From positions 1 through 64,000 of the IMG/VR virus record IMGVR_UViG_3300037423_000960: a DNA stretch of 64,000 bases, one strand, 5' to 3'. A program made the translations under genes and the position numbers. Positions 1 through 64,000 of this stretch are shown piece by piece (the stretch's first letter is position 1; the number at the start of each line of letters is the position of its first letter). Source of the DNA: a virus. Lineage: Duplodnaviria > Caudoviricetes. The notes under the pieces were generated by a model. That model ran no database searches and was not told the DNA's origin. It saw only the letters and a program-made list of their open reading frames with translations.

Positions 1-43
1 ACCTCGAGTTAAGGTTAGCGACTGGGCGGCGACGGAGGCTAGT

Positions 44-436
44 ATGTCCGTTGATTTCCAGCATACCTTTCCTCTAACTCACGAGAATGCTTTGTGGTGT
101 CTCCACCATGCCGATTGGAACGACTACACCAAGCATCAACTCTACAATGTCTCCACGCTAGAGACCCTGCACAGACCTCTGGGAGATCATCTTAAGCGTG
201 TGTGGTATCTCGGTGAGAGATCCTATCCTCTTCCCAGACACTACATGAGGCGATTTGGTCTGGGCTCGCCAGACGACATGGTCTGTCTCATCATACAGAA
301 TTTTCTCTGTCAGCTTCGCCAGGAAGAGTTCCATCTGGCGAGATTCGTTGCTGAGTTTCAGCGCATCTGGCGATCTAAGGGTAGAGATCCTGTGACACTT
401 CAACTCATACCTCCGGGATATCACAATGGACGCTAA
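44..436 (+). CDS. Hypothetical protein (weakly DUF6794-like)
   Basis: 130-aa ORF with GGAGG RBS; LHRPLGDHLKRVW...PDDMVCLII pattern loosely recalls DUF6794. Confidence 0.6.
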   Translation: MSVDFQHTFPLTHENALWCLHHADWNDYTKHQLYNVSTLETLHRPLGDHLKRVWYLGERSYPLPRHYMRRFGLGSPDDMVCLIIQNFLCQLRQEEFHLARFVAEFQRIWRSKGRDPVTLQLIPPGYHNGR

Positions 437-887
437 ATTCACAGAACATCTTACGATACCCTCGGAAGAAGAAGAGCGTCCGGTGAGGATCTTCAACAGC
501 ATAGTTCTCGTCAATGACGCGAGGCATTGTCGACCCAAGCATCTCTGGCCCAAGGGCGGCAGGGAGTTAGATCAGCATCCCGGTTGGAGAGATCAGATAG
601 AGCGTTATCTCGCAGCCTTCTGCGAGCCGGTGAGAACCATAGCGGACGAGCTTCGCTGTGTGGCCTGTGACGAGCAGGTGACAGGTCATCACGTCGGCAT
701 TATGGATTGGCGATATCGTAATCGACTCACCTTCTCAGAGGAAGGCTCTATGGAAGGTCGTTGTACGAAGTGTGGCTACCCATGCAGACTGAAGCACGAG
801 ATCTCCCTGCCGAGCGGACAGCTTCTCGTAAGACTTGTAGGCTTTCCTCTCTTCTACCACCCGACAGCCTGCCAGCAGACTAATTAG
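426..887 (+). CDS. Hypothetical protein with CxxC motifs (possible Zn-binding)
   Basis: 153-aa ORF overlapping the previous gene; CVAC and CTKCGYPC motifs. Confidence 0.6.
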   Translation: MDAKFTEHLTIPSEEEERPVRIFNSIVLVNDARHCRPKHLWPKGGRELDQHPGWRDQIERYLAAFCEPVRTIADELRCVACDEQVTGHHVGIMDWRYRNRLTFSEEGSMEGRCTKCGYPCRLKHEISLPSGQLLVRLVGFPLFYHPTACQQTN

Positions 888-890
888 AGT

Positions 891-919
891 TTGCACCGCG
901 ACGCGCGCGGGCGTAGCGT
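891..919 (+). promoter_or_regulatory. Sigma70-type promoter TTGCAC-N17-TAGCGT; predicted TSS at the ATG (926), i.e. leaderless
   Basis: -35 at 891-896, -10 at 914-919; ATG begins 7 nt after the -10; no Shine-Dalgarno present. Confidence 0.55.
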
Positions 920-925
920 AGCGGT

Positions 926-1222
926 ATGGCAAATGCTTCCGGAAAAGCGTCCACTGACGCACCTGCTAAGATCTGGTGTCTATTCAACGTAGCCAACAAC
1001 TACGATCAGCCAGACTTCAACCTCGTAGCGTGGTGGAGGGAAAAGCCCTCGCTAGAGGTACTCGCGTCTACGCTCGGAATAGACTTTAGCAAGCCTGCCA
1101 GCGACAATCATGTCGTTGCAGTGGTCGGCGTCTGGACTGGGAACGGTAGTGGTAAGCTACCTTACAGCGACACAGTGTTCCGTCTGGAGGAAGTGTCGGA
1201 AGGGAAGAGATTGGATGACTAG
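926..1222 (+). CDS. Hypothetical protein
   Basis: 98-aa ORF downstream of the predicted promoter. Confidence 0.6.
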   Translation: MANASGKASTDAPAKIWCLFNVANNYDQPDFNLVAWWREKPSLEVLASTLGIDFSKPASDNHVVAVVGVWTGNGSGKLPYSDTVFRLEEVSEGKRLDD

Positions 1223-1523
1223 CGTCTTCGTCGTTAAAGCAAACGATTCTTTAGACTGCGTCTTCAGCGAGAGATGGAAGACCGAAATCTACTGTCAGAT
1301 GCAGAAAGAGTGGCAGAAGGAACGGATTCAGCCGTGGGGAGTCGGAGCGACCATCTACTATCGCTACGAGGAAGTCATGATGGATAGGCCGGGAACTCTG
1401 TTCTCTAGACCTACGAACTTAGGTCAGCGAGAGATGCCGACTAAACTTCAGCAGGAGGGATTTCGTGAGGCACTCAGAGCTCGTTGGGCTGAGCGACAAT
1501 CGTCTAAGAGTTCTAGCGCCTGA
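1215..1523 (+). CDS. Hypothetical protein
   Basis: ATG at 1215 overlapping the upstream stop region (MTSVFVVKAND...). Confidence 0.55.
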   Translation: MTSVFVVKANDSLDCVFSERWKTEIYCQMQKEWQKERIQPWGVGATIYYRYEEVMMDRPGTLFSRPTNLGQREMPTKLQQEGFREALRARWAERQSSKSSSA

Positions 1524-1764
1524 CGCCACTCATCAGCACTTCAAGGGTGGCTTGTATCGCTTTCTCGGTAAGGCGATGGGCTCCGACACAGGACGGCAGA
1601 TGCGAAACGAGCATGGAGAATTGCTCGTAGCCTACATGCACTGCTATCCATACGAGAAACAGGTGTGGCTTCGGCCAGAGAGTGAATGGAGCTCCGTCGT
1701 AGACGGGAGGGATGGATTCGTTGTACCGCGTTTCCGCCCGATCGAGGGGACTGTGCAGTCGTGA
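1465..1764 (+). CDS. DUF1653-family protein
   Basis: HQHFKGGLYRFLGKA...VAY...WLRPESEW...PRF motif; GGAGG RBS before GTG. Confidence 0.7.
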   Translation: MRHSELVGLSDNRLRVLAPDATHQHFKGGLYRFLGKAMGSDTGRQMRNEHGELLVAYMHCYPYEKQVWLRPESEWSSVVDGRDGFVVPRFRPIEGTVQS

Positions 1765-2195
1765 AGTTAGTAATCTTCGGTGAGCGCCCCGGCCCAAACA
1801 CGGACTCTCATCGTCCGCTCTTCCCGCACACGACGACGGGCGCAGCAGCGCGACTGATCCAGATGCTGGGCTTCACGAGAGAGGAATATCTCGAGAGAGT
1901 TAAACGCTACAACGTGGTAAACGATTACACCACTCCGACAACGGCGAGTCATGTTCGCGACCGAGTTAAGACTCTTCTGAACAGTTATCGTGAGTGTTAC
2001 GAACCGCGTTTTCTAGTTCTCGGGAGGTCTGCTGCGTCGGCATTCCCACCAAAGTACAGATATCAGCCATTCGGATACCCGCTCGGTGATCTGATGATCA
2101 TCCCGCATCCCAGCGGTCGTAATCGTTTCTACAACTCCCTAGATAATAAGCTCTTTATAGAGCAGTCACTTAGAGACTTCCTAGGGAGAATCTAG
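1761..2195 (+). CDS. Uracil-DNA-glycosylase-fold protein
   Basis: LVIFGERPG (motif A-like), LVLGRSA and IIPHPSGRNR (motif B-like); GTG start overlaps the upstream TGA. Confidence 0.65.
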   Translation: MKLVIFGERPGPNTDSHRPLFPHTTTGAAARLIQMLGFTREEYLERVKRYNVVNDYTTPTTASHVRDRVKTLLNSYRECYEPRFLVLGRSAASAFPPKYRYQPFGYPLGDLMIIPHPSGRNRFYNSLDNKLFIEQSLRDFLGRI

Positions 2196-2208
2196 AGAAC
2201 CGTAGGAG

Positions 2209-4683
2209 TTAGAAGTGCCCGCCTCCGGCATCTTCTTCACGATCCTTCTTCGGTCGGGTGCTCGGAGGATTAATGCTCTCCTTAGCCGCTTTAGTCCACT
2301 CAGAGACAGACTTACCGATCATCTTGTCGTCCGACGTGTAGGTCTTCTTAGGCTGACCGTCCAGTAGGATCACAGGTCCCTTCATGAGACCTGCTTTCTC
2401 GAGGATGCGCTCGAATCGCCCCATGTCCCAAGGGAATTTAACTCTCCTCGCCTCACTGAGACCGCGGATACCCTCTGCCGTCTGAACCGGTCGGGCGAAG
2501 AGGCCGATCTTTTCCTCCATCGCCCACCTGACGAGATGGTAGAATTCGTCGAATTTACCTAGCTCGTACTTGTCCGCTTTGTTCTCGCTACGCTCGCGAT
2601 CCTTCTCGAGCATGCGACGTTTGTGTTTGGTGATGGGCGCCCATCCAGGATTCCACGGAGCCTCGGACTTGTAGCGCATCAGCCAAGCGCCGATGTACGC
2701 TGCGTTCGAGCTGAGTTCGTCGAACAGTTGATCTGCTTCTAGCTCTGTTAGAATCTGCTCGCAGTTTACCGCTAGGAGGCGACGATCGCTGCCCTCTAGT
2801 CCAGAGCTGTTCGCCAACGCCAGAGGAAATAGATCGTTAGACGTCATGTACCCGTTGAGGAAGTTTCGTTGGAGCTTTTGCTTCGTACCCTTGATGTTGA
2901 TGTGGCGAGTACCCTGAGATCGGTCACGAAGATCTGCTTCGTTGAAGGGTAGGTAGCTGTGATTCTTCTTAAGTAATTCGTAGACCTCAGCGCTGTCGTG
3001 ACTCTTCACCTCTCCCAACTCGTAGAAGAGAGTGCCGTCCATCCAGTCCTCGTAATCAGAGACGTAGCGCTGGACTGTCAGCTCCTGAACACGCTTACCA
3101 CCGAGAAGTGCCGCCATCACGCGACGGAAGTACGACTTGCCGGTGCCGTTGTGCTCAGAGACGAGGACTGGGAACCAACCTTGCTTATCCATGGGTCTCG
3201 TGACGACGCCGTGGAAGTAGAAAGCAAGAGCGTCGCTGAGTAGACGTTTCTCGGTTCCGCCGATCGGGATACCGTCCGTGTTCTTCTCGGGCTCTACTAT
3301 CTCGTTTCCGCTGATGCGCTGGAGATGAGCGATGAAATACTTGGCCTTCTCTGCAACCTCATCGTCGGAGATGTTGGAGTCGCCAGCTATCTCTGTAGCG
3401 CGGACGTACACGCCGCTGGGATACCACTCGTTGAGTAGCTTCTTTCCGGCAGGTGTGAGAATAAATGTCCCGCAGCCAGGAAGAAAGTCTAGATCCTCAC
3501 ATCTGTGCGTGTCTAAGTCGGACAAGAACTTCTTGCTCGGCGATCCAGTCTTGTCGCCGTACCGAGTTAGGTAGCGATCAAAGGCAGCAGGCGAGAGAAT
3601 AATCTCGCGATCCTCGAGATTGTAGAACTTGTCCTCCTTAGCGACGTAAACCCACTGGCGACAGATATGCTCGAATGAGTCTACCGCCTCAGCTCTCTCA
3701 AGCTCTACCTCGGCGTCGACTGGACATCCTTCTGTGTGATCGCCTATGTCCCAACCGGGAGGAATTCCGGGGATGTTTTCTGTACGGACGATGCGAATTT
3801 CACGAGGCTTGTACTTCTGTGACTGAAGGAGAATCTGCACTCTCCTCGCGGCTTCGCGACCAGGAGTATCGTTGTCAGGCCACAGAATAACTTCGGCATC
3901 CTGCCAGAAGGCCTCGTCCGGTAGCCACAGATCGTGAGAACCTTTGACCCCACTGTATGAGAGAATCTTCCAGCGATCGCCTAAGAGCTCCTGCGCGCGA
4001 TCCTTGGCTTTCTCACCCTCCACGAACAAGACGCGGACTGTGGGAGTGCCGTCGCCTAGCTGTTCGAGACCATAGGGCGGTACGAGCTTCTTAGCCCAAT
4101 CCTTCTTCACCCATCCGCTGTGGGCGCGAAAGGTGACAGTGTACACTTCCTTCGTAGTGTTGCGAGAGTCTACCCGGTACTTGTAGCCGAGTATAGAACC
4201 GTCAACGTCCTGAAAAGTCCAGTGATCACGAAGAATACCGCGGTCCTTACGAAGCGCGTCGCACTCCAGAACCTTGTTCCAGGACTGCATGTCCTCAGGA
4301 ATCGGAAACACCAATGGATCACCCTCGGCGTCCGACAGAGCCTTCTTGGCTTCCTTCTTGTCTAGAAATTTCTCGTCCAGAAGAAACTGAACGGCCTGAG
4401 CGGCCGAGCACTTCATGGTGGCTGATACAAATCCGATCAGCCCATGATGTGAGTCGTTAGCTGCCCAGTCACCCCAGTGACCATTCTGAAGATTGTAGTC
4501 GAAGCTGGAGCCCGCGCCACCCTCGACGGAGGCTAACTTGAATCGTCCTCCGTCCACGCGACCCTCGGGACGCAGCTTCTGGAGAACAGCTAAGGTCTTG
4601 TCGCGATGCTGTACGAAGTACTGATTGATGGACGGAACGTCCAGGGAGGATTTCAGAAAATCGGCAAACAGCATCTCTGCCAT
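2209..4683 (-). CDS. DNA primase-helicase (TOPRIM primase plus C-terminal P-loop helicase)
   Basis: FVEGEKAKD and WPDND TOPRIM motifs; Walker A SEHNGTGKS; start reassigned to the ATG at 4683, which has a GGGGAG RBS and a promoter. Confidence 0.85.
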   Translation of the reverse strand: MAEMLFADFLKSSLDVPSINQYFVQHRDKTLAVLQKLRPEGRVDGGRFKLASVEGGAGSSFDYNLQNGHWGDWAANDSHHGLIGFVSATMKCSAAQAVQFLLDEKFLDKKEAKKALSDAEGDPLVFPIPEDMQSWNKVLECDALRKDRGILRDHWTFQDVDGSILGYKYRVDSRNTTKEVYTVTFRAHSGWVKKDWAKKLVPPYGLEQLGDGTPTVRVLFVEGEKAKDRAQELLGDRWKILSYSGVKGSHDLWLPDEAFWQDAEVILWPDNDTPGREAARRVQILLQSQKYKPREIRIVRTENIPGIPPGWDIGDHTEGCPVDAEVELERAEAVDSFEHICRQWVYVAKEDKFYNLEDREIILSPAAFDRYLTRYGDKTGSPSKKFLSDLDTHRCEDLDFLPGCGTFILTPAGKKLLNEWYPSGVYVRATEIAGDSNISDDEVAEKAKYFIAHLQRISGNEIVEPEKNTDGIPIGGTEKRLLSDALAFYFHGVVTRPMDKQGWFPVLVSEHNGTGKSYFRRVMAALLGGKRVQELTVQRYVSDYEDWMDGTLFYELGEVKSHDSAEVYELLKKNHSYLPFNEADLRDRSQGTRHINIKGTKQKLQRNFLNGYMTSNDLFPLALANSSGLEGSDRRLLAVNCEQILTELEADQLFDELSSNAAYIGAWLMRYKSEAPWNPGWAPITKHKRRMLEKDRERSENKADKYELGKFDEFYHLVRWAMEEKIGLFARPVQTAEGIRGLSEARRVKFPWDMGRFERILEKAGLMKGPVILLDGQPKKTYTSDDKMIGKSVSEWTKAAKESINPPSTRPKKDREEDAGGGHF

Positions 4684-4726
4684 GGAACTCCCCGGCTCGT
4701 CTAAGACCAACAATCGCAGCGGTTCC

Positions 4727-4755
4727 ACCCTAGCGCAAAGGTGGGCGAGATGCAA
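4727..4755 (-). promoter_or_regulatory. Primase promoter TTGCAT-N17-(GC)TAGGGT
   Basis: -35 at 4755-4750 and -10 at 4732-4727 on the minus strand, upstream of the ATG at 4683. Confidence 0.55.
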
Positions 4756-4851
4756 GCTGCGTGGCGTAAAAGGAGTTGCGTCCGGAGGGCCAAGGTGCCA
4801 CACAGGGCCACGGCCCCACGGTAGGCGGTCGCACAGGCAAGGAGCAAGGAG

Positions 4852-5184
4852 ATGTACGAGATTATGGATATCCCGAAGCCGGAGAATCTTCCGGCGAAGC
4901 GGGCGGGGGACACGAAGTACCCATTCGCTGACATGAAAGTCGGCAGCAGTTTCGTCGTGCCGTTCAGTGACATGAGGGATAACGAGGCGCCGGAGAAGTT
5001 TCGGGATCGTATCTACAAGTCGGCTCGTGAGTACGCTCGGCGAGACTTTAACACACGCAAGAAGGACAATCCTGCGGTTCTCATCGAGCGCAAGGAGTTC
5101 ACCGCGGCGCTGATGCCGTCCGATGACAAGAATCAGCCGATGCGCTACGCGGCGGGCGACGTCGTGGTCTGGCGAGATAAGTAG
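4852..5184 (+). CDS. Conserved phage protein (YPF-x3-VG-x-SF-x-VP family), likely DNA-binding
   Basis: KYPFADMKVGSSFVVP motif; AAGGAG RBS; GC3-rich codons. Confidence 0.75.
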   Translation: MYEIMDIPKPENLPAKRAGDTKYPFADMKVGSSFVVPFSDMRDNEAPEKFRDRIYKSAREYARRDFNTRKKDNPAVLIERKEFTAALMPSDDKNQPMRYAAGDVVVWRDK

Positions 5185-5223
5185 ACCAAGATTAAGTCTA
5201 GAATACAGAGGGGAACTAAGTAG

Positions 5224-5538
5224 ATGTACGGAGTAGTATTTCTTCACGACGCGCCGGAGACCGGAGCTCGCAAGCTGGTATCCACCCCGGAGGCAATCGA
5301 GGCCGAGACTCCGGAAGACGCCAAGACAGAGGGAAGACAAATTCTAACAGAGCTCGCCCCAGAGCATCGCAGCGTCACGAAGCCGCTCTCTATCGTGGAG
5401 ATTAGCGACGAGATGAAATTCGGTCTGACCGGCTGCGAGAGGGTCTTCCTGACCGCCGAGGAGGATGGCGAAGAGTTGGAGTTTGTCGACGTCACGGGAA
5501 CGGCTTACTGGTCCTCGCAGGCGTGGTGGCACCGCTAG
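5224..5538 (+). CDS. Hypothetical acidic protein
   Basis: 104-aa ORF with GAGGGG RBS. Confidence 0.65.
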   Translation: MYGVVFLHDAPETGARKLVSTPEAIEAETPEDAKTEGRQILTELAPEHRSVTKPLSIVEISDEMKFGLTGCERVFLTAEEDGEELEFVDVTGTAYWSSQAWWHR

Positions 5539-5544
5539 GGTCGA

Positions 5545-5573
5545 TTGTCAAATGAATTGTCTCCTGCTAGCCA
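5545..5573 (+). promoter_or_regulatory. TTGTCA-class promoter for the endolysin: TTGTCA-N17-TAGCCA
   Basis: -35 at 5545-5550, -10 at 5568-5573 preceded by GC. Confidence 0.6.
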
Positions 5574-5597
5574 TGAGGGTTCAGCAGGAGACAGTTT

Positions 5598-6356
5598 GTG
5601 GTCGAGGCGAAAACTCTTCAGACCTTCCTCAAGACTGAGGGCTACTACACCGGCAACATCGACGGGATCTTCGGGCCAAAGAGCCTCGCTGCGTCCCGCG
5701 CTGATCTCATCGCGAATAAAGTCAAGGCTCAGACGTGGAGTAACGCTCGCACGATCGTGGGCATTAATCAGCTCTTCCTGAACAAGGTGAATGACGCTCG
5801 ACTCGTCGTTGACGGAGTAATGGGTCCGAGGACCAACGACGCACTCTACATCTATAACACGACGCTGCTTCGCGACATCGTCACCTTCTGGCCGCGACAG
5901 GTTGACGTGCGAGCAAACACGAGCATCTTTGGCAAGCCCGGAACGAATCAGGCGATGGTAGAGCTTCCGTACACGATGTACGGAGACTACGACCGGAAGA
6001 TTAGGGTCAACGCCTTTCAGTGTCACGCGAAGGTGGAGAGTTCTCTCAAGCGTATCTTCGCGAGAACGCTCCAGTATTACGGTGCCGAGCAGATTCGCAA
6101 GCTCAATCTGGACATCTTCTCGGGTTGCTACAACTATAGGCCGACGACGGGAAGTTCTTCATTGTCACTCCACGCGTGGGGCATCGCGGTGGACGTCGAC
6201 GCAGCTCACAACCAGATGGATGAGAGCAACGACGAAGCAGTTTTCGCAAAGCCTGTCTACGGTCCGTTCCTTGACTTCTGGGAAGACGAGGGGTGGGTCA
6301 ACCTCGGCAGAGCTCGTAACTACGACTGGATGCACTTCCAAGCCGCGAGACTGTAG
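5598..6356 (+). CDS. Endolysin: N-terminal peptidoglycan-binding domain plus M15-family peptidase
   Basis: DGIFGPKS and DGVMGPRT PG-binding motifs; SGCYNYR...SLHAWGIAVD...DWMHFQ M15 zinc motifs. Confidence 0.85.
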   Translation: MVEAKTLQTFLKTEGYYTGNIDGIFGPKSLAASRADLIANKVKAQTWSNARTIVGINQLFLNKVNDARLVVDGVMGPRTNDALYIYNTTLLRDIVTFWPRQVDVRANTSIFGKPGTNQAMVELPYTMYGDYDRKIRVNAFQCHAKVESSLKRIFARTLQYYGAEQIRKLNLDIFSGCYNYRPTTGSSSLSLHAWGIAVDVDAAHNQMDESNDEAVFAKPVYGPFLDFWEDEGWVNLGRARNYDWMHFQAARL

Positions 6357-6911
6357 ATGTCCGAGCCTGAGGCTGTTGAGCTCTACCTCTGGGCTGAGCT
6401 CTGGCAGTACAAGTCTGGTCGCCTCGGCTGGTCCCTGAAGGACGCCAACGGTGAGAGCATCGATCCTCAGGCGGCTTCCGAACTTGTCCTAGAGCTCGGT
6501 GAGTGGCTTCTCACGAACGGTGGCTCAGGGGATGTAGTCTCGAGCATCTTCATCCACTCATCGGGAAAATTGACGACACGTAGTGCTCACTATCTAGACA
6601 TGACCCGTAGAGAAGAATTCGTATGGGTTAAGAAGAGCTTGCGTAAGGCGGTGCAGAGTCAACTCGGTCACATGGCTCAGCCTGGATTTCTATTCAGTCT
6701 AGTCTATTCGACTGAGTGGCTCTGGCACCGTCTTATGGGCCATTTTAAGCATTCTCAGAATGCACCGTTGGCAGCGGCTACCCCTGTAGCGGGGGCCGGT
6801 GGCACACTGCTCTCAGAAGCATCTGAGGCCGCTCAAGAACAGTCCGCGCGGGCGGGTGGCAACGTGGTGCAGTTCAGAAAACCTCCTAGGCATGATCTCA
6901 GTATTCTATAA
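6357..6911 (+). CDS. Hypothetical protein
   Basis: 184-aa ORF starting immediately after the endolysin stop. Confidence 0.65.
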   Translation: MSEPEAVELYLWAELWQYKSGRLGWSLKDANGESIDPQAASELVLELGEWLLTNGGSGDVVSSIFIHSSGKLTTRSAHYLDMTRREEFVWVKKSLRKAVQSQLGHMAQPGFLFSLVYSTEWLWHRLMGHFKHSQNAPLAAATPVAGAGGTLLSEASEAAQEQSARAGGNVVQFRKPPRHDLSIL

Positions 6912-6921
6912 CGAAGAGATT

Positions 6922-7236
6922 ATGAGCAAGGCTCAGGCTATCGTGCGAGAGGCCGAGACTCTTCCTCTGGAACATCGTGACGCTTACTGTCAGCATCGAT
7001 GTGGCCTGAGCTACAGCTATCTACGCAGAGTCGGAGTGCAGTTTAAGAAGCCGAGTAGCCGCGTACTGATGAACCTAGGATATGAGATCTACGTCAAGGA
7101 CCTCGCCACCGGAGAGCTGAGCCGGTTAGAAATGGACGTAAAGTGCGACTGGAATCCTTCCAACCCGAGACTGAATCCCAGTTCTACACCCGTCTTCGTG
7201 AGCGAACAATCGGAGACTTCTACTACGAACGAGTAG
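6922..7236 (+). CDS. Hypothetical protein, possible Cro-like HTH
   Basis: ATG at 6922; CGLSYSYLRRVG...PSSRVLMNLG resembles an HTH. Confidence 0.5.
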   Translation: MSKAQAIVREAETLPLEHRDAYCQHRCGLSYSYLRRVGVQFKKPSSRVLMNLGYEIYVKDLATGELSRLEMDVKCDWNPSNPRLNPSSTPVFVSEQSETSTTNE

Positions 7237-7577
7237 AGCCCTCTACAGAGTCAGGGTTTCCCGACCTGTACTTCGTACGGCGAAGAGGCCGCTTTCCATG
7301 TGAAGGCACGATAGAGCTGAAGATCACTACAGCCAAGGTGCCGAATCTCCGAGCGTTGTGTCGAGGAACGCAGAAGTCTGCTCTTCTGGAGTATTTCGCT
7401 GGTGGCGGCCGGAGAAGGTTTGCGCTATGCTACGCGCACGGTGAAGTTTTCCTGTGGGATACAGCAGACTACCGGAGAGCGCTTCGGCAAGATAACGCCG
7501 AGGATTGGACCTCTCGGTATCCGCTTGAGCACAAAAGCTTCTCCGCTTGGCTGGCGAGTGAGTTGGAGGTAGAATGA
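7143..7577 (+). CDS. PD-(D/E)XK nuclease (VRR-NUC / Holliday junction resolvase-like)
   Basis: ESQF...RVE...GFPDL...IELK motif; exact start uncertain. Confidence 0.7.
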   Translation: MRLESFQPETESQFYTRLRERTIGDFYYERVEPSTESGFPDLYFVRRRGRFPCEGTIELKITTAKVPNLRALCRGTQKSALLEYFAGGGRRRFALCYAHGEVFLWDTADYRRALRQDNAEDWTSRYPLEHKSFSAWLASELEVE

Positions 7578-8557
7578 GTCGTTTCGACGCAATGGCATCG
7601 GCGAAGATCTTCTCGGGCAAGCCCGAGGACACGCCGAAAAATCTAGCGCTCATCAAATATCCGGCGCTGGTGTCTCTGAAGTATGACGGCTGGAGGATGT
7701 TTGAGTTAGGGGGCGAAGTTCGTCTTCGCTCACTGAAGCCACCGAAGAATACTTTTGTGCAGAGCTCCATGCGCGATTTATTTGCCGCCGCCTCCGGTCT
7801 CGGAATCAAGGGTCTGGATGGAGAGGCTCTTCCAGGAGATCCCTGGGATCCTAACGCCATGCAGGCGTGTACCTCGGCCTTCAACTGCAACTACCGAGAA
7901 ACTAACTTCGGTTTCTACGTGTTTGACAGTCATCAGCATCCAGAGCTGCCTTTCAAAACCAGACTCCAGTATGCTACTGAGTCTGTGAGAATTCTGCGAG
8001 ACAAGGGCTGGACAGCGGAGGATGGTGCTCCAGTGAATATACAGGCTGTCGAGCACACACTCGTCCACAACCAAGAAGAGCTCTTCTCCTACTATGACGA
8101 GATCATCGCCAAGGGAGGCGAGGGCGTCATGGGAAGACATCCCGAGGGACTGTATAAGTTCGGCCGCAGCACGATGCGTGAGTCCTGGCTGTGGGCTCTC
8201 AAGCCCTACGTGGATGACGAGGCTGAGATCATCGGCTTTGAGGAGATGCTAGAGAACCAGAATGAGCTCACGTACAATGAGCGAGGGTACGCCAGCCGAC
8301 AGGGACTCAAGGAGAACTTGGTCCCCAAGGGAACACTCGGCAAGTTCGTGTGCCGGTCTGCGAAATTCCAAGAGACGTTTAGCGTCGGAATGGGCGTCGG
8401 CCTCACTTTCGAACTTCGGGATAGGATTTGGAAGAATCGCGACGCCTACCTTGGTCGAGTAATCAAGTATAAGTATCAGGAGATCGGTGTCAAGGAACGT
8501 CCGCGCCAGCCTAAGTTCATGGGCTTTCGTGCGAAGGAAGACATGGCAGGTGCTTGA
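7574..8557 (+). CDS. lig: ATP-dependent DNA ligase
   Basis: SLKYDGWR adenylation motif, DGE, FYVFD, EGVMGR, C-terminal OB fold ending RQPKF. Confidence 0.92.
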   Translation: MSRFDAMASAKIFSGKPEDTPKNLALIKYPALVSLKYDGWRMFELGGEVRLRSLKPPKNTFVQSSMRDLFAAASGLGIKGLDGEALPGDPWDPNAMQACTSAFNCNYRETNFGFYVFDSHQHPELPFKTRLQYATESVRILRDKGWTAEDGAPVNIQAVEHTLVHNQEELFSYYDEIIAKGGEGVMGRHPEGLYKFGRSTMRESWLWALKPYVDDEAEIIGFEEMLENQNELTYNERGYASRQGLKENLVPKGTLGKFVCRSAKFQETFSVGMGVGLTFELRDRIWKNRDAYLGRVIKYKYQEIGVKERPRQPKFMGFRAKEDMAGA

Positions 8558-8738
8558 GGTCATTTCTTACGGAAATGGTTTCCGCTGGCGCTGGATTAGC
8601 TTCTGTGGTAGAACGCTGGTCGAAGACTGGACTTGTCATCCAGACGACGGTGTAGCTTTCGCAGCCGCGAAGAGCTATCGTACGAATTTCTGGGCTGTGT
8701 CCGATGGGATAGACCACCGACAAGCTCGTTGTGTGTAG
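8550..8738 (+). CDS. Small hypothetical protein
   Basis: GTG start overlapping the end of the ligase; 62 aa. Confidence 0.4.
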   Translation: MLEVISYGNGFRWRWISFCGRTLVEDWTCHPDDGVAFAAAKSYRTNFWAVSDGIDHRQARCV

Positions 8739-8747
8739 GAGAAGAAC

Positions 8748-8915
8748 ATGGCTGTTGAGATGACTAATGTCTCCATCTTTACTGTGAAGTATCTCGATCC
8801 AGACGGCATCCAGAGGTTCGTAGATCTTCAGGCTGTCGGCAGCTCGGACGCGCAGGATAAGTTTGCGCGCGAGTATCGGGGCTGCTCGATCGTGAACGTC
8901 TACCGTAAACAGTAA
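8748..8915 (+). CDS. Small hypothetical protein (55 aa), not in the ORF track
   Basis: AGGAG RBS; ATG 8748 to TAA 8915; MAVEMTNVSIFTVKYLDPDG... Confidence 0.55.
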   Translation: MAVEMTNVSIFTVKYLDPDGIQRFVDLQAVGSSDAQDKFAREYRGCSIVNVYRKQ

Positions 8916-8964
8916 GACTGTTCTCGTGAGCGTAGCCGTGCTACCCAGAGCGCGGAGGTGTGCT

Positions 8965-9501
8965 ATGACCTATCTACGACTCGCAGCGCTTGGTCTAATG
9001 CTCTCGGTCGGCTCTTGTGCTGGTGGGGACGCTCTCACTGCAAAGCCTGTCCAGTGTCCGGACGGATATCAGCGGAAGGGAAATAAGTGCGTCAAGGTGC
9101 CTGCACCGACACCTGTTCCTGAGCCTACGCCTACTCCGACTCCAGAGCCTGCGCCGACGCCTGTGCCAGAGCCGACACCTACTCCGACTCCAGAACCTAC
9201 GCCGACGCCGAGTGGTAATTGGGTCTCTGCTCCGATGCAGTTTGACGGCTACGCGCGCCTCAAAGTTCAGGCGAAGGGTTGGCCGAAGCCGACAGGCACG
9301 GCGAATCTATCGTCCTACGACTACACGAACATTTACCGAACAGCTCCGTCTGGCGAAGTTTTCCGCGTAATCTCTAACGCTGGTTTCTACGCGGACAACA
9401 CTGGTCGTAAATTCTGGCCTGTGATCTCTCTCACCAATCTTGGGGAGATTCTCTTCTTCTACGACGACGAGCTCGAGGGTGTAACGAAAGCTACTCCGTA
9501 A
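8965..9501 (+). CDS. Predicted lipoprotein with a Pro/Thr-rich linker
   Basis: GGAGGT RBS; signal peptide ending VGSC (lipobox-like); [16 protein letters not shown] repeats. Confidence 0.7.
9100..9210 (+). repeat. 48-nt tandem repeat (2+ copies) encoding [16 protein letters not shown]
   Basis: Two near-identical units plus a partial third, read directly from the sequence. Confidence 0.85.
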
Positions 9502-10304
9502 TGGGAAGACCTCCTGCGAAGACTAGAACTTTCCGCTTCTGTCCTTCTTGCGGGACTGATCTCGAGTCGTTAGAGCCGATACGCTTCAAGGATCTCTACG
9601 CGGATCCGTTAGGAGACACTTACTGGAGGGGGCGGGAAGTATCTCTCACTCCGACCGAGCGTATCTTAGTCAACACTCTTCTGACGGGTCAGCCCTCGGG
9701 CGGATACAAGAGAGGACGCGGAGATCGAGGCTTCTTCGTGAACTCGATCGTTCTGTGTGAGAGGGCCGGAATCCTAGCGGATAGTTTGGCCCCGATGCTT
9801 TCTAGAATTCGTGGGAAGTTCAAGCAGGTAGATCCTGACTTTGATCATATAGAGTCGGACTACAAGCACGGATATCGCTGGTCAGAGATTCACATTAAGC
9901 GACAGATAGCTGCCTTCTATCCCAACTTCGTACTGTACGACAATCAGGAACTCATCTGGCGACAGGTCTATCGCGTCCATCTCAGCGCTAAGGAGAGCGA
10001 GGTGATGCGAGTTCTGATGGAAGCCAAAGGCGAGCCGAGAAGATGGCAGCAGTTAGATGCCGAGTTAGGTTTCGGAGAAGATAACACGAAGAAATTGGTC
10101 TATCTACTTCGTGCCAAGTTCGAGAAGACAGATCCCAGCGCTAAGGCGATACATAGTCATCGAAATGAAGGCTACCGACTAGTCGCTCCTAATTTCCAGC
10201 CTGCCTTAACAGCTCGTCAGCACAGCTGCCGCAGAGGACAGCTAGCGCGGAGAAGTCCCACCTTGCAGCGTGAGACCGATGCTGCTAAGGTTGGCAAGCG
10301 TTAA
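9501..10304 (+). CDS. Transcriptional regulator: CxxC knuckle plus two OmpR/PhoB-type (ChvI-like) winged-helix domains, no receiver domain
   Basis: WRGREVSLTPTE...RIRGKFKQVDPDFDHIESDYKHGYRW and VHLSAKE...LRAKFEKTDPSAKAIHSHRNEGYRL. Confidence 0.75.
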   Translation: MGRPPAKTRTFRFCPSCGTDLESLEPIRFKDLYADPLGDTYWRGREVSLTPTERILVNTLLTGQPSGGYKRGRGDRGFFVNSIVLCERAGILADSLAPMLSRIRGKFKQVDPDFDHIESDYKHGYRWSEIHIKRQIAAFYPNFVLYDNQELIWRQVYRVHLSAKESEVMRVLMEAKGEPRRWQQLDAELGFGEDNTKKLVYLLRAKFEKTDPSAKAIHSHRNEGYRLVAPNFQPALTARQHSCRRGQLARRSPTLQRETDAAKVGKR

Positions 10305-10314
10305 CAAGGCGAGG

Positions 10315-10578
10315 ATGCCCGTTTACGTGGATCAGGCCGAGAACGGCTTCGGAAGAATGAAGATGTGTCACATGATAGCTGACACGTTGGAGGAACTTCA
10401 CGCCATGGCCGAGAGAATCGGCATGAGACGTGAGTGGTTCCAGCCCAAGTCGTTCCCTCACTACGACGTCGCGAAGGGTAGACGCCAGCAGGCGATCAGT
10501 CTCGGAGCTATCGTCTGCGATCGTAGAACCTTCGTAGGGCATCTCAGGAGGATACGAACGAGTGCTAACCTGGGATAA
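10315..10578 (+). CDS. DUF4031-family protein
   Basis: MPVYVD...MCHMIADTLEELHAMAERIGMRREWFQ...PHYD signature. Confidence 0.8.
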   Translation: MPVYVDQAENGFGRMKMCHMIADTLEELHAMAERIGMRREWFQPKSFPHYDVAKGRRQQAISLGAIVCDRRTFVGHLRRIRTSANLG

Positions 10579-10924
10579 GCGTAAGCTCAAGAATCCAGAG
10601 CCCTGCAAGGAGTGTCCCTTCAGAAAGAAGTCTCTACCTGGATTCCTCGGCGGTCACCCGTTGGAGCCGTATCGCCAGCCTCCAAGTGTAGGGATGCCCA
10701 CGAGTTGCCATTGTACGGATCATGGTGCAGACGACGAGAGGACCGGTTTCTGCGCGGGATCTTTAGCTGTGATTGCTAATGATCCCGATGTTCAACCTCT
10801 TCTCGAGTATAAGGAAGCCTGCGAAAGAGTCGGCCCACGTGAGGATTGCTTCGACTCTTTAGAAGACTTTGCACGATATCACGAAGGTGCCGACGAGTTC
10901 GCCGCCCGCTGTAGGAGATTTTAA
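10562..10924 (+). CDS. Cys-rich hypothetical protein (DUF6283-like)
   Basis: PCKECPFRK...CH...CAG motif. Confidence 0.6.
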   Translation: MLTWDKRKLKNPEPCKECPFRKKSLPGFLGGHPLEPYRQPPSVGMPTSCHCTDHGADDERTGFCAGSLAVIANDPDVQPLLEYKEACERVGPREDCFDSLEDFARYHEGADEFAARCRRF

Positions 10925-10926
10925 GA

Positions 10927-11193
10927 ATGCGGAGTACTTTCCTAGTTGTCTTGGGACTACTGTCAGGGTATCCCACAATGGCGGCGGCGGCGCAGGACAG
11001 TCTCACTCTTCGTGAGGAATGTACTCGCGATCGCTGCGTCTACTACCACGGCTCCACGAGGGAGTTCTCGGTAGAGAAGGAGTATCAAACCGATCGTCTC
11101 GTGGTACGGAATGGACAGCGAGATATCGTAGCGAAGATTACGAGGCAAGACAATGGAACTGTCAAAGTTGAGAGAGCTCGTCGGCGACGGTAA
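10927..11193 (+). CDS. Small secreted protein
   Basis: N-terminal signal peptide MRSTFLVVLGLLSGYPTMAAAAQ. Confidence 0.55.
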   Translation: MRSTFLVVLGLLSGYPTMAAAAQDSLTLREECTRDRCVYYHGSTREFSVEKEYQTDRLVVRNGQRDIVAKITRQDNGTVKVERARRRR

Positions 11194-11416
11194 GATCGCT
11201 GCGGTGACATTCATCAAGCGATCGAATGGGGAGGAGCGAAAGATGCTCTGCCGCACCGGCGTCAAGAAGGGCGTGACAGGTCGCGGTGCTGCCTACGATC
11301 CAGCCACCAAGAATCTGCTGACCGTCTTCGACATGGAGAAGCAGGCGTTCCGCACAATCCCGGCCGAGAATGTCGTGGAGATCCATGCGCGGAAACATCA
11401 CTACAACTTCAGGTAG
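11153..11416 (+). CDS. SH3/Sm-like beta-barrel protein (WYL_2/DUF2693-like)
   Basis: VTFIKRSNGEERKMLCR...LLTVFDMEKQAFRTI motif. Confidence 0.7.
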   Translation: MELSKLRELVGDGKIAAVTFIKRSNGEERKMLCRTGVKKGVTGRGAAYDPATKNLLTVFDMEKQAFRTIPAENVVEIHARKHHYNFR

Positions 11417-11503
11417 GCTGCTGATGCTTGCTCAAGGAGGCGGGGCAGGCTACATAGGGGCTAGGGCGCAACCGCGCCCCTCTTGCTGCTTGCCGCACAA
11501 GAT

Positions 11504-11547
11504 GAGACCCGCCGACACGGCCCTCGACCTCCTGGTCGGCGGGTCTC
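11504..11547. other. Perfect 13-bp inverted repeat (intergenic hairpin)
   Basis: GAGACCCGCCGAC / GTCGGCGGGTCTC with an 18-nt loop; no U-tract follows. Confidence 0.7.
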
Positions 11548-11563
11548 TAAATAGGAAGTTATC

Positions 11564-11860
11564 TTGCGAGCAATTCTGATAAACCCCGACTTCTCCAAGA
11601 TCGACGAGATTGAGGTAACTCTAGAAGGCGAACTTCCCATCTATCAGAGTGAGACCTATGCGCCTCACTGGATAGTCTCACAGACCTTACAGGGCCACGT
11701 CGGTCTAGTGAGTGAGAATGGAATCGTCGAGAAGAAACGCCTCTGGTATTTTCGCAATGTCCACATCTGGGGGCCGATGCTGATCGTCGGAGAATCTTCG
11801 CAGGGCTACGCAGACGCTTCTGTGAGCGTCGAGAAGGTGCGGGGCCTAGTGCGGCTGTAG
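11564..11860 (+). CDS. Hypothetical protein
   Basis: TTG start with AGGA RBS; last plus-strand gene before the convergence point. Confidence 0.55.
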   Translation: MRAILINPDFSKIDEIEVTLEGELPIYQSETYAPHWIVSQTLQGHVGLVSENGIVEKKRLWYFRNVHIWGPMLIVGESSQGYADASVSVEKVRGLVRL

Positions 11861-11973
11861 CGGGCGGCGGACACTGCTCGAGAGGCCATTTTACAAGCTC
11901 TCTGAGTACGTTAGCGGCAGGGCTGGTGGGCTGGCCCACGGCCAACCGCACCACAGAAACCTCAAAACAACAT

Positions 11974-12813
11974 CTATTTTGTACGAATCGTCCAACGATC
12001 GTCGGCGAGGTTCTCGTCGGCTGCGAAGCGCAGGTCTAGATACCCGTAGCCGCTGTCACCCCACGAACTATCCCAGCTATTCGCGAAAATGAGCACCTGC
12101 TCCGGAATGGCGCTGAGAGGAATACCCGCCGTGACGAATTTATGAGCGGTGTCAGACTCGCGGAACTTTAGATCATAGCCACCGTACTGAAGAGCGTGAC
12201 CACCTTCCATAGTCTCGCCGGCTTCGGGATACGGAATAATGCCAGTGCGATCGGCGAGCGAGGTGAACATAGAGCTGTAGCACGAGATGCCCATCACGAA
12301 ACCGTGACCAGAGGCCAGACACGCGATCATCTCCTCGACACTCGGGCCAACGCGAATGTACTGACCGAACTTCTTGCGAGCGGCGTCCTTATCGGCCTTA
12401 GCGGAGGGATCCACGAAAACGTTCTTAGGTTCGTCCGGCCAGAGTTTCTCGGTCGGGACGCCGTAGCTGTTCACGACCTTAGCTCCGTCCCGAATGTAGG
12501 CACCCGCGTCGATGTCACACTCTCCGTTCAGCCGACGCTCCTCGTAGTAGATTGCGAGAGCCGATTGTTCCACCAGTTTTCGCTCACGTTCTGCCTCACG
12601 AGCCCACGCCTGACCAGTGCAGCTACCGAATTGTCCCTGATTCTTGATGCGCGGCTTGCGAAAGCGCGGAACTTCGAAACGCACAGGCGGAGTCTTGGAG
12701 AGTTCCTCCTTGCCATGCGGTGTCATGCTATAGCGATAGTCCCGAAAGTCGGGAAGATCAGGACGCCACCCTAGACCACGATTTGTCTTGACGTGAAGGA
12801 TCGGTGCTGTCAT
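11974..12813 (-). CDS. Papain-like cysteine protease (C1A family)
   Basis: QGQFGSCTGQAW (catalytic Cys), GGHAL (His), NSWDSSWGDSGY (Asn); GWRPDLPDFRD pro-region; ATG at 12813 with GGAG RBS. Confidence 0.88.
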   Translation of the reverse strand: MTAPILHVKTNRGLGWRPDLPDFRDYRYSMTPHGKEELSKTPPVRFEVPRFRKPRIKNQGQFGSCTGQAWAREAERERKLVEQSALAIYYEERRLNGECDIDAGAYIRDGAKVVNSYGVPTEKLWPDEPKNVFVDPSAKADKDAARKKFGQYIRVGPSVEEMIACLASGHGFVMGISCYSSMFTSLADRTGIIPYPEAGETMEGGHALQYGGYDLKFRESDTAHKFVTAGIPLSAIPEQVLIFANSWDSSWGDSGYGYLDLRFAADENLADDRWTIRTK

Positions 12814-12818
12814 GGAAG

Positions 12819-14777
12819 TTACTCCGCTGCGATGGGTATGTTCTTCTCGACGATCTCGCACATATTGCCGACACAGGCAAACTCGCGAGTTCCTTCTACG
12901 GTGTCGACTCCCTTCTCGTAGAGCTCCAGCTTCGTCCAGTCTATGTCGTCTGGAATGGAGCTGGCGAGAATTTCGTAAACCTTCTTGTCGATGGTCTCGT
13001 ACGGAAGCTGAGTGTAGACGCTATCGTTCTCAAAGTGTGGGAGGAAGCTGACGCCCGCGAGATGATCGAAGTTCTTGTAGACCCAACCGCCGACTTCCGG
13101 CCACTCTTCTTCACGAACACTGATGGTGCAGCTCACAGCATGCTCGGACCAGTTGAGGTTGTACAGCTTGACCAGCTCGAGATGCTCTAGGGCCGTGACC
13201 TTGTCGCGAGTAACGGTGGACTCGGCCAGCTTAGTTGGAAAGCTGAACACCGTCATATCCTGCGGCCTACCGTCGTGAGGCTCGTTAGGAACACCCATGT
13301 CGGACATGAAGATCGTAACTGGATCCTTGTTGTCCTGCGAGATTCTTCGGATATAGTGCGGCGCGTGACCCTGATGGATACCCGATGAACAGAGTACGAG
13401 CTGACTGACTGTACCGCTCGGCTTGATCGTAGTCACGGCAACGCTCGGCGAGATACCGATATTCATAGCGTGGATGCGATTATGCTTGATGGCAGTGGCC
13501 TTCATGCGCTGAAGTTCACTAGCTAGCTGAGGAAGACCCTTGTCACCACGCATGAGAGGATTGTCGTAGACGCCGGTGAGACTCACGCCAAGAAGCCGTT
13601 CTTCCTCGGCGTTAACTTTCCATTCGGGCTCAACAAAGCTGAAGCGCGTCTGAGTTGACTGCCACGTACCGAGAATACTCGCAAGACGAATCTTATCGCG
13701 AATCTCTCCGGCGCTGTCCTTTTCGCGAAGTACTACCTCGCTGAGATTGCAGAGGCCGCGCGGACGTAGGATGATCTCACCACAGGGATTAGTCCCGAAC
13801 TCGTATCTATGATCGCGACGCCCAAGATTCTGAATCTTCTCCACAGCGCCGTAGCGATTGTAGATGCCGCGTTCGCCAGACTTAGAGTTGTAGAGAGCCA
13901 ACCACTCCTCCATGAATTGACCGACCTCTGGCTTCTCGGTATAGGCGACAGAGTTGTTGGCGAGAGCTAGATGCGGCTTGTCTTGGATCCAGCCGCCTGA
14001 CTTGGCGTCACGCATACGAAGATCGCTCAGATTGCTGAGACTGATCTCCGCGCTGCGGCGAACTCCACCGACTACGACGACCTCGCCCGTCTTGGTAGCG
14101 ATCTCGTGGGCTTCGAGAGAGTTGAGCTTGCGACCAGCAGCACCCCTGAAGATGCGCACGGTAAAGCTGCACAAATCTAGCAGTGGGGCAGGCCCGCTTG
14201 CGCGCCCTCCGAACGTTCTGAGGCGCTCCCCTGCTTTTCTGACTAGGCTGGTGTTAACCCTTGGCACCCGGCCCGCGTACAGGTGCTCGATGAGCTCTAA
14301 AAACGCCTGAGACCAGCCGAGCTTACTGTCCTGCACTACGATCTCGTCGGCGACGTTGGTGAACTCGTTCGGAACCTCCGGAAGCTGCTTGATGATCTGT
14401 CTCTCCACGGAGAACCCGACGCCAGTTCCACACATCAAGATGTAGAGAATCTCGGCGAAAGCTTTCGGGCGATCGATCGGAAGATAGGCGCAGTTGAAGA
14501 CGCTGATATTCTCACGCCGTGCTGCCTCTCCGGCGGTCATCATCGCTCGCATCGAGGGCATGATCGCTAGATTGGAGACAGCATCCATCAGCTCAGAGCG
14601 AAGCTCCTGTGGAACCTTGTAGCCGTGATGTTCTTCGAGATCTTGTTCGAAATAATCGAAGTAGCGAGTGACGGTTTCGTCCCAGTGCTCTCGCCGACCC
14701 TCCTGCTCTAGATATCTCGCGTAGCGCGACTTATGAATGAAATTCTGGTACGGGGTCGGGAGCTGCTTCTGGAGCAT
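12819..14777 (-). CDS. nrdJ: Class II (B12-dependent) ribonucleotide reductase
   Basis: FNCAY, GTNPCGEI, CNLSE and TTIKPSGTVSQL motifs; no NrdB/NrdF gene present. Confidence 0.9.
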   Translation of the reverse strand: MLQKQLPTPYQNFIHKSRYARYLEQEGRREHWDETVTRYFDYFEQDLEEHHGYKVPQELRSELMDAVSNLAIMPSMRAMMTAGEAARRENISVFNCAYLPIDRPKAFAEILYILMCGTGVGFSVERQIIKQLPEVPNEFTNVADEIVVQDSKLGWSQAFLELIEHLYAGRVPRVNTSLVRKAGERLRTFGGRASGPAPLLDLCSFTVRIFRGAAGRKLNSLEAHEIATKTGEVVVVGGVRRSAEISLSNLSDLRMRDAKSGGWIQDKPHLALANNSVAYTEKPEVGQFMEEWLALYNSKSGERGIYNRYGAVEKIQNLGRRDHRYEFGTNPCGEIILRPRGLCNLSEVVLREKDSAGEIRDKIRLASILGTWQSTQTRFSFVEPEWKVNAEEERLLGVSLTGVYDNPLMRGDKGLPQLASELQRMKATAIKHNRIHAMNIGISPSVAVTTIKPSGTVSQLVLCSSGIHQGHAPHYIRRISQDNKDPVTIFMSDMGVPNEPHDGRPQDMTVFSFPTKLAESTVTRDKVTALEHLELVKLYNLNWSEHAVSCTISVREEEWPEVGGWVYKNFDHLAGVSFLPHFENDSVYTQLPYETIDKKVYEILASSIPDDIDWTKLELYEKGVDTVEGTREFACVGNMCEIVEKNIPIAAE

Positions 14778-14848
14778 CCGTTGTGTTTCCTCTTGTTTGC
14801 TCGCCAAGGGTACCAGCCTAGCCCAAATAACCCTCCAAAGACAAGGGC

Positions 14849-16279
14849 TTATGCGCCGACGAGAGGACGTACACCGCGCCGCCGAGACTTCTCTGCAAAG
14901 TGGTTGATAAGCTGCGAGAAAGCGTCCGGAATGTCGTCGTGGACTGCTGCCGGAAAGGTCAGCAACTCTTCCAAGAACTGAGGAACCCAGTCAGCTCTGC
15001 GAGGAATGAGAACACGCTTGGCTTCCATCGCAGGAATTGCCAGCTCAAAGCGCATCTGCTTGTCGCCGAGTTTCTGCGGCGCTACCGGGACGATGTTCTG
15101 ACCAGAAGTACGAAGAACCTGAATCAGCGAAGTGCCGGTGCCCTTATTCTCAATGAGGACTAGGTGCGCGCCCATGTCTGAGTTGAAGCGAGGAACTTCT
15201 CGCATCAGTGTATGGAACTCCGCCTGTTTCCGATACATTCCCTTCAGCCAGAAGCGTCGAGTCTTCAGACCCATTGCGGCTGCGAGACCTACGGTAAAGT
15301 CAGATCGCTCGTTGGCGGTACCAGCGGTGTCCCACGACACGATGTTAAGAAGAGGCTCGTCAGTGGGAAGACGATCGTAGTATTCGAACCACTCACTCTT
15401 AACCTCACCCGTCTCGGCAGGGCGCGGATGTTGTTGGTACAGAGCATTCCACTCGTCGAGATTTCCGTCGGCAGACATGCCACCCTTGATCTCGAGTAGC
15501 TTGTCCACCGGATACATCTCAGGCCACAGGGCGTCGCCGTACTTACGACCAAGCTGATGCTCGAGTTCCAACGTGGGGTCTTCGCAGATGGCCGGAAGGC
15601 TGATTAACTCGAACGGCTCGATCTCGCCACGCTCGGACTTCTTGAGAACTTCTCCAGTGAGATCGTCCTCGTGCCAACGAGTAGCGATAATGACGATGAC
15701 GCCACCTGGGAGAAGTCGCGGTACCACGTCCACGAAGAACCATTCGGAGATCTTCTTTCTCTCAGTGGCTGAGTAAGCAACCAGCTTTGACTTGTAAGGG
15801 TCGTCCACGAGGATTAGGTTGGCGCGGCGACCGACGACCGTGCCGCCGACACCCGTCGTATAGTACTCGCCTCCGGCAGTGGTATCCCATCTATCCTTGG
15901 CGCGTGTGTCTGGGCTGATCTGTATCTCGAATAAACGGCGATACATCTCATTATTGATCAGGTTACGAACCTTAGCCCCGATCTCGGCGGCGAATGGCTG
16001 AGTGTGAGAAGCTGCGATAATCTTGTCTTGTGGACGATTGCCTAGCCAGAAGGCAGGAAAGTTGTGAGAGGAATAGACGGACTTAGCGTGTGCCGGTGGC
16101 ATCGCGATGATGAGACGTTTCTTGACACCGCGGAGCGCTGCGTCGAGAGCACGACATACGATTAGGTGATGTGGCGCAGGAGTGTGAATGTTCTCGGTTA
16201 CGTAGGGAACGAAGTTCTCCATGTGCATCTTCGCCTCCTCTCGGCGAAGTAGCTCACGGATGATTGCTTCTTCGTTCAC
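14849..16279 (-). CDS. terL: Terminase large subunit
   Basis: IIAMPPAHAKS ATPase motif, LVDDP Walker B, nuclease motifs SWDTA and HDDIPDA. Confidence 0.92.
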   Translation of the reverse strand: MNEEAIIRELLRREEAKMHMENFVPYVTENIHTPAPHHLIVCRALDAALRGVKKRLIIAMPPAHAKSVYSSHNFPAFWLGNRPQDKIIAASHTQPFAAEIGAKVRNLINNEMYRRLFEIQISPDTRAKDRWDTTAGGEYYTTGVGGTVVGRRANLILVDDPYKSKLVAYSATERKKISEWFFVDVVPRLLPGGVIVIIATRWHEDDLTGEVLKKSERGEIEPFELISLPAICEDPTLELEHQLGRKYGDALWPEMYPVDKLLEIKGGMSADGNLDEWNALYQQHPRPAETGEVKSEWFEYYDRLPTDEPLLNIVSWDTAGTANERSDFTVGLAAAMGLKTRRFWLKGMYRKQAEFHTLMREVPRFNSDMGAHLVLIENKGTGTSLIQVLRTSGQNIVPVAPQKLGDKQMRFELAIPAMEAKRVLIPRRADWVPQFLEELLTFPAAVHDDIPDAFSQLINHFAEKSRRRGVRPLVGA

Positions 16280-16782
16280 TAGATCTCACCATCGCGATCT
16301 TCAGCTTCCTGAGCCTCCACGGAGCCGGGAAGTGCCTCCTGTTTCGGAGCGGGGATAACGGCTCCAATCGTAGAGGCTAGTCGCCTACGAAGCTCGTCTG
16401 AAGTCAGTTTCGTAGGGTCGAGCTGCTTGGTGGGATCTGAGTCATCGCCCGCTGGCTTCGGATCATAGTGACCCGCCGCCTTACCGAGCTGAGTCTCAGC
16501 GGCGAGAGCAACCTTGAAGTTGTCGTCGTCAAAGGCTGCGTTACGAATCTTCTTCAGAAAAGCCATGTGATCGGCTAGAGAATGCTCAGCAGACGTAGCC
16601 CTGTGCAGACGCACAATGTGACCTCGCGTCAGAGGATGCATGATCGCGTTAAGGTCAAAGCTGTCGACGCCGAGAATTCGCGCAATTCTCAGAGGATCCT
16701 TGTCACCCTTGACGTAAGCCTGCGCTAGTTCAAGCGCCTGCTCGTCAGTTAGCGTTGCTGCGGAGAACGCGATAGAGTTCAT
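16279..16782 (-). CDS. terS: Probable terminase small subunit
   Basis: Coupled directly upstream of terL; helical with an acidic tail; assignment mainly positional. Confidence 0.6.
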   Translation of the reverse strand: MNSIAFSAATLTDEQALELAQAYVKGDKDPLRIARILGVDSFDLNAIMHPLTRGHIVRLHRATSAEHSLADHMAFLKKIRNAAFDDDNFKVALAAETQLGKAAGHYDPKPAGDDSDPTKQLDPTKLTSDELRRRLASTIGAVIPAPKQEALPGSVEAQEAEDRDGEI

Positions 16783-17314
16783 AGGTAGCCCTTGCGTCGG
16801 CCATTGCGTCGTGCGCTCCAGAGAAACCCTTCGAGTCTACCAAGATCTGGTAGGCCTCTTGAAGAGAGGGCCATTTGTAAGTTCCCGGTCGCTTTGGATT
16901 CGGCAGCTTGCAGAGCGGTACGGCCTCCTTCATCGTGCAGAAGCGCGGCTTCTTGAGATTGGCTCCCCTACCGCCTTCACGAAGCGTCGCCGTCATCATC
17001 ATGTTGACGTCGAAGTCAATGTTGTGACCGACCAGAATGTCGGCCTTACCGGCGAAGCTATCCAAAAGCTGGCAGGCGCGGATGCGACTGATGCCTACGC
17101 GAGCAGTCATAGCGCGGTCGATGCGATGAACCTCGTAGGCCGCGTCGGGGATCTCGATGTCGGAGTGTACGAAGACGTTGATGGCACTGTAGACACGCTC
17201 TTCGTCGCAGAGCATGGCGCATAGCTGAACAACGTCGGGCTGATGCTCGGCTCCTGCCGGAGCGCGATAATCGTAGATTCCGGTGGTCTCGGTGTCGAAG
17301 AGACACGCAAGCAT
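16745..17314 (-). CDS. DEDDh 3'-5' exonuclease (DnaQ-like)
   Basis: FDTETTG, GHNIDFD and HDAMAD motifs. Confidence 0.88.
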   Translation of the reverse strand: MLACLFDTETTGIYDYRAPAGAEHQPDVVQLCAMLCDEERVYSAINVFVHSDIEIPDAAYEVHRIDRAMTARVGISRIRACQLLDSFAGKADILVGHNIDFDVNMMMTATLREGGRGANLKKPRFCTMKEAVPLCKLPNPKRPGTYKWPSLQEAYQILVDSKGFSGAHDAMADARATYELYRVLRSNAN

Positions 17315-17353
17315 GGTGCCAACTTTCTAGTCTAACTCAGTCTAGACCAGAGA

Positions 17354-17382
17354 GCTCTAGCTCAGCACAGCTCAGTTGACAA
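17354..17382 (-). promoter_or_regulatory. TTGTCA-class promoter for the exonuclease-terminase-RNR operon
   Basis: TTGTCA-N17-TAGAGC with GC before the -10. Confidence 0.6.
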
Positions 17383-17399
17383 GTGGAGAATTGGGGAAA

Positions 17400-17478
17400 G
17401 CGAGGGTAACGAACTCTACGTCGCCAGAGCGCAATTCCCGCTGCGCCTCAGTCACCGACGGGACGGTGATACCCTCGC
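17400..17478. ncRNA. Candidate structured non-coding element (multi-way junction); not a canonical tRNA
   Basis: 9-bp closing stem GCGAGGGTA/TACCCTCGC enclosing hairpins GTCACCG/CGGTGAT, GCGCA/TGCGC and CTCT/AGAG, inside a 330-bp ORF-free gap. Confidence 0.35.
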
Positions 17479-17643
17479 GTCTCCCTCAGCAGTCATAAGC
17501 CTCGCGGACCTTAGACTAGCCTCGGGAAGAGAATAGGAAGCAGACTACTGTAGTTTCCACCCTAGAGTGGAGGCTTGTCGCGCGGTCTGCCAGCGCCGCC
17601 TAGCTGCTAGGTGCCACGGCCTAGCTCCCGGTGCAAGCGAAGA

Positions 17644-18159
17644 TTAGTCGCTGTGTGCATCCACCAAAGCTTCGTGCTGCGTGAACTTGTCGTCAGGATA
17701 GAAAGCAACCCAATAGTCGTTTTCTCCGGGAGTGAAGAATTCCACAGCAGGAGGATTATCTATCGTCATGCGCCAGTGTAGCTCACCGGGATGCTCGTAG
17801 TCAACTGATGTGTAGGCGTTCTTATTGTAGCCGTCGTAGCTCAGCTGAACTTGTTTGCTCGAACCATAGTCTTCTACGACGTGGACACGCGCAGGATGGA
17901 CGTGTGCTGCTTTCTCACACTTGGGTCTGGACTTAGACTTGAGTGCTACGACGTAGAACTTCTGCCCGTCTTTGAACGAGCGAAGGCTGTGTCCTAACTT
18001 CATCTCACCCCACGGACTGTAGCGTGTGAAAAGTTTATCTTCGTCGGCCTTGGCGTAAGCCGCCATGAGATCGTTCTCGCACACGCAGGACAACTTACTC
18101 ACACTCCCAGAGCCGAAGTTCAAGACACCATTCAACTGCATCTTCGCGATGACAGGCAT
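17644..18159 (-). CDS. Hypothetical protein with an apparent internal domain duplication
   Basis: 171 aa; GGAGA RBS; both halves end in a similar PxGE...FxxGxxYxV pattern. Confidence 0.7.
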   Translation of the reverse strand: MPVIAKMQLNGVLNFGSGSVSKLSCVCENDLMAAYAKADEDKLFTRYSPWGEMKLGHSLRSFKDGQKFYVVALKSKSRPKCEKAAHVHPARVHVVEDYGSSKQVQLSYDGYNKNAYTSVDYEHPGELHWRMTIDNPPAVEFFTPGENDYWVAFYPDDKFTQHEALVDAHSD

Positions 18160-18273
18160 AGTCTATCTCCATTGAGATTAATTGTGAGGAATCTCGTCTA
18201 CGGAACTCGGACGCAGGGGCCGGAATGTTACGTCGGCGCGCTGCTCACGGGTCTGCCCGTCTGGCGAAGTTCT

Positions 18274-18302
18274 CACTTAGCAGCTCCGAGCCATGTTGAC
18301 AA
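18274..18302 (-). promoter_or_regulatory. TTGTCA-class promoter
   Basis: TTGTCA-N17-TAAGTG with GC before the -10. Confidence 0.6.
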
Positions 18303-18306
18303 GTGA

Positions 18307-18462
18307 TCACCGAGTGTAACGCAGACCGGCGTCAGTGTCTATACAGCGGAGACACATTCGGCAGTTGATCTCAGGTTCGCGCGTCTGAAACAACTCGGGA
18401 TGAGGCTTTCCGCAGCGAGCACGACCATCAGGAAGAATATAGTGAACTCGTGGGTACGTCAT
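18307..18462 (-). CDS. Small Zn-finger-like protein (51 aa), not in the ORF track
   Basis: ATGA overlap with the upstream stop; MTYPRVHYILPDGRARCG...INCRMCLRC. Confidence 0.55.
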   Translation of the reverse strand: MTYPRVHYILPDGRARCGKPHPELFQTREPEINCRMCLRCIDTDAGLRYTR

Positions 18463-18998
18463 ACGTCATGCTCCCAACCGAGCTCTCCGTAGAACATCGC
18501 ACGGACATTAGGATCGTGAAGATTGTAGATAGGAATCTTGTGCGCCTCGGCGATACGGAGAGTCTGACCAGTTCCACCGGAAGCCTTTCCGTCCTTAGTC
18601 CAGCAGACTACGAACTTTGACGGAGTGTGACAGTCCGCTCCGAGAACCTGGAAGGTGTTGCGAGTGTGCATCTTTCTCGCACCCTCGGAGCAGGCCTCCC
18701 AGTTCGGATGAAACTTTTCGGCGATGCTACGAGCTTCTCCTAGTGCCAGCTTGGAGTCCGGAATTGTCTGAGGGCGACGCTCGAATCCGTGCCACGGTAC
18801 GAAGATCTCCATCTGCACGAGAACTGGAGTACCGTACTCGAAGGCCTGATCTGCTCCCTTAGCTCCTCCGCTTCGTAGCGTGTAGCCGCGATCAGCTAGC
18901 ATACGTGCGATGCCACGCATCAGACCGAGGATATTTCCAGGAGTCTCTCTACTACCGATCCCGGCGTAGGCGGCGTAGTCTTCAACCCTCTCGAACAC
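18459..18998 (-). CDS. SLOG-superfamily (DprA/YspA-like) protein
   Basis: YAGIGSRETP...LRSGGAKGADQAFE...SGGTGQTLRIA; GTG at 18998 with GGAGG RBS. Confidence 0.8.
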   Translation of the reverse strand: MFERVEDYAAYAGIGSRETPGNILGLMRGIARMLADRGYTLRSGGAKGADQAFEYGTPVLVQMEIFVPWHGFERRPQTIPDSKLALGEARSIAEKFHPNWEACSEGARKMHTRNTFQVLGADCHTPSKFVVCWTKDGKASGGTGQTLRIAEAHKIPIYNLHDPNVRAMFYGELGWEHDV

Positions 18999-19335
18999 GT
19001 TCGTCGGCCTCCCACATAAGACGTCTCTTGAAGCGCTCCATGTCGTATAGGTGCGACCCTGCGTTGGCTTCACTCGTGAAAAACATCTCACGATCTGAGC
19101 TTTTCTCCCCGCGCATTCCTATCACGAGTACAGTCTCAAATGGGTCGAGAATGTGCTCTCGTATCGCGCCCAGGAGTACGTTCTGAACCGGCACAGATTC
19201 TTTCGTCTGCATGTCAAGGCGCACGACGCTAGAAGCTGTCTGACGGTTAATGAGATCGTGCAGCACGGCAGCGTCTTCTTGCGACCAATGGTGCCCGCTA
19301 AGATGTTTGACGGCGAGATCAAGTAGAGTGGGCAT
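18982..19335 (-). CDS. Hypothetical protein
   Basis: ATG at 19335 with GAGG RBS. Confidence 0.55.
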   Translation of the reverse strand: MPTLLDLAVKHLSGHHWSQEDAAVLHDLINRQTASSVVRLDMQTKESVPVQNVLLGAIREHILDPFETVLVIGMRGEKSSDREMFFTSEANAGSHLYDMERFKRRLMWEADERVREG

Positions 19336-19532
19336 TAAGATACCTCGTCGGTGCAGATAATGGTGTACCACATAGAGTCGCTTGGGGTCACCACTTGAAA
19401 AACTGTGTATCCTTGGCTCTCGATATGGTTTAGATATCTTACAAGCGAAGGAGACTCCTTGAAGCCCTCTGGAGCGTTTTCCTGTGAGCCTGTGTAGCGA
19501 TAGAGATTGAACTCTGCGAACTTACGATTCAT
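19335..19532 (-). CDS. Small hypothetical protein
   Basis: 65-aa ORF with GAGG RBS, coupled to its neighbours. Confidence 0.5.
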   Translation of the reverse strand: MNRKFAEFNLYRYTGSQENAPEGFKESPSLVRYLNHIESQGYTVFQVVTPSDSMWYTIICTDEVS

Positions 19533-19533
19533 A

Positions 19534-21006
19534 CTACCTCACTAAGTCGCAGTGCTGAGAGGCGCGCGTGATGGCCGTGTACAGCCAACGATCATGACCA
19601 TCTCCGGGCCAGTCGTCGCAGACTATGATTTGCTTCCACTCTGAGCCTTGGGACTGATGACAGGTAATCGCGTATCCCCACCAGAACTTCCCGAACTGGT
19701 CGTCAAGATAATCAGTCTGCGAACGGCCTCCAAAGCCTCTGGTCCACGCATCCACGTTCGTAATGACTCGACCGTAAGGGTCCTCAATGTCCATTCGCGT
19801 GACGGAACCGTTGCGCGTGAGCTCACTTCTCTTGACGGTGTAGAGCTCACCATTCATTATTCCTCTCTTCTTGTCGTTGAACACGGCGACAATCTTTTCA
19901 CCGACTTGAGGATAGGCGGTGTTGAATCCCAGCTTTCCCCTGACGAAGCGGCATAGTCTCTCGCGAGTCTTGTGAGTGCCACAGATGATTTGATCGATCT
20001 CTAGCCACGACGAGTCAGGAAGCGTGTTGCGGCCATGGATGTTCAGGCTCTCGTTACGAGAAATCTGACCTCCGCTGCGTAACTTCTCACCGGCGAGAGG
20101 GATACCAGCGCCGACACCCTTCTGCCGCTCGATGCGAGTTAGAACTGTATGAGGCCTGACGTTGTGCCAGAAGGGCTTCGCCTTTACGGGCGGGAGCTGG
20201 AAGGGGTCGCCAACGAGAATCGTCGGGATACCGAAGGAGATAATATCCTTACCGATAGTCTCGTTGACCATGGAGGACTCGTCCACCATGATGAGGCTGA
20301 ACTTCTCCATCAGCTCCTGAGGTTCCTTCTTCCTCACTGGAAGATCCTCGGCCATGAGGTCGCGAATATTCTGCTTGTGCTGAGACAATTTCTCAGTCTT
20401 CACCTTCTCGAAGATCTTCTGTCTCTCGATAGGGTCGCTAGGAAGCTCCAGGCCCTCGAACTTAAGAATCGTCTCACCACGTTCCTCACAGAACTTACGG
20501 AACTCTGTCTCGTCGAAGGCTAGACCATCGCGCTCCAGTAATTCGTCGTACTCCGAGCGAAGATCTTGCCCGGACTGGACGATGAGGGCCTCGCTGAGTT
20601 GATTGAAGCTCTTAGCTTCCTCCCACATCCTGAGGCGTTCTCGCTGAAAGTTGATCTCCTCCGACACCGTGATGTAGATCAGCTTATGAATCGTCTGGGT
20701 GAACATCCCAGTCTTGTTGGCGAGGACCTTAGCTGCTCGATTAGTCGGAGCACACAGAGCCACGCGAGAGTACGGGGTTCTGAGACGTCCTATGAGTATC
20801 CTCAGTAGTGTCGTCTTACCCGTTCCGGCATACCCCTGCATCACGTAGGGGGCCTCGTGGGCGCGACCGGAGTTAAACCAACGAACTGCATCATCGACAG
20901 CGGCACGTTGCTGCGGATTCAGATCGTCATAAGTTAACTCAACAGCCGCGCCCACTCGCCCCGCCCCGGAGCTCTCGTCTGCAACTTCAACCGTCACTGC
21001 ATTCAC
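19534..21006 (-). CDS. SF1B (RecD/Dda-like) DNA helicase
   Basis: QGYAGTGKTT, CAPTNRAA, VDESSM, GDPFQLPPV, GYAITCHQSQGSEW and LYTAITRA motifs; GTG at 21006 with AGGAG RBS. Confidence 0.9.
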   Translation of the reverse strand: MNAVTVEVADESSGAGRVGAAVELTYDDLNPQQRAAVDDAVRWFNSGRAHEAPYVMQGYAGTGKTTLLRILIGRLRTPYSRVALCAPTNRAAKVLANKTGMFTQTIHKLIYITVSEEINFQRERLRMWEEAKSFNQLSEALIVQSGQDLRSEYDELLERDGLAFDETEFRKFCEERGETILKFEGLELPSDPIERQKIFEKVKTEKLSQHKQNIRDLMAEDLPVRKKEPQELMEKFSLIMVDESSMVNETIGKDIISFGIPTILVGDPFQLPPVKAKPFWHNVRPHTVLTRIERQKGVGAGIPLAGEKLRSGGQISRNESLNIHGRNTLPDSSWLEIDQIICGTHKTRERLCRFVRGKLGFNTAYPQVGEKIVAVFNDKKRGIMNGELYTVKRSELTRNGSVTRMDIEDPYGRVITNVDAWTRGFGGRSQTDYLDDQFGKFWWGYAITCHQSQGSEWKQIIVCDDWPGDGHDRWLYTAITRASQHCDLVR

Positions 21007-21031
21007 GTGGAAATTCTCCTGTGAGGCTAGA

Positions 21032-21274
21032 TTATTCCGGCATAGGCTCGCTACAGCCGGCGACGACGAACTGAGGATTATGACCCCCGTAGCTGTCGCC
21101 GAACTGACCAAGGGCAGTCTTCAGCGCCTCCATACCGGCGCTGAGATTCGCGATATCTCCGAGAGCACCAACAGCTCCGGCGAGCGCTGAGTAGGCTTCG
21201 TCCAGCGCAGAGCGAGAGATAAGAAACTGTTCGCTCTGCGGCGGATCACCATGGGGCATGTCATCCTCGTCCAT
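21032..21274 (-). CDS. Hypothetical protein
   Basis: 80-aa ORF with a strong AAGGAG RBS. Confidence 0.55.
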   Translation of the reverse strand: MDEDDMPHGDPPQSEQFLISRSALDEAYSALAGAVGALGDIANLSAGMEALKTALGQFGDSYGGHNPQFVVAGCSEPMPE

Positions 21275-21312
21275 TAGGTTTCTCCTTTATGAAGGTCGAT
21301 GTCGCACTCACG

Positions 21313-21807
21313 CTAGAAGTTCTCCGCCTTCTGTGGCCCATCCTCAGGAACCGTAGGCCAGACGTACGGAAGATCAGGCGGCTCGGTCCAGTCGAACTGA
21401 CCGTAGTGTGTAGGATCCTTCCGTAGAAGGTTGCTGCGATGACTGGCGTGAAAAGCCTCGTCGCCGAGCCACGGCGGCATGGAAATACTCCACTCAGCAT
21501 TACCGATATCGTCTGACAGAAACTCCATCGTGTTGTTGTACCCGCGACGCACCCACTCGTAGATCATGCTCATCTGATAGAGAGCTAAGGCATGTTCGTA
21601 GCCTCGCCACATCTTCGCGGCAGGATGATTCTTCCATCCTGCTCTAGAATGAACCACCGGAATGATACGTGAGATTTGACCCCGGAGTACTTCAAAACCG
21701 AGAGCAGATAGAAGCTGCTTACACTCTACGCGCTGCTTCCCGAGACGGCGATAGTCTAAGACCTTAGCCGACTCAACGAAGCTAGGGTAAGGGAGAAAAG
21801 TCTGCAT
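21313..21807 (-). CDS. MSMEG_6728 / pyrimidine-dimer glycosylase (DenV-like) family protein
   Basis: MQTFLPYPSF...LDYRRLGKQRVE...HPAAKMWRGY...HRSNLLRKDP...LPYVWP signature. Confidence 0.8.
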   Translation of the reverse strand: MQTFLPYPSFVESAKVLDYRRLGKQRVECKQLLSALGFEVLRGQISRIIPVVHSRAGWKNHPAAKMWRGYEHALALYQMSMIYEWVRRGYNNTMEFLSDDIGNAEWSISMPPWLGDEAFHASHRSNLLRKDPTHYGQFDWTEPPDLPYVWPTVPEDGPQKAENF

Positions 21808-22642
21808 GAGCCTCCTTGTAGGGTCGCACCCATTCGGGGAACTTCTTAAGCATACTAGCAAAGGTAAGCTCTTCCAGCAAGCCGCGGACTGCGCCTTCGT
21901 CAAACGTACCCATGCGGGTTCTCAGTCCTGGAATCTCGCGGATGTCGCGAAGCTCGATGAGTGCCTTGTTTCGCAGATAGAGCTCGTCTCCAGAGAAGAA
22001 GCGATCCAGGCGTTCCTGCTTCGTAGGACCAACGCTCATGCCCATGAGGTACTTCTTGATCGTGAGCTCTCCGACACCGTCGATGCCATCAACGCAGTCC
22101 ACGCCGTCGCCGATAGCGCAGAGTCCCTTTACGAATTCGTCAGGACTACTCCACCCGGTGATCTCTGCAAAGTTATCCACCGTGACCAGCTTCTTCTCGG
22201 CCTTGCGACCTTCCTGCTTGCAGCGATAGTAGATAGAGATTCCAGGTCGCACTAGCTGGAGCCAGTCTTTATCGTTACTGACGAGAATGGCGTGGTCCAG
22301 AGTGTTTGCCAGCATGGCTCCGATGTCGTCCGCCTCGAAGCCCTCGGCGTGAAGCTGGTCGGCTCCTACAGCTTCGAGGAAATTCTCGACTTGTTGAAGC
22401 ATGATGCGTTTAGCGTCATTCATAGACGAGGGGCGATCACCCTTGTAGCCAGGATGAATCGTCGTGCGACGCTCGCTCCCGCGATCCCAGCATACGAAGA
22501 TGCCGCGAGGGCCGAACTTCTTCACGGCAGATGTGAGTTGCGTCACGAAGCTGTACGTGTAGCCATTCGTTAGAAACGCCGCCGGTCCTGCGACGGAGTG
22601 AAAAACGGACAGCCCGTCGACTATAAGCGCTGGTCTCTGCAT
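21782..22642 (-). CDS. 5'-3' exonuclease / flap endonuclease
   Basis: LIVDG, WD, YKGDR, FEADDIGA, SNDKDWLQ and GDGVD motifs. Confidence 0.88.
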   Translation of the reverse strand: MQRPALIVDGLSVFHSVAGPAAFLTNGYTYSFVTQLTSAVKKFGPRGIFVCWDRGSERRTTIHPGYKGDRPSSMNDAKRIMLQQVENFLEAVGADQLHAEGFEADDIGAMLANTLDHAILVSNDKDWLQLVRPGISIYYRCKQEGRKAEKKLVTVDNFAEITGWSSPDEFVKGLCAIGDGVDCVDGIDGVGELTIKKYLMGMSVGPTKQERLDRFFSGDELYLRNKALIELRDIREIPGLRTRMGTFDEGAVRGLLEELTFASMLKKFPEWVRPYKEAHADFSPLP

Positions 22643-22693
22643 GTTTACATCGTGCCCTTCTGAGTGCTCCTGTGCTACTACCGCGCCGCCAAC

Positions 22694-23197
22694 CTAGCGC
22701 CCGCTGCTACCAAAGCCGCCGGAGCCTCTCTGACTGTCCTCGAGGCTCTTGGACTCTGTGAAGTGGGTGCGTACCGTTGGCCGCATTACAGCCTGTGCCA
22801 CCCGGTCTCCCGGTGCAATGGTTTGGGTGGCCTCGGTGACGTTCATGAGAATCACGCACCACTCTCCGCGATAGTCTGCGTCGATCACGCCGGTGAGTAC
22901 GACCAGACCTTTGAGAGCCATGCCGCTGCGAGACTCGATGCGACAGTGAATGTCCGGGTGCATCTCTGTGGCGAATCCGAGAGGAATCTTAGCAATGCGC
23001 CCAGGACCGAGCACACAACGATAGATCGCCGTAAGATCATATCCAGCAGCACTGAGAGAACCTCGCTGCGGAATCTTTGCGTCTGGATGTAGCCGCTGGA
23101 ACTTCGTCGGATAGCTGGTGAAGTCGCTAGGCACGACATCCAAGTCTACGATGTGCGGCTCAGAATTCCCAGTATTTTCTCTAGTGCTAGCACCCAT
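22694..23197 (-). CDS. dut: Trimeric dUTPase
   Basis: AGYDL, RSG, GVIDADYRGE, DRVAQ and RGSGGFGSSG motifs; ATG overlaps the Pol stop (TGATG). Confidence 0.92.
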   Translation of the reverse strand: MGASTRENTGNSEPHIVDLDVVPSDFTSYPTKFQRLHPDAKIPQRGSLSAAGYDLTAIYRCVLGPGRIAKIPLGFATEMHPDIHCRIESRSGMALKGLVVLTGVIDADYRGEWCVILMNVTEATQTIAPGDRVAQAVMRPTVRTHFTESKSLEDSQRGSGGFGSSGR

Positions 23198-25176
23198 CAC
23201 AGTTCTCCCGTCAGAAACTTTTCGTAGTTCTCTGCGCCCTGCTTCTCCATAGAAGCTTCGCCCCAAGTGCGGCCACTGGCGACGTCGATCTTAATGGGGA
23301 TGGTTAGCTCCATGGCGCTCTCCATGATCTCCTGAGCCAAGTTCACGGTCTTGACGCTTGCAGAGCTGATGTCGATCTCGTCGTGAACTGTGCCGTGAGG
23401 AAGAATACCTGAGCGGTACATCTCGCGCAGCGCCATCTTTGTCATGTCTGCGGCGCTTCCCTGGATAAGACGATTCAGTGCCTTGTTGAGAAACTTGTAA
23501 GTACGCCCGTCGTCCTCTTTCGGGAAACGGAATCGTCGTCCCACTGGAGTCTTAATGTAACCCTTCTGCTTGACAGCGTTCTGGGCCTTGCGAGCAAGCT
23601 GGCGAATGAATGGAGCCTGCTCGTCGAAGACAGCCATCAACTCCTGAGCCTCGGGGCCAGCCTTGAGATATTTGAACTCCTGATCACCCTTCATGAAGGA
23701 AGCCTCGGTGTACGGTAGACCGAGCGATAATGCCAGCTTTCCGCCGCCCATCCCGTAGGCCACGCCCAGATTGATAATCTTCGCTGGTTTGCGCTTCTTG
23801 GGATCCTTCCAGTCCTCCAGGACTGTGGCGACCATCTTGCGGGTTTCGTCGTGCAGGTCGGTACGCGGATTGGCTCTAAATCGATCAGCCATCTCGCGAG
23901 CCTTCATGCAGCCCGTGATCTCGGCAAAGTGAACTGTCAGACGAGGCTCTTGCGAAGAGTAGTCCATCACATGGAAGAACTCACCCTCCTCAGGAAGAAT
24001 CATGCTGCGAACCATTAAGCCTAGCTCAGGATCCTTGTCTGGCGAGGGAAAATTCTGGAAATTCGGCTGAGAAGAACTGAACCGCCCTGACAGCGCTCCG
24101 CGAACACCAGCCTTCAGCTCCTTACCGAGAACTCCTCCGCTGTCGTCGTCACGCTTGAGGGGATTGAAGTTCGGGAAGATGCGTCCGCCTTCCTGGAGGT
24201 AGAGCAGATTGTTCTCGAGAAACGTGGATCTAATGTTGTTCGTCTTGCGGCCGCGAAGAATAGCGTTTGCAACTGGATGGGATAGAGATCGTAGCCAGTC
24301 TGCCGTGATACTCGGCTGCTCGGTCTTCTCGGTGAGGCCGTACTTAATGCTGAGCTTGTCAAATATTCGCGAGAGTTCTGCGGCATTGTCCCAGCTTCCT
24401 ACAGTGATCCCAGTCTTATCCTTGATAAACCGTCTGGCGAGATCTTCTTCGTGAACTAACTTGCGCTGCTGAATCTCGATGCCCGGAACGTCGACACGAA
24501 CTCCGCGCATCCGCATATCTACGAGCATTGGGATAAGATCACACTCGAGCTCGTAGACTTTCTGGAGCTCCTGTTCCTCCATGATGGGATTGTAGAAGTC
24601 CCACAGAAGTCGAGTGATTGCGACGTCCTCACGACCGTAGATACCTACGACGTCGGGATGCACCCTCATGAGATGCATCTTGATGTTGTCAGCCTTCGTG
24701 TTCTTCACACCGAGTTTCTTAGCTGCCTCAGCTAATGCGCGCTCGTCCTTACCACGTCCCACGAGGTCTTTGGCTAACCGATCTAGCTGATAGTTCGGAC
24801 GATGCTCGTCCACGAGCGGAGCCTGAAACGAGACATCCTCTATGCGACCTGAGATCTTAATTCCCTCAGCACGAAACCAACCGACGTCGTACTGTGCGTG
24901 GAAGAAGATCTTAGGTTGAGAATCGTCCTTCGTCAACTGACTACTCAGCCAGCTCTTCACCTTCACGGGATCTAGATTTCCCTCAGTGTGCCCGATGGGT
25001 AGATACTCGTGGAAGTTTTCAGCGTGAACTGCGATGCCGATTATCTTCCCGCCGTTCTGACCCTCGCGAGAATAGGACCAGCCGGAGCCTCTCGTCTTCA
25101 GGAGAGGATCGTGAGTTTCTGAGTCTAGGGTAATCGGACCGTGAAGCTCGGGAAGATCCGAGAACATGTCTAGCAT
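23197..25176 (-). CDS. polA: DNA polymerase family A with 3'-5' exonuclease domain
   Basis: LDSET, FHAQYD, GRFSSSQPNFQN, DYSSQEPR, AKIINLGVAYG, NRLIQGSAAD and VHDEI motifs; start moved to ATG 25176 because a promoter overlaps the TTG at 25263. Confidence 0.92.
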   Translation of the reverse strand: MLDMFSDLPELHGPITLDSETHDPLLKTRGSGWSYSREGQNGGKIIGIAVHAENFHEYLPIGHTEGNLDPVKVKSWLSSQLTKDDSQPKIFFHAQYDVGWFRAEGIKISGRIEDVSFQAPLVDEHRPNYQLDRLAKDLVGRGKDERALAEAAKKLGVKNTKADNIKMHLMRVHPDVVGIYGREDVAITRLLWDFYNPIMEEQELQKVYELECDLIPMLVDMRMRGVRVDVPGIEIQQRKLVHEEDLARRFIKDKTGITVGSWDNAAELSRIFDKLSIKYGLTEKTEQPSITADWLRSLSHPVANAILRGRKTNNIRSTFLENNLLYLQEGGRIFPNFNPLKRDDDSGGVLGKELKAGVRGALSGRFSSSQPNFQNFPSPDKDPELGLMVRSMILPEEGEFFHVMDYSSQEPRLTVHFAEITGCMKAREMADRFRANPRTDLHDETRKMVATVLEDWKDPKKRKPAKIINLGVAYGMGGGKLALSLGLPYTEASFMKGDQEFKYLKAGPEAQELMAVFDEQAPFIRQLARKAQNAVKQKGYIKTPVGRRFRFPKEDDGRTYKFLNKALNRLIQGSAADMTKMALREMYRSGILPHGTVHDEIDISSASVKTVNLAQEIMESAMELTIPIKIDVASGRTWGEASMEKQGAENYEKFLTGEL

Positions 25177-25234
25177 TGACGTTGGCTTTCGCTTACTGCG
25201 ACTACCCTGTCTAACAGGGCCGTCCAGAAGCTCT

Positions 25235-25263
25235 TGTATAAAGCTGGTTTGTTCTGTTGACAA
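25235..25263 (-). promoter_or_regulatory. TTGTCA-class promoter for polA
   Basis: TTGTCA-N17-TATACA. Confidence 0.55.
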
Positions 25264-25264
25264 G

Positions 25265-25753
25265 CTACGCGGCCAGTGCCTGAGCTTTCTCGAGAAGCGC
25301 GGACATATGCTTCCGCGCTAATTCTATGCCTAGCCGAGAGTCCCAAGTGCAGAGATGTGAGATAGCGAGTTGCTCGTCGGCGTCCGAGATGCCGTTCTGC
25401 TCAAAGAACATCTGGAGATCGCTGTAGGGAGCACGGCCAGTCGGCGCATAGTCGTACTGTACGATACACTCAAGAATCTTATCGCAGTAGTGGACGCCCT
25501 TCTGTAAATCCTCGACTCCGTTCTTCTTCCTCCAGCGTGAGGCATACTTAGAACCGCAGCTCTCGAGATAGCCGATGCGATTCTTGGCACACAGATCCCA
25601 GTGCTGAAACTTCGCACCCTTGTAGTGACTGCCTCCATGCTGGATGTCGTTGGCACTCGGTTGCTTCTTGCTTCCGGTGGAATGCTCGCAGTAGCCAAGA
25701 GTCTGCCCACAGACTGAACAGTTGCCCTCGCGACAGTTGTCGTAGTGTCCCAT
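25265..25753 (-). CDS. DUF3310-family protein
   Basis: ANDIQHGGSHYK...KYASRWRKKNGVEDLQKGVHY signature. Confidence 0.8.
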   Translation of the reverse strand: MGHYDNCREGNCSVCGQTLGYCEHSTGSKKQPSANDIQHGGSHYKGAKFQHWDLCAKNRIGYLESCGSKYASRWRKKNGVEDLQKGVHYCDKILECIVQYDYAPTGRAPYSDLQMFFEQNGISDADEQLAISHLCTWDSRLGIELARKHMSALLEKAQALAA

Positions 25754-26307
25754 CAGCTTCTAGCCTTTCTCCATTGACCGTCAAGATCTCTGCGCATGTT
25801 CGCGATGTTCGTCATGAGCCACGGAGACATAGTGACGAACTCAGCTCTGTAAAGTTCTAGTGTCTGAGTCATTTTGTCCCAGGCTCTCTTATAGTAGATC
25901 TCCGCGTAGCGATTGCCGAGCATCCTCTCATGGATCATACTGACGCAGAACTCAGCACGATCACACAGTTCGACGAGCCCCCACTCAGGATCAGTGAGAC
26001 CCTCTATCAAAGAGTAGAGAGCTTGAGGTAACGTGGTTCTCATGTGATCACGCTCAAGCTTGTCCATGAGAGTCTCCAGTACAGGATCGGACCACTTTGT
26101 CGGACCCGGCATATCTCCCGTAGCCTTCTCGCCGAAGTCATGGAGCTGAGCGGCTATGATAATCTCTCGCCGGGCATCAGGCCAGAGCATAAGAAGAAGG
26201 AGAACGACTCCCCACGTATGCTCGCTGATATTCTCAGCGTGGATGTTCTCCATCGTGTGCTTTCGCCGAACCTTTCCGGAGAGCCACGCGTCTACGAAGG
26301 AGATCAT
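25753..26307 (-). CDS. HD-domain deoxynucleotide phosphohydrolase (YfbR/DatZ-like)
   Basis: VRRKHT...ENISEHTW...LHD..E..TGDMP...K...CDRAE motifs. Confidence 0.85.
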   Translation of the reverse strand: MISFVDAWLSGKVRRKHTMENIHAENISEHTWGVVLLLLMLWPDARREIIIAAQLHDFGEKATGDMPGPTKWSDPVLETLMDKLERDHMRTTLPQALYSLIEGLTDPEWGLVELCDRAEFCVSMIHERMLGNRYAEIYYKRAWDKMTQTLELYRAEFVTMSPWLMTNIANMRRDLDGQWRKARS

Positions 26308-27341
26308 CTTGCGAGAGCTTTCCTCTGAGCCTTCACCTGCTTATCCATCAACCAGTTCACGCAGGCCAGTCGCAAGGATTCTGACTCACACGTTCGCAAG
26401 ATCTCCATGGCAAGATCTATGCGAACTTCTATAGGAGTATCTATGCCTGTGAGACTCTTCAGCTTGTATATCCTGTAAGCCTCGCAAATCGGTCTCACTA
26501 CGCGGCCGAGATAAGAACTCAATTTACCGACGGGAATCTCGCCTCCGTTGACGAATTCTGCTAGAATCTTCATATCGAGAGTGAGACCGTGTTCCGTTAG
26601 ACTGTAGTCTGCCTTCTGAGAGGCGAAGTTCTTAAACTCGTCCATGTGCTCCCAGCAGCGCTGGGAGGTCTCGTTCTCAAGGTAGAGGTGCATGTTCTTG
26701 GAGATCTGGTAGTAGGTGCCGACCTCGAGACCTGCGTGATAGGCGATGTACTCATGCAGAAGTGAGAAGTGAACGAGATTACTACCCATAGCTCCGTAGA
26801 CGAGGTCGTTGCTGCGATTAGTCACCGTCATGTCAAGAAGATAGCCGCCCTCTCTCGGACGGGTGTCGAACAAGACCTGCTGGTTGCAGGCGAAGTCACG
26901 TCCCTGATCCTTCACTAGCTCTTGGGAGTCCCAGATCTGAAGAACGATACGACGATCCTCTGGATTACTTCGTAGTTTCTGCACAACTCTCGCGAGTTGA
27001 TCGAAGTGGAAGTGTCTGCGCCAACGGAAGCCGTACGGAGCCGCGAAAGTCACTCCGTCGTCAGAGTAATTCTTCATGCCGCTGTTGTAGAGATTCAGAG
27101 GCGCTACGGTGTCTAGGCCGGCGAACATCCACATCGTCTCGAAGAGATGGAAGAAGTGATTCGCGTCCCGCACAGGATGGTCGAGAAGTCTCCTGCGAGG
27201 ATTGACGTACTCTAGACACACCGGCTTCGGGAACCGAATGACAGGACCGTTACGACTGTCGGTCTTGATTCCCTCCGACTTGAGAGCTTGCATCACACGA
27301 CCGAAGCCCTCGTTGGGGCAGTCTATCTCGAAGCTATACAT
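26304..27341 (-). CDS. Thymidylate-synthase-fold enzyme, probable dUMP hydroxymethylase
   Basis: RRIVLQIWD, FACN, RSNDLVYGAMGSN (Asn at the dUMP-specificity position), NMHLY; divergent from ThyA and set in a modification cluster. Confidence 0.8.
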   Translation of the reverse strand: MYSFEIDCPNEGFGRVMQALKSEGIKTDSRNGPVIRFPKPVCLEYVNPRRRLLDHPVRDANHFFHLFETMWMFAGLDTVAPLNLYNSGMKNYSDDGVTFAAPYGFRWRRHFHFDQLARVVQKLRSNPEDRRIVLQIWDSQELVKDQGRDFACNQQVLFDTRPREGGYLLDMTVTNRSNDLVYGAMGSNLVHFSLLHEYIAYHAGLEVGTYYQISKNMHLYLENETSQRCWEHMDEFKNFASQKADYSLTEHGLTLDMKILAEFVNGGEIPVGKLSSYLGRVVRPICEAYRIYKLKSLTGIDTPIEVRIDLAMEILRTCESESLRLACVNWLMDKQVKAQRKALAR

Positions 27342-27567
27342 TCTCAGTCTCTTCCTGATACATGCCGATGAGATTACCGTGTCCGTCTGACTGCCCGTCC
27401 AGATGATGGCGACCGCGAGAACACACGACGTAATACCCCTCGCGGTCTCTAAAGACCTTCCGCAGAGAGTTTTTCTTCATGCAGTCAAAGTCTCCGTCGA
27501 CGCGGATGTAGGAGCCTGCCTTGATCTCAGCCAGACGGGCGTACCTGCGACCTTGCTTATCTCTCAC
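27334..27567 (-). CDS. Small hypothetical protein
   Basis: 77-aa ORF coupled between the glycosyltransferase and TS-fold genes. Confidence 0.55.
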   Translation of the reverse strand: MRDKQGRRYARLAEIKAGSYIRVDGDFDCMKKNSLRKVFRDREGYYVVCSRGRHHLDGQSDGHGNLIGMYQEETENV

Positions 27568-28376
27568 GCACCCCTCCGGAAGCTAGGATTGATGAACTCA
27601 CGACCGCGGGTTTGGTACGCTTTCTTCCACTGGACGCGCACGTCCTTGCGTGTTCCCGAAAAGCCGCCGCTGCCCGTCTTGGGTGTCTTTTCTACGACTT
27701 TGACGACTTTCGGGTGGAGCTCCGCAAGACGCTCAGCCGCCGCCGCTTGAGTCTCGCTAGTTCGGTAGTGGCTGAAGCCTCCAGGAGCTCCTGATCCCTT
27801 GCACTGATCCCAGGCGGCATCCGTAATGACGGCGTTTTTCTCACCTTTCTCAAAAAGCGAAAGAACGACATGGTAGTCCTCCATCATGTCAACGTCGTCG
27901 TAGCGAATGCCGTAGTGCCGCAGCGCCTCAGGTAAGACGCAGTGGACCGCGTTCATGCGCTCCACAGTGAGCGTCGTAGCAGGATACGCCCAATTATTTC
28001 CCTGCCTAGGCGATAATCCTGAATGGACGTAATCGTTGTGAGCCACGAGAATATGAAGTCTCGAAAAGATACGCTCCACGTCGGCACCGGCGGGACGTAG
28101 ATTGTGCGCGGATGGATCCTTGCGAACGAAAAACGCTAGATCGTCGTCTAGCATGATGACCGGCTCACCCTGTCTAGCAAGCTCGTCGACAATCCATTGC
28201 CGCACCGCAGCCAGCCCTACCGGGGGCCGCGCCACTGCGTTTCGAGAGCGCTCGAGATGCTCGGTGACCTCCTCCGCGGGGCATACCAGCGTTGTGCATT
28301 GCCGCAGAGCCGGCGTCAGGTTGTCCCATGTAAATTGAGCGTTGACACGATCACGCGTCGGGATGAAGATCTGCAT
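27564..28376 (-). CDS. GT-A fold glycosyltransferase (TAGT / GREB1-like)
   Basis: IFIPTRDR, RQWI, IMLDDDL (DxD), EDYHVVLSL..G and GAPGG motifs. Confidence 0.75.
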   Translation of the reverse strand: MQIFIPTRDRVNAQFTWDNLTPALRQCTTLVCPAEEVTEHLERSRNAVARPPVGLAAVRQWIVDELARQGEPVIMLDDDLAFFVRKDPSAHNLRPAGADVERIFSRLHILVAHNDYVHSGLSPRQGNNWAYPATTLTVERMNAVHCVLPEALRHYGIRYDDVDMMEDYHVVLSLFEKGEKNAVITDAAWDQCKGSGAPGGFSHYRTSETQAAAAERLAELHPKVVKVVEKTPKTGSGGFSGTRKDVRVQWKKAYQTRGREFINPSFRRGA

Positions 28377-28641
28377 TCTTAATTCCTTCTATGCGAGTAA
28401 TGCCATGACGGTGAAGGACTACGACAACGTCTTCCTCCATGGCGTCTATCTCGATCTCGTAGCCGATCATCTCCACGTCAAGGCGCAGAATGGGAAATCT
28501 CGAGGCTCCCATGGAGAACTCGGCATCCGTGAGATGAAGTTTGTTGACGAATTTACCACTCTCGTCTCTACCGACGAGAAGCTCCCCGTCCCGTCCCTCG
28601 AGATGTATGTCGCGTTGTCCGGGGCCTAATCTGAGCTTCAC
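28351..28641 (-). CDS. Hypothetical protein
   Basis: GTG start with GGAGG RBS; 96 aa. Confidence 0.55.
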   Translation of the reverse strand: MKLRLGPGQRDIHLEGRDGELLVGRDESGKFVNKLHLTDAEFSMGASRFPILRLDVEMIGYEIEIDAMEEDVVVVLHRHGITRIEGIKNADLHPDA

Positions 28642-28683
28642 ACCTGCCTCCTGCTGAGTAGCTATCTTATAGCAAGCCGTTTC

Positions 28684-29577
28684 TCAGGGGACTATAGGCT
28701 TTGCCTTACGCCAGTCGTAGCCGGAGCGTGGACGACCCTCGCCATTCTTCACACGGAGATACTTGTCCAGTTCGCACAGAGAGAACTGAACATCGGTGAC
28801 TCCGTAGTGAACACCAATCTCAGGCATGTAGTCCTTGAACGCACGATCCATGCTGAGACGACCGAGAAGAGCCTGCATCTTGTGCTGAGCCCTCTGCTGA
28901 GGCATCCCGGCCTGCGTCGGACGATCGTGAAGACGATTGAGACCGCGGATAGCTCCGGGGCCAGCCGGTGACCACGTCAGCTTGTCGGTAGCATTCTCGA
29001 GCACAGGCGTCAGCATCATGTCCAGTGCGATCTCCTTCGCCATGAAGGGACCAATTCCGGGCATTCCCTGCAAGAGCTCACAGACCTCCTGCCACCGATT
29101 CGTGCGCTCAGCCATGCCGATGACAGAGTCCAGACGCATCCGAAACGGAGTGAGAAACTGCGACACGACGACGATCTGCTTAGGATCTGTGCTGCCCGCG
29201 TTCGTTATGATGTACGCTCCGGTGAAGACTTTCTTCCCGGCAGCGAGACGCTCGCCGGCGCGACGTATGAGAAAATCTGGGTTCCACTCGTATTGAAAAC
29301 CAACGTCTTCTAGAAACTCAATGCTGCCGAAGTAACGCGCGATGGCACAGTTGAGTGCCATGACTTGTTTCGGAACATTTCCACGATTAGGATTATACCA
29401 ATTCCGGATCAGCCACTGCGTAGTGCGATCGTGCTTGCGGAGAATATTTGTGAACTTGTAGCGCGAGAGAATTGGATCTGTGGTCCAGGGACCTGGCTCA
29501 CCTGCAACTCTCTTCTGCCGGATAGCTTCGCGCTCGTTCAGGTAGTGAACGAAAGTCTCGTAGATCTCTTGGTTCAT
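28684..29577 (-). CDS. aGPT-Pplase1 / 5-hmdU-DNA-kinase helical-domain family protein (HhH-glycosylase-like fold)
   Basis: EREAIRQKR..G..GPWTTDPIL..YKFTNI.R..DR, GPGAIRGL and LCELDKYLR...GRPR motifs; no Walker A seen. Confidence 0.82.
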   Translation of the reverse strand: MNQEIYETFVHYLNEREAIRQKRVAGEPGPWTTDPILSRYKFTNILRKHDRTTQWLIRNWYNPNRGNVPKQVMALNCAIARYFGSIEFLEDVGFQYEWNPDFLIRRAGERLAAGKKVFTGAYIITNAGSTDPKQIVVVSQFLTPFRMRLDSVIGMAERTNRWQEVCELLQGMPGIGPFMAKEIALDMMLTPVLENATDKLTWSPAGPGAIRGLNRLHDRPTQAGMPQQRAQHKMQALLGRLSMDRAFKDYMPEIGVHYGVTDVQFSLCELDKYLRVKNGEGRPRSGYDWRKAKPIVP

Positions 29578-29597
29578 GGCGGCTCTCCGCTGAGGAC

Positions 29598-29633
29598 GAA
29601 GAAAAGGGCGGACGCCTCACGACGCCCGCCCTT
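29598..29633 (-). terminator. Intrinsic terminator
   Basis: 13-bp stem (two G-U pairs) with a GTGA loop, followed by TTCTTC on the minus strand. Confidence 0.75.
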
Positions 29634-29657
29634 CTGTAAGGACAGAGGCGTCGAGTA

Positions 29658-30305
29658 TTACTCGACCATGCCACCGTCGCTCCCGGTCGCCGCGGTCGGC
29701 TCACCGGTGTCCTGCGACTCCGCTTCCTGCAGACGACTGAAGCCAGCCTGCGTCAGGAAGACGTAGATGCTGTCCTCGCGCGACTCGGTGCGGACGAGAC
29801 CGTCCTTCTCGAGCTTGTCGATCTGCTTCTCGACCGTCTTGGTCTTCTTCCCGGTCTCCGTGACGAAGTCCTGGACGGTGATCTGCGTGTTGTCGATGTC
29901 GCCGGCGTCCGAGACTTCCCCGCGCTCACGGATGAAGTTCAGCGCGTCGAGCTCCGCCTGCTGAGCCTTGGTCAGCTTCTTGGGCTTGCTGGCCTTGGCC
30001 TTCGGCTCCGGAGCCGCGATCGAGCTGTACTCCTCAGCCTTGTCCGCCTCGTTGACCAGATGACCGTAGCGCTGAACTGCGTCGCGAACATAGGCACGGA
30101 TGTACGAGGGTCCGTAGCCCTGCGACTTCTTCGGCGAGAAGTTCTCGAGGAGATGCTTCTCCAGATCGGCGTAGCTGACGCCGTCGCCGCCGGGAGCGCC
30201 GCCGAGTTCGTTCGCTGCCTGACGCATCGCGTCGACGACAGTGCCTGCACGGACAGCCGTGGGACCGACCCACAGCTTCTTTTCGGTATCCAATTTCGTA
30301 GACAT
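29658..30305 (-). CDS. Putative abundant DNA-binding protein with two winged-helix-like domains and a Lys/Ala/Pro linker
   Basis: C-terminal TVEKQIDKLEKDGLVRTE...VFLTQAG MarR-like pattern; APEPKAKASKPKK linker; GC3-rich codons; own terminator. Confidence 0.6.
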   Translation of the reverse strand: MSTKLDTEKKLWVGPTAVRAGTVVDAMRQAANELGGAPGGDGVSYADLEKHLLENFSPKKSQGYGPSYIRAYVRDAVQRYGHLVNEADKAEEYSSIAAPEPKAKASKPKKLTKAQQAELDALNFIRERGEVSDAGDIDNTQITVQDFVTETGKKTKTVEKQIDKLEKDGLVRTESREDSIYVFLTQAGFSRLQEAESQDTGEPTAATGSDGGMVE

Positions 30306-30333
30306 GACTTCTTGATGCTCCTTCTAGCAGGGA

Positions 30334-31197
30334 CTAGAACGCCTGCTCGTCTCCGGGCTCGTCGTCGGGATGCTCCATGTCACCCTTGACTTCGCCGGCA
30401 TCGATCCGCTTACGCAGCTCGCTGGCGGCAGTGAAAATCTCGCGCCCGTTTGCGAGATCCTTCACCTTCGGCCCCTCCTCGATGAGGAACCCGTACCACG
30501 AACCCTTGTCGTTGGACTCTGGAATCGTGGTAATCTTGTACGAGTAGAACCACATCGCAGGACGGAAGAGAGTCCCGGCCTTGGCGTGGCCTACCGGAAA
30601 TCGCTCCATGCGATTGTTGATCGTGGTTGCCCACCCGCGACCCTTGCGAGCCTGAACCCCAGAGAAGTTCAGAACCGCTGCCTCCCATTCCTGCGTCTCC
30701 GGATTCACCAGGACGACGAAGTACTGAAGAGCATCGGTGAGCTCATTGCCCTGCTCGTCGTAGCGCTTACCCTTGTCGTCCGGCGTCGCCGCGTTGAACT
30801 TCGAGGGATCGTCACCCATGTCGTAGGCAGGACCGGCGTTATTCGGTCGCCACGCCATGTATCGGTGACTAAAGCCGACCGGAACGGCGAGAAAACCCGT
30901 CTCGCCGTTGATGAGCTTCCGCGTCGCAGAGTTGACGAACATGCCCTGACCGGCGTTAGGAAGAAACTTAGCGTGACCACGCTGAAGCTCCTTCGAGAGC
31001 GCTTGCAGGATGCGGACATACGGGATGAGAAAGTCGGACTGCTGGAAATCGTCCAGACCCGCACCGGCTTCTGCGAAGAAGTCGTCGTCCGCCGCAACCA
31101 AATCGGTTGACTCGTTCTTGGTCGTTGTGAGATTGGTACCGCCAGCCGCAGGTGCCTCACTCTTTTCTTCTTCAGCTTTCTTCTTTGCTTCGGCCAT
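30334..31197 (-). CDS. Probable single-stranded DNA-binding protein
   Basis: SDFLIPYVRILQALS motif, acidic C-terminus ending in F, replication-cluster position. Confidence 0.6.
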   Translation of the reverse strand: MAEAKKKAEEEKSEAPAAGGTNLTTTKNESTDLVAADDDFFAEAGAGLDDFQQSDFLIPYVRILQALSKELQRGHAKFLPNAGQGMFVNSATRKLINGETGFLAVPVGFSHRYMAWRPNNAGPAYDMGDDPSKFNAATPDDKGKRYDEQGNELTDALQYFVVLVNPETQEWEAAVLNFSGVQARKGRGWATTINNRMERFPVGHAKAGTLFRPAMWFYSYKITTIPESNDKGSWYGFLIEEGPKVKDLANGREIFTAASELRKRIDAGEVKGDMEHPDDEPGDEQAF

Positions 31198-31237
31198 TAG
31201 GCTCTCCTCTGTTCACTGGCTTGCCACCAGACGCTTC

Positions 31238-31265
31238 ACTATAAGCGCGTTAACTCACAACGCAA
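31238..31265 (-). promoter_or_regulatory. Sigma70-type promoter TTGCGT-N16-TATAGT
   Basis: Intergenic, with AT-rich upstream sequence, preceding the SSB-like gene. Confidence 0.55.
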
Positions 31266-31297
31266 GGGATATTTTACTCTAGAATAACTCGGCAGAC

Positions 31298-31864
31298 TTA
31301 CTTAATGACTGCCTTATCGCCAAACCAGACTCCCCACTTCTCAAGTGGGAGCATGACGCCATTCTGAATCTGCTCGCGCGCGAATGCCATAAAGGTTTGA
31401 GGGTGCACGTCCAGCTTGATGGTAGGGTCGAAGCCCATCTTGGCGAGCGTTTCACGTGCTAACTCGGCCTGCTTCGTGTCACCCTTGCTGAACTGAAGGG
31501 CTAGATTACGCTTGATAATATCGCTATGTCCGTGCGAGTCGAGCCACTCGTAGGCTTGCTCCTTGGACTGTGGCGGAATTGATCCGACGACGTATTTGGT
31601 TGAGACCTTGAGACCCTCCAGCGTAGTGATCTCGCGGACGCCTGCCTGCTTCAGCAACTCGGGCAACTTCTGTGTCTCTATCTCGACCTTCCGGCGAGTG
31701 AGATCTTTGATTTTATTCTGTAGCTCGGCGATGTCTCCCTCGAGAAGACGATACTCTCTCGCGAGATTGGTAATATGAGCCTTAAAGCGCTCAGAGCCGG
31801 TACTGGTGTCGGCCTCCTCGAAGAAGTCTACGTCACTCTGCTCCGTCTGCGTCTCTTCGACCAT
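31298..31864 (-). CDS. Conserved phage replication-module protein
   Basis: Coiled coil then LPELL..AGV..ITT..G, WL..HGH.DIIK and VHPQT motifs. Confidence 0.7.
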   Translation of the reverse strand: MVEETQTEQSDVDFFEEADTSTGSERFKAHITNLAREYRLLEGDIAELQNKIKDLTRRKVEIETQKLPELLKQAGVREITTLEGLKVSTKYVVGSIPPQSKEQAYEWLDSHGHSDIIKRNLALQFSKGDTKQAELARETLAKMGFDPTIKLDVHPQTFMAFAREQIQNGVMLPLEKWGVWFGDKAVIK

Positions 31865-32223
31865 TAGTCTTGTTCCTCTTCCAGCCTGACTTCTACGGGA
31901 GAATAGAAACCCGTTACGGGTTCTCCATGCTTTGTATTGCGGTTTTTCTCAAAGCGCAAGTAGCGGAACTTCGTGATACCTAGGTCAAGCATCACCATGC
32001 CGGTCACAATGGCGCTGAGAGGATCTCCACCCGCCCAGACGATGAAGTCCGTTCGGGGATCAAACTCCGAGAGTGCTCTCCTGAGACGCTCTATGGAGAG
32101 CTCAGGATTAGCCGAGGTCCGATCTCCAGCAGAGAGCACAAAGCGGATCTCGCCATATACGGCGGCGGGGCTGACGTCGGGCTGAAACCGGACGGCCTGT
32201 AGGACAAAGACCTTACTCGTCAT
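31864..32223 (-). CDS. Conserved hypothetical alpha/beta protein
   Basis: ATG at 32223; YGEIRFV...DFIVWAGGDP motif. Confidence 0.65.
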   Translation of the reverse strand: MTSKVFVLQAVRFQPDVSPAAVYGEIRFVLSAGDRTSANPELSIERLRRALSEFDPRTDFIVWAGGDPLSAIVTGMVMLDLGITKFRYLRFEKNRNTKHGEPVTGFYSPVEVRLEEEQD

Positions 32224-33949
32224 CGGCAAAGAGATCCCTTATGTCAATTAGATTCTCGGCGATCGCGCCCTTGGACTTGAGTACCTTGTCGATTCTCTCG
32301 TCCACCGAGCGCGGGGTGATAAGATAGTGATAGTTCACGGGAAAGTGTTGTCCGATGCGATGGCATCTGTCGTTGGCTTGCAGTTCGTTCTCAAGGGAGA
32401 AGTCTCGGCTGTACCAAATGACCTCGCTGGCGACAGTCAGGTTGAGACCAATACCCCCGGACTTAGGAGTGGAGAGAAAGACCTTGATATTGTCGTCTGT
32501 CTGAAACTTCTTAAGATTCGTCAACTTGTCTTTGGTCCGACCAACGTAGTCTATCCAGGAGATGCCAGCCTCGGTTAGTGCCTTGCTCAGAAGACGATAG
32601 TCACCCTCGAACTTAATCCAGACGATAACCTTCCCGCGAGCTTCCTTGATAATCTCTACGGTGCGCTCCACTCGACGATTCGGGAACTCCTGATACAGTT
32701 CAGGATCAACTATCTTTCCGTTCTCGTCCTTCTTCGCTCTCTTGTGGATGAACCCACCTATGAGTTGCTGAAGACGAATGAGACGAGTGATGGCGAGACG
32801 CGCGGTGAGAATACCGGCGTCAAGGTCGAGGAAGAAGTCCTTCTTCATCTGAGCATATACGCGACTCTGCTCTTCAGTGAACGGAACTTCTACACGAATG
32901 AAGTTCTTGGCAGGAAGATCCAGGCAATCCTCCTTGAGAACTCGGTACGTGTACGAGTCGATCTTGCGTTTAAGTTCTTCCTCATTTACGTAACCGACGA
33001 TCTTCTTGTTCTGAAAACCGCCCATGCGACAGAAGTGATTCCGGAAGGCGTAGAAACTGCTGTAGCCCAGGATATGAGGGTCCAGGAAGTAGAACTGTGA
33101 ATAAAGATCCTCCACGCCCTGGGAGATTGGAGTTCCTGTGAGAATGCGTCGATACTTGGCTAGCTTACCTAGCTTCAGAAGAGTCTTAGTTCTCTTTGAG
33201 CTGGAGTCTTTTATGCGGCTACTCTCGTCCACGACCAGCATGGCTCTAGAAGAGAGAAGAAGCTCTTGCAGGAGCTCCTCACCGCTCTTGTGACTCATCA
33301 TGTCGATGTGGATTGCAATGATCCTGAGACCATCCTTAAAATACCGCGCTTTGGACAGTCGGAGAGCCTCTTCATGGGTTGGGGCTGCAACGGTGTACCC
33401 GCCCGCCCAAGGCACAGAGGGGCTTAAATGTTCCGGAACTTGTTCGTTTATCCACTGAGCATGGACGCCGTTGGGGGCGACGATCAATAACGTGTCGATC
33501 TTGCCGTTCTCACCACCGTTGAGAAAAATGTCGGCGGCGTCGTCCAACAGGGTCTTGGTCTTTCCGGTGCCCTGCTCCATGAAGTACCCGAAGGCGATCT
33601 TCCCTCTGGCGAGAATGTTAGCCTTGAGTTGATGCTGATAGGGCTTGTGCTTATACGGGAACTCGAAGCCAACAGGCTCAATCCACTTTGCGTTACGAGT
33701 CTCACGCTCCTGCTCGCGCATACGCCGAAATTGTTCCACCAGTGTAGCAGCGGGGCCGCGCCAAGTGACGCCCTCTAGACGCGTGTCGAGGAACTCTAGA
33801 TTGCTCCTCGAAAGCTCAATGAAAGGCTTACCCTGTACGTACCGCTTGCGGCCTGGAAGCTCTGAGAGAGCGTTAAAGACGTGCGGTGGAACCCGACCGT
33901 CTAGCCACGCTTTCTTCTCGTCTGACTCAAAGACAACTTGTATCGTCAC
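32213..33949 (-). CDS. SNF2-family (SF2) helicase
   Basis: FMEQGTGKT, VVDESS, LTGTP, GGIGLNL and QANDRCHRIGQ motifs; GTG at 33949 overlaps the upstream TGA. Confidence 0.9.
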   Translation of the reverse strand: MTIQVVFESDEKKAWLDGRVPPHVFNALSELPGRKRYVQGKPFIELSRSNLEFLDTRLEGVTWRGPAATLVEQFRRMREQERETRNAKWIEPVGFEFPYKHKPYQHQLKANILARGKIAFGYFMEQGTGKTKTLLDDAADIFLNGGENGKIDTLLIVAPNGVHAQWINEQVPEHLSPSVPWAGGYTVAAPTHEEALRLSKARYFKDGLRIIAIHIDMMSHKSGEELLQELLLSSRAMLVVDESSRIKDSSSKRTKTLLKLGKLAKYRRILTGTPISQGVEDLYSQFYFLDPHILGYSSFYAFRNHFCRMGGFQNKKIVGYVNEEELKRKIDSYTYRVLKEDCLDLPAKNFIRVEVPFTEEQSRVYAQMKKDFFLDLDAGILTARLAITRLIRLQQLIGGFIHKRAKKDENGKIVDPELYQEFPNRRVERTVEIIKEARGKVIVWIKFEGDYRLLSKALTEAGISWIDYVGRTKDKLTNLKKFQTDDNIKVFLSTPKSGGIGLNLTVASEVIWYSRDFSLENELQANDRCHRIGQHFPVNYHYLITPRSVDERIDKVLKSKGAIAENLIDIRDLFADDE

Positions 33950-34767
33950 CCTATCCCGATGCTTTCTAGCATCCACGCGACACTGTGCGTATTGTAGGAA
34001 TCAAAGGAGATTAACCTACCGTCGCTGATGGTGCAGTATAGAATATTCTTTTGAAGTCTTTTCGTATCTTCTACGTCCAGGCAGGCGAAGAATTCTCGGG
34101 CTGCTCCACGCCAGTAGTTGAAGTCGTAGACGTAGTCGTACATTTCATTCTTACTGAGAAAGTCCAGCTTGACGTTCGCCGCCACGATGGGAGGCTGTGG
34201 GTCTACGATGAGAGTTCCACGATCAGTACGCTGCCGGACAGAGTTGTCTGCGAACGTAAACTGAGAACCGTACTGCCAGCCGGTACTCGGCACGAACTTC
34301 GTTCCGACAAACAGACGACCGATACTCGGAAAGAGTCCAGCTACCTGTGAGTTAACGGTGAGGCGCAGATACTGATAGGAAACCGGCGTCGCCAGATTCA
34401 GCAACGAAGAGTTATGCCGAAGCATATTGATCTTATTCTGCGTAGTCTGACCTGCGACTACGTGAGCCAGAGCGGTGCTGTTGTAGAGCGTGGCCCATGC
34501 AGTTCCGTTCGTACTACCCTCGATGAGAAGCGTTGCCGCGTCTGTAAGGTTCGTGTAGACGAGAGAGACCATGTCAAAGGTCACGCTCGCGCCGAAATTC
34601 CACGTGATGACGGTGGAAGTCGTCGTCGCAGCGAAAACCTGAGTAGGATCGAACGTCAGGATATTCGCGATCGGGAAGTTCGGGTCAGCATTCGTCGCCG
34701 TGGGAACGGTCGTGACCTTGGCATAATCCGGATGCTGGTCGATCGGAGCTGCGAAAAAGATGCTCAT
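33946..34767 (-). CDS. Putative minor tail protein (distal-tail-like)
   Basis: Beta-rich; YQYLRLTV...IGRLFVGTKF.PS..WQYG pattern of siphophage tail-tip genes. Confidence 0.6.
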   Translation of the reverse strand: MSIFFAAPIDQHPDYAKVTTVPTATNADPNFPIANILTFDPTQVFAATTTSTVITWNFGASVTFDMVSLVYTNLTDAATLLIEGSTNGTAWATLYNSTALAHVVAGQTTQNKINMLRHNSSLLNLATPVSYQYLRLTVNSQVAGLFPSIGRLFVGTKFVPSTGWQYGSQFTFADNSVRQRTDRGTLIVDPQPPIVAANVKLDFLSKNEMYDYVYDFNYWRGAAREFFACLDVEDTKRLQKNILYCTISDGRLISFDSYNTHSVAWMLESIGIG

Positions 34768-35133
34768 CTACTGAGGCCCGAATAAAGTGAGCTCGTCAAA
34801 CAGAGCGTTGGAGTCTGTGCGAACTCTCTTGATGATGAAGTTCTTTCCGTTGTTGAAGCCGTAGCGCGGATATTTGACCGTGATAGTCGTTCCGACCTCG
34901 AACGGTGCGTAATTCCTCTTTGCGACGAAGCAAGCCCACGTCCAGCGATCTAACTTTCGTAGGCTCAGAATCTGGTTGCCGAGCGCTGTAGCATCGGTTA
35001 CGTTCTGAGTTAAACTGGAATATTCCATCTCCTGCGCGAGAGGATGCTTTGTCTGAACAGACAAATCCTCGATCGCCGGAGTTGTGCGAACAGGTTGTTG
35101 CGCGAACGCGATGCGGGCTACATCAATCGTCAT
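34768..35133 (-). CDS. Putative tail-tip associated protein
   Basis: FEVGTTITVKYPRYGF..GK.F pattern. Confidence 0.5.
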   Translation of the reverse strand: MTIDVARIAFAQQPVRTTPAIEDLSVQTKHPLAQEMEYSSLTQNVTDATALGNQILSLRKLDRWTWACFVAKRNYAPFEVGTTITVKYPRYGFNNGKNFIIKRVRTDSNALFDELTLFGPQ

Positions 35134-35170
35134 TTCAGAGTGATGCCTCCCGCATCGCAGAGATCACAGG

Positions 35171-35413
35171 TTAACCGTTGAGCCTTCCGATGACCTCGTC
35201 CACGTGAGCGTTGATCTTTGCCTCCAACGCATCACGTGTGCTCTGGAGTTCTTCCTGACTCTGACCGGAAGTTTCCTTCAGGCCGTCAATCAGCTCCAGA
35301 AGAGCCTGACCAGCACGGATCGCCGGCGTGATCAAAGGAGTGCCGGTGAACTTCTCGATCGTGGGGGCGAGATTCTCGGCAGCAGCAAGAATTTTACGAA
35401 TGGTCTCTTCCAT
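35171..35413 (-). CDS. Small amphipathic helical protein (lysis-cassette candidate)
   Basis: 80 aa; GGAGG RBS; follows the lipoprotein gene. Confidence 0.6.
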   Translation of the reverse strand: MEETIRKILAAAENLAPTIEKFTGTPLITPAIRAGQALLELIDGLKETSGQSQEELQSTRDALEAKINAHVDEVIGRLNG

Positions 35414-35422
35414 GAGATCCTC

Positions 35423-35785
35423 CTACTTGCCGAGTGATTGCTTAACGAGAGCAATCGCCTCAGTTGCGTGTTGGAATGCCTCGTTGTACGAGGTGACCGA
35501 GCCGGCCTTCTGCGCGGCGGAGGCAGCATTGACCCACTGCTTCGCAAGCGTGAGGCCTCGGGCGACTTCCTTCGCCTTCGGACTACCCGGCACGATGAGT
35601 TTCGCGTCGATAGCCTGATCGGCGAGAGTCGCGAGTGTGTCGAGCGTGAGAAAGGCGTACCGGACTGCTCGATCGTCAATGACGGTCTTCTGGAGAGGAG
35701 CCGGCGACTCGGGTGTGACCGGCATGACCGTATTGCATCCCGCCAGTCCGAGAGATGCAACTGCGAGTAAGAGTGTAATTCGCAT
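35423..35785 (-). CDS. Lipoprotein (possible spanin-like)
   Basis: MRITLLLAVASLGLAGC, a canonical lipobox. Confidence 0.75.
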   Translation of the reverse strand: MRITLLLAVASLGLAGCNTVMPVTPESPAPLQKTVIDDRAVRYAFLTLDTLATLADQAIDAKLIVPGSPKAKEVARGLTLAKQWVNAASAAQKAGSVTSYNEAFQHATEAIALVKQSLGK

Positions 35786-35795
35786 CGTGAGCTCC

Positions 35796-36113
35796 TTACT
35801 TGTAGTGGATCTGCGCTACCTCGGCCGGAACCCGATTATCCTGAGCCACGGTGACGACCTGAGCTGCTCGAAAATGGGTCTTGTAGAGACCATAGAGCAG
35901 GGTTCCGATGCCGACGATCGCCGCGGCGAGAGCAGCACCCTCGCTACTCTGGAAGAAGGCGATGAGCCCGAATACATCTCGCGACTTCAGCAGCGCCGAG
36001 ATCGCCGGGTAGATCGTGACGATTACGACCACGTAGCGACCGAGAGCTTTCAGGAGATCTAAGACCGCCTGATTTTCCGATACGACGACCGGTTCCGTTG
36101 CTTCACCTACCAT
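35796..36113 (-). CDS. Holin-like membrane protein
   Basis: Two hydrophobic segments in 105 aa, next to the lipoprotein gene. Confidence 0.55.
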   Translation of the reverse strand: MVGEATEPVVVSENQAVLDLLKALGRYVVVIVTIYPAISALLKSRDVFGLIAFFQSSEGAALAAAIVGIGTLLYGLYKTHFRAAQVVTVAQDNRVPAEVAQIHYK

Positions 36114-36125
36114 GTGCGTTCTCCT

Positions 36126-36578
36126 TTACTTCGACTTCACGACAGGCTCCGGTGTAGCGGCGACGAGACTGTCACTGCCTGGACCCGGAACATACACTTC
36201 CTTAGGCTGAGGATCCTCGTCCTTCGAGGGCCAGGACATCCCAGCCGGGGTCTTCTCCCCGGTGGCGCGGCGGAGTGCCTCCATGATGCCTCGTCCGCGA
36301 GCACCATTTTCGTCCGCGAAGTTGTTGATACGATTATGTGACGCGCATATGGCAAGTTCTGCTCCGAGCGCGATGACCTTCTTAGAGAGATCCTTCTGGC
36401 GAGCGTAGATAATTTCTGCCGCCTCAGACACCGCGAAGGAAACCGACTTTCCGGGTTCGAGAAGAGACAGAATCTCTCCGCGCACGTCCTCCGGGAACTC
36501 ATCAGGATTAGCGACCACAAAGCGAAAGAGTTCAGTGGCGGCTTCGTCTGGCTGAGTAATGAAACGTGGGCTAGTCAT
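36126..36578 (-). CDS. Hypothetical protein
   Basis: 150 aa; GGAGA RBS; own promoter. Confidence 0.65.
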   Translation of the reverse strand: MTSPRFITQPDEAATELFRFVVANPDEFPEDVRGEILSLLEPGKSVSFAVSEAAEIIYARQKDLSKKVIALGAELAICASHNRINNFADENGARGRGIMEALRRATGEKTPAGMSWPSKDEDPQPKEVYVPGPGSDSLVAATPEPVVKSK

Positions 36579-36605
36579 TCTTGTCTCCAGGTCTAGAGCT
36601 ATCGC

Positions 36606-36634
36606 AGCTTACGGGGATATTATTCGTTGGACAA
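36606..36634 (-). promoter_or_regulatory. Variant TTGTCA-class promoter TTGTCC-N17-TAAGCT
   Basis: Intergenic; drives the 150-aa gene and the holin/lipoprotein block. Confidence 0.55.
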
Positions 36635-36663
36635 GCGATTTTGCATGAGATACCAGTGCCTTA

Positions 36664-37230
36664 CTAGAGACCAAGTAGTTGAGCCGGGTCAGGTACTTCC
36701 CGAATCTGCTTGATAGTCTCTACGACGTGTCTGATACTCGAGTTGAGTCTACCCTCCTCGGAGATTGGAAGAATAGGAATTTTGTCATTCTGCGGGAGAT
36801 GCTGAAAGGTAGGATCCTCGGGCTTAGAGACAGCGATCGCATTAGGATCCACCGGAACATCCCTCAAAGTCGGTGGTTCACCTAGCACGGCCAGAAGCAT
36901 CTCTTTTCGAAACTCGTCGATGCTGTTGATCTGAAGTTGGGCAGGACCTATGCTAGCCGAGCAGCGAGACTCAATCTGCTTTCCGTCGGGAGAAGTCTGA
37001 GTCTCACCGTCAGGTTTGATCCATCTCGCCCACGACTGAAGATGGACCCCAGAGTTATTCTCCATCCACTCTTCGGCAACCGAGATAGCCACGAGAGTTC
37101 CGTCGTCTAGCTTCACGGCCACTTCATCAGGGTACAGACCTGGAGCCAGCTCCTCGTACTGAGGAGTTCCGGGGATGCTCCACTCTGGATCCCTGAGCGG
37201 AGGTTGAGAAGTTGCTTTCACGAAGCTCAT
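36664..37230 (-). CDS. Hypothetical protein downstream of the tail fibre (possible assembly factor)
   Basis: 188 aa; assignment positional only. Confidence 0.6.
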   Translation of the reverse strand: MSFVKATSQPPLRDPEWSIPGTPQYEELAPGLYPDEVAVKLDDGTLVAISVAEEWMENNSGVHLQSWARWIKPDGETQTSPDGKQIESRCSASIGPAQLQINSIDEFRKEMLLAVLGEPPTLRDVPVDPNAIAVSKPEDPTFQHLPQNDKIPILPISEEGRLNSSIRHVVETIKQIREVPDPAQLLGL

Positions 37231-37240
37231 CGTACAGTCC

Positions 37241-40200
37241 TTACGGTTTGTCCACGTTATGAGTGAGAATCAGCTTGCCAGCTTTTCTTCCGGCCGCGAA
37301 GGTAGCTCCACCGGCACGAATGTAGCAGACAGGGATGTTACCGGCCTCAGAAGCGCGAGCGACTGACCACTCGAAGTCGCCTTCGACTAGAGTGGGAAGC
37401 TCGTGATCTTTCAGATCTGCCGGGTAGATAGTGTCACCGTTTCTCAGTGTGAGTGGTGTAGACTGGGATAGTAGCAAGACGCAACCGTTTGCTGTGATGA
37501 TCTCGTAACCATACTCTATCTGAGTAGAGTTCCCGAGAACCTCTGTCCAACTCTTAGCGCTGTTGCGATCTTCGCCTAGTGACAGGACATAATCTCCAGC
37601 GACGACGTCTTTCGCTCTCTTCAGACCCTCCTGAGTCTCGACCCACGAGTCCTCGTGTACGCAACCGCCTCCTCCGCCTATGCCGCCGCCGCCTCCTGTC
37701 CCCGAAGATGGGAAGAAGACAGAACAGTTACCAAGATAGACGCGAGCGTCGCTCTGATATATTAGGCTCGTATCAGTCGTGGCCTTGAGACCACCCGAGG
37801 GAGTTCCTCCAGCGTAGTTAGGATCGTCGACATAGAGATAGTAGTTGATGGTCGTATTGCCGGTACCTGTCACCCCCACGCTCATTGAGTTGTAGGCGAT
37901 ACTGATGGAGCCGATGTAGCTCGTGCTGGCTCCGATAGTGATAGTGGCAGTAGCAGGAGATCCAGCCGCCGCCGTGTACGAAACAGCACCTGTGTTCTTG
38001 TACCGAAGATTTTGAGAAGCGATTTGAGGAAGCTGCCTCTGATCGCCGACACGAACACCCGTTCCGGGAGTGCTGAGAAGAAGCGAGGACAGCGTAGCCT
38101 CGTCCGTGAACGGAGTGTCACCAGAGATCACAGCGTTGGACGCGAACTTAATTCTCCGCCATCCTATGACTTGACCAGAAGTAATGTTGACGCTACCGAC
38201 CTTTGGACGAATTCTCGCGCTCAGGGCACCAGAGGGTGAAGTGTACGCCTGAGTGTACCTTGTCCAGCTAGCCCCGATCGTAGCTGACATGTTAGCGTCG
38301 TTGGAGAGGAAAACAGTACCAGCGGCATCCGAGTACCAAATAACGTCAAAGCCGACCATGCCGGAAGTAGCACCCGCGGCATGAACCTCTCCTTGAAGCT
38401 GATAGCTAGAAGAGGGCAAGACAGGGATGACGTCTGAGAGAGCTGCTGCGGTCAAACCTGTCTGCGGACCAGAGATGTAGACATAAGGCGCAATGGAGCC
38501 GATTCCGGAGAACGCGAATCCCACAGGCCAGGAGAATCCTAGAGCCTTGTTGGACGCATCACGGAGTTTAAGACTTCCGTTGAATAGAAGGTTAGCAGAA
38601 CCTGTGAACACGTTCTCTGGTGTGCGAGGATCCGTTGCAAACGGTCCTCCACCGAGACCTCCGATTGTGACAGTGCCGCCGCCAGCACCAGAGAGAACGC
38701 CCCCTGCGGAGATGCTGACTGCAGAGTTCTTGACGTTTGCGTCGGACAACGCAGACAGGAAGCTGTCGTAGAGATTAGTTCCGGCACGAGCACCATACGA
38801 AGAGAGAGTCCTCCATACTCCGCCGATGCGAACTTTATGTGCCAGAAGTGCGCTCGAAGTGTCTCCCCAGATGTAGCCGTCTTCTACTGCACCAGGATCT
38901 GTCGGACTATATAGAGTGCGGTTACGAGTGGCGAAGAGATCTCCCTGGAACCCTAGGCCGCCGATAGTGACTGAGCCACCACCGGCACCTGAGAGAACAC
39001 CTGCCGAGGAAATGCTGATGGCCGAGTTCTTAACAGTGGAGTCACTGAGAACAGTGTTGCCGCTGTCACGAAGATAGGTCCCTCCGAGAAGCAGAGTACT
39101 CTGAGTGCCGACAGCACCGCCGCCGAGACCAGAATAGGTGACGGTACCGCCTCCAGCACCAGAGAGAACGCCTGCGGAAGAGATCGACACAGCCGAGTTT
39201 AGAACCTGAGTGTCTGTGACGACAGAGCCGGAGCTGTTCTGAACGGTGGAACCGAGAGTCGGCTGAGTAGTAGACTGCGAATACGTCAAGTTCGTGTACG
39301 AAGCTCCGGCATTAAGTAGGAGAGCTTTCGGGTAGAAGCTCTGCGCCGGGAGTACTCCGGAGATGTACTGAGTTCTGAAGACACCGTCAGTGTAGACCCG
39401 GATGCCAATCTCATCGTACACCAGACTCAAATTCTGGGGAGTGGTACCAATACCGAAGCCGACTGGTCCGGCGACACTAACTCCATTCTTGTAGATCTGG
39501 ACCTGCTGATTCAAGGTCGAGCTGTAGGTGTAGACGACTGCGTACAGCATCGTGGCTAGAGTGAAGTTCGTAGCGTCGTCGTCCAGAGCGAGGATTGTGC
39601 TTTTACCATTCACGTTGTACGGAGTACACGAGACGGTCTGCGGTCCAGTGATAACTCGGCCTACGACACCACCTGCATAGGCATCACCAGATCCGGCTGG
39701 CTTGCTGAGAGTATTGCCGCTCAGTGAGAAAGTCGTACCGATACCAGACCAGAGACCGGTATATCCCATGCCTCCGAGAGTAGCCGAGCCTCCGCCAGCA
39801 CCCGAGAGGGAGCCGTCAGGATTAATCGTAATCGCGCTATTGACGATGGTGGAGGAGACCACCACTGAGCCGCCGTTAGTGAGATTGACACCAACCTGAG
39901 CACCGACTGTGGAGACCGTATCACCCCAGGAAGATCCGTTCCAGCGAAGAAGTGCCTGTGTAGTCGGGTTATACCAAAGATCACCTACGGCGAAGGTTCC
40001 GGAAGGAGTAGTAGTGCTGACGTAGGTTTTAATCTTCCCGTCCGCCGTTGCCTGAGCTCCAGCCGCAGCAGTCAAGGCGTCTACGATACGAGTGTCCGAG
40101 AACGCCGCCCACGTCGATCCAGTCCAGCGATACGTCTTATTCGCATCGTCAGTGTCGACCCAGACGTCGTTGGTCTGCATCCCGGAAGTTGGAGCGGCGG

Positions 40201-42004
40201 TCTGAAAGAAGAAGGTTGCCCCGCTGGAACTATACGATCCTAGAATCCCCTGCGCGTAAGCATCGTTTCCGTGCTGAACTACTAGACGCTTGCGCTGCTG
40301 AATTCCGTTCGCGTCTGTAGCTTTGACCTCGATCCACTGAACTAACACGGAAGAGGATACGTTAGCGATCGGTATCGTATTCCCGCCAGTGATTGTGACG
40401 TTGTTACCGAGATTGTCTACAGCAGTTATGGTGATGGGTGCCGTGGTGTTCGTGCCTGTAGCAGTCGCCACAACAGACTGACCCGCTGGAGAAGGTTGAC
40501 CGTTGTCGTCAAAGTAGAAACGATCAGCGCTGAGACTCAGATCAATCTTGTTAAGAGGGGAGACTGCATCCTTTACTACCGTGAAGACCTCGTCCCAAGC
40601 AAACTCTCCGATATTCACCCTAAGCACGGCGGAGGCGGGTGAGCTCGGCGGAGCCGTAACCGTGATGTTACCACTCTGATCTATTGCAATCCAGGACTCA
40701 CCATTCGGCACCCGGAAGGTCGCGATGCCAAGATCGTTGACCTCGGTGTTGTTCAGGAAGACATGATATTTACCAGCACCCGAATAATCGGGAGTTGCGA
40801 CAGACGTATCCACATAGAGATACATCTTGTCGAGATAGGCGTTAAGCAACTGCTTCGGAATCGTGAAGTCAGAAGGCGGCTGGACGGTAGGATTCTGGGC
40901 ATAGTCGACCTTGACGCGAAACAAAGGCACCGGAGATGGAGCCTTACCAAGACTCATGAGATCTTCCTGTCGGATGGTCGCGACAGGAGTGCTGAACTTA
41001 AAGATTTTGAAGCTGATGAGACCAGATCTTGTGACGTACCAGAAGCCGAAGACAGCGCTGGCGAGGGTCTCCATCAGTTCGTCGTACTGAAGCTCGGGTT
41101 CTGGAAAATACAGGCCCTCAAAGGCCCACGGAGCATCCGTAGAAGCCTGAGTAAAGGCAGAGACGTCTAGCTCTCCGCTGCTGAGACCAAGCCGACTAGT
41201 GAGGAGTTGCTTCGCTAACTCGGGAATGTTCGTGACTGTTCCGAAAGCTCCCACGGCATCTACTGTGATCGTACCAGCCGGTGGAGCTCCGAGCCGAATG
41301 AATCCACTAGCCTTGCACGTTCCGTAGTAGCCGGGAGGAATTGTCGCAGCGATCAAAGAAGCATACGAGGCGTAGTCCTGCTGGAACTTTATCGCGTTTG
41401 CACGATCATAGACAGCATCAACCGAAGATAAGACACCGTCGTGAATTTGACCAGTGAGAAGTGCTTGATCAACCCAGACCGGAGAGAGATTACGTGCCTT
41501 GCCGAAGAGTAGAGGCTTGAATTTGTTCTGAAGGTCAATGCCTCCCTCAGCCCCTCCTGTCCCAGCGTACTTGTTATTCTGGACGGGCTTAGTCAGCTTG
41601 TAGCTATTATCTCTCAGGGTCAGCGTTAGGCTGTTTGTGTCAGTGGTAATCTCTGTCGTGGAGCCTACGAACTCTGTAACGAAGGAGGTGTAGGAGGATC
41701 CCAACTTCCCACGCTTGATAGTAAGAGGCCGTGCATCCCACGCATAATCAAGAAGATAGTCGAAACGACCATCTACGTTGTTGATTGTGGCGGAACCCAG
41801 AGAAACACTGGTCTGGCCTGGGACGTTCTCCTCAAAGATAGAGGTCTCGTGTGTGAACGCTTGACTGAGACGAACGGGATACTTATTCCCGGTGCTCTGG
41901 AAGTCGGCCTCAGTGAGAAGACCGTCCGAGAAAAAGACATTCTCAGCTACGCCGCTCGTGTTAAGCGGTTGAGCCTCGAGAAGATATACAGTCTCACCAC
42001 TCAT
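37241..42004 (-). CDS. Central tail fibre / tip-attachment protein with a C-terminal Hint domain
   Basis: 1587 aa directly after the TMP; N-terminal hub-like region, APT...WVDTD...YRWTG fibre modules, Gly/Ser repeats, terminal C...HN domain. Confidence 0.85.
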   Translation of the reverse strand: MSGETVYLLEAQPLNTSGVAENVFFSDGLLTEADFQSTGNKYPVRLSQAFTHETSIFEENVPGQTSVSLGSATINNVDGRFDYLLDYAWDARPLTIKRGKLGSSYTSFVTEFVGSTTEITTDTNSLTLTLRDNSYKLTKPVQNNKYAGTGGAEGGIDLQNKFKPLLFGKARNLSPVWVDQALLTGQIHDGVLSSVDAVYDRANAIKFQQDYASYASLIAATIPPGYYGTCKASGFIRLGAPPAGTITVDAVGAFGTVTNIPELAKQLLTSRLGLSSGELDVSAFTQASTDAPWAFEGLYFPEPELQYDELMETLASAVFGFWYVTRSGLISFKIFKFSTPVATIRQEDLMSLGKAPSPVPLFRVKVDYAQNPTVQPPSDFTIPKQLLNAYLDKMYLYVDTSVATPDYSGAGKYHVFLNNTEVNDLGIATFRVPNGESWIAIDQSGNITVTAPPSSPASAVLRVNIGEFAWDEVFTVVKDAVSPLNKIDLSLSADRFYFDDNGQPSPAGQSVVATATGTNTTAPITITAVDNLGNNVTITGGNTIPIANVSSSVLVQWIEVKATDANGIQQRKRLVVQHGNDAYAQGILGSYSSSGATFFFQTAAPTSGMQTNDVWVDTDDANKTYRWTGSTWAAFSDTRIVDALTAAAGAQATADGKIKTYVSTTTPSGTFAVGDLWYNPTTQALLRWNGSSWGDTVSTVGAQVGVNLTNGGSVVVSSTIVNSAITINPDGSLSGAGGGSATLGGMGYTGLWSGIGTTFSLSGNTLSKPAGSGDAYAGGVVGRVITGPQTVSCTPYNVNGKSTILALDDDATNFTLATMLYAVVYTYSSTLNQQVQIYKNGVSVAGPVGFGIGTTPQNLSLVYDEIGIRVYTDGVFRTQYISGVLPAQSFYPKALLLNAGASYTNLTYSQSTTQPTLGSTVQNSSGSVVTDTQVLNSAVSISSAGVLSGAGGGTVTYSGLGGGAVGTQSTLLLGGTYLRDSGNTVLSDSTVKNSAISISSAGVLSGAGGGSVTIGGLGFQGDLFATRNRTLYSPTDPGAVEDGYIWGDTSSALLAHKVRIGGVWRTLSSYGARAGTNLYDSFLSALSDANVKNSAVSISAGGVLSGAGGGTVTIGGLGGGPFATDPRTPENVFTGSANLLFNGSLKLRDASNKALGFSWPVGFAFSGIGSIAPYVYISGPQTGLTAAALSDVIPVLPSSSYQLQGEVHAAGATSGMVGFDVIWYSDAAGTVFLSNDANMSATIGASWTRYTQAYTSPSGALSARIRPKVGSVNITSGQVIGWRRIKFASNAVISGDTPFTDEATLSSLLLSTPGTGVRVGDQRQLPQIASQNLRYKNTGAVSYTAAAGSPATATITIGASTSYIGSISIAYNSMSVGVTGTGNTTINYYLYVDDPNYAGGTPSGGLKATTDTSLIYQSDARVYLGNCSVFFPSSGTGGGGGIGGGGGCVHEDSWVETQEGLKRAKDVVAGDYVLSLGEDRNSAKSWTEVLGNSTQIEYGYEIITANGCVLLLSQSTPLTLRNGDTIYPADLKDHELPTLVEGDFEWSVARASEAGNIPVCYIRAGGATFAAGRKAGKLILTHNVDKP
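37256..37663 (-). other. Hint (intein-like autoprocessing) domain, 136 aa
   Basis: Begins with Cys (CVHEDSWVETQEG) after a poly-Gly linker; ends LTHN followed by VDKP-stop. Confidence 0.75.
38650..39850 (-). repeat. Four dispersed copies of a ~30-aa repeat (V.NSAISISSAGVLSGAGGG.VT.GGLG) in the tail fibre
   Basis: Copies near 39770-39850, 39120-39215, 38953-39045 and 38650-38745. Confidence 0.8.
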
Positions 42005-42007
42005 GTT

Positions 42008-45000
42008 CTACAGCATCTTCACGTTGTTGCGATCTACAAGACTCGTGCTCGGGCCGCTCGAGCCATAGACAGAACTAGTGCCTCCAGTTCCACCCGTACT
42101 ACCGACGCCGGTGCCACCAGACGTCGGGCCAGTAGGTGTCGTGACCGGAATCTTCTGACCTAGGGCAATAGCGAGATTATTGATGGCGTCTACGATGTTG
42201 ACGCTACCCTCCACCACCGCCTGACCGACGATACCCATCGCGTCGATCATCTCCAGCGACTGCTGGTTGATCTCTTGAACCATGTCGTCCAGCGACGGGA
42301 GATCGGGAGCAGTACCGACACCGCCCGGAATTCCAGAGCCACCTGGGGACTCGTAGAGCGCCAGTTGATCTGTGACTTGCTTGAAGATGTCGAAATAGTC
42401 GGTACTAGAGCCGTACATCGTGCGCGCGGCGTCTAGATAATTCTGGGCATACGTCGACAGCTTATCAACGTTGGAGAAGTCTCCTACGTTGAATTGACCA
42501 ATTAGACCCGAGTAAAGATCTCGCGAGTTGCCGAGGATTGTTGTCGCATTGAGAGGCGAGCTGGAAGAAGCTGTCAGCTGATCATATAGATCCTTGGCAG
42601 CACTGACGAGACCGTTAGTCGCTGTATCAGCCCACTTCTTAGCGAGATCAGCCCGTTTGCGACCATAATAGTCTTCGACTGCGTTGAGATCCCCACCGAC
42701 AGCCATAGCCGTCTGGACTGCGTCGTGGTACTCCTTGACTAGATCATTGTACGCTGCCTGAGCAGGATTCGTGTAGCCGAGGATGCCCTGATTGATCTGG
42801 TAGTTGAAGTCAGACTTCATCTGATCCATCAGACGACCGCGAGCCTTAGAAAGTTTGTCCTCGCTCAAGCCTAGCGACGCGGCCTGTTGCTTCAGCTTAT
42901 AGAAGGCCTCGTTAAGATCGCGGATCTTTGTAAGTACGTCAGGAAGAGCGAAGGAACCCTTGACGAACTCGTCGTAAGCCTGACCAATCTGAAGATCAGA
43001 CTGAAGCTGATCCATGTTGGAGGCTTTCGTATTTTTAAAGATCGTCTTCAGGGTGTCGGTCAGACCTGTGATCATCCCGCGATTAGCTTGGTGGATCAGC
43101 GCCCACGCCTGAACCTCAGACTGGTCAGTCGAGCGGAACCAGTCTCTTCCCATGACCCCGGTCGGTTTACCCTTACTCATGTTGCCGGTCAAGGAGTAGA
43201 AGTACTGATCGTTGTTGTTAGGTCCCGGGATCTTCCAGGTAGCCTGACCAAAGGTTCCGAAGTTGCCGGGCTTTAGCTGAGCCCCGTACTGAAGGGCGAA
43301 CTGATTGAAGAGCGAAGCTCCTGAACTCGCTGCGCTTTTACCGATCGCAGCGTCTGCGGGACCATACGTTCCAGTAGCTCCCACGCGAGCTGTTCCGGTG
43401 TTGTCCACCCGGACATTACCGAATGAGCTCGGAAGCTTAGGAACTTTCTTAAAGAGACCTATTACGCCGCCGATGACTGCGCCGACGGCGGCACCTACCG
43501 GGCCTCCGAGGACGAAACCCGCCGCCGCACCGCCCATCGCCCCACTGACGACGTTTCCAGCGCGACCTTTGATACCTAGAGCCTTGGTGACACTCTTACC
43601 GATTTGGCTGCCGATCTGATAGGCTGCGAAAGCGGTTCCGGCAGCGCCGATGGCACCGCTGATGCCGGCCGAAGCACCCTTTCCTGTCTTCAGGAAATTA
43701 CCAAATGCTTTCATACCGTCTTTAGCAGCGCTCAAAGTGTTGGTGATGTTCGTAAACATGCTCAGTTGGCGAGAGCCGCCCGCTGCCGGGATAGGTGCGT
43801 TGGTATCTACGCGAGAACCACCTAGACGAGATCCCGTGACGATAATAGCGTCACCAACAGTAGAACCAGCACCAGCACTGTTTGCGACGAGATCGCCGTT
43901 TTGATCATAACGTAAGCGACCTCCTGCTACGGTGCCTGGAGGTGAGAGACCGCCGCCGTTGAGGACGTTCCCCATCACACTATTGACGACGGAGCCTATT
44001 AGACCCTGACCACTGGCGTAAGAATTGGTAGTTCCAGTTCCAGGAGTACCGATACCTCCGAAGCCAGCCGTTGCCTGAGGAGCCAAGACCTGCGACAAGG
44101 ATTGCTGAAGCCACTGCTTCATCGGATTGTAGAGAACAAAGTCCAGGATGATTTTGCTGAGCTGCTTGAAGATATTCTTAAAGATGTCAAGGAAGTTGTT
44201 CCCAGCGTCAATCCCATCCCGGAAACCACCCACGATTGCGTCTGCCATATCAGCCGCGGTCTGGTTGGCTTTCTCGTACTGATCGGTGAGCTGCTTCATT
44301 GCGCGAGCCTCGTTCAGAGTCGCGGCTTTTAAGTTGACCTGCTTGCGAAGTTCGTCACCCGTCCAGTCATTGTCAATCAGCTCCTGACGGTACTGAAGCA
44401 TCTCCTTGTAGTAGTCAATATCCTCGGACTTCATTCCCGACTTATACATCGGTGAAAGTGCTCTGTCGAGGGCTTGCTGATTCTCGAAGTCGCGCTGTGC
44501 GTTGGTGGCCTCGAGAGACCGCTTTAACTGATCACGTAGCGCGAGTTCTTTCTCAAGCTCAGCTCTCAGCTTGGGGCGATTTTCTAGGCTCGTCCCCTCG
44601 AGCATGTTCTGTATCTCGAGTTGACGATTGGCCGCAGCCATCGTCGTACCCTTGACGTTGAGAAGGTCAATGTAGCCTTTCTGGGCCTCGTTGTCGGCAC
44701 GAAGACCTACGATATCGGTAGCAACCTTCTGATCAGCCTTAGCCTCCGCAGAGGCCTTCTGTCGTTGCTCCATGTAGCCAATCACAGCTTCCTTGGCCGA
44801 CTGATATTGTTCTGCGACCGTCTTACCGCTGACGTCGAGGCCTAGCTGGTGGGCAAGCTGCAACACGCCCTTAATTTTATTCTCAGGACCCTTTATAGCG
44901 TCCTCGAAGCTCTTCTCCTGGTCGACGGCTGCGTTATGCGCCGCTGCGCCCGCCTTATCGAAGGAGCCGCTCAGAAGGGCCGAAATACTCTCTGAGACTG

Positions 45001-47521
45001 ACTTAGCGCGAGTCTCAAGATCAGTGATGCCGTTCATCGCCTGATCGATAGCGGCATTGATGTCGTCCTGAGCTTTTTCGGCTGCGGTTTTGCCGTGTTT
45101 CTTCTTCTTTCCGGTTTGTGCGGGAGCGCCTCCCATAATTCCGGGAGTACGCTGCGAGTGAAGAATAGTAGCGTTGCGATCTACATTCTTAGCGAAGTCA
45201 GAAAATCTGTTAGTTCCTAGGCGACCTAGCTGAGCGGCATTGTCTAGATAAGCCGACATCTTGCCGGTAATTTCTTTGAGAGGAGAGTTATCCCCCTCTG
45301 CCTTCTGGATCATCTCAAGAACACCGAGGTTCTTGTACATAATGGCAGCTTGATTAGAATTTTGGGGTGCCTGCAACTCTCCCGTAGGAGTCAGAACATT
45401 TCGGAGCGCTCTCGCAGTAGTCGGATCTTTAATGATAGTACCGCCGACCGTGACTCTACCACCCTCAAAGTTGATCTTGTTGTAATCACTAGCGGGAGCA
45501 GAAAATAGGGTGTGGCCTCCCATCGTCCAACCGCTCGGTCGTACGTCAACACCGGAAGAAAGTGTCGCCATATTAGCTTGTAGCTTGAGAGAAATAACTT
45601 CCCTCAACTTCTGTGCTTGAATGGTGAGAGTTCCGTTAGTAGCCGCTAGCTTCTGCTCCATCACAGTCTCTGCGTCTGCCGCGATGTTACTCGCGTTAGC
45701 GGACTGGCGAACTAGATCATTAGCCTCCTCGATCTTATCATTGAACTGACTGAGAATAACGATCGCTGCCGTAATGGCTGCTGCAACTGCGATCCATGGA
45801 TTGGCGAGAAGGAGCGCCCAGAGTGATTTAAAGACTCCTATGACAGAAGTGCCTTGAGTACCGATACTCCCTAGACCAGCAGCCATCGCTTCCATAGTAG
45901 TCATGGAAGGCTTCATCACAGCAGTCAGAGCGCCGACAGCTCCCTGAGCGAGAGTAAGCGTAGAAAGCCATTTGATTGTGGAGGTTATCGCAGAACCGAG
46001 GATTATTGCGCCGACAAGATTAATGTTGTCTCCTAGAAACTTGAAGGCTGAGCCCAGAGCCGACATCGCTGTTCCGAGAGCCTTCGACTCTAGGAGTTTT
46101 CTAAGCGAGTCTGTGATTTTGATTATGCCATCATTCAGACCGCTAGATCCGAGACCGGAAGCAGCCATCGTAAAAGAATTACGCAGACGATTGAAGGCAC
46201 CTTCAATCGTGTTAGACATCTTCTCAGCAGAGCCTGCGAATTCTACCTGAAGAGAATTAGCGACATCAATAATCGCTCTCTTCATCTTCTCTCCGCTGAC
46301 GGCACCTTTCTTGAGCGCTTGATCAAGCTCACCCGGCTTGACCATCTTAAGTGCAACAGCAAAACGAGTAAACGCACCGGGAAGGCGATCACCTAGCTGA
46401 CCGCGAAGTTCTTCTGCCTGAATCTTACCTTTGGACATCATCTGTCCAAGGGCGCGAAACACGCCGTCTACGTCAGCCGTGCTGAGCTGAAGTGCGCGCG
46501 CGGCAGTGCTGAAACCGGTGAAAACGTCCTTAGCTTCTGCCATCGTCATGCTGGTTCCCTTGATGGAACCGAGGAAGAACCCGTATGACTTAGCCGTAGA
46601 GACTATTTCTAGTCCTAGTTTGTTAGCGAAACCGATTAGAAAGTCGAACTGATATGCTGCCTCCTTAGCAGATCCTGTGGCAGCTTCTAGCTGCGCTTTG
46701 ATCTGGATGATGTCGTTGATTGCGTTGACAACAACTCGCCCCGCGAGGATACCGCCGAGAGCGTTCCAGGCAGTCTGTGTCCTGTAGAGAGCCGTTTGTA
46801 AAAGACCATTCGTCTTAGCGAGGCTCATGAAGCCCTGCTCAGCCTGCTTAGTATTCGCACGGATGTTGATGCTGGAGGGTGCAGATCCCTTCAGTGAGTT
46901 GAGAGAGCCCCGCGCAGCGTTGGCCGCTAGAGTAATCTTCTCAAGTGCGCGAACCGTCGCAGCCATTCCAGGTCCAGCTTTGAAGCTGTTTAGGGCTGCC
47001 AGGAGACTCATGACGTTGCGGCCAGCCGCAGCGGTAGGACCACGGAAGGCTGAAAGTGCAGCGAGAGTTCCCGCCAGACCTCGAGGTGAGGAATAGCTAC
47101 TCGCAAATCTCAGAGCATTAAGTACAGAGAGAGTATTCTTTCCAGCCGTGGCGCTAGGACCACGATAGCCTGAAATAGCGGCGAGCAATCCGGCGAGGCC
47201 GGTGACACGACCGAGATTGAGAGAGCCAACCGACTTGAGACCCTGAAGAAAGATGATCGCGTTACGGACAGCAGCGTCACTCGGGGCACGGAAGTTACGA
47301 AACGCGTCACTCAACGACTTGATGGAGTTAATCGCCGCCTCGCTGACGGGACGAGCGTTCTGCTGCATAGAGGCGAAGGAAGACGAAGCCTTCTTCGCAG
47401 CGGCACTGACGCCACCCTCCATACGATCTGCAGCAGCCTTAATCGCGTCGAAGCTCTTGACGATGCGATCTGCACCGGCTTCTGCACCACTACCATCAAT
47501 TTCTAGCTGATAGGTACTCAT
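42008..47521 (-). CDS. Tape measure protein
   Basis: 1837 aa, Ala/Gly-rich; QMMSKGKIQAEELRGQLGDRLPGA tape-measure motif; follows the tail chaperones. Confidence 0.92.
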   Translation of the reverse strand: MSTYQLEIDGSGAEAGADRIVKSFDAIKAAADRMEGGVSAAAKKASSSFASMQQNARPVSEAAINSIKSLSDAFRNFRAPSDAAVRNAIIFLQGLKSVGSLNLGRVTGLAGLLAAISGYRGPSATAGKNTLSVLNALRFASSYSSPRGLAGTLAALSAFRGPTAAAGRNVMSLLAALNSFKAGPGMAATVRALEKITLAANAARGSLNSLKGSAPSSINIRANTKQAEQGFMSLAKTNGLLQTALYRTQTAWNALGGILAGRVVVNAINDIIQIKAQLEAATGSAKEAAYQFDFLIGFANKLGLEIVSTAKSYGFFLGSIKGTSMTMAEAKDVFTGFSTAARALQLSTADVDGVFRALGQMMSKGKIQAEELRGQLGDRLPGAFTRFAVALKMVKPGELDQALKKGAVSGEKMKRAIIDVANSLQVEFAGSAEKMSNTIEGAFNRLRNSFTMAASGLGSSGLNDGIIKITDSLRKLLESKALGTAMSALGSAFKFLGDNINLVGAIILGSAITSTIKWLSTLTLAQGAVGALTAVMKPSMTTMEAMAAGLGSIGTQGTSVIGVFKSLWALLLANPWIAVAAAITAAIVILSQFNDKIEEANDLVRQSANASNIAADAETVMEQKLAATNGTLTIQAQKLREVISLKLQANMATLSSGVDVRPSGWTMGGHTLFSAPASDYNKINFEGGRVTVGGTIIKDPTTARALRNVLTPTGELQAPQNSNQAAIMYKNLGVLEMIQKAEGDNSPLKEITGKMSAYLDNAAQLGRLGTNRFSDFAKNVDRNATILHSQRTPGIMGGAPAQTGKKKKHGKTAAEKAQDDINAAIDQAMNGITDLETRAKSVSESISALLSGSFDKAGAAAHNAAVDQEKSFEDAIKGPENKIKGVLQLAHQLGLDVSGKTVAEQYQSAKEAVIGYMEQRQKASAEAKADQKVATDIVGLRADNEAQKGYIDLLNVKGTTMAAANRQLEIQNMLEGTSLENRPKLRAELEKELALRDQLKRSLEATNAQRDFENQQALDRALSPMYKSGMKSEDIDYYKEMLQYRQELIDNDWTGDELRKQVNLKAATLNEARAMKQLTDQYEKANQTAADMADAIVGGFRDGIDAGNNFLDIFKNIFKQLSKIILDFVLYNPMKQWLQQSLSQVLAPQATAGFGGIGTPGTGTTNSYASGQGLIGSVVNSVMGNVLNGGGLSPPGTVAGGRLRYDQNGDLVANSAGAGSTVGDAIIVTGSRLGGSRVDTNAPIPAAGGSRQLSMFTNITNTLSAAKDGMKAFGNFLKTGKGASAGISGAIGAAGTAFAAYQIGSQIGKSVTKALGIKGRAGNVVSGAMGGAAAGFVLGGPVGAAVGAVIGGVIGLFKKVPKLPSSFGNVRVDNTGTARVGATGTYGPADAAIGKSAASSGASLFNQFALQYGAQLKPGNFGTFGQATWKIPGPNNNDQYFYSLTGNMSKGKPTGVMGRDWFRSTDQSEVQAWALIHQANRGMITGLTDTLKTIFKNTKASNMDQLQSDLQIGQAYDEFVKGSFALPDVLTKIRDLNEAFYKLKQQAASLGLSEDKLSKARGRLMDQMKSDFNYQINQGILGYTNPAQAAYNDLVKEYHDAVQTAMAVGGDLNAVEDYYGRKRADLAKKWADTATNGLVSAAKDLYDQLTASSSSPLNATTILGNSRDLYSGLIGQFNVGDFSNVDKLSTYAQNYLDAARTMYGSSTDYFDIFKQVTDQLALYESPGGSGIPGGVGTAPDLPSLDDMVQEINQQSLEMIDAMGIVGQAVVEGSVNIVDAINNLAIALGQKIPVTTPTGPTSGGTGVGSTGGTGGTSSVYGSSGPSTSLVDRNNVKML

Positions 47522-47862
47522 TAGCCACCAAGCCTCGCCGGAGGTTGACCCTGAGTATTATCCTTATTCTTCTGTTTCGTACCCCAGTCCTTCATGAAGA
47601 CCGCGTCGAGTCGCTGGACGTGGTACATGAAGTCATCTCTGTCGTCTGCGTCGTGAATATCGCGGAAGAGACAATAGGCTGTGATGTCGCTGACGGAGAT
47701 AGGTTGGGGGGAGCCCATGCCGTACTGACGAGAAGTAGATAGACACATAAAACCTTCCCATATCCACTGCAAGTCCCGGAACATCTCAGGCTTGCTGTTT
47801 AGTACGGGGAAGAGCGAGGGGTCCTCACCTCTCGCCAGTATGTCTTCCTCCATCTTTTCCAA
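47521..47862 (-). CDS. Tail assembly chaperone, downstream (T) segment, probably expressed as a -1 frameshift fusion
   Basis: The frame stays open back to the slippery site at 47910-47904. Confidence 0.75.
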   Translation of the reverse strand: MEKMEEDILARGEDPSLFPVLNSKPEMFRDLQWIWEGFMCLSTSRQYGMGSPQPISVSDITAYCLFRDIHDADDRDDFMYHVQRLDAVFMKDWGTKQKNKDNTQGQPPARLGG

Positions 47863-47900
47863 GTCAGGCTTGGGCTTGAGCTCCCACTTGAGGAGCTCCT

Positions 47901-48314
47901 CTAGTTTTTTCTAGCGTTCTCCCGCTGTTCCTTCTCGAACGTGGTGCGTTCCATCGCCGCCGTGAGGACGTCGTCACGGAAGTCCGGAAAGCGCTCGACC
48001 ATTGCGAGAGCATTCTCTTCGCTGAATGGGAACTCTTCCTTGGGATTGTCTGGGTTCGGAACACCCTCCCAGCCGACAATGACGGAGCCGGCGACCTGCT
48101 TATTCAGGAGCTGCTCCTGAAGAGAGTCGGGCATCTCGCGATTACGAAACTGTGCGATGTAAGGCTTCTCGAGCTTGCGGCGATACTCGCGCGAAGCCTT
48201 GGAGGTGAGCCGACGAACCTGTACCTTGAGACCGTCGCCGAAATCTACCCAGACACCGGACTCTTCGAGACTCCGGTCCGTGTTGTAGCGATCTAGAAAA
48301 CCAGCCATGAGCAT
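47901..48314 (-). CDS. Tail assembly chaperone (G-like)
   Basis: EESGVWVDFGDGLKVQVRR...GWEGV pattern; between the tail tube and TMP genes. Confidence 0.8.
   Translation of the reverse strand: MLMAGFLDRYNTDRSLEESGVWVDFGDGLKVQVRRLTSKASREYRRKLEKPYIAQFRNREMPDSLQEQLLNKQVAGSVIVGWEGVPNPDNPKEEFPFSEENALAMVERFPDFRDDVLTAAMERTTFEKEQRENARKN
47904..47910 (-). other. -1 programmed ribosomal frameshift site A-AAA-AAC
   Basis: AGA AAA AAC TAG; a -1 slip reads KKLEELLKWELKPKPDLEKMEEDIL into the downstream ORF. Confidence 0.8.
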
Positions 48315-48338
48315 TCCTTCTCTTTCAGTCTATCTTTA

Positions 48339-48370
48339 GGTCAGCTCGCTCAGGAGGAGACGAGCTGACC
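48339..48370. other. 10-bp-stem hairpin at the predicted 5' end of the chaperone-TMP transcript
   Basis: GGTCAGCTCG / CGAGCTGACC; no U-tract. Confidence 0.6.
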
Positions 48371-48373
48371 TAA

Positions 48374-48402
48374 ACCTTATGCGCTCCGTGTTCGGTTGAC
48401 AA
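48374..48402 (-). promoter_or_regulatory. TTGTCA-class promoter for the chaperone-TMP-fibre genes
   Basis: TTGTCA-N17-TAAGGT. Confidence 0.6.
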
Positions 48403-48407
48403 GTACC

Positions 48408-49913
48408 TTAGAGACAGTAGTCGAACCGAGACAGAAGGAGAGTATAGTCGCGAGAATTTGCAATGTCACGAAGCGCCTGGAAGCCAAGCGGCGTCGTGAG
48501 ATCTGTGTCGATGCCCGGAACTTCCGGGAAACCAGAAGTGTACTTGAGACGAGGAATGTCCCAGACCTCTGCACAATTATTGGCGGCGTCACGGAAGGCG
48601 ATCGTCACGCCCGAAGCCGTGGTGTTCCGCAGCTTGTTGAGAAGCGTCTCGTCACCAAAGTAAGTGGTAAGCGTCCCGGTGATAGCTGCACGACCTAGAC
48701 CCAGACCAACCGCCCCGGCCGAACCGATCCCATTGCGAGCACGAAGACCATTGTCGAGCGTGAACGCGAAACCGCTGACATAGTTCGGAGCACCCATCGG
48801 GGCACCGGCTTCCATGATCATGGGGACGGAATTAGAAGCGTCCAGCACGGAATTCGTGCTGATTGCCTCAGTCGCAGCACCCGCGTCACGAGTGGCGGAC
48901 GGAGCAGAGAGATCAGCACCCATCCAGGTCAGAGTCGAGGTCACGACACCGCGAGTTTCTGCCGTGAGGCTGAAGGCCGAGGGCTGCTGACCAGAGGCGT
49001 ACGACCAGCGCTGACCAGCCGCGAGGGTGTACTCCTTCTCGACACGATACGTGAACTGCGAAGTTCCCGTGCGAATAGTGTCACCGTAGTAGACACGAAT
49101 CGTCTTGCCGGTACCCGTATCGGCCGTGAAGACGCCCTGCGTGATGTCGAAGCTGAGACGATTAGCAGCGATGGCGCTGATGCGAGCGAAACCATTGTTC
49201 GCCGCAGTGCCGAACGAATAGTTTCCGCCCTCGTTGGAGATCTTCACCCACTGACCAACGATAAGACCGAGCGTGGTGAAGTTCAGAGTCGTCGAGGTGA
49301 GAGCAGATCCGCCGGTGATGGTGGCGACGATGTCTCCGCTAGCACCCTGAAAACCGACGACCTTAGTACGAGCAGTCGCTGGAGGAGAGGCCTCGACCGT
49401 GAAGGTGCCGACGATAGTCGTAGCAGTGTTGCCGGTGATGGGGAAGAGACCGTTATTCGCAGCAACGCCGTATCCGGTATTGCGAATAAGCATGTTGGCG
49501 ACGAAGGCCGTACCAGTCGCGTTATTCTGTGAACCGGCGAGGACCGAACTCGCTGCGAGGGTGATGGCCGTGGCTGAGACGGACGAGATGCGAGTTGCGC
49601 TCGCACCATACTCCCAGTGAGCGCCATTGGCAACCTCGGGAGTGCGAAGCCAGTTGTTGCAGAAGAGACCCTCGAGGAACACGTCCATGTTCTCGATGGA
49701 GTGCTCCATCGCCATGTCGCCACCGGCATCTCGGCCGGTGTTGATGAGGTCGTTGATCTGACGAGTCGGATCGATCTCCGCCGACACTTCGTTAGTCGGT
49801 GTGAAGCTCAACGCATCGGATGTGCGACGCACTTCCTTGTACACGGGATTCGCTGGGGCAACACCGAAGGAAGTTTCCTTGGCGACCCGGAGTGCGGTCC
49901 GATTACTGTCCAT
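48408..49913 (-). CDS. Major tail tube protein
   Basis: 501 aa; NRTALRVAKETSFG...SAEID..RQ...GGD and ITGTLTTYF motifs; GC3-rich. Confidence 0.85.
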   Translation of the reverse strand: MDSNRTALRVAKETSFGVAPANPVYKEVRRTSDALSFTPTNEVSAEIDPTRQINDLINTGRDAGGDMAMEHSIENMDVFLEGLFCNNWLRTPEVANGAHWEYGASATRISSVSATAITLAASSVLAGSQNNATGTAFVANMLIRNTGYGVAANNGLFPITGNTATTIVGTFTVEASPPATARTKVVGFQGASGDIVATITGGSALTSTTLNFTTLGLIVGQWVKISNEGGNYSFGTAANNGFARISAIAANRLSFDITQGVFTADTGTGKTIRVYYGDTIRTGTSQFTYRVEKEYTLAAGQRWSYASGQQPSAFSLTAETRGVVTSTLTWMGADLSAPSATRDAGAATEAISTNSVLDASNSVPMIMEAGAPMGAPNYVSGFAFTLDNGLRARNGIGSAGAVGLGLGRAAITGTLTTYFGDETLLNKLRNTTASGVTIAFRDAANNCAEVWDIPRLKYTSGFPEVPGIDTDLTTPLGFQALRDIANSRDYTLLLSRFDYCL

Positions 49914-49938
49914 CAGTAAGGCCTCCTGACTTTGCTAT

Positions 49939-49967
49939 GCCATACCTCCAAACGTGGAGAGATACAA
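49939..49967 (-). promoter_or_regulatory. Promoter TTGTAT-N17-TATGGC for the tail tube gene
   Basis: Intergenic, followed by an AGGAGG RBS. Confidence 0.45.
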
Positions 49968-49970
49968 GCG

Positions 49971-50417
49971 TTATTTTTCGACTAACTGATCCCGATAAAA
50001 CGGGGCTTCGAACACGTAGCGATCCCAGTTATCGTCAAGGTTCGCAGCGCGAACTTCGTTTGTTGCGAGAACGCGACTGGACGGGGTCTGAAACTTAATT
50101 AGCTCACCATCGTCAGTGAGAATCTCCAGCATCTCGTAGGCATCAGCCCACCTATCGGCAAGCTGTCGTGATCTCGTAGTGCCTTGATCCTGTGGAGTGT
50201 AGATGTCGATCTGCATGGTACCAAGATGTCGCTTGAAGAAAGTGCGACCGACTCCGTGACGAATGACTCCTCTCTCCACGAGATTGTACACACAGAAGAG
50301 GGTAGAAGACGGAGTCTCGAAGGACTGGTTCGGCCACGCGATCTGTTGTCCAACGTCGGGCTCAGCTAGCGTCTTAAAATGCGCTGCGACGGCTTTGCGT
50401 TCAGTTTCCTTCGACAC
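49971..50417 (-). CDS. Tail terminator protein
   Basis: IAWPNQSF...GTMQIDIYTP..QGT motif; immediately upstream of the tube gene. Confidence 0.75.
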   Translation of the reverse strand: MSKETERKAVAAHFKTLAEPDVGQQIAWPNQSFETPSSTLFCVYNLVERGVIRHGVGRTFFKRHLGTMQIDIYTPQDQGTTRSRQLADRWADAYEMLEILTDDGELIKFQTPSSRVLATNEVRAANLDDNWDRYVFEAPFYRDQLVEK

Positions 50418-50928
50418 GCTTGATAAATCCCATCATGGAGTACTGTAGGAGAGTCTCTCCTCGCCTAGTCATACCGCTCGGCGGCGTACGAGACTTGTGA
50501 TCCGCTGTTGCATAGGTCCCGTACTCGACATCGCTGAAGTGAGCTAGATTGTTGTTGAGGTAGATGCTCTGAAACGGGTTGGCTCTCACAGAGCTGAGAA
50601 GAATCTCGAACTCTTCCTGAACCTTCTGGGCGTTGGCACGGCGTCTAGGCTCGCTTCCGAGAGGAAGATCGCTGGTCTTACCGGGAAGAGCAGGATCTAC
50701 GACGGCTCCACGAGTGGACGTGTTCGGCGACCCAAGACTCCAACGAAAGTTAACGAGGGTGCGACCGGTGTAGACGGGTGTCTCGAGGATGGACTTCTGC
50801 ATATCGGTAAGGCCGACCGTCAGCCGCGCAACAAGCGTCTCACGTATGTCCCGCACCGCTTCCTTGCCGAGATTTGAGAATCCTCGGGGTCTACGAAACT
50901 TTGATCTCATCATAGCCTGCGCGGTCAT
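50401..50928 (-). CDS. Tail completion protein (HK97 gp10-like)
   Basis: TPVYTGR...NFRWS...IYLNNNL...VEYGT motif. Confidence 0.75.
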   Translation of the reverse strand: MTAQAMMRSKFRRPRGFSNLGKEAVRDIRETLVARLTVGLTDMQKSILETPVYTGRTLVNFRWSLGSPNTSTRGAVVDPALPGKTSDLPLGSEPRRRANAQKVQEEFEILLSSVRANPFQSIYLNNNLAHFSDVEYGTYATADHKSRTPPSGMTRRGETLLQYSMMGFIKRVEGN

Positions 50929-51296
50929 GCGCGCCTCGCGAAGATGATGTACAATTCAGGAATAGGCTTTGACATGAGAACGTTCCAACGCTCGCCAGTC
51001 TCCATGACGATAGAGTCATTCTCAGTGGGCGTCAGCTCCCCAAGATCTACCGCAGGAACTAAGAACTTCGAGTCTAGTACCGAGACCGGCGAAGCTTCTC
51101 GCTCCTGCAACGTGATGGCAGAAGGTAGAAAACGAACTCCCGTGAGAGTAGTCGTAGTATCCGACTTCGTGTCCGTTACAGGATCGTAAGATCCGTTACC
51201 GGTCTTACTCGTGTAAGTACCAGTCCTGACTAGCTCCTCCGCGACGGAGAAGGCGGTCTCGACACTACTCGAGACAATATCTCTGAGGCCCTTCAT
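50925..51296 (-). CDS. Head closure / head-tail adaptor
   Basis: G.YDPVT motif; neck-gene position. Confidence 0.7.
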   Translation of the reverse strand: MKGLRDIVSSSVETAFSVAEELVRTGTYTSKTGNGSYDPVTDTKSDTTTTLTGVRFLPSAITLQEREASPVSVLDSKFLVPAVDLGELTPTENDSIVMETGERWNVLMSKPIPELYIIFARRA

Positions 51297-51824
51297 CTAA
51301 CCTACTATGACCTTACGTACTCGGGTGCCTAACGTGTATTCTCCGAGGCCGCGCAGCGCCAGCAAAGCGGCGGCTGGTACGGGCGCGTTTACCCTAGAGC
51401 CTCCATTTTGGGCACTGGAAAACTGAATCTCTATGACATCTACTTTGACGCGGTCCACGCCAGTCGAGGAGGGAGCTGCGAAAGGATCTCCTCGACTGGC
51501 GAATACAGCCATCTCAAAAGTTGCGATCTTAACCTTCTTCGGAACCACGCTGTCGGAGATGAGACGCCCCTCATCATCTACGACGAGAGAGCGAGGCCAG
51601 CCGAGCGCCTGAGTAGAACTCTTGATGACTCCACGCCATCTGATGAGAGTGTCTAGCTGAGCAGTAGCGGCAACGAGAAGGTTAGCCCGATCTGGCTCTC
51701 CGAGATCAGACCAGTTGTCCGAGTAGAAAGGGTGACTGGCGAAATAGTCATCTGCCTCTGCCTCAGAGACGTAGGAGTTCGAGTCGGCGAGACCAGAGCC
51801 ATCCTCCACTACCAGATCGACCAT
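51297..51824 (-). CDS. Head-tail connector (DnaT-like)
   Basis: LVVEDGSGLADSNSYVS..EAD.YF...QALGWPR signature. Confidence 0.8.
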   Translation of the reverse strand: MVDLVVEDGSGLADSNSYVSEAEADDYFASHPFYSDNWSDLGEPDRANLLVAATAQLDTLIRWRGVIKSSTQALGWPRSLVVDDEGRLISDSVVPKKVKIATFEMAVFASRGDPFAAPSSTGVDRVKVDVIEIQFSSAQNGGSRVNAPVPAAALLALRGLGEYTLGTRVRKVIVG

Positions 51825-51842
51825 CTCAAACTCCTTTACACG

Positions 51843-51871
51843 AACATAGCACTAGAGGGGTCTCTTGACTA
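51843..51871 (-). promoter_or_regulatory. Variant promoter TAGTCA-N17-TATGTT for the neck genes
   Basis: One mismatch to TTGTCA; GC before the -10; AAGGAG RBS downstream. Confidence 0.5.
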
Positions 51872-53026
51872 GCCTACGATGTAGGCGCGGCCGAAGGGCG
51901 AAGCCTGTGGTGCGGACGTTGGGACTACTGTACTCACAGCCATTCCTCCCGGCTCGACAAAAGTTCTAACACCAGAGATTTCGGACACTAGGTATCCGTC
52001 GGGAGTGACGTAGACGCGAGTGACTGGTGTAAGGGTGCCTTCAGTCACGTTAAGGACTGTAACTGTCAGAGTGGAAATCTTCGGAGAACCCGAAGCACCC
52101 GAGAGAGTTTCAGTTACCTGAATATTGTAGCTGGTCGTTGTCTCGTAGTCCAGACCAGCACCGGCTGCGAGATACACTCCATAGCTCTGGCCAGAGATTA
52201 AGGAGAGAGTAAATCGTCCGCCCGCGCTGTCCGTCAAGGCTAGCGAAGAAGCCGGATCAGTGGACGTTATCGTACCAACTAGAATTCCTGGCGCTGCTGT
52301 CTCTGGAACGCTGCCTCCAGAAGTCCAACCGAGGGTCTGAAGAGCAACCGCAGGAGTCCACTCAAGAATTATGAGACCTGCCCGACCCGCGCCTCCAGCA
52401 TTGCCAGATTTTCTCCCGCCTCCTCCACCTCCTCCGTACAGTCCCGCTGCTCCGCCCGGTCCCTGTGAGGTCGCCGCGTTACCTCCGCCTCCCGCACCAG
52501 CTTGAGCGCTCGTAGAAGTATCTGTCCAGAACGTTCCGTTAGTAGCGGCTGGAACGGTACCGTTGTTTCCTGTGCCACCTGTAGAAGTGGTCGCTGTCGC
52601 ACCAGCGCCGGAAGGTCCAGCCGCTCCTCCGCCTCCACCAGAGCCAGAGCCTGCTCCCGAACCACCAGCGTAAGTTTGATCGCCTATCGAGTTAGCAGTA
52701 GTAGCTCCGGTCTGGGAGGCAGTACCAGCCGCGCGTACCGTCGTGTTGGAGGTGACCCAAGTGTGAGCTGTTCCTCCGGGAACCGTGACTGTCCCACCTA
52801 CTACACCGATCTGACAGGAGGCCGTTCCTCCAGCAGTGAGAGCAACATTTGCCTTGCGAGCGTAGGCTCCGCCGCCTCCACCCGCGGCGATCGTTCCAGA
52901 ACCTGTGCCCGTTCCGGCGCTACCATTCGCACCGGCTCCGATGCAGTGGACGACGTTGTTGGAATTGTTCCAGTCGTTCGGGACCGAGAACGTAGAACCA
53001 GAAGTTATGATCTTAAACTTAGGCAC
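51869..53026 (-). CDS. Gly-rich virion protein with a C-terminal cadherin-like Ig domain
   Basis: GAGANG..AAGGGGGAYA Gly-rich domain; SVPETAAPG..VGTI...LDYETTTSYNIQVT cadherin signature. Confidence 0.7.
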   Translation of the reverse strand: MPKFKIITSGSTFSVPNDWNNSNNVVHCIGAGANGSAGTGTGSGTIAAGGGGGAYARKANVALTAGGTASCQIGVVGGTVTVPGGTAHTWVTSNTTVRAAGTASQTGATTANSIGDQTYAGGSGAGSGSGGGGGAAGPSGAGATATTSTGGTGNNGTVPAATNGTFWTDTSTSAQAGAGGGGNAATSQGPGGAAGLYGGGGGGGRKSGNAGGAGRAGLIILEWTPAVALQTLGWTSGGSVPETAAPGILVGTITSTDPASSLALTDSAGGRFTLSLISGQSYGVYLAAGAGLDYETTTSYNIQVTETLSGASGSPKISTLTVTVLNVTEGTLTPVTRVYVTPDGYLVSEISGVRTFVEPGGMAVSTVVPTSAPQASPFGRAYIVG

Positions 53027-53035
53027 GATCTTGTC

Positions 53036-54361
53036 CTAAGTAATATCAGCGAGAGGATCTACGTAGACTACTCCGCTTGACTTCGCATACTTGACCCTCC
53101 AGCGAATAAGCCCTGTCATCCAGGGTGTGAACTGAACTACTAGCTTCTGCGCTACGGGAGAAGCCAGACCTGAAGTATTCCAGGTCGCCGCGTCAGCGTC
53201 CTGAGCCGAGACGGTAGCTAGAAGAGACACGGGAGCGTCAGATACGAAATTAGGGATGTATGAGCCACTCGTACCAAAGTACTCGGCCTCAACCCAGATG
53301 TCATTGTTATTAAGAGTCACACCGTCGGTAAGAACGTGGACGGTGAGAGTCTTTGTAACACCGACATAGTCATTCCACACAACCCCGTCGTAAGTCTGAA
53401 ATGGCCTAGTCGGCGTATTGTACGTCGCACCGGTGATCTTCCAGGAGTAGGGAGTAGTGCCGTCGGAAGCGCCTCCTGATCTCACTACCGAATTCTCAGT
53501 GTCTAGAATGGCACCCTGCTCTTGGAGTCTGCTGCGAACGAAGTTCGTACCCTCGTAACAGTTCAACATCTCGAATCGCATCGCCGTTGTGTTGACTCCC
53601 CAATGCCAGAAGAAAGGGGATGGGAGCTTACAACCATGCAGAAGCGCGCGATAGCCGCTTCCGTTCTGAAACATGGCGCTAGATCCCAGAGGAGTGAAGT
53701 CAACCCCGATAAACTCAAGATATGTTTGAGTGAGAGTGGCGAAGAGCATACCCCCGCCACCAATGATAATTCCACCAGGAAAGAAAGAGACCCCGGGATC
53801 GTTCCTAATGCGGAACTTGATAGTCTGTAGAACCCACATCGCGGTAGTCGACTGATCACTAGACACTGAGCAATTCAGTAGCTCCAGAATGTAGCCTCCC
53901 GGGAAGAATCCGGCGTTAATGGCCGTGTGCTTAAGATTGAATTGACATCTCTCAAAGGTGCGGAATCCCGCTGCTCCACCTGGAAGCGTTAATCTGGTAG
54001 CGACTGCAGATCCAACACCGACGTTGAAGATAATGCCGTAGAAGTAGTTAACCGCTCCGCTAGAACCTACATTCACAGTAGCTGTAAGATTAATGACAGC
54101 AGTCGTACGAAGATCTGCATCTACAGGCGGGACGCTGCCGCCGCGATCTACGCAGAAGACACGATCAGGGACGTTGGCGGTTCCCTTGAAGTCCAGAGAA
54201 GTTGCCGGATTATTCTCAACGTGATCGTGAGCAACGAAGTAGGTGTCTCCAGCCGCAGCAGCGGCATTCGCAGTCGCAGACGTCAGAAGAGTGAAGGCGT
54301 TGGTCCAACTCGTCCCGTCACCCGTACCAGTCGCACCACTCCAGACATACCAGTTCGCCAT
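53036..54361 (-). CDS. Putative virion structural protein (beta-helix-like)
   Basis: WYVWSGATG.GDGTSW.NA...GDTYFV..DH motif; structural cluster. Confidence 0.65.
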   Translation of the reverse strand: MANWYVWSGATGTGDGTSWTNAFTLLTSATANAAAAAGDTYFVAHDHVENNPATSLDFKGTANVPDRVFCVDRGGSVPPVDADLRTTAVINLTATVNVGSSGAVNYFYGIIFNVGVGSAVATRLTLPGGAAGFRTFERCQFNLKHTAINAGFFPGGYILELLNCSVSSDQSTTAMWVLQTIKFRIRNDPGVSFFPGGIIIGGGGMLFATLTQTYLEFIGVDFTPLGSSAMFQNGSGYRALLHGCKLPSPFFWHWGVNTTAMRFEMLNCYEGTNFVRSRLQEQGAILDTENSVVRSGGASDGTTPYSWKITGATYNTPTRPFQTYDGVVWNDYVGVTKTLTVHVLTDGVTLNNNDIWVEAEYFGTSGSYIPNFVSDAPVSLLATVSAQDADAATWNTSGLASPVAQKLVVQFTPWMTGLIRWRVKYAKSSGVVYVDPLADIT

Positions 54362-54786
54362 CAGCTAGACCTCTTGACCCAGAGGGTCACAGTCGCCCGC
54401 TTGATGTTTGTAGCGGCCCCTGAGACCACCGCTCGAAGGAGGTCACCCTGCGCCAGCCCTGTGCTGCCCCAACCCGTCAGGGACGTGTTCTGAGCCTTCT
54501 GAGCGCCGCTCAGACTAGGCTTGGCGGTGCCTGCCACGCTGCTGAACGTGGGAAAACCCGCGTAGGTGCATTTCTGTACATCGATTGTGATACTTCCAGT
54601 CACGTCTCCGACGATGGTCCATCGCTGAATAGTTCCCGCGAACGGGAGATCAGGAAGATCGGCCGCTAGAGCATCTGCGATAACCGCACCGCCTCCGTTA
54701 AGCTCGAAGACCAGAGCCACGAGATCTCCGGCGAAGGCACTGAAGCTGTCGCTCTGTCTCTGGAGGTCTGGTCCTACGACCTTCAC
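54361..54786 (-). CDS. Putative fibre-tip / structural protein
   Basis: WTIVGDVTGSITIDVQK..YA.FP...KPSLS..QK motif; GGAGG RBS. Confidence 0.6.
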   Translation of the reverse strand: MKVVGPDLQRQSDSFSAFAGDLVALVFELNGGGAVIADALAADLPDLPFAGTIQRWTIVGDVTGSITIDVQKCTYAGFPTFSSVAGTAKPSLSGAQKAQNTSLTGWGSTGLAQGDLLRAVVSGAATNIKRATVTLWVKRSS

Positions 54787-54795
54787 GAGACCTCC

Positions 54796-55884
54796 TTAAG
54801 CGATGACGGTGACGCGGTAGGAGTTCGCAGTAGGGGCGACGGCGAAGGTGACCTGCACCGTGTTGACTCCGTTGGCGACGACGTCTGCAATTACCATCGC
54901 GTTCGTCGCCTTCTCCCGAACAGAGACATGGACGTCCTGCGTTCCCAGATTGTGCGTGACGGTTAGCGTCGCGCTCGTACCGTCACCGATGTCTGCACTG
55001 AATTTCCGTGCGACGATGGCGGTGTCGACGGAGACGCCACCAGCCGCGACACTGATGCCACCGCCCGCAGCCGCCACGACTGTGATAGCATTCCCGCCGA
55101 GCGTGATACCGTTACCAGCGGTGTAGGTGACTCCGGCACCACCGAACTGATTGATCGAGAGCGCTGTGGTACCGAGGACAATGCCTCCGGTATTCTCGAG
55201 ACGCCACTGCGTCTTACCGTTCGCAGTACCTTCCTCGACGTACCAGAAGGCGCCCGGAGTCATCTCGTTGTTGCTGTCTGCGTCCGAGGCACGAGTCCAC
55301 GCACCAGCCGCAGCGACATAGACGCCGTTTGCCGAGGCAGTGGTCTGATTCTTGGCAAGAATGCGATCGCCGGCGACGGGAGTGACACCGTCAATCGCAC
55401 TCAAGCCAGACAGCGTGAGATTCGCCGTCGAGGCCAAACGGACAGAGGCCTTCGCGTCGATACCAGCCGCAGCGTTGTTCACCTGCGTCTGGACGTACGA
55501 CATCGTAGCCGCGTCCTGAGGGTTGGTAGGATCCGCGAGATTGGTGATCTTCTTGCTATTCCAGCTCACGTCAGCCGTGGGGACAGCGAAGCTGCTCAGC
55601 GAGTAGCCCTGAACCGTCGTGGCGAGATCACTGATCGTGGTTGAGAGCTGAGTGCCAGTGTGATTGGCGCGACTGAGAACTGTGGCGAGCGAGCTACCGC
55701 CGAGAAGAGCGGAGTCTGTGGCCTTATTCGTCCACGACGCACCGTCGTACCAACGCGGAGCGCCGAGCGCAGTGTCGTAGTACATCTGGCCCGCGACAGG
55801 AGTTCCCGGAGCAGACGAGAGCGGATGCAGAGCCGCGTTCTGAAGCTGAAGCTTCGAGAGGTCTAGATTGACAACCATCTTCAT
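54796..55884 (-). CDS. Head fibre / decoration-like protein
   Basis: KITNLADP...DAAT, KASVR.A.TAN.TLSG...IDGV...GDR.L.KNQT..S.NGVY and HNLGT.DV motifs. Confidence 0.75.
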   Translation of the reverse strand: MKMVVNLDLSKLQLQNAALHPLSSAPGTPVAGQMYYDTALGAPRWYDGASWTNKATDSALLGGSSLATVLSRANHTGTQLSTTISDLATTVQGYSLSSFAVPTADVSWNSKKITNLADPTNPQDAATMSYVQTQVNNAAAGIDAKASVRLASTANLTLSGLSAIDGVTPVAGDRILAKNQTTASANGVYVAAAGAWTRASDADSNNEMTPGAFWYVEEGTANGKTQWRLENTGGIVLGTTALSINQFGGAGVTYTAGNGITLGGNAITVVAAAGGGISVAAGGVSVDTAIVARKFSADIGDGTSATLTVTHNLGTQDVHVSVREKATNAMVIADVVANGVNTVQVTFAVAPTANSYRVTVIA

Positions 55885-55897
55885 GGTCAGTGACTCC

Positions 55898-56251
55898 TCA
55901 GTTCAAGTACGCGATGCCTGACATCGGAATGTCAAACTCGAGTCTCAACAAGTTAGGATCCAAGTACGTAGTCTCAGAGAGAACACTGCGACCGGCATTG
56001 TCGACGACAGTGACTGATGGGTAGCGATTCAGGTTGTGCGAGATATTCCAGATCTGATTAGCCGAGGGCTGACTGAACTGAAACGTCGTCTGTACACCGT
56101 TTCCCTCTGGACCCTGAGGACCGGGAATTCCCGGTACCCCGTCACGCTTCACGACAACGATAGAAGCCTCGACCTGATTCACCACAGGGCGATTGTCGCC
56201 ACGTACAAGGGTGACGATAGACTCTCGACGCAGTATGACTGCGTCTGTCAC
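55898..56251 (-). CDS. Putative virion structural protein
   Basis: Short GxP collagen-like stretch; WNISHNLNRYPSVTVVD motif. Confidence 0.65.
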   Translation of the reverse strand: MTDAVILRRESIVTLVRGDNRPVVNQVEASIVVVKRDGVPGIPGPQGPEGNGVQTTFQFSQPSANQIWNISHNLNRYPSVTVVDNAGRSVLSETTYLDPNLLRLEFDIPMSGIAYLN

Positions 56252-56577
56252 GATGCCCTCCTGATCTTCCCCGGCCAGACTTCCACACCGGGAGTAGTCG
56301 TCACATCCAGGAGGCTGAACGAAGTCCAGCGAGTAGAGAAGTCGTTACACTCATCTTCTGTGAGCGTCAACATCTTCCCGCCCGCGAAGCTCGTGTCTAC
56401 CTCAAGCATCTTATCGACGCGAGTTCCCGCAACGAACCGTAAAGGAACATTCGTTAGGTCGATGGGATTACCGTCAGCATCCTGCATCCGCACAGGAATA
56501 AGGAGTCCGCCCTTCCTCGGAACGGTGATGTCCCCATTCTGATCTACTGGAGGAGGGATGGTCGGCACGTATCTCAA
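56248..56577 (-). CDS. Putative structural protein (BppU-N-like Ig fold)
   Basis: DADGNPIDLT motif. Confidence 0.5.
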   Translation of the reverse strand: MRYVPTIPPPVDQNGDITVPRKGGLLIPVRMQDADGNPIDLTNVPLRFVAGTRVDKMLEVDTSFAGGKMLTLTEDECNDFSTRWTSFSLLDVTTTPGVEVWPGKIRRAS

Positions 56578-56591
56578 ACCCTTCTATGAGA

Positions 56592-56627
56592 AGCGCCCGC
56601 CGCAGCGCGACGACTGCGACGGGCGCT
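56592..56627 (-). terminator. Hairpin / probable weak terminator after the capsid operon
   Basis: AGCGCCCG/CGGGCGCT stem plus CGCAG/CTGCG; followed by TTCTC on the minus strand. Confidence 0.5.
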
Positions 56628-56653
56628 CATGCTCCGCAGGCTGGCGGAACCGA

Positions 56654-57079
56654 TTACTTCTTGTCGGCGGCGCCCGACTTGTTGTCTCCGGTCTTGCCTG
56701 ACTCCGCAGCCTTCTTGTCTTCCGACTGAGCCGCCGAGCCGACGATGCTCTTGTTCGGAACGTTGTCAGCATTCTCGCCGGCCTTCTGGGCGGCGTCGGC
56801 TTCCTTCGGACTGTCGGCCATCACAACGCGACCGGCGACGCCAGAGATCTCGGCGACGATCTGATCGCTCGGGATACCCGCCGCCATTCCGGAGCGCAGA
56901 GGCGTTGCCGCGATGCGAGCCGCCTCGACGGCACCGTTCTCGACAAGCGTGTACTCACCCGAGTTGATGAGCTCCTTGGCGTCCACCGGGTAGACGTTCT
57001 GGCGACGACCCTTCTCGTCCTCGATGGTCACCAGACCGGGAACCATCGCGGAGGGAATCATATTTTCACGAACCGTCAT
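56654..57079 (-). CDS. Head-associated hypothetical protein
   Basis: 141 aa, GC3-rich, in the capsid operon. Confidence 0.65.
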   Translation of the reverse strand: MTVRENMIPSAMVPGLVTIEDEKGRRQNVYPVDAKELINSGEYTLVENGAVEAARIAATPLRSGMAAGIPSDQIVAEISGVAGRVVMADSPKEADAAQKAGENADNVPNKSIVGSAAQSEDKKAAESGKTGDNKSGAADKK

Positions 57080-57106
57080 TTCACTGACTCCTTTCCGCCG
57101 CGACCG

Positions 57107-57550
57107 TTACGGGAGCGGGTTCTGGCTGATGAACGCCGAGTAGTTGATGCTCGGGGTCGTACCGCCGAGAACTGCGTAGATTCGGGCGTAAGCCTTCGCA
57201 GCACCGTCCTCGCCGATGTTGTTGAACGGGACCGATCGCCGGCCGACGCCCTGACTGTCCTCGCCGATGGACGAAGGACCCGACTCGATGCGAGCCGCGA
57301 CCGTGACGTCCGTGGCGAAGGTGGGGTCGGACGAGACCTGAAGGCGGAGATCGGCGCTTTCGTCACCGGTCGTGGCGTCCAGCGTCGAGATGTCGACCAC
57401 GAGCGCCGCACTGACGATGCCCGTACCGAGATTCACGACACGCGGTGAGCCGCCGACGGTACCGGCACCCGTCGAGGTGACAGCACCGGCGTCCTTGAGC
57501 TGAAGAGCCGCGTCGAACGTGGCATCCATCTGATTGCGCTTCGTACCCAT
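57107..57550 (-). CDS. Capsid decoration / minor capsid protein
   Basis: ATG at 57550 with GAGG RBS; MDATFDAALQLKDAG... beta-rich; directly after the MCP. Confidence 0.7.
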   Translation of the reverse strand: MGTKRNQMDATFDAALQLKDAGAVTSTGAGTVGGSPRVVNLGTGIVSAALVVDISTLDATTGDESADLRLQVSSDPTFATDVTVAARIESGPSSIGEDSQGVGRRSVPFNNIGEDGAAKAYARIYAVLGGTTPSINYSAFISQNPLP

Positions 57551-57575
57551 CTGATGTTCTCCTCTCGGCCTCCCG

Positions 57576-58526
57576 TTAAGCGACGAGCGCCGCGTTCTTG
57601 ATGCCGCGGACGCGAACTGCTGCGGAACCGTTGAAGATGCCGAAGCCCGAGTACCACTCGACGCGAGTGCGGAAGAGCGGGAGCTCCTGCAACTCGCCGA
57701 GATCACGAACATCCATTCCGCCGTTCTGGATGCCGCTGACGCCGTCGACGCCCATGCTGAGGACGTACACCGACGTGCTGGTGTTCGTGCCGCCGCCCGG
57801 ACTCGCTTCGTTGAACGCGAGAGGATCGGGGTTGACATTGTCACCGTAGGTCGTCAGCAGCGGCAGACCCGCGTAAGCCGTGACCGGGCGACCGAAGTCA
57901 TCCTTCTCCAGGGTGATGGAACCGGCGATGTCCTTGTTGTTCCGGGCATTCTTGAACTTGCGCCGGAGAGTGCGGCTCATAAGGATATGAGTCGCGTTGG
58001 CGACCCGATCGATCGCCTCGTCGAGAAGCTCGAGCGAGAGTGCGTCGCCGCCAGCGGTATTCGAGCCAGCGGGACCATTCGCACCGGCGTCCATCAGGTT
58101 GTAGCCCGTCAGGCGAACCTGGAGGCCGTCGAACTCACGCGGCTGGAGCGTGGTGTCACCCTTGATGAACTTGGCGGTCCAGGCTTGCGACAGCGCCTTG
58201 ATCTTCATGTTCTCGTGGGTGGAGCGGACCTGATTGCCCATCGTCTGAATGATAAAGCGGTCCACGTCCAGATCGCCACCAGCGATGTAGAGCGTCTCGG
58301 TCGCCGGGTTGATGACGCCGACACTCTCCGGATACCCCTCGTTCACGCCGCGGAAGGCGACTCCCGGAAGCTGCTCCTCGCGATTGTAGGCGAGGGCATT
58401 GCCCTGGATGTTCTGGAACGGAAGGACACGGAGGATTTCGGACGTGCGAGCAAACTGTTCGATGACGCCAGCGCGGACGAGATTACGAGTCTCGAGCTTC
58501 GCGGCCTCCACGAGAGTCATGGGCAT
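57576..58526 (-). CDS. Major capsid protein
   Basis: MTLVEAAK...IEQF...EIL..LPF..I.G....YNRE..LPGVAFR..N signature; GC3-rich. Confidence 0.9.
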   Translation of the reverse strand: MPMTLVEAAKLETRNLVRAGVIEQFARTSEILRVLPFQNIQGNALAYNREEQLPGVAFRGVNEGYPESVGVINPATETLYIAGGDLDVDRFIIQTMGNQVRSTHENMKIKALSQAWTAKFIKGDTTLQPREFDGLQVRLTGYNLMDAGANGPAGSNTAGGDALSLELLDEAIDRVANATHILMSRTLRRKFKNARNNKDIAGSITLEKDDFGRPVTAYAGLPLLTTYGDNVNPDPLAFNEASPGGGTNTSTSVYVLSMGVDGVSGIQNGGMDVRDLGELQELPLFRTRVEWYSGFGIFNGSAAVRVRGIKNAALVA

Positions 58527-58594
58527 GGTCAATATCCTCGTCTTTGCTGCGGCTCGGCCGCGGAGGTGGAGCTCCGTAGGGCTCTACTCACACG

Positions 58595-58623
58595 TCGATA
58601 CAAAAGATCTGAGGCCTTGGCAA
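58595..58623 (-). promoter_or_regulatory. MCP promoter TTGCCA-N17-TATCGA with an upstream A/T tract
   Basis: AAAAGTTTTTT lies upstream of the -35. Confidence 0.45.
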
Positions 58624-58649
58624 GCCCCCGCCGCAAAAAACTTTTGGGA

Positions 58650-58799
58650 CTAGCCTAGGAAGCCCTCAGACCCGCGCTTGAGCGCAGGCGCGCTGCCTTG
58701 GCTGTGGCGGGGCGCTGGCTGGCGCGGCGTGTTCTGAGAGCGGTTGCAGAGGGTCAAGACCAGCACTATGAGAAGTAGGGTGTAGAGTGCGGGAAGCAC
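58650..58799 (-). CDS. Possible 49-aa membrane peptide, not in the ORF track
   Basis: MLPALYTLLLIVLVLTLCN hydrophobic N-terminus; weak RBS. Confidence 0.3.
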   Translation of the reverse strand: MLPALYTLLLIVLVLTLCNRSQNTPRQPAPRHSQGSAPALKRGSEGFLG

Positions 58800-58807
58800 T
58801 CGGCCCA

Positions 58808-59059
58808 CTACGGCTCTGCTCGGTTACGGCGCTCTCGGCGCATGGTGTCCGGTACTAGCTCACCGTCTCGGAGGAGAAGCCGTGGAGGACGCCGCACTTC
58901 GGTCACAGTGACCTCGCGTTTCTCGCAGTGGAGCGTCTCTCCAGGCCTCAGAGTCTTCAGCTTCTTACGTCGGCCCTCTCGGGTGAGATACGTGATCTGG
59001 AGATCACGGTTCCCGTCACGAGGATTTGTAATGTGGAACCCCTCACTGGACACGACCAA
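58808..59059 (-). CDS. Basic hypothetical protein
   Basis: 83 aa; TTG start with AAGG RBS. Confidence 0.45.
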   Translation of the reverse strand: MVVSSEGFHITNPRDGNRDLQITYLTREGRRKKLKTLRPGETLHCEKREVTVTEVRRPPRLLLRDGELVPDTMRRERRNRAEP

Positions 59060-59071
59060 CGCCTTCTAGGA

Positions 59072-59102
59072 GGAGCCGCCCGACGAGGAGCTAGGCGGCT
59101 CC
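59072..59102. other. Hairpin after the scaffold gene
   Basis: GGAGCCGCC / GGCGGCTCC stem. Confidence 0.5.
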
Positions 59103-59110
59103 CGCAGTCG

Positions 59111-59899
59111 TCACCTACCGTTCATGCCGTGTTCGCGGCCGAAATTCATCTTCTCCTCCGGTGACATGTTGGCGAGCTGAGCCGGCGTGAGAGATCCAGC
59201 GCCTCCATTTCCGCCACCAGCGCCTCCGCCCTGCGCCTGCTTGAAGAAGAACGGCGAGGATTCCTGGAGCTTCGTGAGCCACTCCAGCGGTTTCATCGGA
59301 GTAGCACCGTCGCTGCCATAGACGACGTTTCCGTCGTTGTCCTTCGGGACGAGCTTTCCGTCCTCTACTGAGAAGACGTCGTACGCCTCGCGGAGAATGT
59401 GAGTCGTGGCCTCCGGCAGAGCGCCCGACTTCGGGTTGTTGATGGCCGTCATGACCTCGCGGTCGACGATGGAGCGATTGAGATTCTTCTTCAGAGTCTC
59501 GTTGTCGGACTTGAGAGCGACATTCTCGGTCTTGAGGCCGTTGAGCTGTCCCTCGAAGGTGCGCTTCATCTCGCCCGTCTTGGCCTCCACGGCCTGAGCG
59601 AGAGAAGTATCCTTAACGAGCTTACCGTCAGCGACCTGCTGGTGCGTGTCGCGCAACTCACTGTACTGACTGACGAAGTCGTCAATCTTCTCGACGTCCA
59701 GACCGACGTCCGTTGTCAGGCGGCCAACGATGCTCGTGAGGTTGTCGCGCTCGCGACTGATCTTGAGATTGTTCTCGCGAAAATCGTCCAGCTCCTTCTT
59801 GGGAACCACGTTCGCGACGAACTTGCCGTCCTTCTCGACTGCGATGGATTTGAGCGCCTCCGGAACTTGATCCGCGGCTTCGTAAATGAGTTCAGGCAT
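59111..59899 (-). CDS. Capsid scaffolding protein
   Basis: Coiled-coil, FF...QGGGAG C-terminal motif; ATG at 59899 with GGAGA RBS; upstream of the MCP. Confidence 0.8.
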   Translation of the reverse strand: MPELIYEAADQVPEALKSIAVEKDGKFVANVVPKKELDDFRENNLKISRERDNLTSIVGRLTTDVGLDVEKIDDFVSQYSELRDTHQQVADGKLVKDTSLAQAVEAKTGEMKRTFEGQLNGLKTENVALKSDNETLKKNLNRSIVDREVMTAINNPKSGALPEATTHILREAYDVFSVEDGKLVPKDNDGNVVYGSDGATPMKPLEWLTKLQESSPFFFKQAQGGGAGGGNGGAGSLTPAQLANMSPEEKMNFGREHGMNGR

Positions 59900-59964
59900 T
59901 TTCAGTCTCCTAGCAAGGTCGACCCCGCCGACCAAGATCACGAACCCCGCCCGTGACGGATCTC

Positions 59965-59994
59965 TCTATAGCAGGGTGACGCGCGGCATGACAA
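59965..59994 (-). promoter_or_regulatory. TTGTCA-class promoter for the scaffold gene (18-nt spacer)
   Basis: TTGTCA-N18-TATAGA with GC before the -10. Confidence 0.55.
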
Positions 59995-59999
59995 GCGCT

Positions 60000-60419
60000 T
60001 TATTTGCGCGCGTTTACGTGAGCCACGAAGCGCTGAAGATGCAGCACAGCCTCCTCCTCGAGACAGGCCAGCATGTAATCACGCTCGGACAGCTTCTCTC
60101 CACGCGCTACTGCGAGCGACCTAGAGGAGTCGCTCATCCAATCCGCCAACCACTCGTGAAACTTGTCGTGATCAGCGTTCATCTGCCTGAGTGTGGGATA
60201 TCCCATCCACTCGGCCAGTGCGCGCTGGTGATCGTAGAACATTGGCTCTAGCTCGCTCACAGGAAAGAACCACCGTCCTCCACCCTCGACGTCAGTGACT
60301 CCAGCGGTCCAGACATCCTCAGCGTCTAGAGTCAGAGTGAGAACCCTGAACTGCATCCCAGGCCAGTCCGGATGCGAGACCCTCTGTCCGTGGGAGAGAG
60401 GAAGCCTTACCGAGCGCAC
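60000..60419 (-). CDS. Hypothetical protein
   Basis: 139 aa; GTG coupled to the upstream stop. Confidence 0.55.
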   Translation of the reverse strand: MRSVRLPLSHGQRVSHPDWPGMQFRVLTLTLDAEDVWTAGVTDVEGGGRWFFPVSELEPMFYDHQRALAEWMGYPTLRQMNADHDKFHEWLADWMSDSSRSLAVARGEKLSERDYMLACLEEEAVLHLQRFVAHVNARK

Positions 60420-60928
60420 TAGCTATCGTCACCAGGATCCGGAGTCTTGTCTAGAAGTACGACCTTGTCGACCATGTCGCTCGGAAGATTCACGTCATCG
60501 GCTATGATGCGCCCGTCGTGTCCTGAGAGATCGGCCTTCTTCGGGAAGTTCGGATCCGCCGGACCAGAGCTGAACATGATCTTCGCCTTGGTGAGAATCC
60601 AGTCTCCCAGGACGTCGAGCAGAAGGACCGCGGTCCAACCCACGCCGAGACCTACGAAGGCAGAAGTGCTGACGCTGAACTTACGATCCCAGATGAGGAC
60701 GCCTGCGACGAGCATCGCCACTAGGGTAAGCGGAAGCGTTTCGTTCCACTTCTGTGGGCGATTCGTCGCTCGATATTCCTTGTTTACGAATACCCATCTC
60801 GCCAGCGCTACGCCCAGGAGACCTACGAATAAAGAGATCATTCCGCTCGGCACTCCCTGTCCGGCCGCGACTACTCCTGAGGAAGCCGCGACTGCGTGAT
60901 AGTCGAGATTGGTGCGAGCGGTGACCAT
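60419..60928 (-). CDS. Membrane protein, holin-like (3 TM)
   Basis: Three hydrophobic segments; AFVGLGVGW...LLDVLG resembles LydA-type holins; acidic tail. Confidence 0.55.
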   Translation of the reverse strand: MVTARTNLDYHAVAASSGVVAAGQGVPSGMISLFVGLLGVALARWVFVNKEYRATNRPQKWNETLPLTLVAMLVAGVLIWDRKFSVSTSAFVGLGVGWTAVLLLDVLGDWILTKAKIMFSSGPADPNFPKKADLSGHDGRIIADDVNLPSDMVDKVVLLDKTPDPGDDS

Positions 60929-60933
60929 CTAGG

Positions 60934-61434
60934 TCACCCGTAGTACGTGATCGCTGCTGCGATTAGAAGAACCGCCATCCCGATCTTGAGAGGGCGCTTG
61001 AGCTGTTCCTTGGTCGGCCACAGATGAATCGGCGGTGGTCTCTTCTCTAACTGGAAGTGCATCATCGGCATACCGAGATAACCAGCGAGCCACGCGAGAC
61101 TCCACGGGATGAACGAGAACATGTCGAGCCAGTGATCTACCTCGAAGGCCATGAATCTCGCCTGCGGCGAGAGTGTGCGCCACAACGCGAAGCGGAAGAT
61201 GTCCGGCCCCACTCTGAGAAGGACACTGATCCCCACGAGCAGAAGAATCACCCTCAGTACCGTGACGGGATGCTTGATGCCGAAGGGTCTCTCGTACGCA
61301 CCCCACGCGATGCGCCAGAACCACTCCAGTGTCAGCAGGGTGATCATCAGTAGCGAGAACAGCGTCATCATATAGACTAGCGGCTGACCCTCGAAACCGG
61401 GCGGAACGTCTGTGACATAGTTCGCAAGCATCAT
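60934..61434 (-). CDS. Membrane protein (about 4 TM)
   Basis: ATGA overlap with the portal stop; four hydrophobic segments. Confidence 0.65.
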   Translation of the reverse strand: MMLANYVTDVPPGFEGQPLVYMMTLFSLLMITLLTLEWFWRIAWGAYERPFGIKHPVTVLRVILLLVGISVLLRVGPDIFRFALWRTLSPQARFMAFEVDHWLDMFSFIPWSLAWLAGYLGMPMMHFQLEKRPPPIHLWPTKEQLKRPLKIGMAVLLIAAAITYYG

Positions 61435-63062
61435 CCCTCCGGCGGAGCGTTGCGTGGAGTCGGTGGCGCGTTGGCGGGCGACGGCTTCGGCTGCGGCCTC
61501 ACTCCCGGCTGACTTCCGGCGGGACCGGTGTCCAGACCTCCCGAGGCTGGCGCGGCGGGAGGCTCGTACTGCTGATCCTTCTGTCCCATGAGCTTCTTGA
61601 AGTCCTCGAGCGTGTACTCGATCGGGATGACGCCGACCTCGCGAAGCGCGTAGTACATCACGTCCTCGGGGATGTGACCACGCTCGCGCAGAGCCTGGAG
61701 TGCTCTCAGCTCGCGACCTGTGAGCTCGGAGCTGACGAACTCCTTGTTGAACTCCACGAGGACGCCGTGATCCTCTAGATCCGGCACCAGCCCCATGATG
61801 TCGCCCATGTACGCGACAGCGGTGGACATGGCGTAGTCGGCGGTGAGCGCGACGTCCATCAGCGTGGCCTCGTCGCCCGTCTCCATGAGCTGCCACGCCT
61901 CGGAGCTGAGCGCTGCTGCGCGACGCGTGGAGCTGATCAGACGCCCGCCCAGCGACTGCATCTGAAGCTGCTTGGAGTCCACCGCATTCTCGAGGAAGGT
62001 GAGCCCGTGACCTGTGAACTCCAACAACCAAGCCTTGGAGTTCTCCTCAAGCTCCCAGACGTTGCTCGGACCAACCGTGAGAGGACTCGGATCCGACAAT
62101 CCGTTGGGAAGACCCGGCTCACCTCCTCCAGGACCGGAGGTGACGTAAGTCGGCATCCCCGCGTAGAATCGTCCGTGCTCCAGGTGCGCGGTGCTCTGGT
62201 AGTGCGAGATATTGATGGTGGCGATGTCCTCCAGCGGCGCGGGACCGATCTGATAGGACGTGTTCGTCGCGTTCACGAATACGAACGGAATGTAGTCGAG
62301 CTGCCTTCCGCCGCGAACCGAGATCGGCACCTGCCTGATCATTGGCTTGTCGGGATTAGCGTCGGTGATCGAGGGGCGAATCTCCGTCTGCGAGTAGACG
62401 AGCTTACCGTTCACCTCGTCCAGCCGGAGAACTCTAACCAGGAGCTGAGTCTCGGAGGCGTACTCCGTCGTCATCTGCTCCTGCTCGAGCAACACAACGC
62501 GATCGACGATCTCCCGATCCTGCCACTCCCGAGTGCGCCACGAGAAGACGTTCTCTGCGAGATAACCGGCGAGATACGGCGACTGCCAGTTGGAACCCTT
62601 GAAGTCCGCCAACACACCGAATCGTCCTGTGAGGAGTACCTCGTGAACGAGGGTCCGGCAGAACTCTGCGAAGGGCTTGGCGTCCTGCGTGATGCGCCCG
62701 AGCTTGATCTTGCTCTTCATCGCGTCTGGGAGAGTGATCTCGACAGGCTTGCGGAAGATCGAGCCCATGAGTCCGCGATGGGTGCGCCGCACGGCGTTGT
62801 AGAAGTAGGCTCTCCGACGATAGACGTCGTACTCGTCGGCCTTGTGAGCGGCTAGCTTTGGGAGGTAGGTCTCTCTCCCGGCCTTGATGGTAGCCTCGCC
62901 GTCGTAGCAGTCCCGGATGGTGGACCACATGTCGAATTTGTTGTAGTAGTCGGCGCTTACCGGAATCTCAATGCCGGGAAGAGCGAGCGAGTATGGGATG
63001 TGGGGCCTCGGCGTACCGATCCTCTGTGTACGAGCGTAGGCGGAGGTCGCTGGATCTGGCAC
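61431..63062 (-). CDS. Portal protein (DUF4055-type)
   Basis: IRDCYDGE..IK....YLP...YD.Y..RA.FYN...RT, PLEDIA.IN..HYQ..A..EH and LLEFTG motifs. Confidence 0.9.
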   Translation of the reverse strand: MPDPATSAYARTQRIGTPRPHIPYSLALPGIEIPVSADYYNKFDMWSTIRDCYDGEATIKAGRETYLPKLAAHKADEYDVYRRRAYFYNAVRRTHRGLMGSIFRKPVEITLPDAMKSKIKLGRITQDAKPFAEFCRTLVHEVLLTGRFGVLADFKGSNWQSPYLAGYLAENVFSWRTREWQDREIVDRVVLLEQEQMTTEYASETQLLVRVLRLDEVNGKLVYSQTEIRPSITDANPDKPMIRQVPISVRGGRQLDYIPFVFVNATNTSYQIGPAPLEDIATINISHYQSTAHLEHGRFYAGMPTYVTSGPGGGEPGLPNGLSDPSPLTVGPSNVWELEENSKAWLLEFTGHGLTFLENAVDSKQLQMQSLGGRLISSTRRAAALSSEAWQLMETGDEATLMDVALTADYAMSTAVAYMGDIMGLVPDLEDHGVLVEFNKEFVSSELTGRELRALQALRERGHIPEDVMYYALREVGVIPIEYTLEDFKKLMGQKDQQYEPPAAPASGGLDTGPAGSQPGVRPQPKPSPANAPPTPRNAPPEG

Positions 63063-63149
63063 GTGGGAGGATTCCTGCCGAGTGTATATGTTCGGAGGTG
63101 GAGTAGCACGGATGTGGGCGGAGGGACAAGTGACTACTGCGCGGCGGTG

Positions 63150-63725
63150 CTAGGATCCCCAACGATCTGCCATCGCCTCTGCGATGCCTGGAAAGAAGCG
63201 TGAGCGAATCTTCCAGCGGTCGATAGATTCTGGGGTTGGGTCGCGACCGAGCTCGTCGCGATTGACGTAGGGTGGAGGGATGTAGCGGGTGTGACGGAGA
63301 GGGTTCAGGTTCTTGAGGCGCAGAGTGAATGTCTTGGCGTAGGGCTCGCCGAACTGCCAGGGATGAATCGTCTGATGATGAGGGATGTTCGTGAATCGTC
63401 GTATGACTCCGGGCGGATTCTCTATGCAGATGCGCTGGATGGGAGCGTTCCAGAGGGCGAGGAAGAATTGGATGGCGTCGCGGGTCTTGGCGATGCGGGT
63501 CGGGTCCTTGAGACGACGATGGTATCCGGCCGAGCAGAGATAGGTGCACGGCGGATGGGCGATCATGAGATCCCAGGAGTCGTTGAGATGGTTGAGGACG
63601 TCGTTCTGGATGTGGGGTCCGGGAGACTCCGTCGGTGACAGGTCACAGCTCCAGGCGTCGTGGCCTCTGGAGAGGAAGGCGTCGCGAACTATGCCGGAGA
63701 ACTCACAAGCTACGAGGATTCGCAT
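63150..63725 (-). CDS. Short C5-cytosine DNA methyltransferase-like protein
   Basis: MRILVACEFSG, AWSCD, AHPPCTYL (motif IV) and IENP (motif VI); 191 aa. Confidence 0.75.
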   Translation of the reverse strand: MRILVACEFSGIVRDAFLSRGHDAWSCDLSPTESPGPHIQNDVLNHLNDSWDLMIAHPPCTYLCSAGYHRRLKDPTRIAKTRDAIQFFLALWNAPIQRICIENPPGVIRRFTNIPHHQTIHPWQFGEPYAKTFTLRLKNLNPLRHTRYIPPPYVNRDELGRDPTPESIDRWKIRSRFFPGIAEAMADRWGS

Positions 63726-63731
63726 CCGACA

Positions 63732-63760
63732 GCGGTAGCACGGCGAGAAGAGACTGACAA
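63732..63760 (-). promoter_or_regulatory. TTGTCA-class promoter; predicted leaderless start at ATG 63725
   Basis: TTGTCA-N17-TACCGC; ATG begins 7 nt after the -10; AT-rich upstream. Confidence 0.55.
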
Positions 63761-63898
63761 TATATTTCGAATTTTCGAGTCGAGAATTTAAGATTGCGCT
63801 CACTGAGGCCCGCGTGGGTGGGCGGGCGTATATGGGGCCAAGGTACCATAGCGCCTTGGCCGTAGCCGCCCGCAAACGCCTGCTAGGGCGCAAAGCAA

Positions 63899-63968
63899 TG
63901 CCGCCCGCTACCATGTAGCGGGCGGCACGTTGGCATGGCTTGGCGCGCGTTTAGCGGGCGCGCGGCCA
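63899..63968. repeat. Cluster of GC-rich inverted repeats
   Basis: TGCCGCCCGCTAC-CAT-GTAGCGGGCGGCA (13-bp perfect stem) followed by TTGGCGCGCG...CGCGCGGCCAA. Confidence 0.75.
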
Positions 63969-64000
63969 ATGCGGCGCAACGCCGTTAGCAATGCGCGCCC

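Follow-up and report, generated by a model that had tools for sequence, protein, structure and literature searches.

Known thymine-hypermodifying phages need a DNA kinase, and the question raised by the present locus is how its modification genes could work where no such kinase is found. The window (64,000 nucleotides of viral DNA) carries at 26304-29577, on the minus strand, a contiguous block of five ORFs whose starts and stops overlap or abut, all of them present and correctly placed in the first-pass annotation. Families were assigned by Pfam scans of ~68 ORFs of the window and contig together with PHROG matches, the absence of enzymes was assessed by six-frame HMM searches over the whole 73.5-kb contig, and the locus was surveyed by tblastn across 80 related viral loci carrying a relative of its glycosyltransferase (GT). 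The contig is a fragment with a CheckV completeness of 68%, or ~80% when measured against a collinear relative, 91.9 kb long and bounded by terminal repeats of 127 bp; the ~18.5 kb absent from it contain, as seen in that relative, small ORFs only, with no Pfam family. We propose, with a probability of about 0.55, a two-stage replacement of thymine in which 5-hydroxymethyl-dU (5hmdU) would enter the DNA at replication and receive a sugar there afterwards, with an aGPT-Pplase1 protein (Pplase1) as a working partner. A glycosyl-oxymethyl-dU made via the thymidylate synthase (TS) route is the most economical reading of the locus.

The first stage would depend on the TS homolog (345 aa, minus strand, 26304..27341), which matches PF00303 at 5e-20 (72 bits; cut-off 24.3) and phrog_5131 at 3e-93, and whose closest solved structure is the CMP hydroxymethylase MilA (6e-20). 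In the alignment its residues D149, C152, D179 and N188 occupy positions 143, 146, 169 and 177 of E. coli ThyA, C152 coinciding with the catalytic Cys and N188 with N177, where MilA carries Asp. This L143D/C146/D169/N177 signature is identical in all four residues in 78/78 aligned homologs, M6 gp58 included. According to the residue rules described for these positions (PMC13326640), Asn at 177 marks uracil and not cytosine as the substrate, an acidic residue at 143 leads to a hydroxymethyl rather than a methyl product, and retention of Asp at 169 indicates that the enzyme is not a 5-hydroxy-dCMP synthase. The earlier claim that the Asn at the substrate-specificity position points to dUMP and not dCMP is thus borne out, and the protein is predicted to be a dUMP hydroxymethylase yielding 5hmdUMP. 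The DNA of M6 has been shown to be built via 5hmdU (PMC8989533).

The same strand carries further nucleotide-metabolism genes beside the block. A dUTPase (22694..23266; PF00692 at 7e-29) and a family-A DNA polymerase, PolA (23197..25263; 33% identical to M6 gp62, 2e-89), both occupy equivalent positions in relatives. A 162-aa DUF3310 protein resembling T7 gp1.7 (25265..25753) matches phrog_5839 at 9e-28, the 'nucleotide kinase' phrog_236 at 7e-15 and M6 gp61 at 1e-15, its score against the DUF3310 profile being 22 bits, just under the cut-off of 24. An HD-domain YfbR-like 5'-deoxynucleotidase (25753..26307; PF12917 at 1e-11, M6 gp59 homolog at 4e-15) adjoins the TS gene in relatives as well. 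Judging by the family signatures of these proteins and their M6 orthologs, the dUTPase would supply dUMP, the TS homolog would turn it into 5hmdUMP, and the HD nucleotidase would clear competing dNMPs, depleting dTMP and the other canonical ones. The DUF3310 protein is a candidate kinase for 5hmdUMP, which together with host kinases would take it to the triphosphate, and PolA would then place 5hmdU instead of T.

Pplase1 (297 aa, minus strand, 28684..29577) was rightly assigned by the first-pass annotation to the aGPT-Pplase1/HMUDK family, with PF18723 matching at 1e-45 (156 bits; cut-off 25); it is a stand-alone protein with no P-loop kinase domain, 34% identical to M6 gp55. The family is now named HMUDK_hel in Pfam. 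C268-E269, D186 and a GPGAxRG motif are invariant across 31 homologs and are also kept in M6, Pam3, PhiJL001, LuckyBarnes and phiRSL1. The AF2 model (pLDDT 95) shows a helix-hairpin-helix glycosylase-like fold, with Z scores of 8-10 to OGG and Mag glycosylases and a top match to 8z2n_B, PaMx11 gp46, at Z 11.5, which is moderate for an all-helical protein. PaMx11 gp46 is a 5-PmdU glycinyltransferase using Cys247 and Asp175 (PMC11472151). Given the invariance of C268-E269 and D186 and the top fold match to this Cys/Asp enzyme, Pplase1 is probably an enzyme, and the role of passive reader or base-flipping partner, as first suggested, becomes less likely. The same active-site residues are found in phages of the kinase type and of the GT type, which makes 5hmdU-DNA itself the most likely substrate.

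Displacement of phosphate had been put forward as the known chemistry of this family. It does occur within the family, but in M6, ViI and PaMx11 it is carried out by clade-2 enzymes (ADDT, PF18724) and not by clade 1, whose member M6 gp55 is dispensable in vitro (PMC8989533). Pplase1 has a motif resembling the region around C247 of M6 gp51, the comparison of the two proteins by hhalign is not significant, and the ADDT HMM gives a hit, sub-threshold at 7.8e-4, to just one of the Pplase1 proteins, the PhiJL001 ortholog. Clade-2 enzymes require 5-PmdU, and we know of no precedent in the aGPT-Pplase family for a Cys enzyme eliminating an unactivated hydroxyl. Being a homolog of the amino-acid:DNA transferases, with a Cys and an Asp that probably correspond to theirs, Pplase1 probably extrudes 5hmdU from the helix for an attack on C6 that requires no phosphate; it could process unglycosylated 5hmdU, for instance to T or to another adduct, or could instead present the base to the GT. 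We tentatively consider, as a less probable extension, that it is a kinase-independent Cys enzyme acting on 5hmdU and common to all post-replicative 5hmdU modifiers, which together with the GT would produce a mosaic genome of glycosyl-hmU and T; here it might convert leftover 5hmdU to thymine or, alternatively, set the sequence context of the modification. If true, a widespread clade would possess a 'phage base J' obtained through the thymidylate-synthase route.

It is doubtful that Pplase1 is instead the primary transferase, forming a kinase-free C6 adduct and an exocyclic methylene to which a small hydroxyl-bearing nucleophile is added before the GT glycosylates the adduct. The invariant Cys and Asp, the ADDT-like fold and the tight linkage of Pplase1 and GT in two gene orders are in line with such a role, as is phage SP10, in which a clade-1 domain is fused to a kinase, no clade-2 protein is detected and glutamyl-thymine is made (table of PMC5889632); SP10 suggests that clade 1 can be a transferase, even though the M6 row of the same table conflicts with a later paper. 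However, no activating enzyme was found, the genome lacks a gene for the synthesis of a special nucleophile, M6 gp55 is dispensable for modification in vitro, and the arrangement GT-TS-HD exists without Pplase1 in MW202897. This last case also implies that the GT does not necessarily require Pplase1, in agreement with direct glycosylation of 5hmdU.

The kinase-dependent route was sought directly. In the 73.5-kb contig, six-frame HMM searches gave no match to the P-loop 5-hmdU DNA kinase (PF18748), to ADDT (PF18724), or to Radical_SAM, Tet_JBP and PALP, and the Pfam scans of the ~68 ORFs agree, finding no kinase, ADDT, PLP, radical-SAM or TET/JBP enzyme. The absence of P-loop DNA kinase, PLP, radical-SAM and TET/JBP enzymes, originally observed in the window, therefore extends to the whole contig, and both families of the canonical 5-HMUDK and ADDT pathway are missing. 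PF18748 was also absent from all 57 GT-carrying records searched, comprising this contig and 56 related ones: the 91.9-kb relative, two marine records at 100% and one at 82% completeness, the four named phages PhiJL001, LuckyBarnes, phiRSL1 and MW202897, and another 48 viral records, among which 12 have a completeness of at least 90%. PF18724 was absent from 9/9 GT-carrying records searched. In both searches the positive controls, M6 and Pam3, each scored for both families. Neither in the contig nor in the 56 related records is Pplase1 accompanied by, or fused to, the P-loop 5-hmdU DNA kinase, and a kinase and transferase lying beyond the window, as the first-pass annotation had envisaged, were found neither in the rest of the contig nor in complete relatives. 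It is thus unlikely that canonical phosphate displacement persists here, with an unrecognised phage or host kinase phosphorylating 5hmdU, Pplase1 displacing the phosphate and the GT acting as a secondary decorator. The incompleteness of the contig, its many ORFs without family and an APS-kinase-like gene beside the GT of phiRSL1 leave some room for this route; however, besides the missing kinase family, Walker A motifs are limited to the helicase, tail proteins and residue 90 of one 154-aa ORF, and homologs of M6 gp51-54 occur in 0/80 related loci.

The second stage of the proposed replacement would be carried out by the GT (270 aa, minus strand, 27564..28376). Its description as a TAGT-like GT-A enzyme with an MLDDDL motif is well founded: it matches PF20691 at 6e-12 (46.3 bits; cut-off 27.5) and phrog_842 at 2e-40, its DxD motif corresponds to D77-D78-D79, with DDD invariant in 32 homologs, and its AF2 model (pLDDT 93.5) adopts a GT-A fold, with Foldseek matches to the GT-A enzymes RmlT, TarP and TarS at 3e-6 to 2e-5 and probability 1.00. 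The typical partner of TAGT enzymes, a TET/JBP dioxygenase, was not found in the contig with the Tet_JBP HMM, the partner here being the TS homolog. To our knowledge all characterised phage GT-A enzymes act on cytosine derivatives. Enzymes of similar kind put sugars onto 5hmC in DNA (10.1101/2023.12.21.572611), and we predict from the family match and the model that the present GT is a DNA 5-hydroxymethyl-pyrimidine glycosyltransferase. It would glycosylate the 5-CH2OH group on DNA using a host NDP-sugar, giving a base-J-like 5-(glycosyloxymethyl)uracil without a DNA kinase or TET/JBP oxygenase.

The suggested survey of how often GT and Pplase1 co-occur revealed a frequent association, Pplase1 lying within the locus in 72/80 GT loci and TS in 76/80 by tblastn, in two gene orders and with GT identity down to 35%. 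That the GT acts on a protein or cell-envelope acceptor, the DNA carrying only 5hmdU or T derived via Pplase1, is very improbable: its top solved fold matches are wall-teichoic-acid glycosyltransferases and ~65% of phage GT contigs have no base-modification neighbour, but in 72-76 of the 80 loci it is embedded in a nucleotide-metabolism operon with Pplase1 on one side and TS on the other, it matches the TAGT family HMM, and experimentally verified DNA GT-A enzymes share TarP-type fold matches (10.1101/2023.12.21.572611). The two small ORFs, in contrast, are not conserved members of the cluster. The 96-aa ORF between Pplase1 and GT (28351..28641, minus strand) has no Pfam or PHROG family and no tblastn match in the 80 related loci, is missing in relatives where Pplase1 and GT abut, and probably lies outside the modification pathway because of this lack of conservation. 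The 77-aa ORF between GT and TS (27334..27567, minus strand) has no family above cut-off and is restricted to the closest relatives (4/80 loci, 47% identity).

The triad of Pplase1, GT and TS is found in three unrelated cultured phages, PhiJL001, LuckyBarnes (with two GTs) and phiRSL1 (with three GTs, NDP-sugar enzymes and a sulfotransferase). PhiJL001, a phage of Alphaproteobacteria (Keylargovirus, Mesyanzhinovviridae) reportedly sequenced in 2005, has a complete genome in which gp19, gp22 and gp24 belong to the same order of Pplase1, GT, TS and PolA as here, although identity to the present cluster is only 33-35%. It likewise has no kinase, its sub-threshold ADDT match of 7.8e-4 falls on the Pplase1 gene, an Nmad5 gene lies between GT and TS, alongside the GT, and we found no identification of its DNA modification in the literature. 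The co-location of Pplase1, GT and TS was noted in 2022 in HTVC023P-type pelagiphages as 'partner AMGs', with no chemistry given and no statement on the lack of a kinase (PMC9599517). Tara contigs carry the same gene set, and the marine versions have an extra radical-SAM/SPASM gene between GT and TS, so the end product of some lineages may go beyond a plain glycoside. The gene set is recurrent in many phages, and its DNA product is named in no publication found in our literature search. The cluster type itself, given the gene order of PhiJL001 and the pelagiphage co-location, is not unique to this phage.

Clusters of the M6/PaMx11/Pam3 type share with the present one a syntenic core of Pplase1, TS homolog, HD nucleotidase, DUF3310 protein and PolA, an identical TS signature, identical Pplase1 active-site residues and a 5hmdU precursor set before replication, as predicted here. 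They differ in having 5-HMUDK and ADDT together with PLP, rSAM or FAD enzymes, whereas here P-loop DNA kinase, ADDT, PLP and rSAM genes are absent and a TAGT GT lies between Pplase1 and TS, where M6 and Pam3 have Nmad5; the product is an amino-acid or amine adduct in those phages and a predicted sugar adduct here. The glycosylated cytosines of T-even phages and RB69 follow a common logic, in which a TS homolog gives a pre-replicative hydroxyl handle and GTs add sugars on DNA, but the TS homologs there have N177D, and also D169N where 5-hydroxy-dCMP is made, instead of N177 and D169, and we know of no Pplase1 partner reported in such phages. Base J of kinetoplastids (JBP1/2 and JGT) shares the predicted product class, a glycosylated 5-hydroxymethyluracil, and the fold of phage GT-A enzymes is similar to that of JGT (10.1101/2023.12.21.572611). 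In base J, however, the hydroxymethyl group arises by oxidation of T in DNA by a pathway with JBP and the base is placed at selected sites, whereas here, in a contig with no Tet_JBP gene, it would come from the TS homolog at the nucleotide level and the replacement is predicted to be genome-wide.

The phage can be placed by its sequence as one member of a widespread, kinase-less, predicted sugar-type branch of thymidine hypermodification. The contig is 73,472 bp long, the window being its initial 64 kb, and contains a single minus-strand operon at 22.7-29.6 kb. In order of transcription this encodes an aGPT-Pplase1/HMUDK_hel protein of 297 aa (Pplase1, PF18723; 28684-29577), a 96-aa ORF, a TAGT-family GT-A glycosyltransferase (GT, PF20691; 27564-28376), a 77-aa ORF, a thymidylate-synthase homolog (TS; 26304-27341), an HD YfbR-like 5'-deoxynucleotidase (25753-26307), a T7 gp1.7-like DUF3310 protein (25265-25753), PolA (23197-25263) and a dUTPase (22694-23266). 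The first-pass annotation had described the segment from Pplase1 to TS, and was right on every point as to its genes, coordinates and contents; the two small ORFs are however poorly conserved, the 96-aa ORF being detected by tblastn in 0 of 80 related loci and the 77-aa ORF in 4 of 80, and certain relatives have Pplase1, GT and TS directly adjoining, with no small ORFs between them. Megablast of the cluster region against phage records gave zero matches. Upstream of the cluster lie Pam3 gp32/gp33/gp34-like genes and then an SNF2 helicase (30334-32229, minus strand), a position kept in soil and marine relatives, and a T4 endonuclease V-like pyrimidine-dimer DNA glycosylase (21313-21903, minus strand; PF03013, 2e-23) also occupies the same position in relatives.

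To our knowledge, all thymidine hypermodification pathways solved to date proceed by way of a DNA kinase together with a transferase for an amino acid or amine. The whole contig, searched with HMMs in six frames, gave no match to the 5-hmdU DNA kinase (PF18748), to the clade-2 amino-acid:DNA transferase (ADDT, PF18724, formerly aGPT-Pplase2), or to Radical_SAM, Tet_JBP or PALP, and M6 gp51-54 used as tblastn queries found nothing in it; in the positive controls, M6 and Pam3, the same searches scored both the kinase and the ADDT families. Walker A motifs are confined to the helicase, the tail proteins and residue 90 of one 154-aa ORF. An upstream 215-aa protein, which sits at the position of the M6 kinase, was rejected as a kinase: it lacks a Walker A motif and resembles MarR-like winged-helix families only below threshold.

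At 68% by CheckV, the contig is incomplete. A 91,890-bp viral record bounded by 127-bp terminal repeats runs collinear with it at 67-87% nucleotide identity, and a segment of 18.5 kb of that record (52434-70963) falls between the two ends of the contig and is missing from it; the segment holds small ORFs without a Pfam family. Both PF18748 and PF18724 are absent by HMM from this entire relative, from two 100%-complete marine records and from the complete PhiJL001 genome, and PF18748 is absent from LuckyBarnes, phiRSL1 and MW202897 and from another 48 viral records carrying a GT, of which 12 have a completeness of 90% or more. The absence of a kinase, noticed in the window, extends, then, to the remainder of the contig and to complete relatives. 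Since the kinase is missing from these and from many GT-carrying records while the M6 and Pam3 controls score, its absence is, on sequence grounds, a trait of this cluster type and not an artefact of the contig break.

Homologs of the GT, with 35-89% identity, are frequent in metagenomes. As to how often GT and Pplase1 co-occur without a kinase, a question already raised in the first-pass annotation, Pplase1 is present in 72 and TS in 76 of 80 IMG/VR loci bearing a GT relative, PF18748 being absent from the GT-carrying records searched; eight loci have no Pplase1, and in five of these the GT lies at a contig edge. The gene order is GT-Pplase1-TS in 13 loci, as against Pplase1-GT-TS, and soil and Tara contigs, by their gene tables, have the same neighbourhood. 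Marine relatives (L007, L008, L010 and L011; Tara and other) have a radical-SAM/SPASM gene between GT and TS, at about 10770-11771, which hints that their base is elaborated further. The triad is also present in three unrelated cultured phages: PhiJL001, as gp19, gp22 and gp24, annotated since 2005 with a 'glucosyl transferase' and an SPO1-like hydroxymethylase; Brevibacterium phage LuckyBarnes, in the order TS, GT, GT, Pplase1; and the jumbo Ralstonia phage phiRSL1, where Pplase1 and TS stand beside three TAGT-like GTs (2681-11075). The same region of phiRSL1 encodes two sugar-nucleotide transferases, a galactose-3-O-sulfotransferase and an APS-kinase-like protein, a gene set suggesting that thymine may carry a sulfated glycan there. 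MW202897 has GT-TS-HD without Pplase1, and the GT is therefore not obligatorily dependent on Pplase1.

The substrate of TS can be judged from a few key residues, numbered as in E. coli ThyA. The catalytic residue is C146, uracil is selected by N177 and cytosine by N177D, an acidic residue in place of L143 accompanies hydroxymethylation, and D169N marks the 5-hydroxy-dCMP synthases (Lee et al. 2026, PMC13326640). The window TS has D149, C152, D179 and N188 at positions 143, 146, 169 and 177, in a register checked against MilA and the bacterial thymidylate synthase PDB 4h0r, and the identical D/C/D/N is found in 78 of 78 aligned homologs, including M6 gp58, PhiJL001 gp24 and TS genes adjoining GT relatives. 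On D169 and N177, a 5-hydroxy-dCMP synthase and a dCMP hydroxymethylase are rejected as readings. Since the signature is common to M6 gp58, and M6 DNA is built via 5hmdU (PMC8989533), signature and orthology together allow TS to be read as a putative dUMP hydroxymethylase. The phage, itself predicted to swap T for a uracil derivative, also encodes a 169-aa uracil-DNA glycosylase superfamily protein (1686-2195, plus strand; PF03167, 3e-9).

Pplase1 is all-helical, lacks a P-loop and matches the helical domain family only; the Pfam name '5-hmdU DNA kinase, helical domain' is misleading for it, and a reading as the kinase itself is rejected. M6 has gp54 as its kinase and the clade-2 gp51 as its transferase, and the clade-1 gp55, to which the window Pplase1 is 34% identical, was dispensable in the sole in-vitro reconstitution that omitted a clade-1 protein, its omission from the minimal reaction causing no loss (PMC8989533). 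C268-E269 (LCELDKY), D186 and a GPGAxRG segment are invariant across 31 Pplase1 homologs; M6 gp55 keeps 34 of 44 invariant residues, Pam3 gp50 33 and PhiJL001 gp19 35, all three retaining the Cys-Glu pair and the Asp. The best fold match of the AF2 model (pLDDT 95) is the 5-PmdU glycinyltransferase PaMx11 gp46 (Z 11.5, 224 residues aligned), followed by helix-hairpin-helix glycosylases (Z 8-10). In PaMx11 gp46, Cys247 attacks C6 and Asp175 contacts the base (PMC11472151), and the catalytic C247 of M6 gp51 has an ...E-x-x-L-C... context similar to that in Pplase1. By sequence, the ADDT profile matched the C-terminal half of PhiJL001 gp19 weakly (7.8e-4), hhalign of the Pplase1 profile with the single M6 gp51 sequence aligned, without significance, 32 columns at the helix-hairpin-helix motif only, and a search of solved structures gave no match.

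The first-pass interpretation, in which the GT would act on 5hmdU without a kinase, is reasonable; its view of Pplase1 as a base-flipping partner, reader or second-step transferase needs sharpening, since the fold match and the invariant Cys and Asp suggest that it is related to the DNA transferases and probably itself an active enzyme. The active site being the same in kinase-type and GT-type phages, the substrate is likely common to both and would be 5hmdU-DNA. Metagenome proteins in which the Pplase1 domain is fused to a family-A DNA polymerase (P0242, P0243) or to primase-helicase modules with PriCT_2, Prim-Pol and AAA_25 (e.g. P0241, P0247) point to action on replicating DNA; no fusion with a GT occurs among the 15 longer Pplase1 relatives found (P0241-P0255), which is weak evidence.

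Base J of kinetoplastids is a glycosylated hydroxymethyluracil. The GT model shows a GT-A fold (pLDDT 93.5) with RmlT, TarP and TarS as the nearest solved structures, and a sequence search of solved structures gave no match. Phage GT-A enzymes glycosylating 5hmC on DNA were compared by Pyle et al., citing the same TarP work, and their fold was also likened to the base-J glucosyltransferase (10.1101/2023.12.21.572611). As no sugar-nucleotide or linker biosynthesis genes are found in the genome, the donor is likely a host NDP-sugar, and a route of the SP-15 type, with a nucleotide-level linker to which sugars are then added, is not favoured; the dihydroxypentyl-dUTP of SP-15 is made before replication (work cited in PMC5977210).

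A stretch of 1,102 bp, from 63805 to 64000 in the window and on to contig position 64907, contains zero GA or TC dinucleotides on either strand, while their mean spacing across the genome is 6 bp and the second-longest gap is 54 bp. The 91,890-bp relative has a counterpart of 1,070 bp at 79743-80813. Such a stretch could mark a sequence context of the putative T modification.

The gene set itself has already been noticed. TS, aG/PT-PPlase1, 5'-deoxynucleotidase and this GT were found together in pelagiphages, and said to be a set that 'potentially broadens the functionality' (PMC9599517); GT-A enzymes with a thymidylate-synthase association were tallied by Pyle et al., who do not mention Pplase, and a T-dioxygenase study ties another clade to GTs (PMC13229309). 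Product and clade-1 enzyme are not characterised in the literature searched, in which we found no paper naming the base of these phages nor, by phrase searches, any phage paper on glycosylated 5hmU or thymidine. With carriers in culture, the nature of the base and the function of the clade-1 Pplase are directly testable, and both matter for how such DNA withstands restriction enzymes and DNA glycosylases and for the difficulty of sequencing such genomes; the enzymes may also serve for labelling 5hmU.

This cluster, with numerous relatives that are frequent in viromes from soil and the sea and occur in the three cultured phages, would represent a second, kinase-less branch beside the kinase/transferase pathways, in which the clade-1 Pplase, dispensable in M6 in vitro, is tightly linked to a glycosyltransferase. 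The oligosaccharide thymidines of SP-15, YerA41 and Carin-5, the sole such cases in the literature searched, differ in being borne on a pentyl linker.
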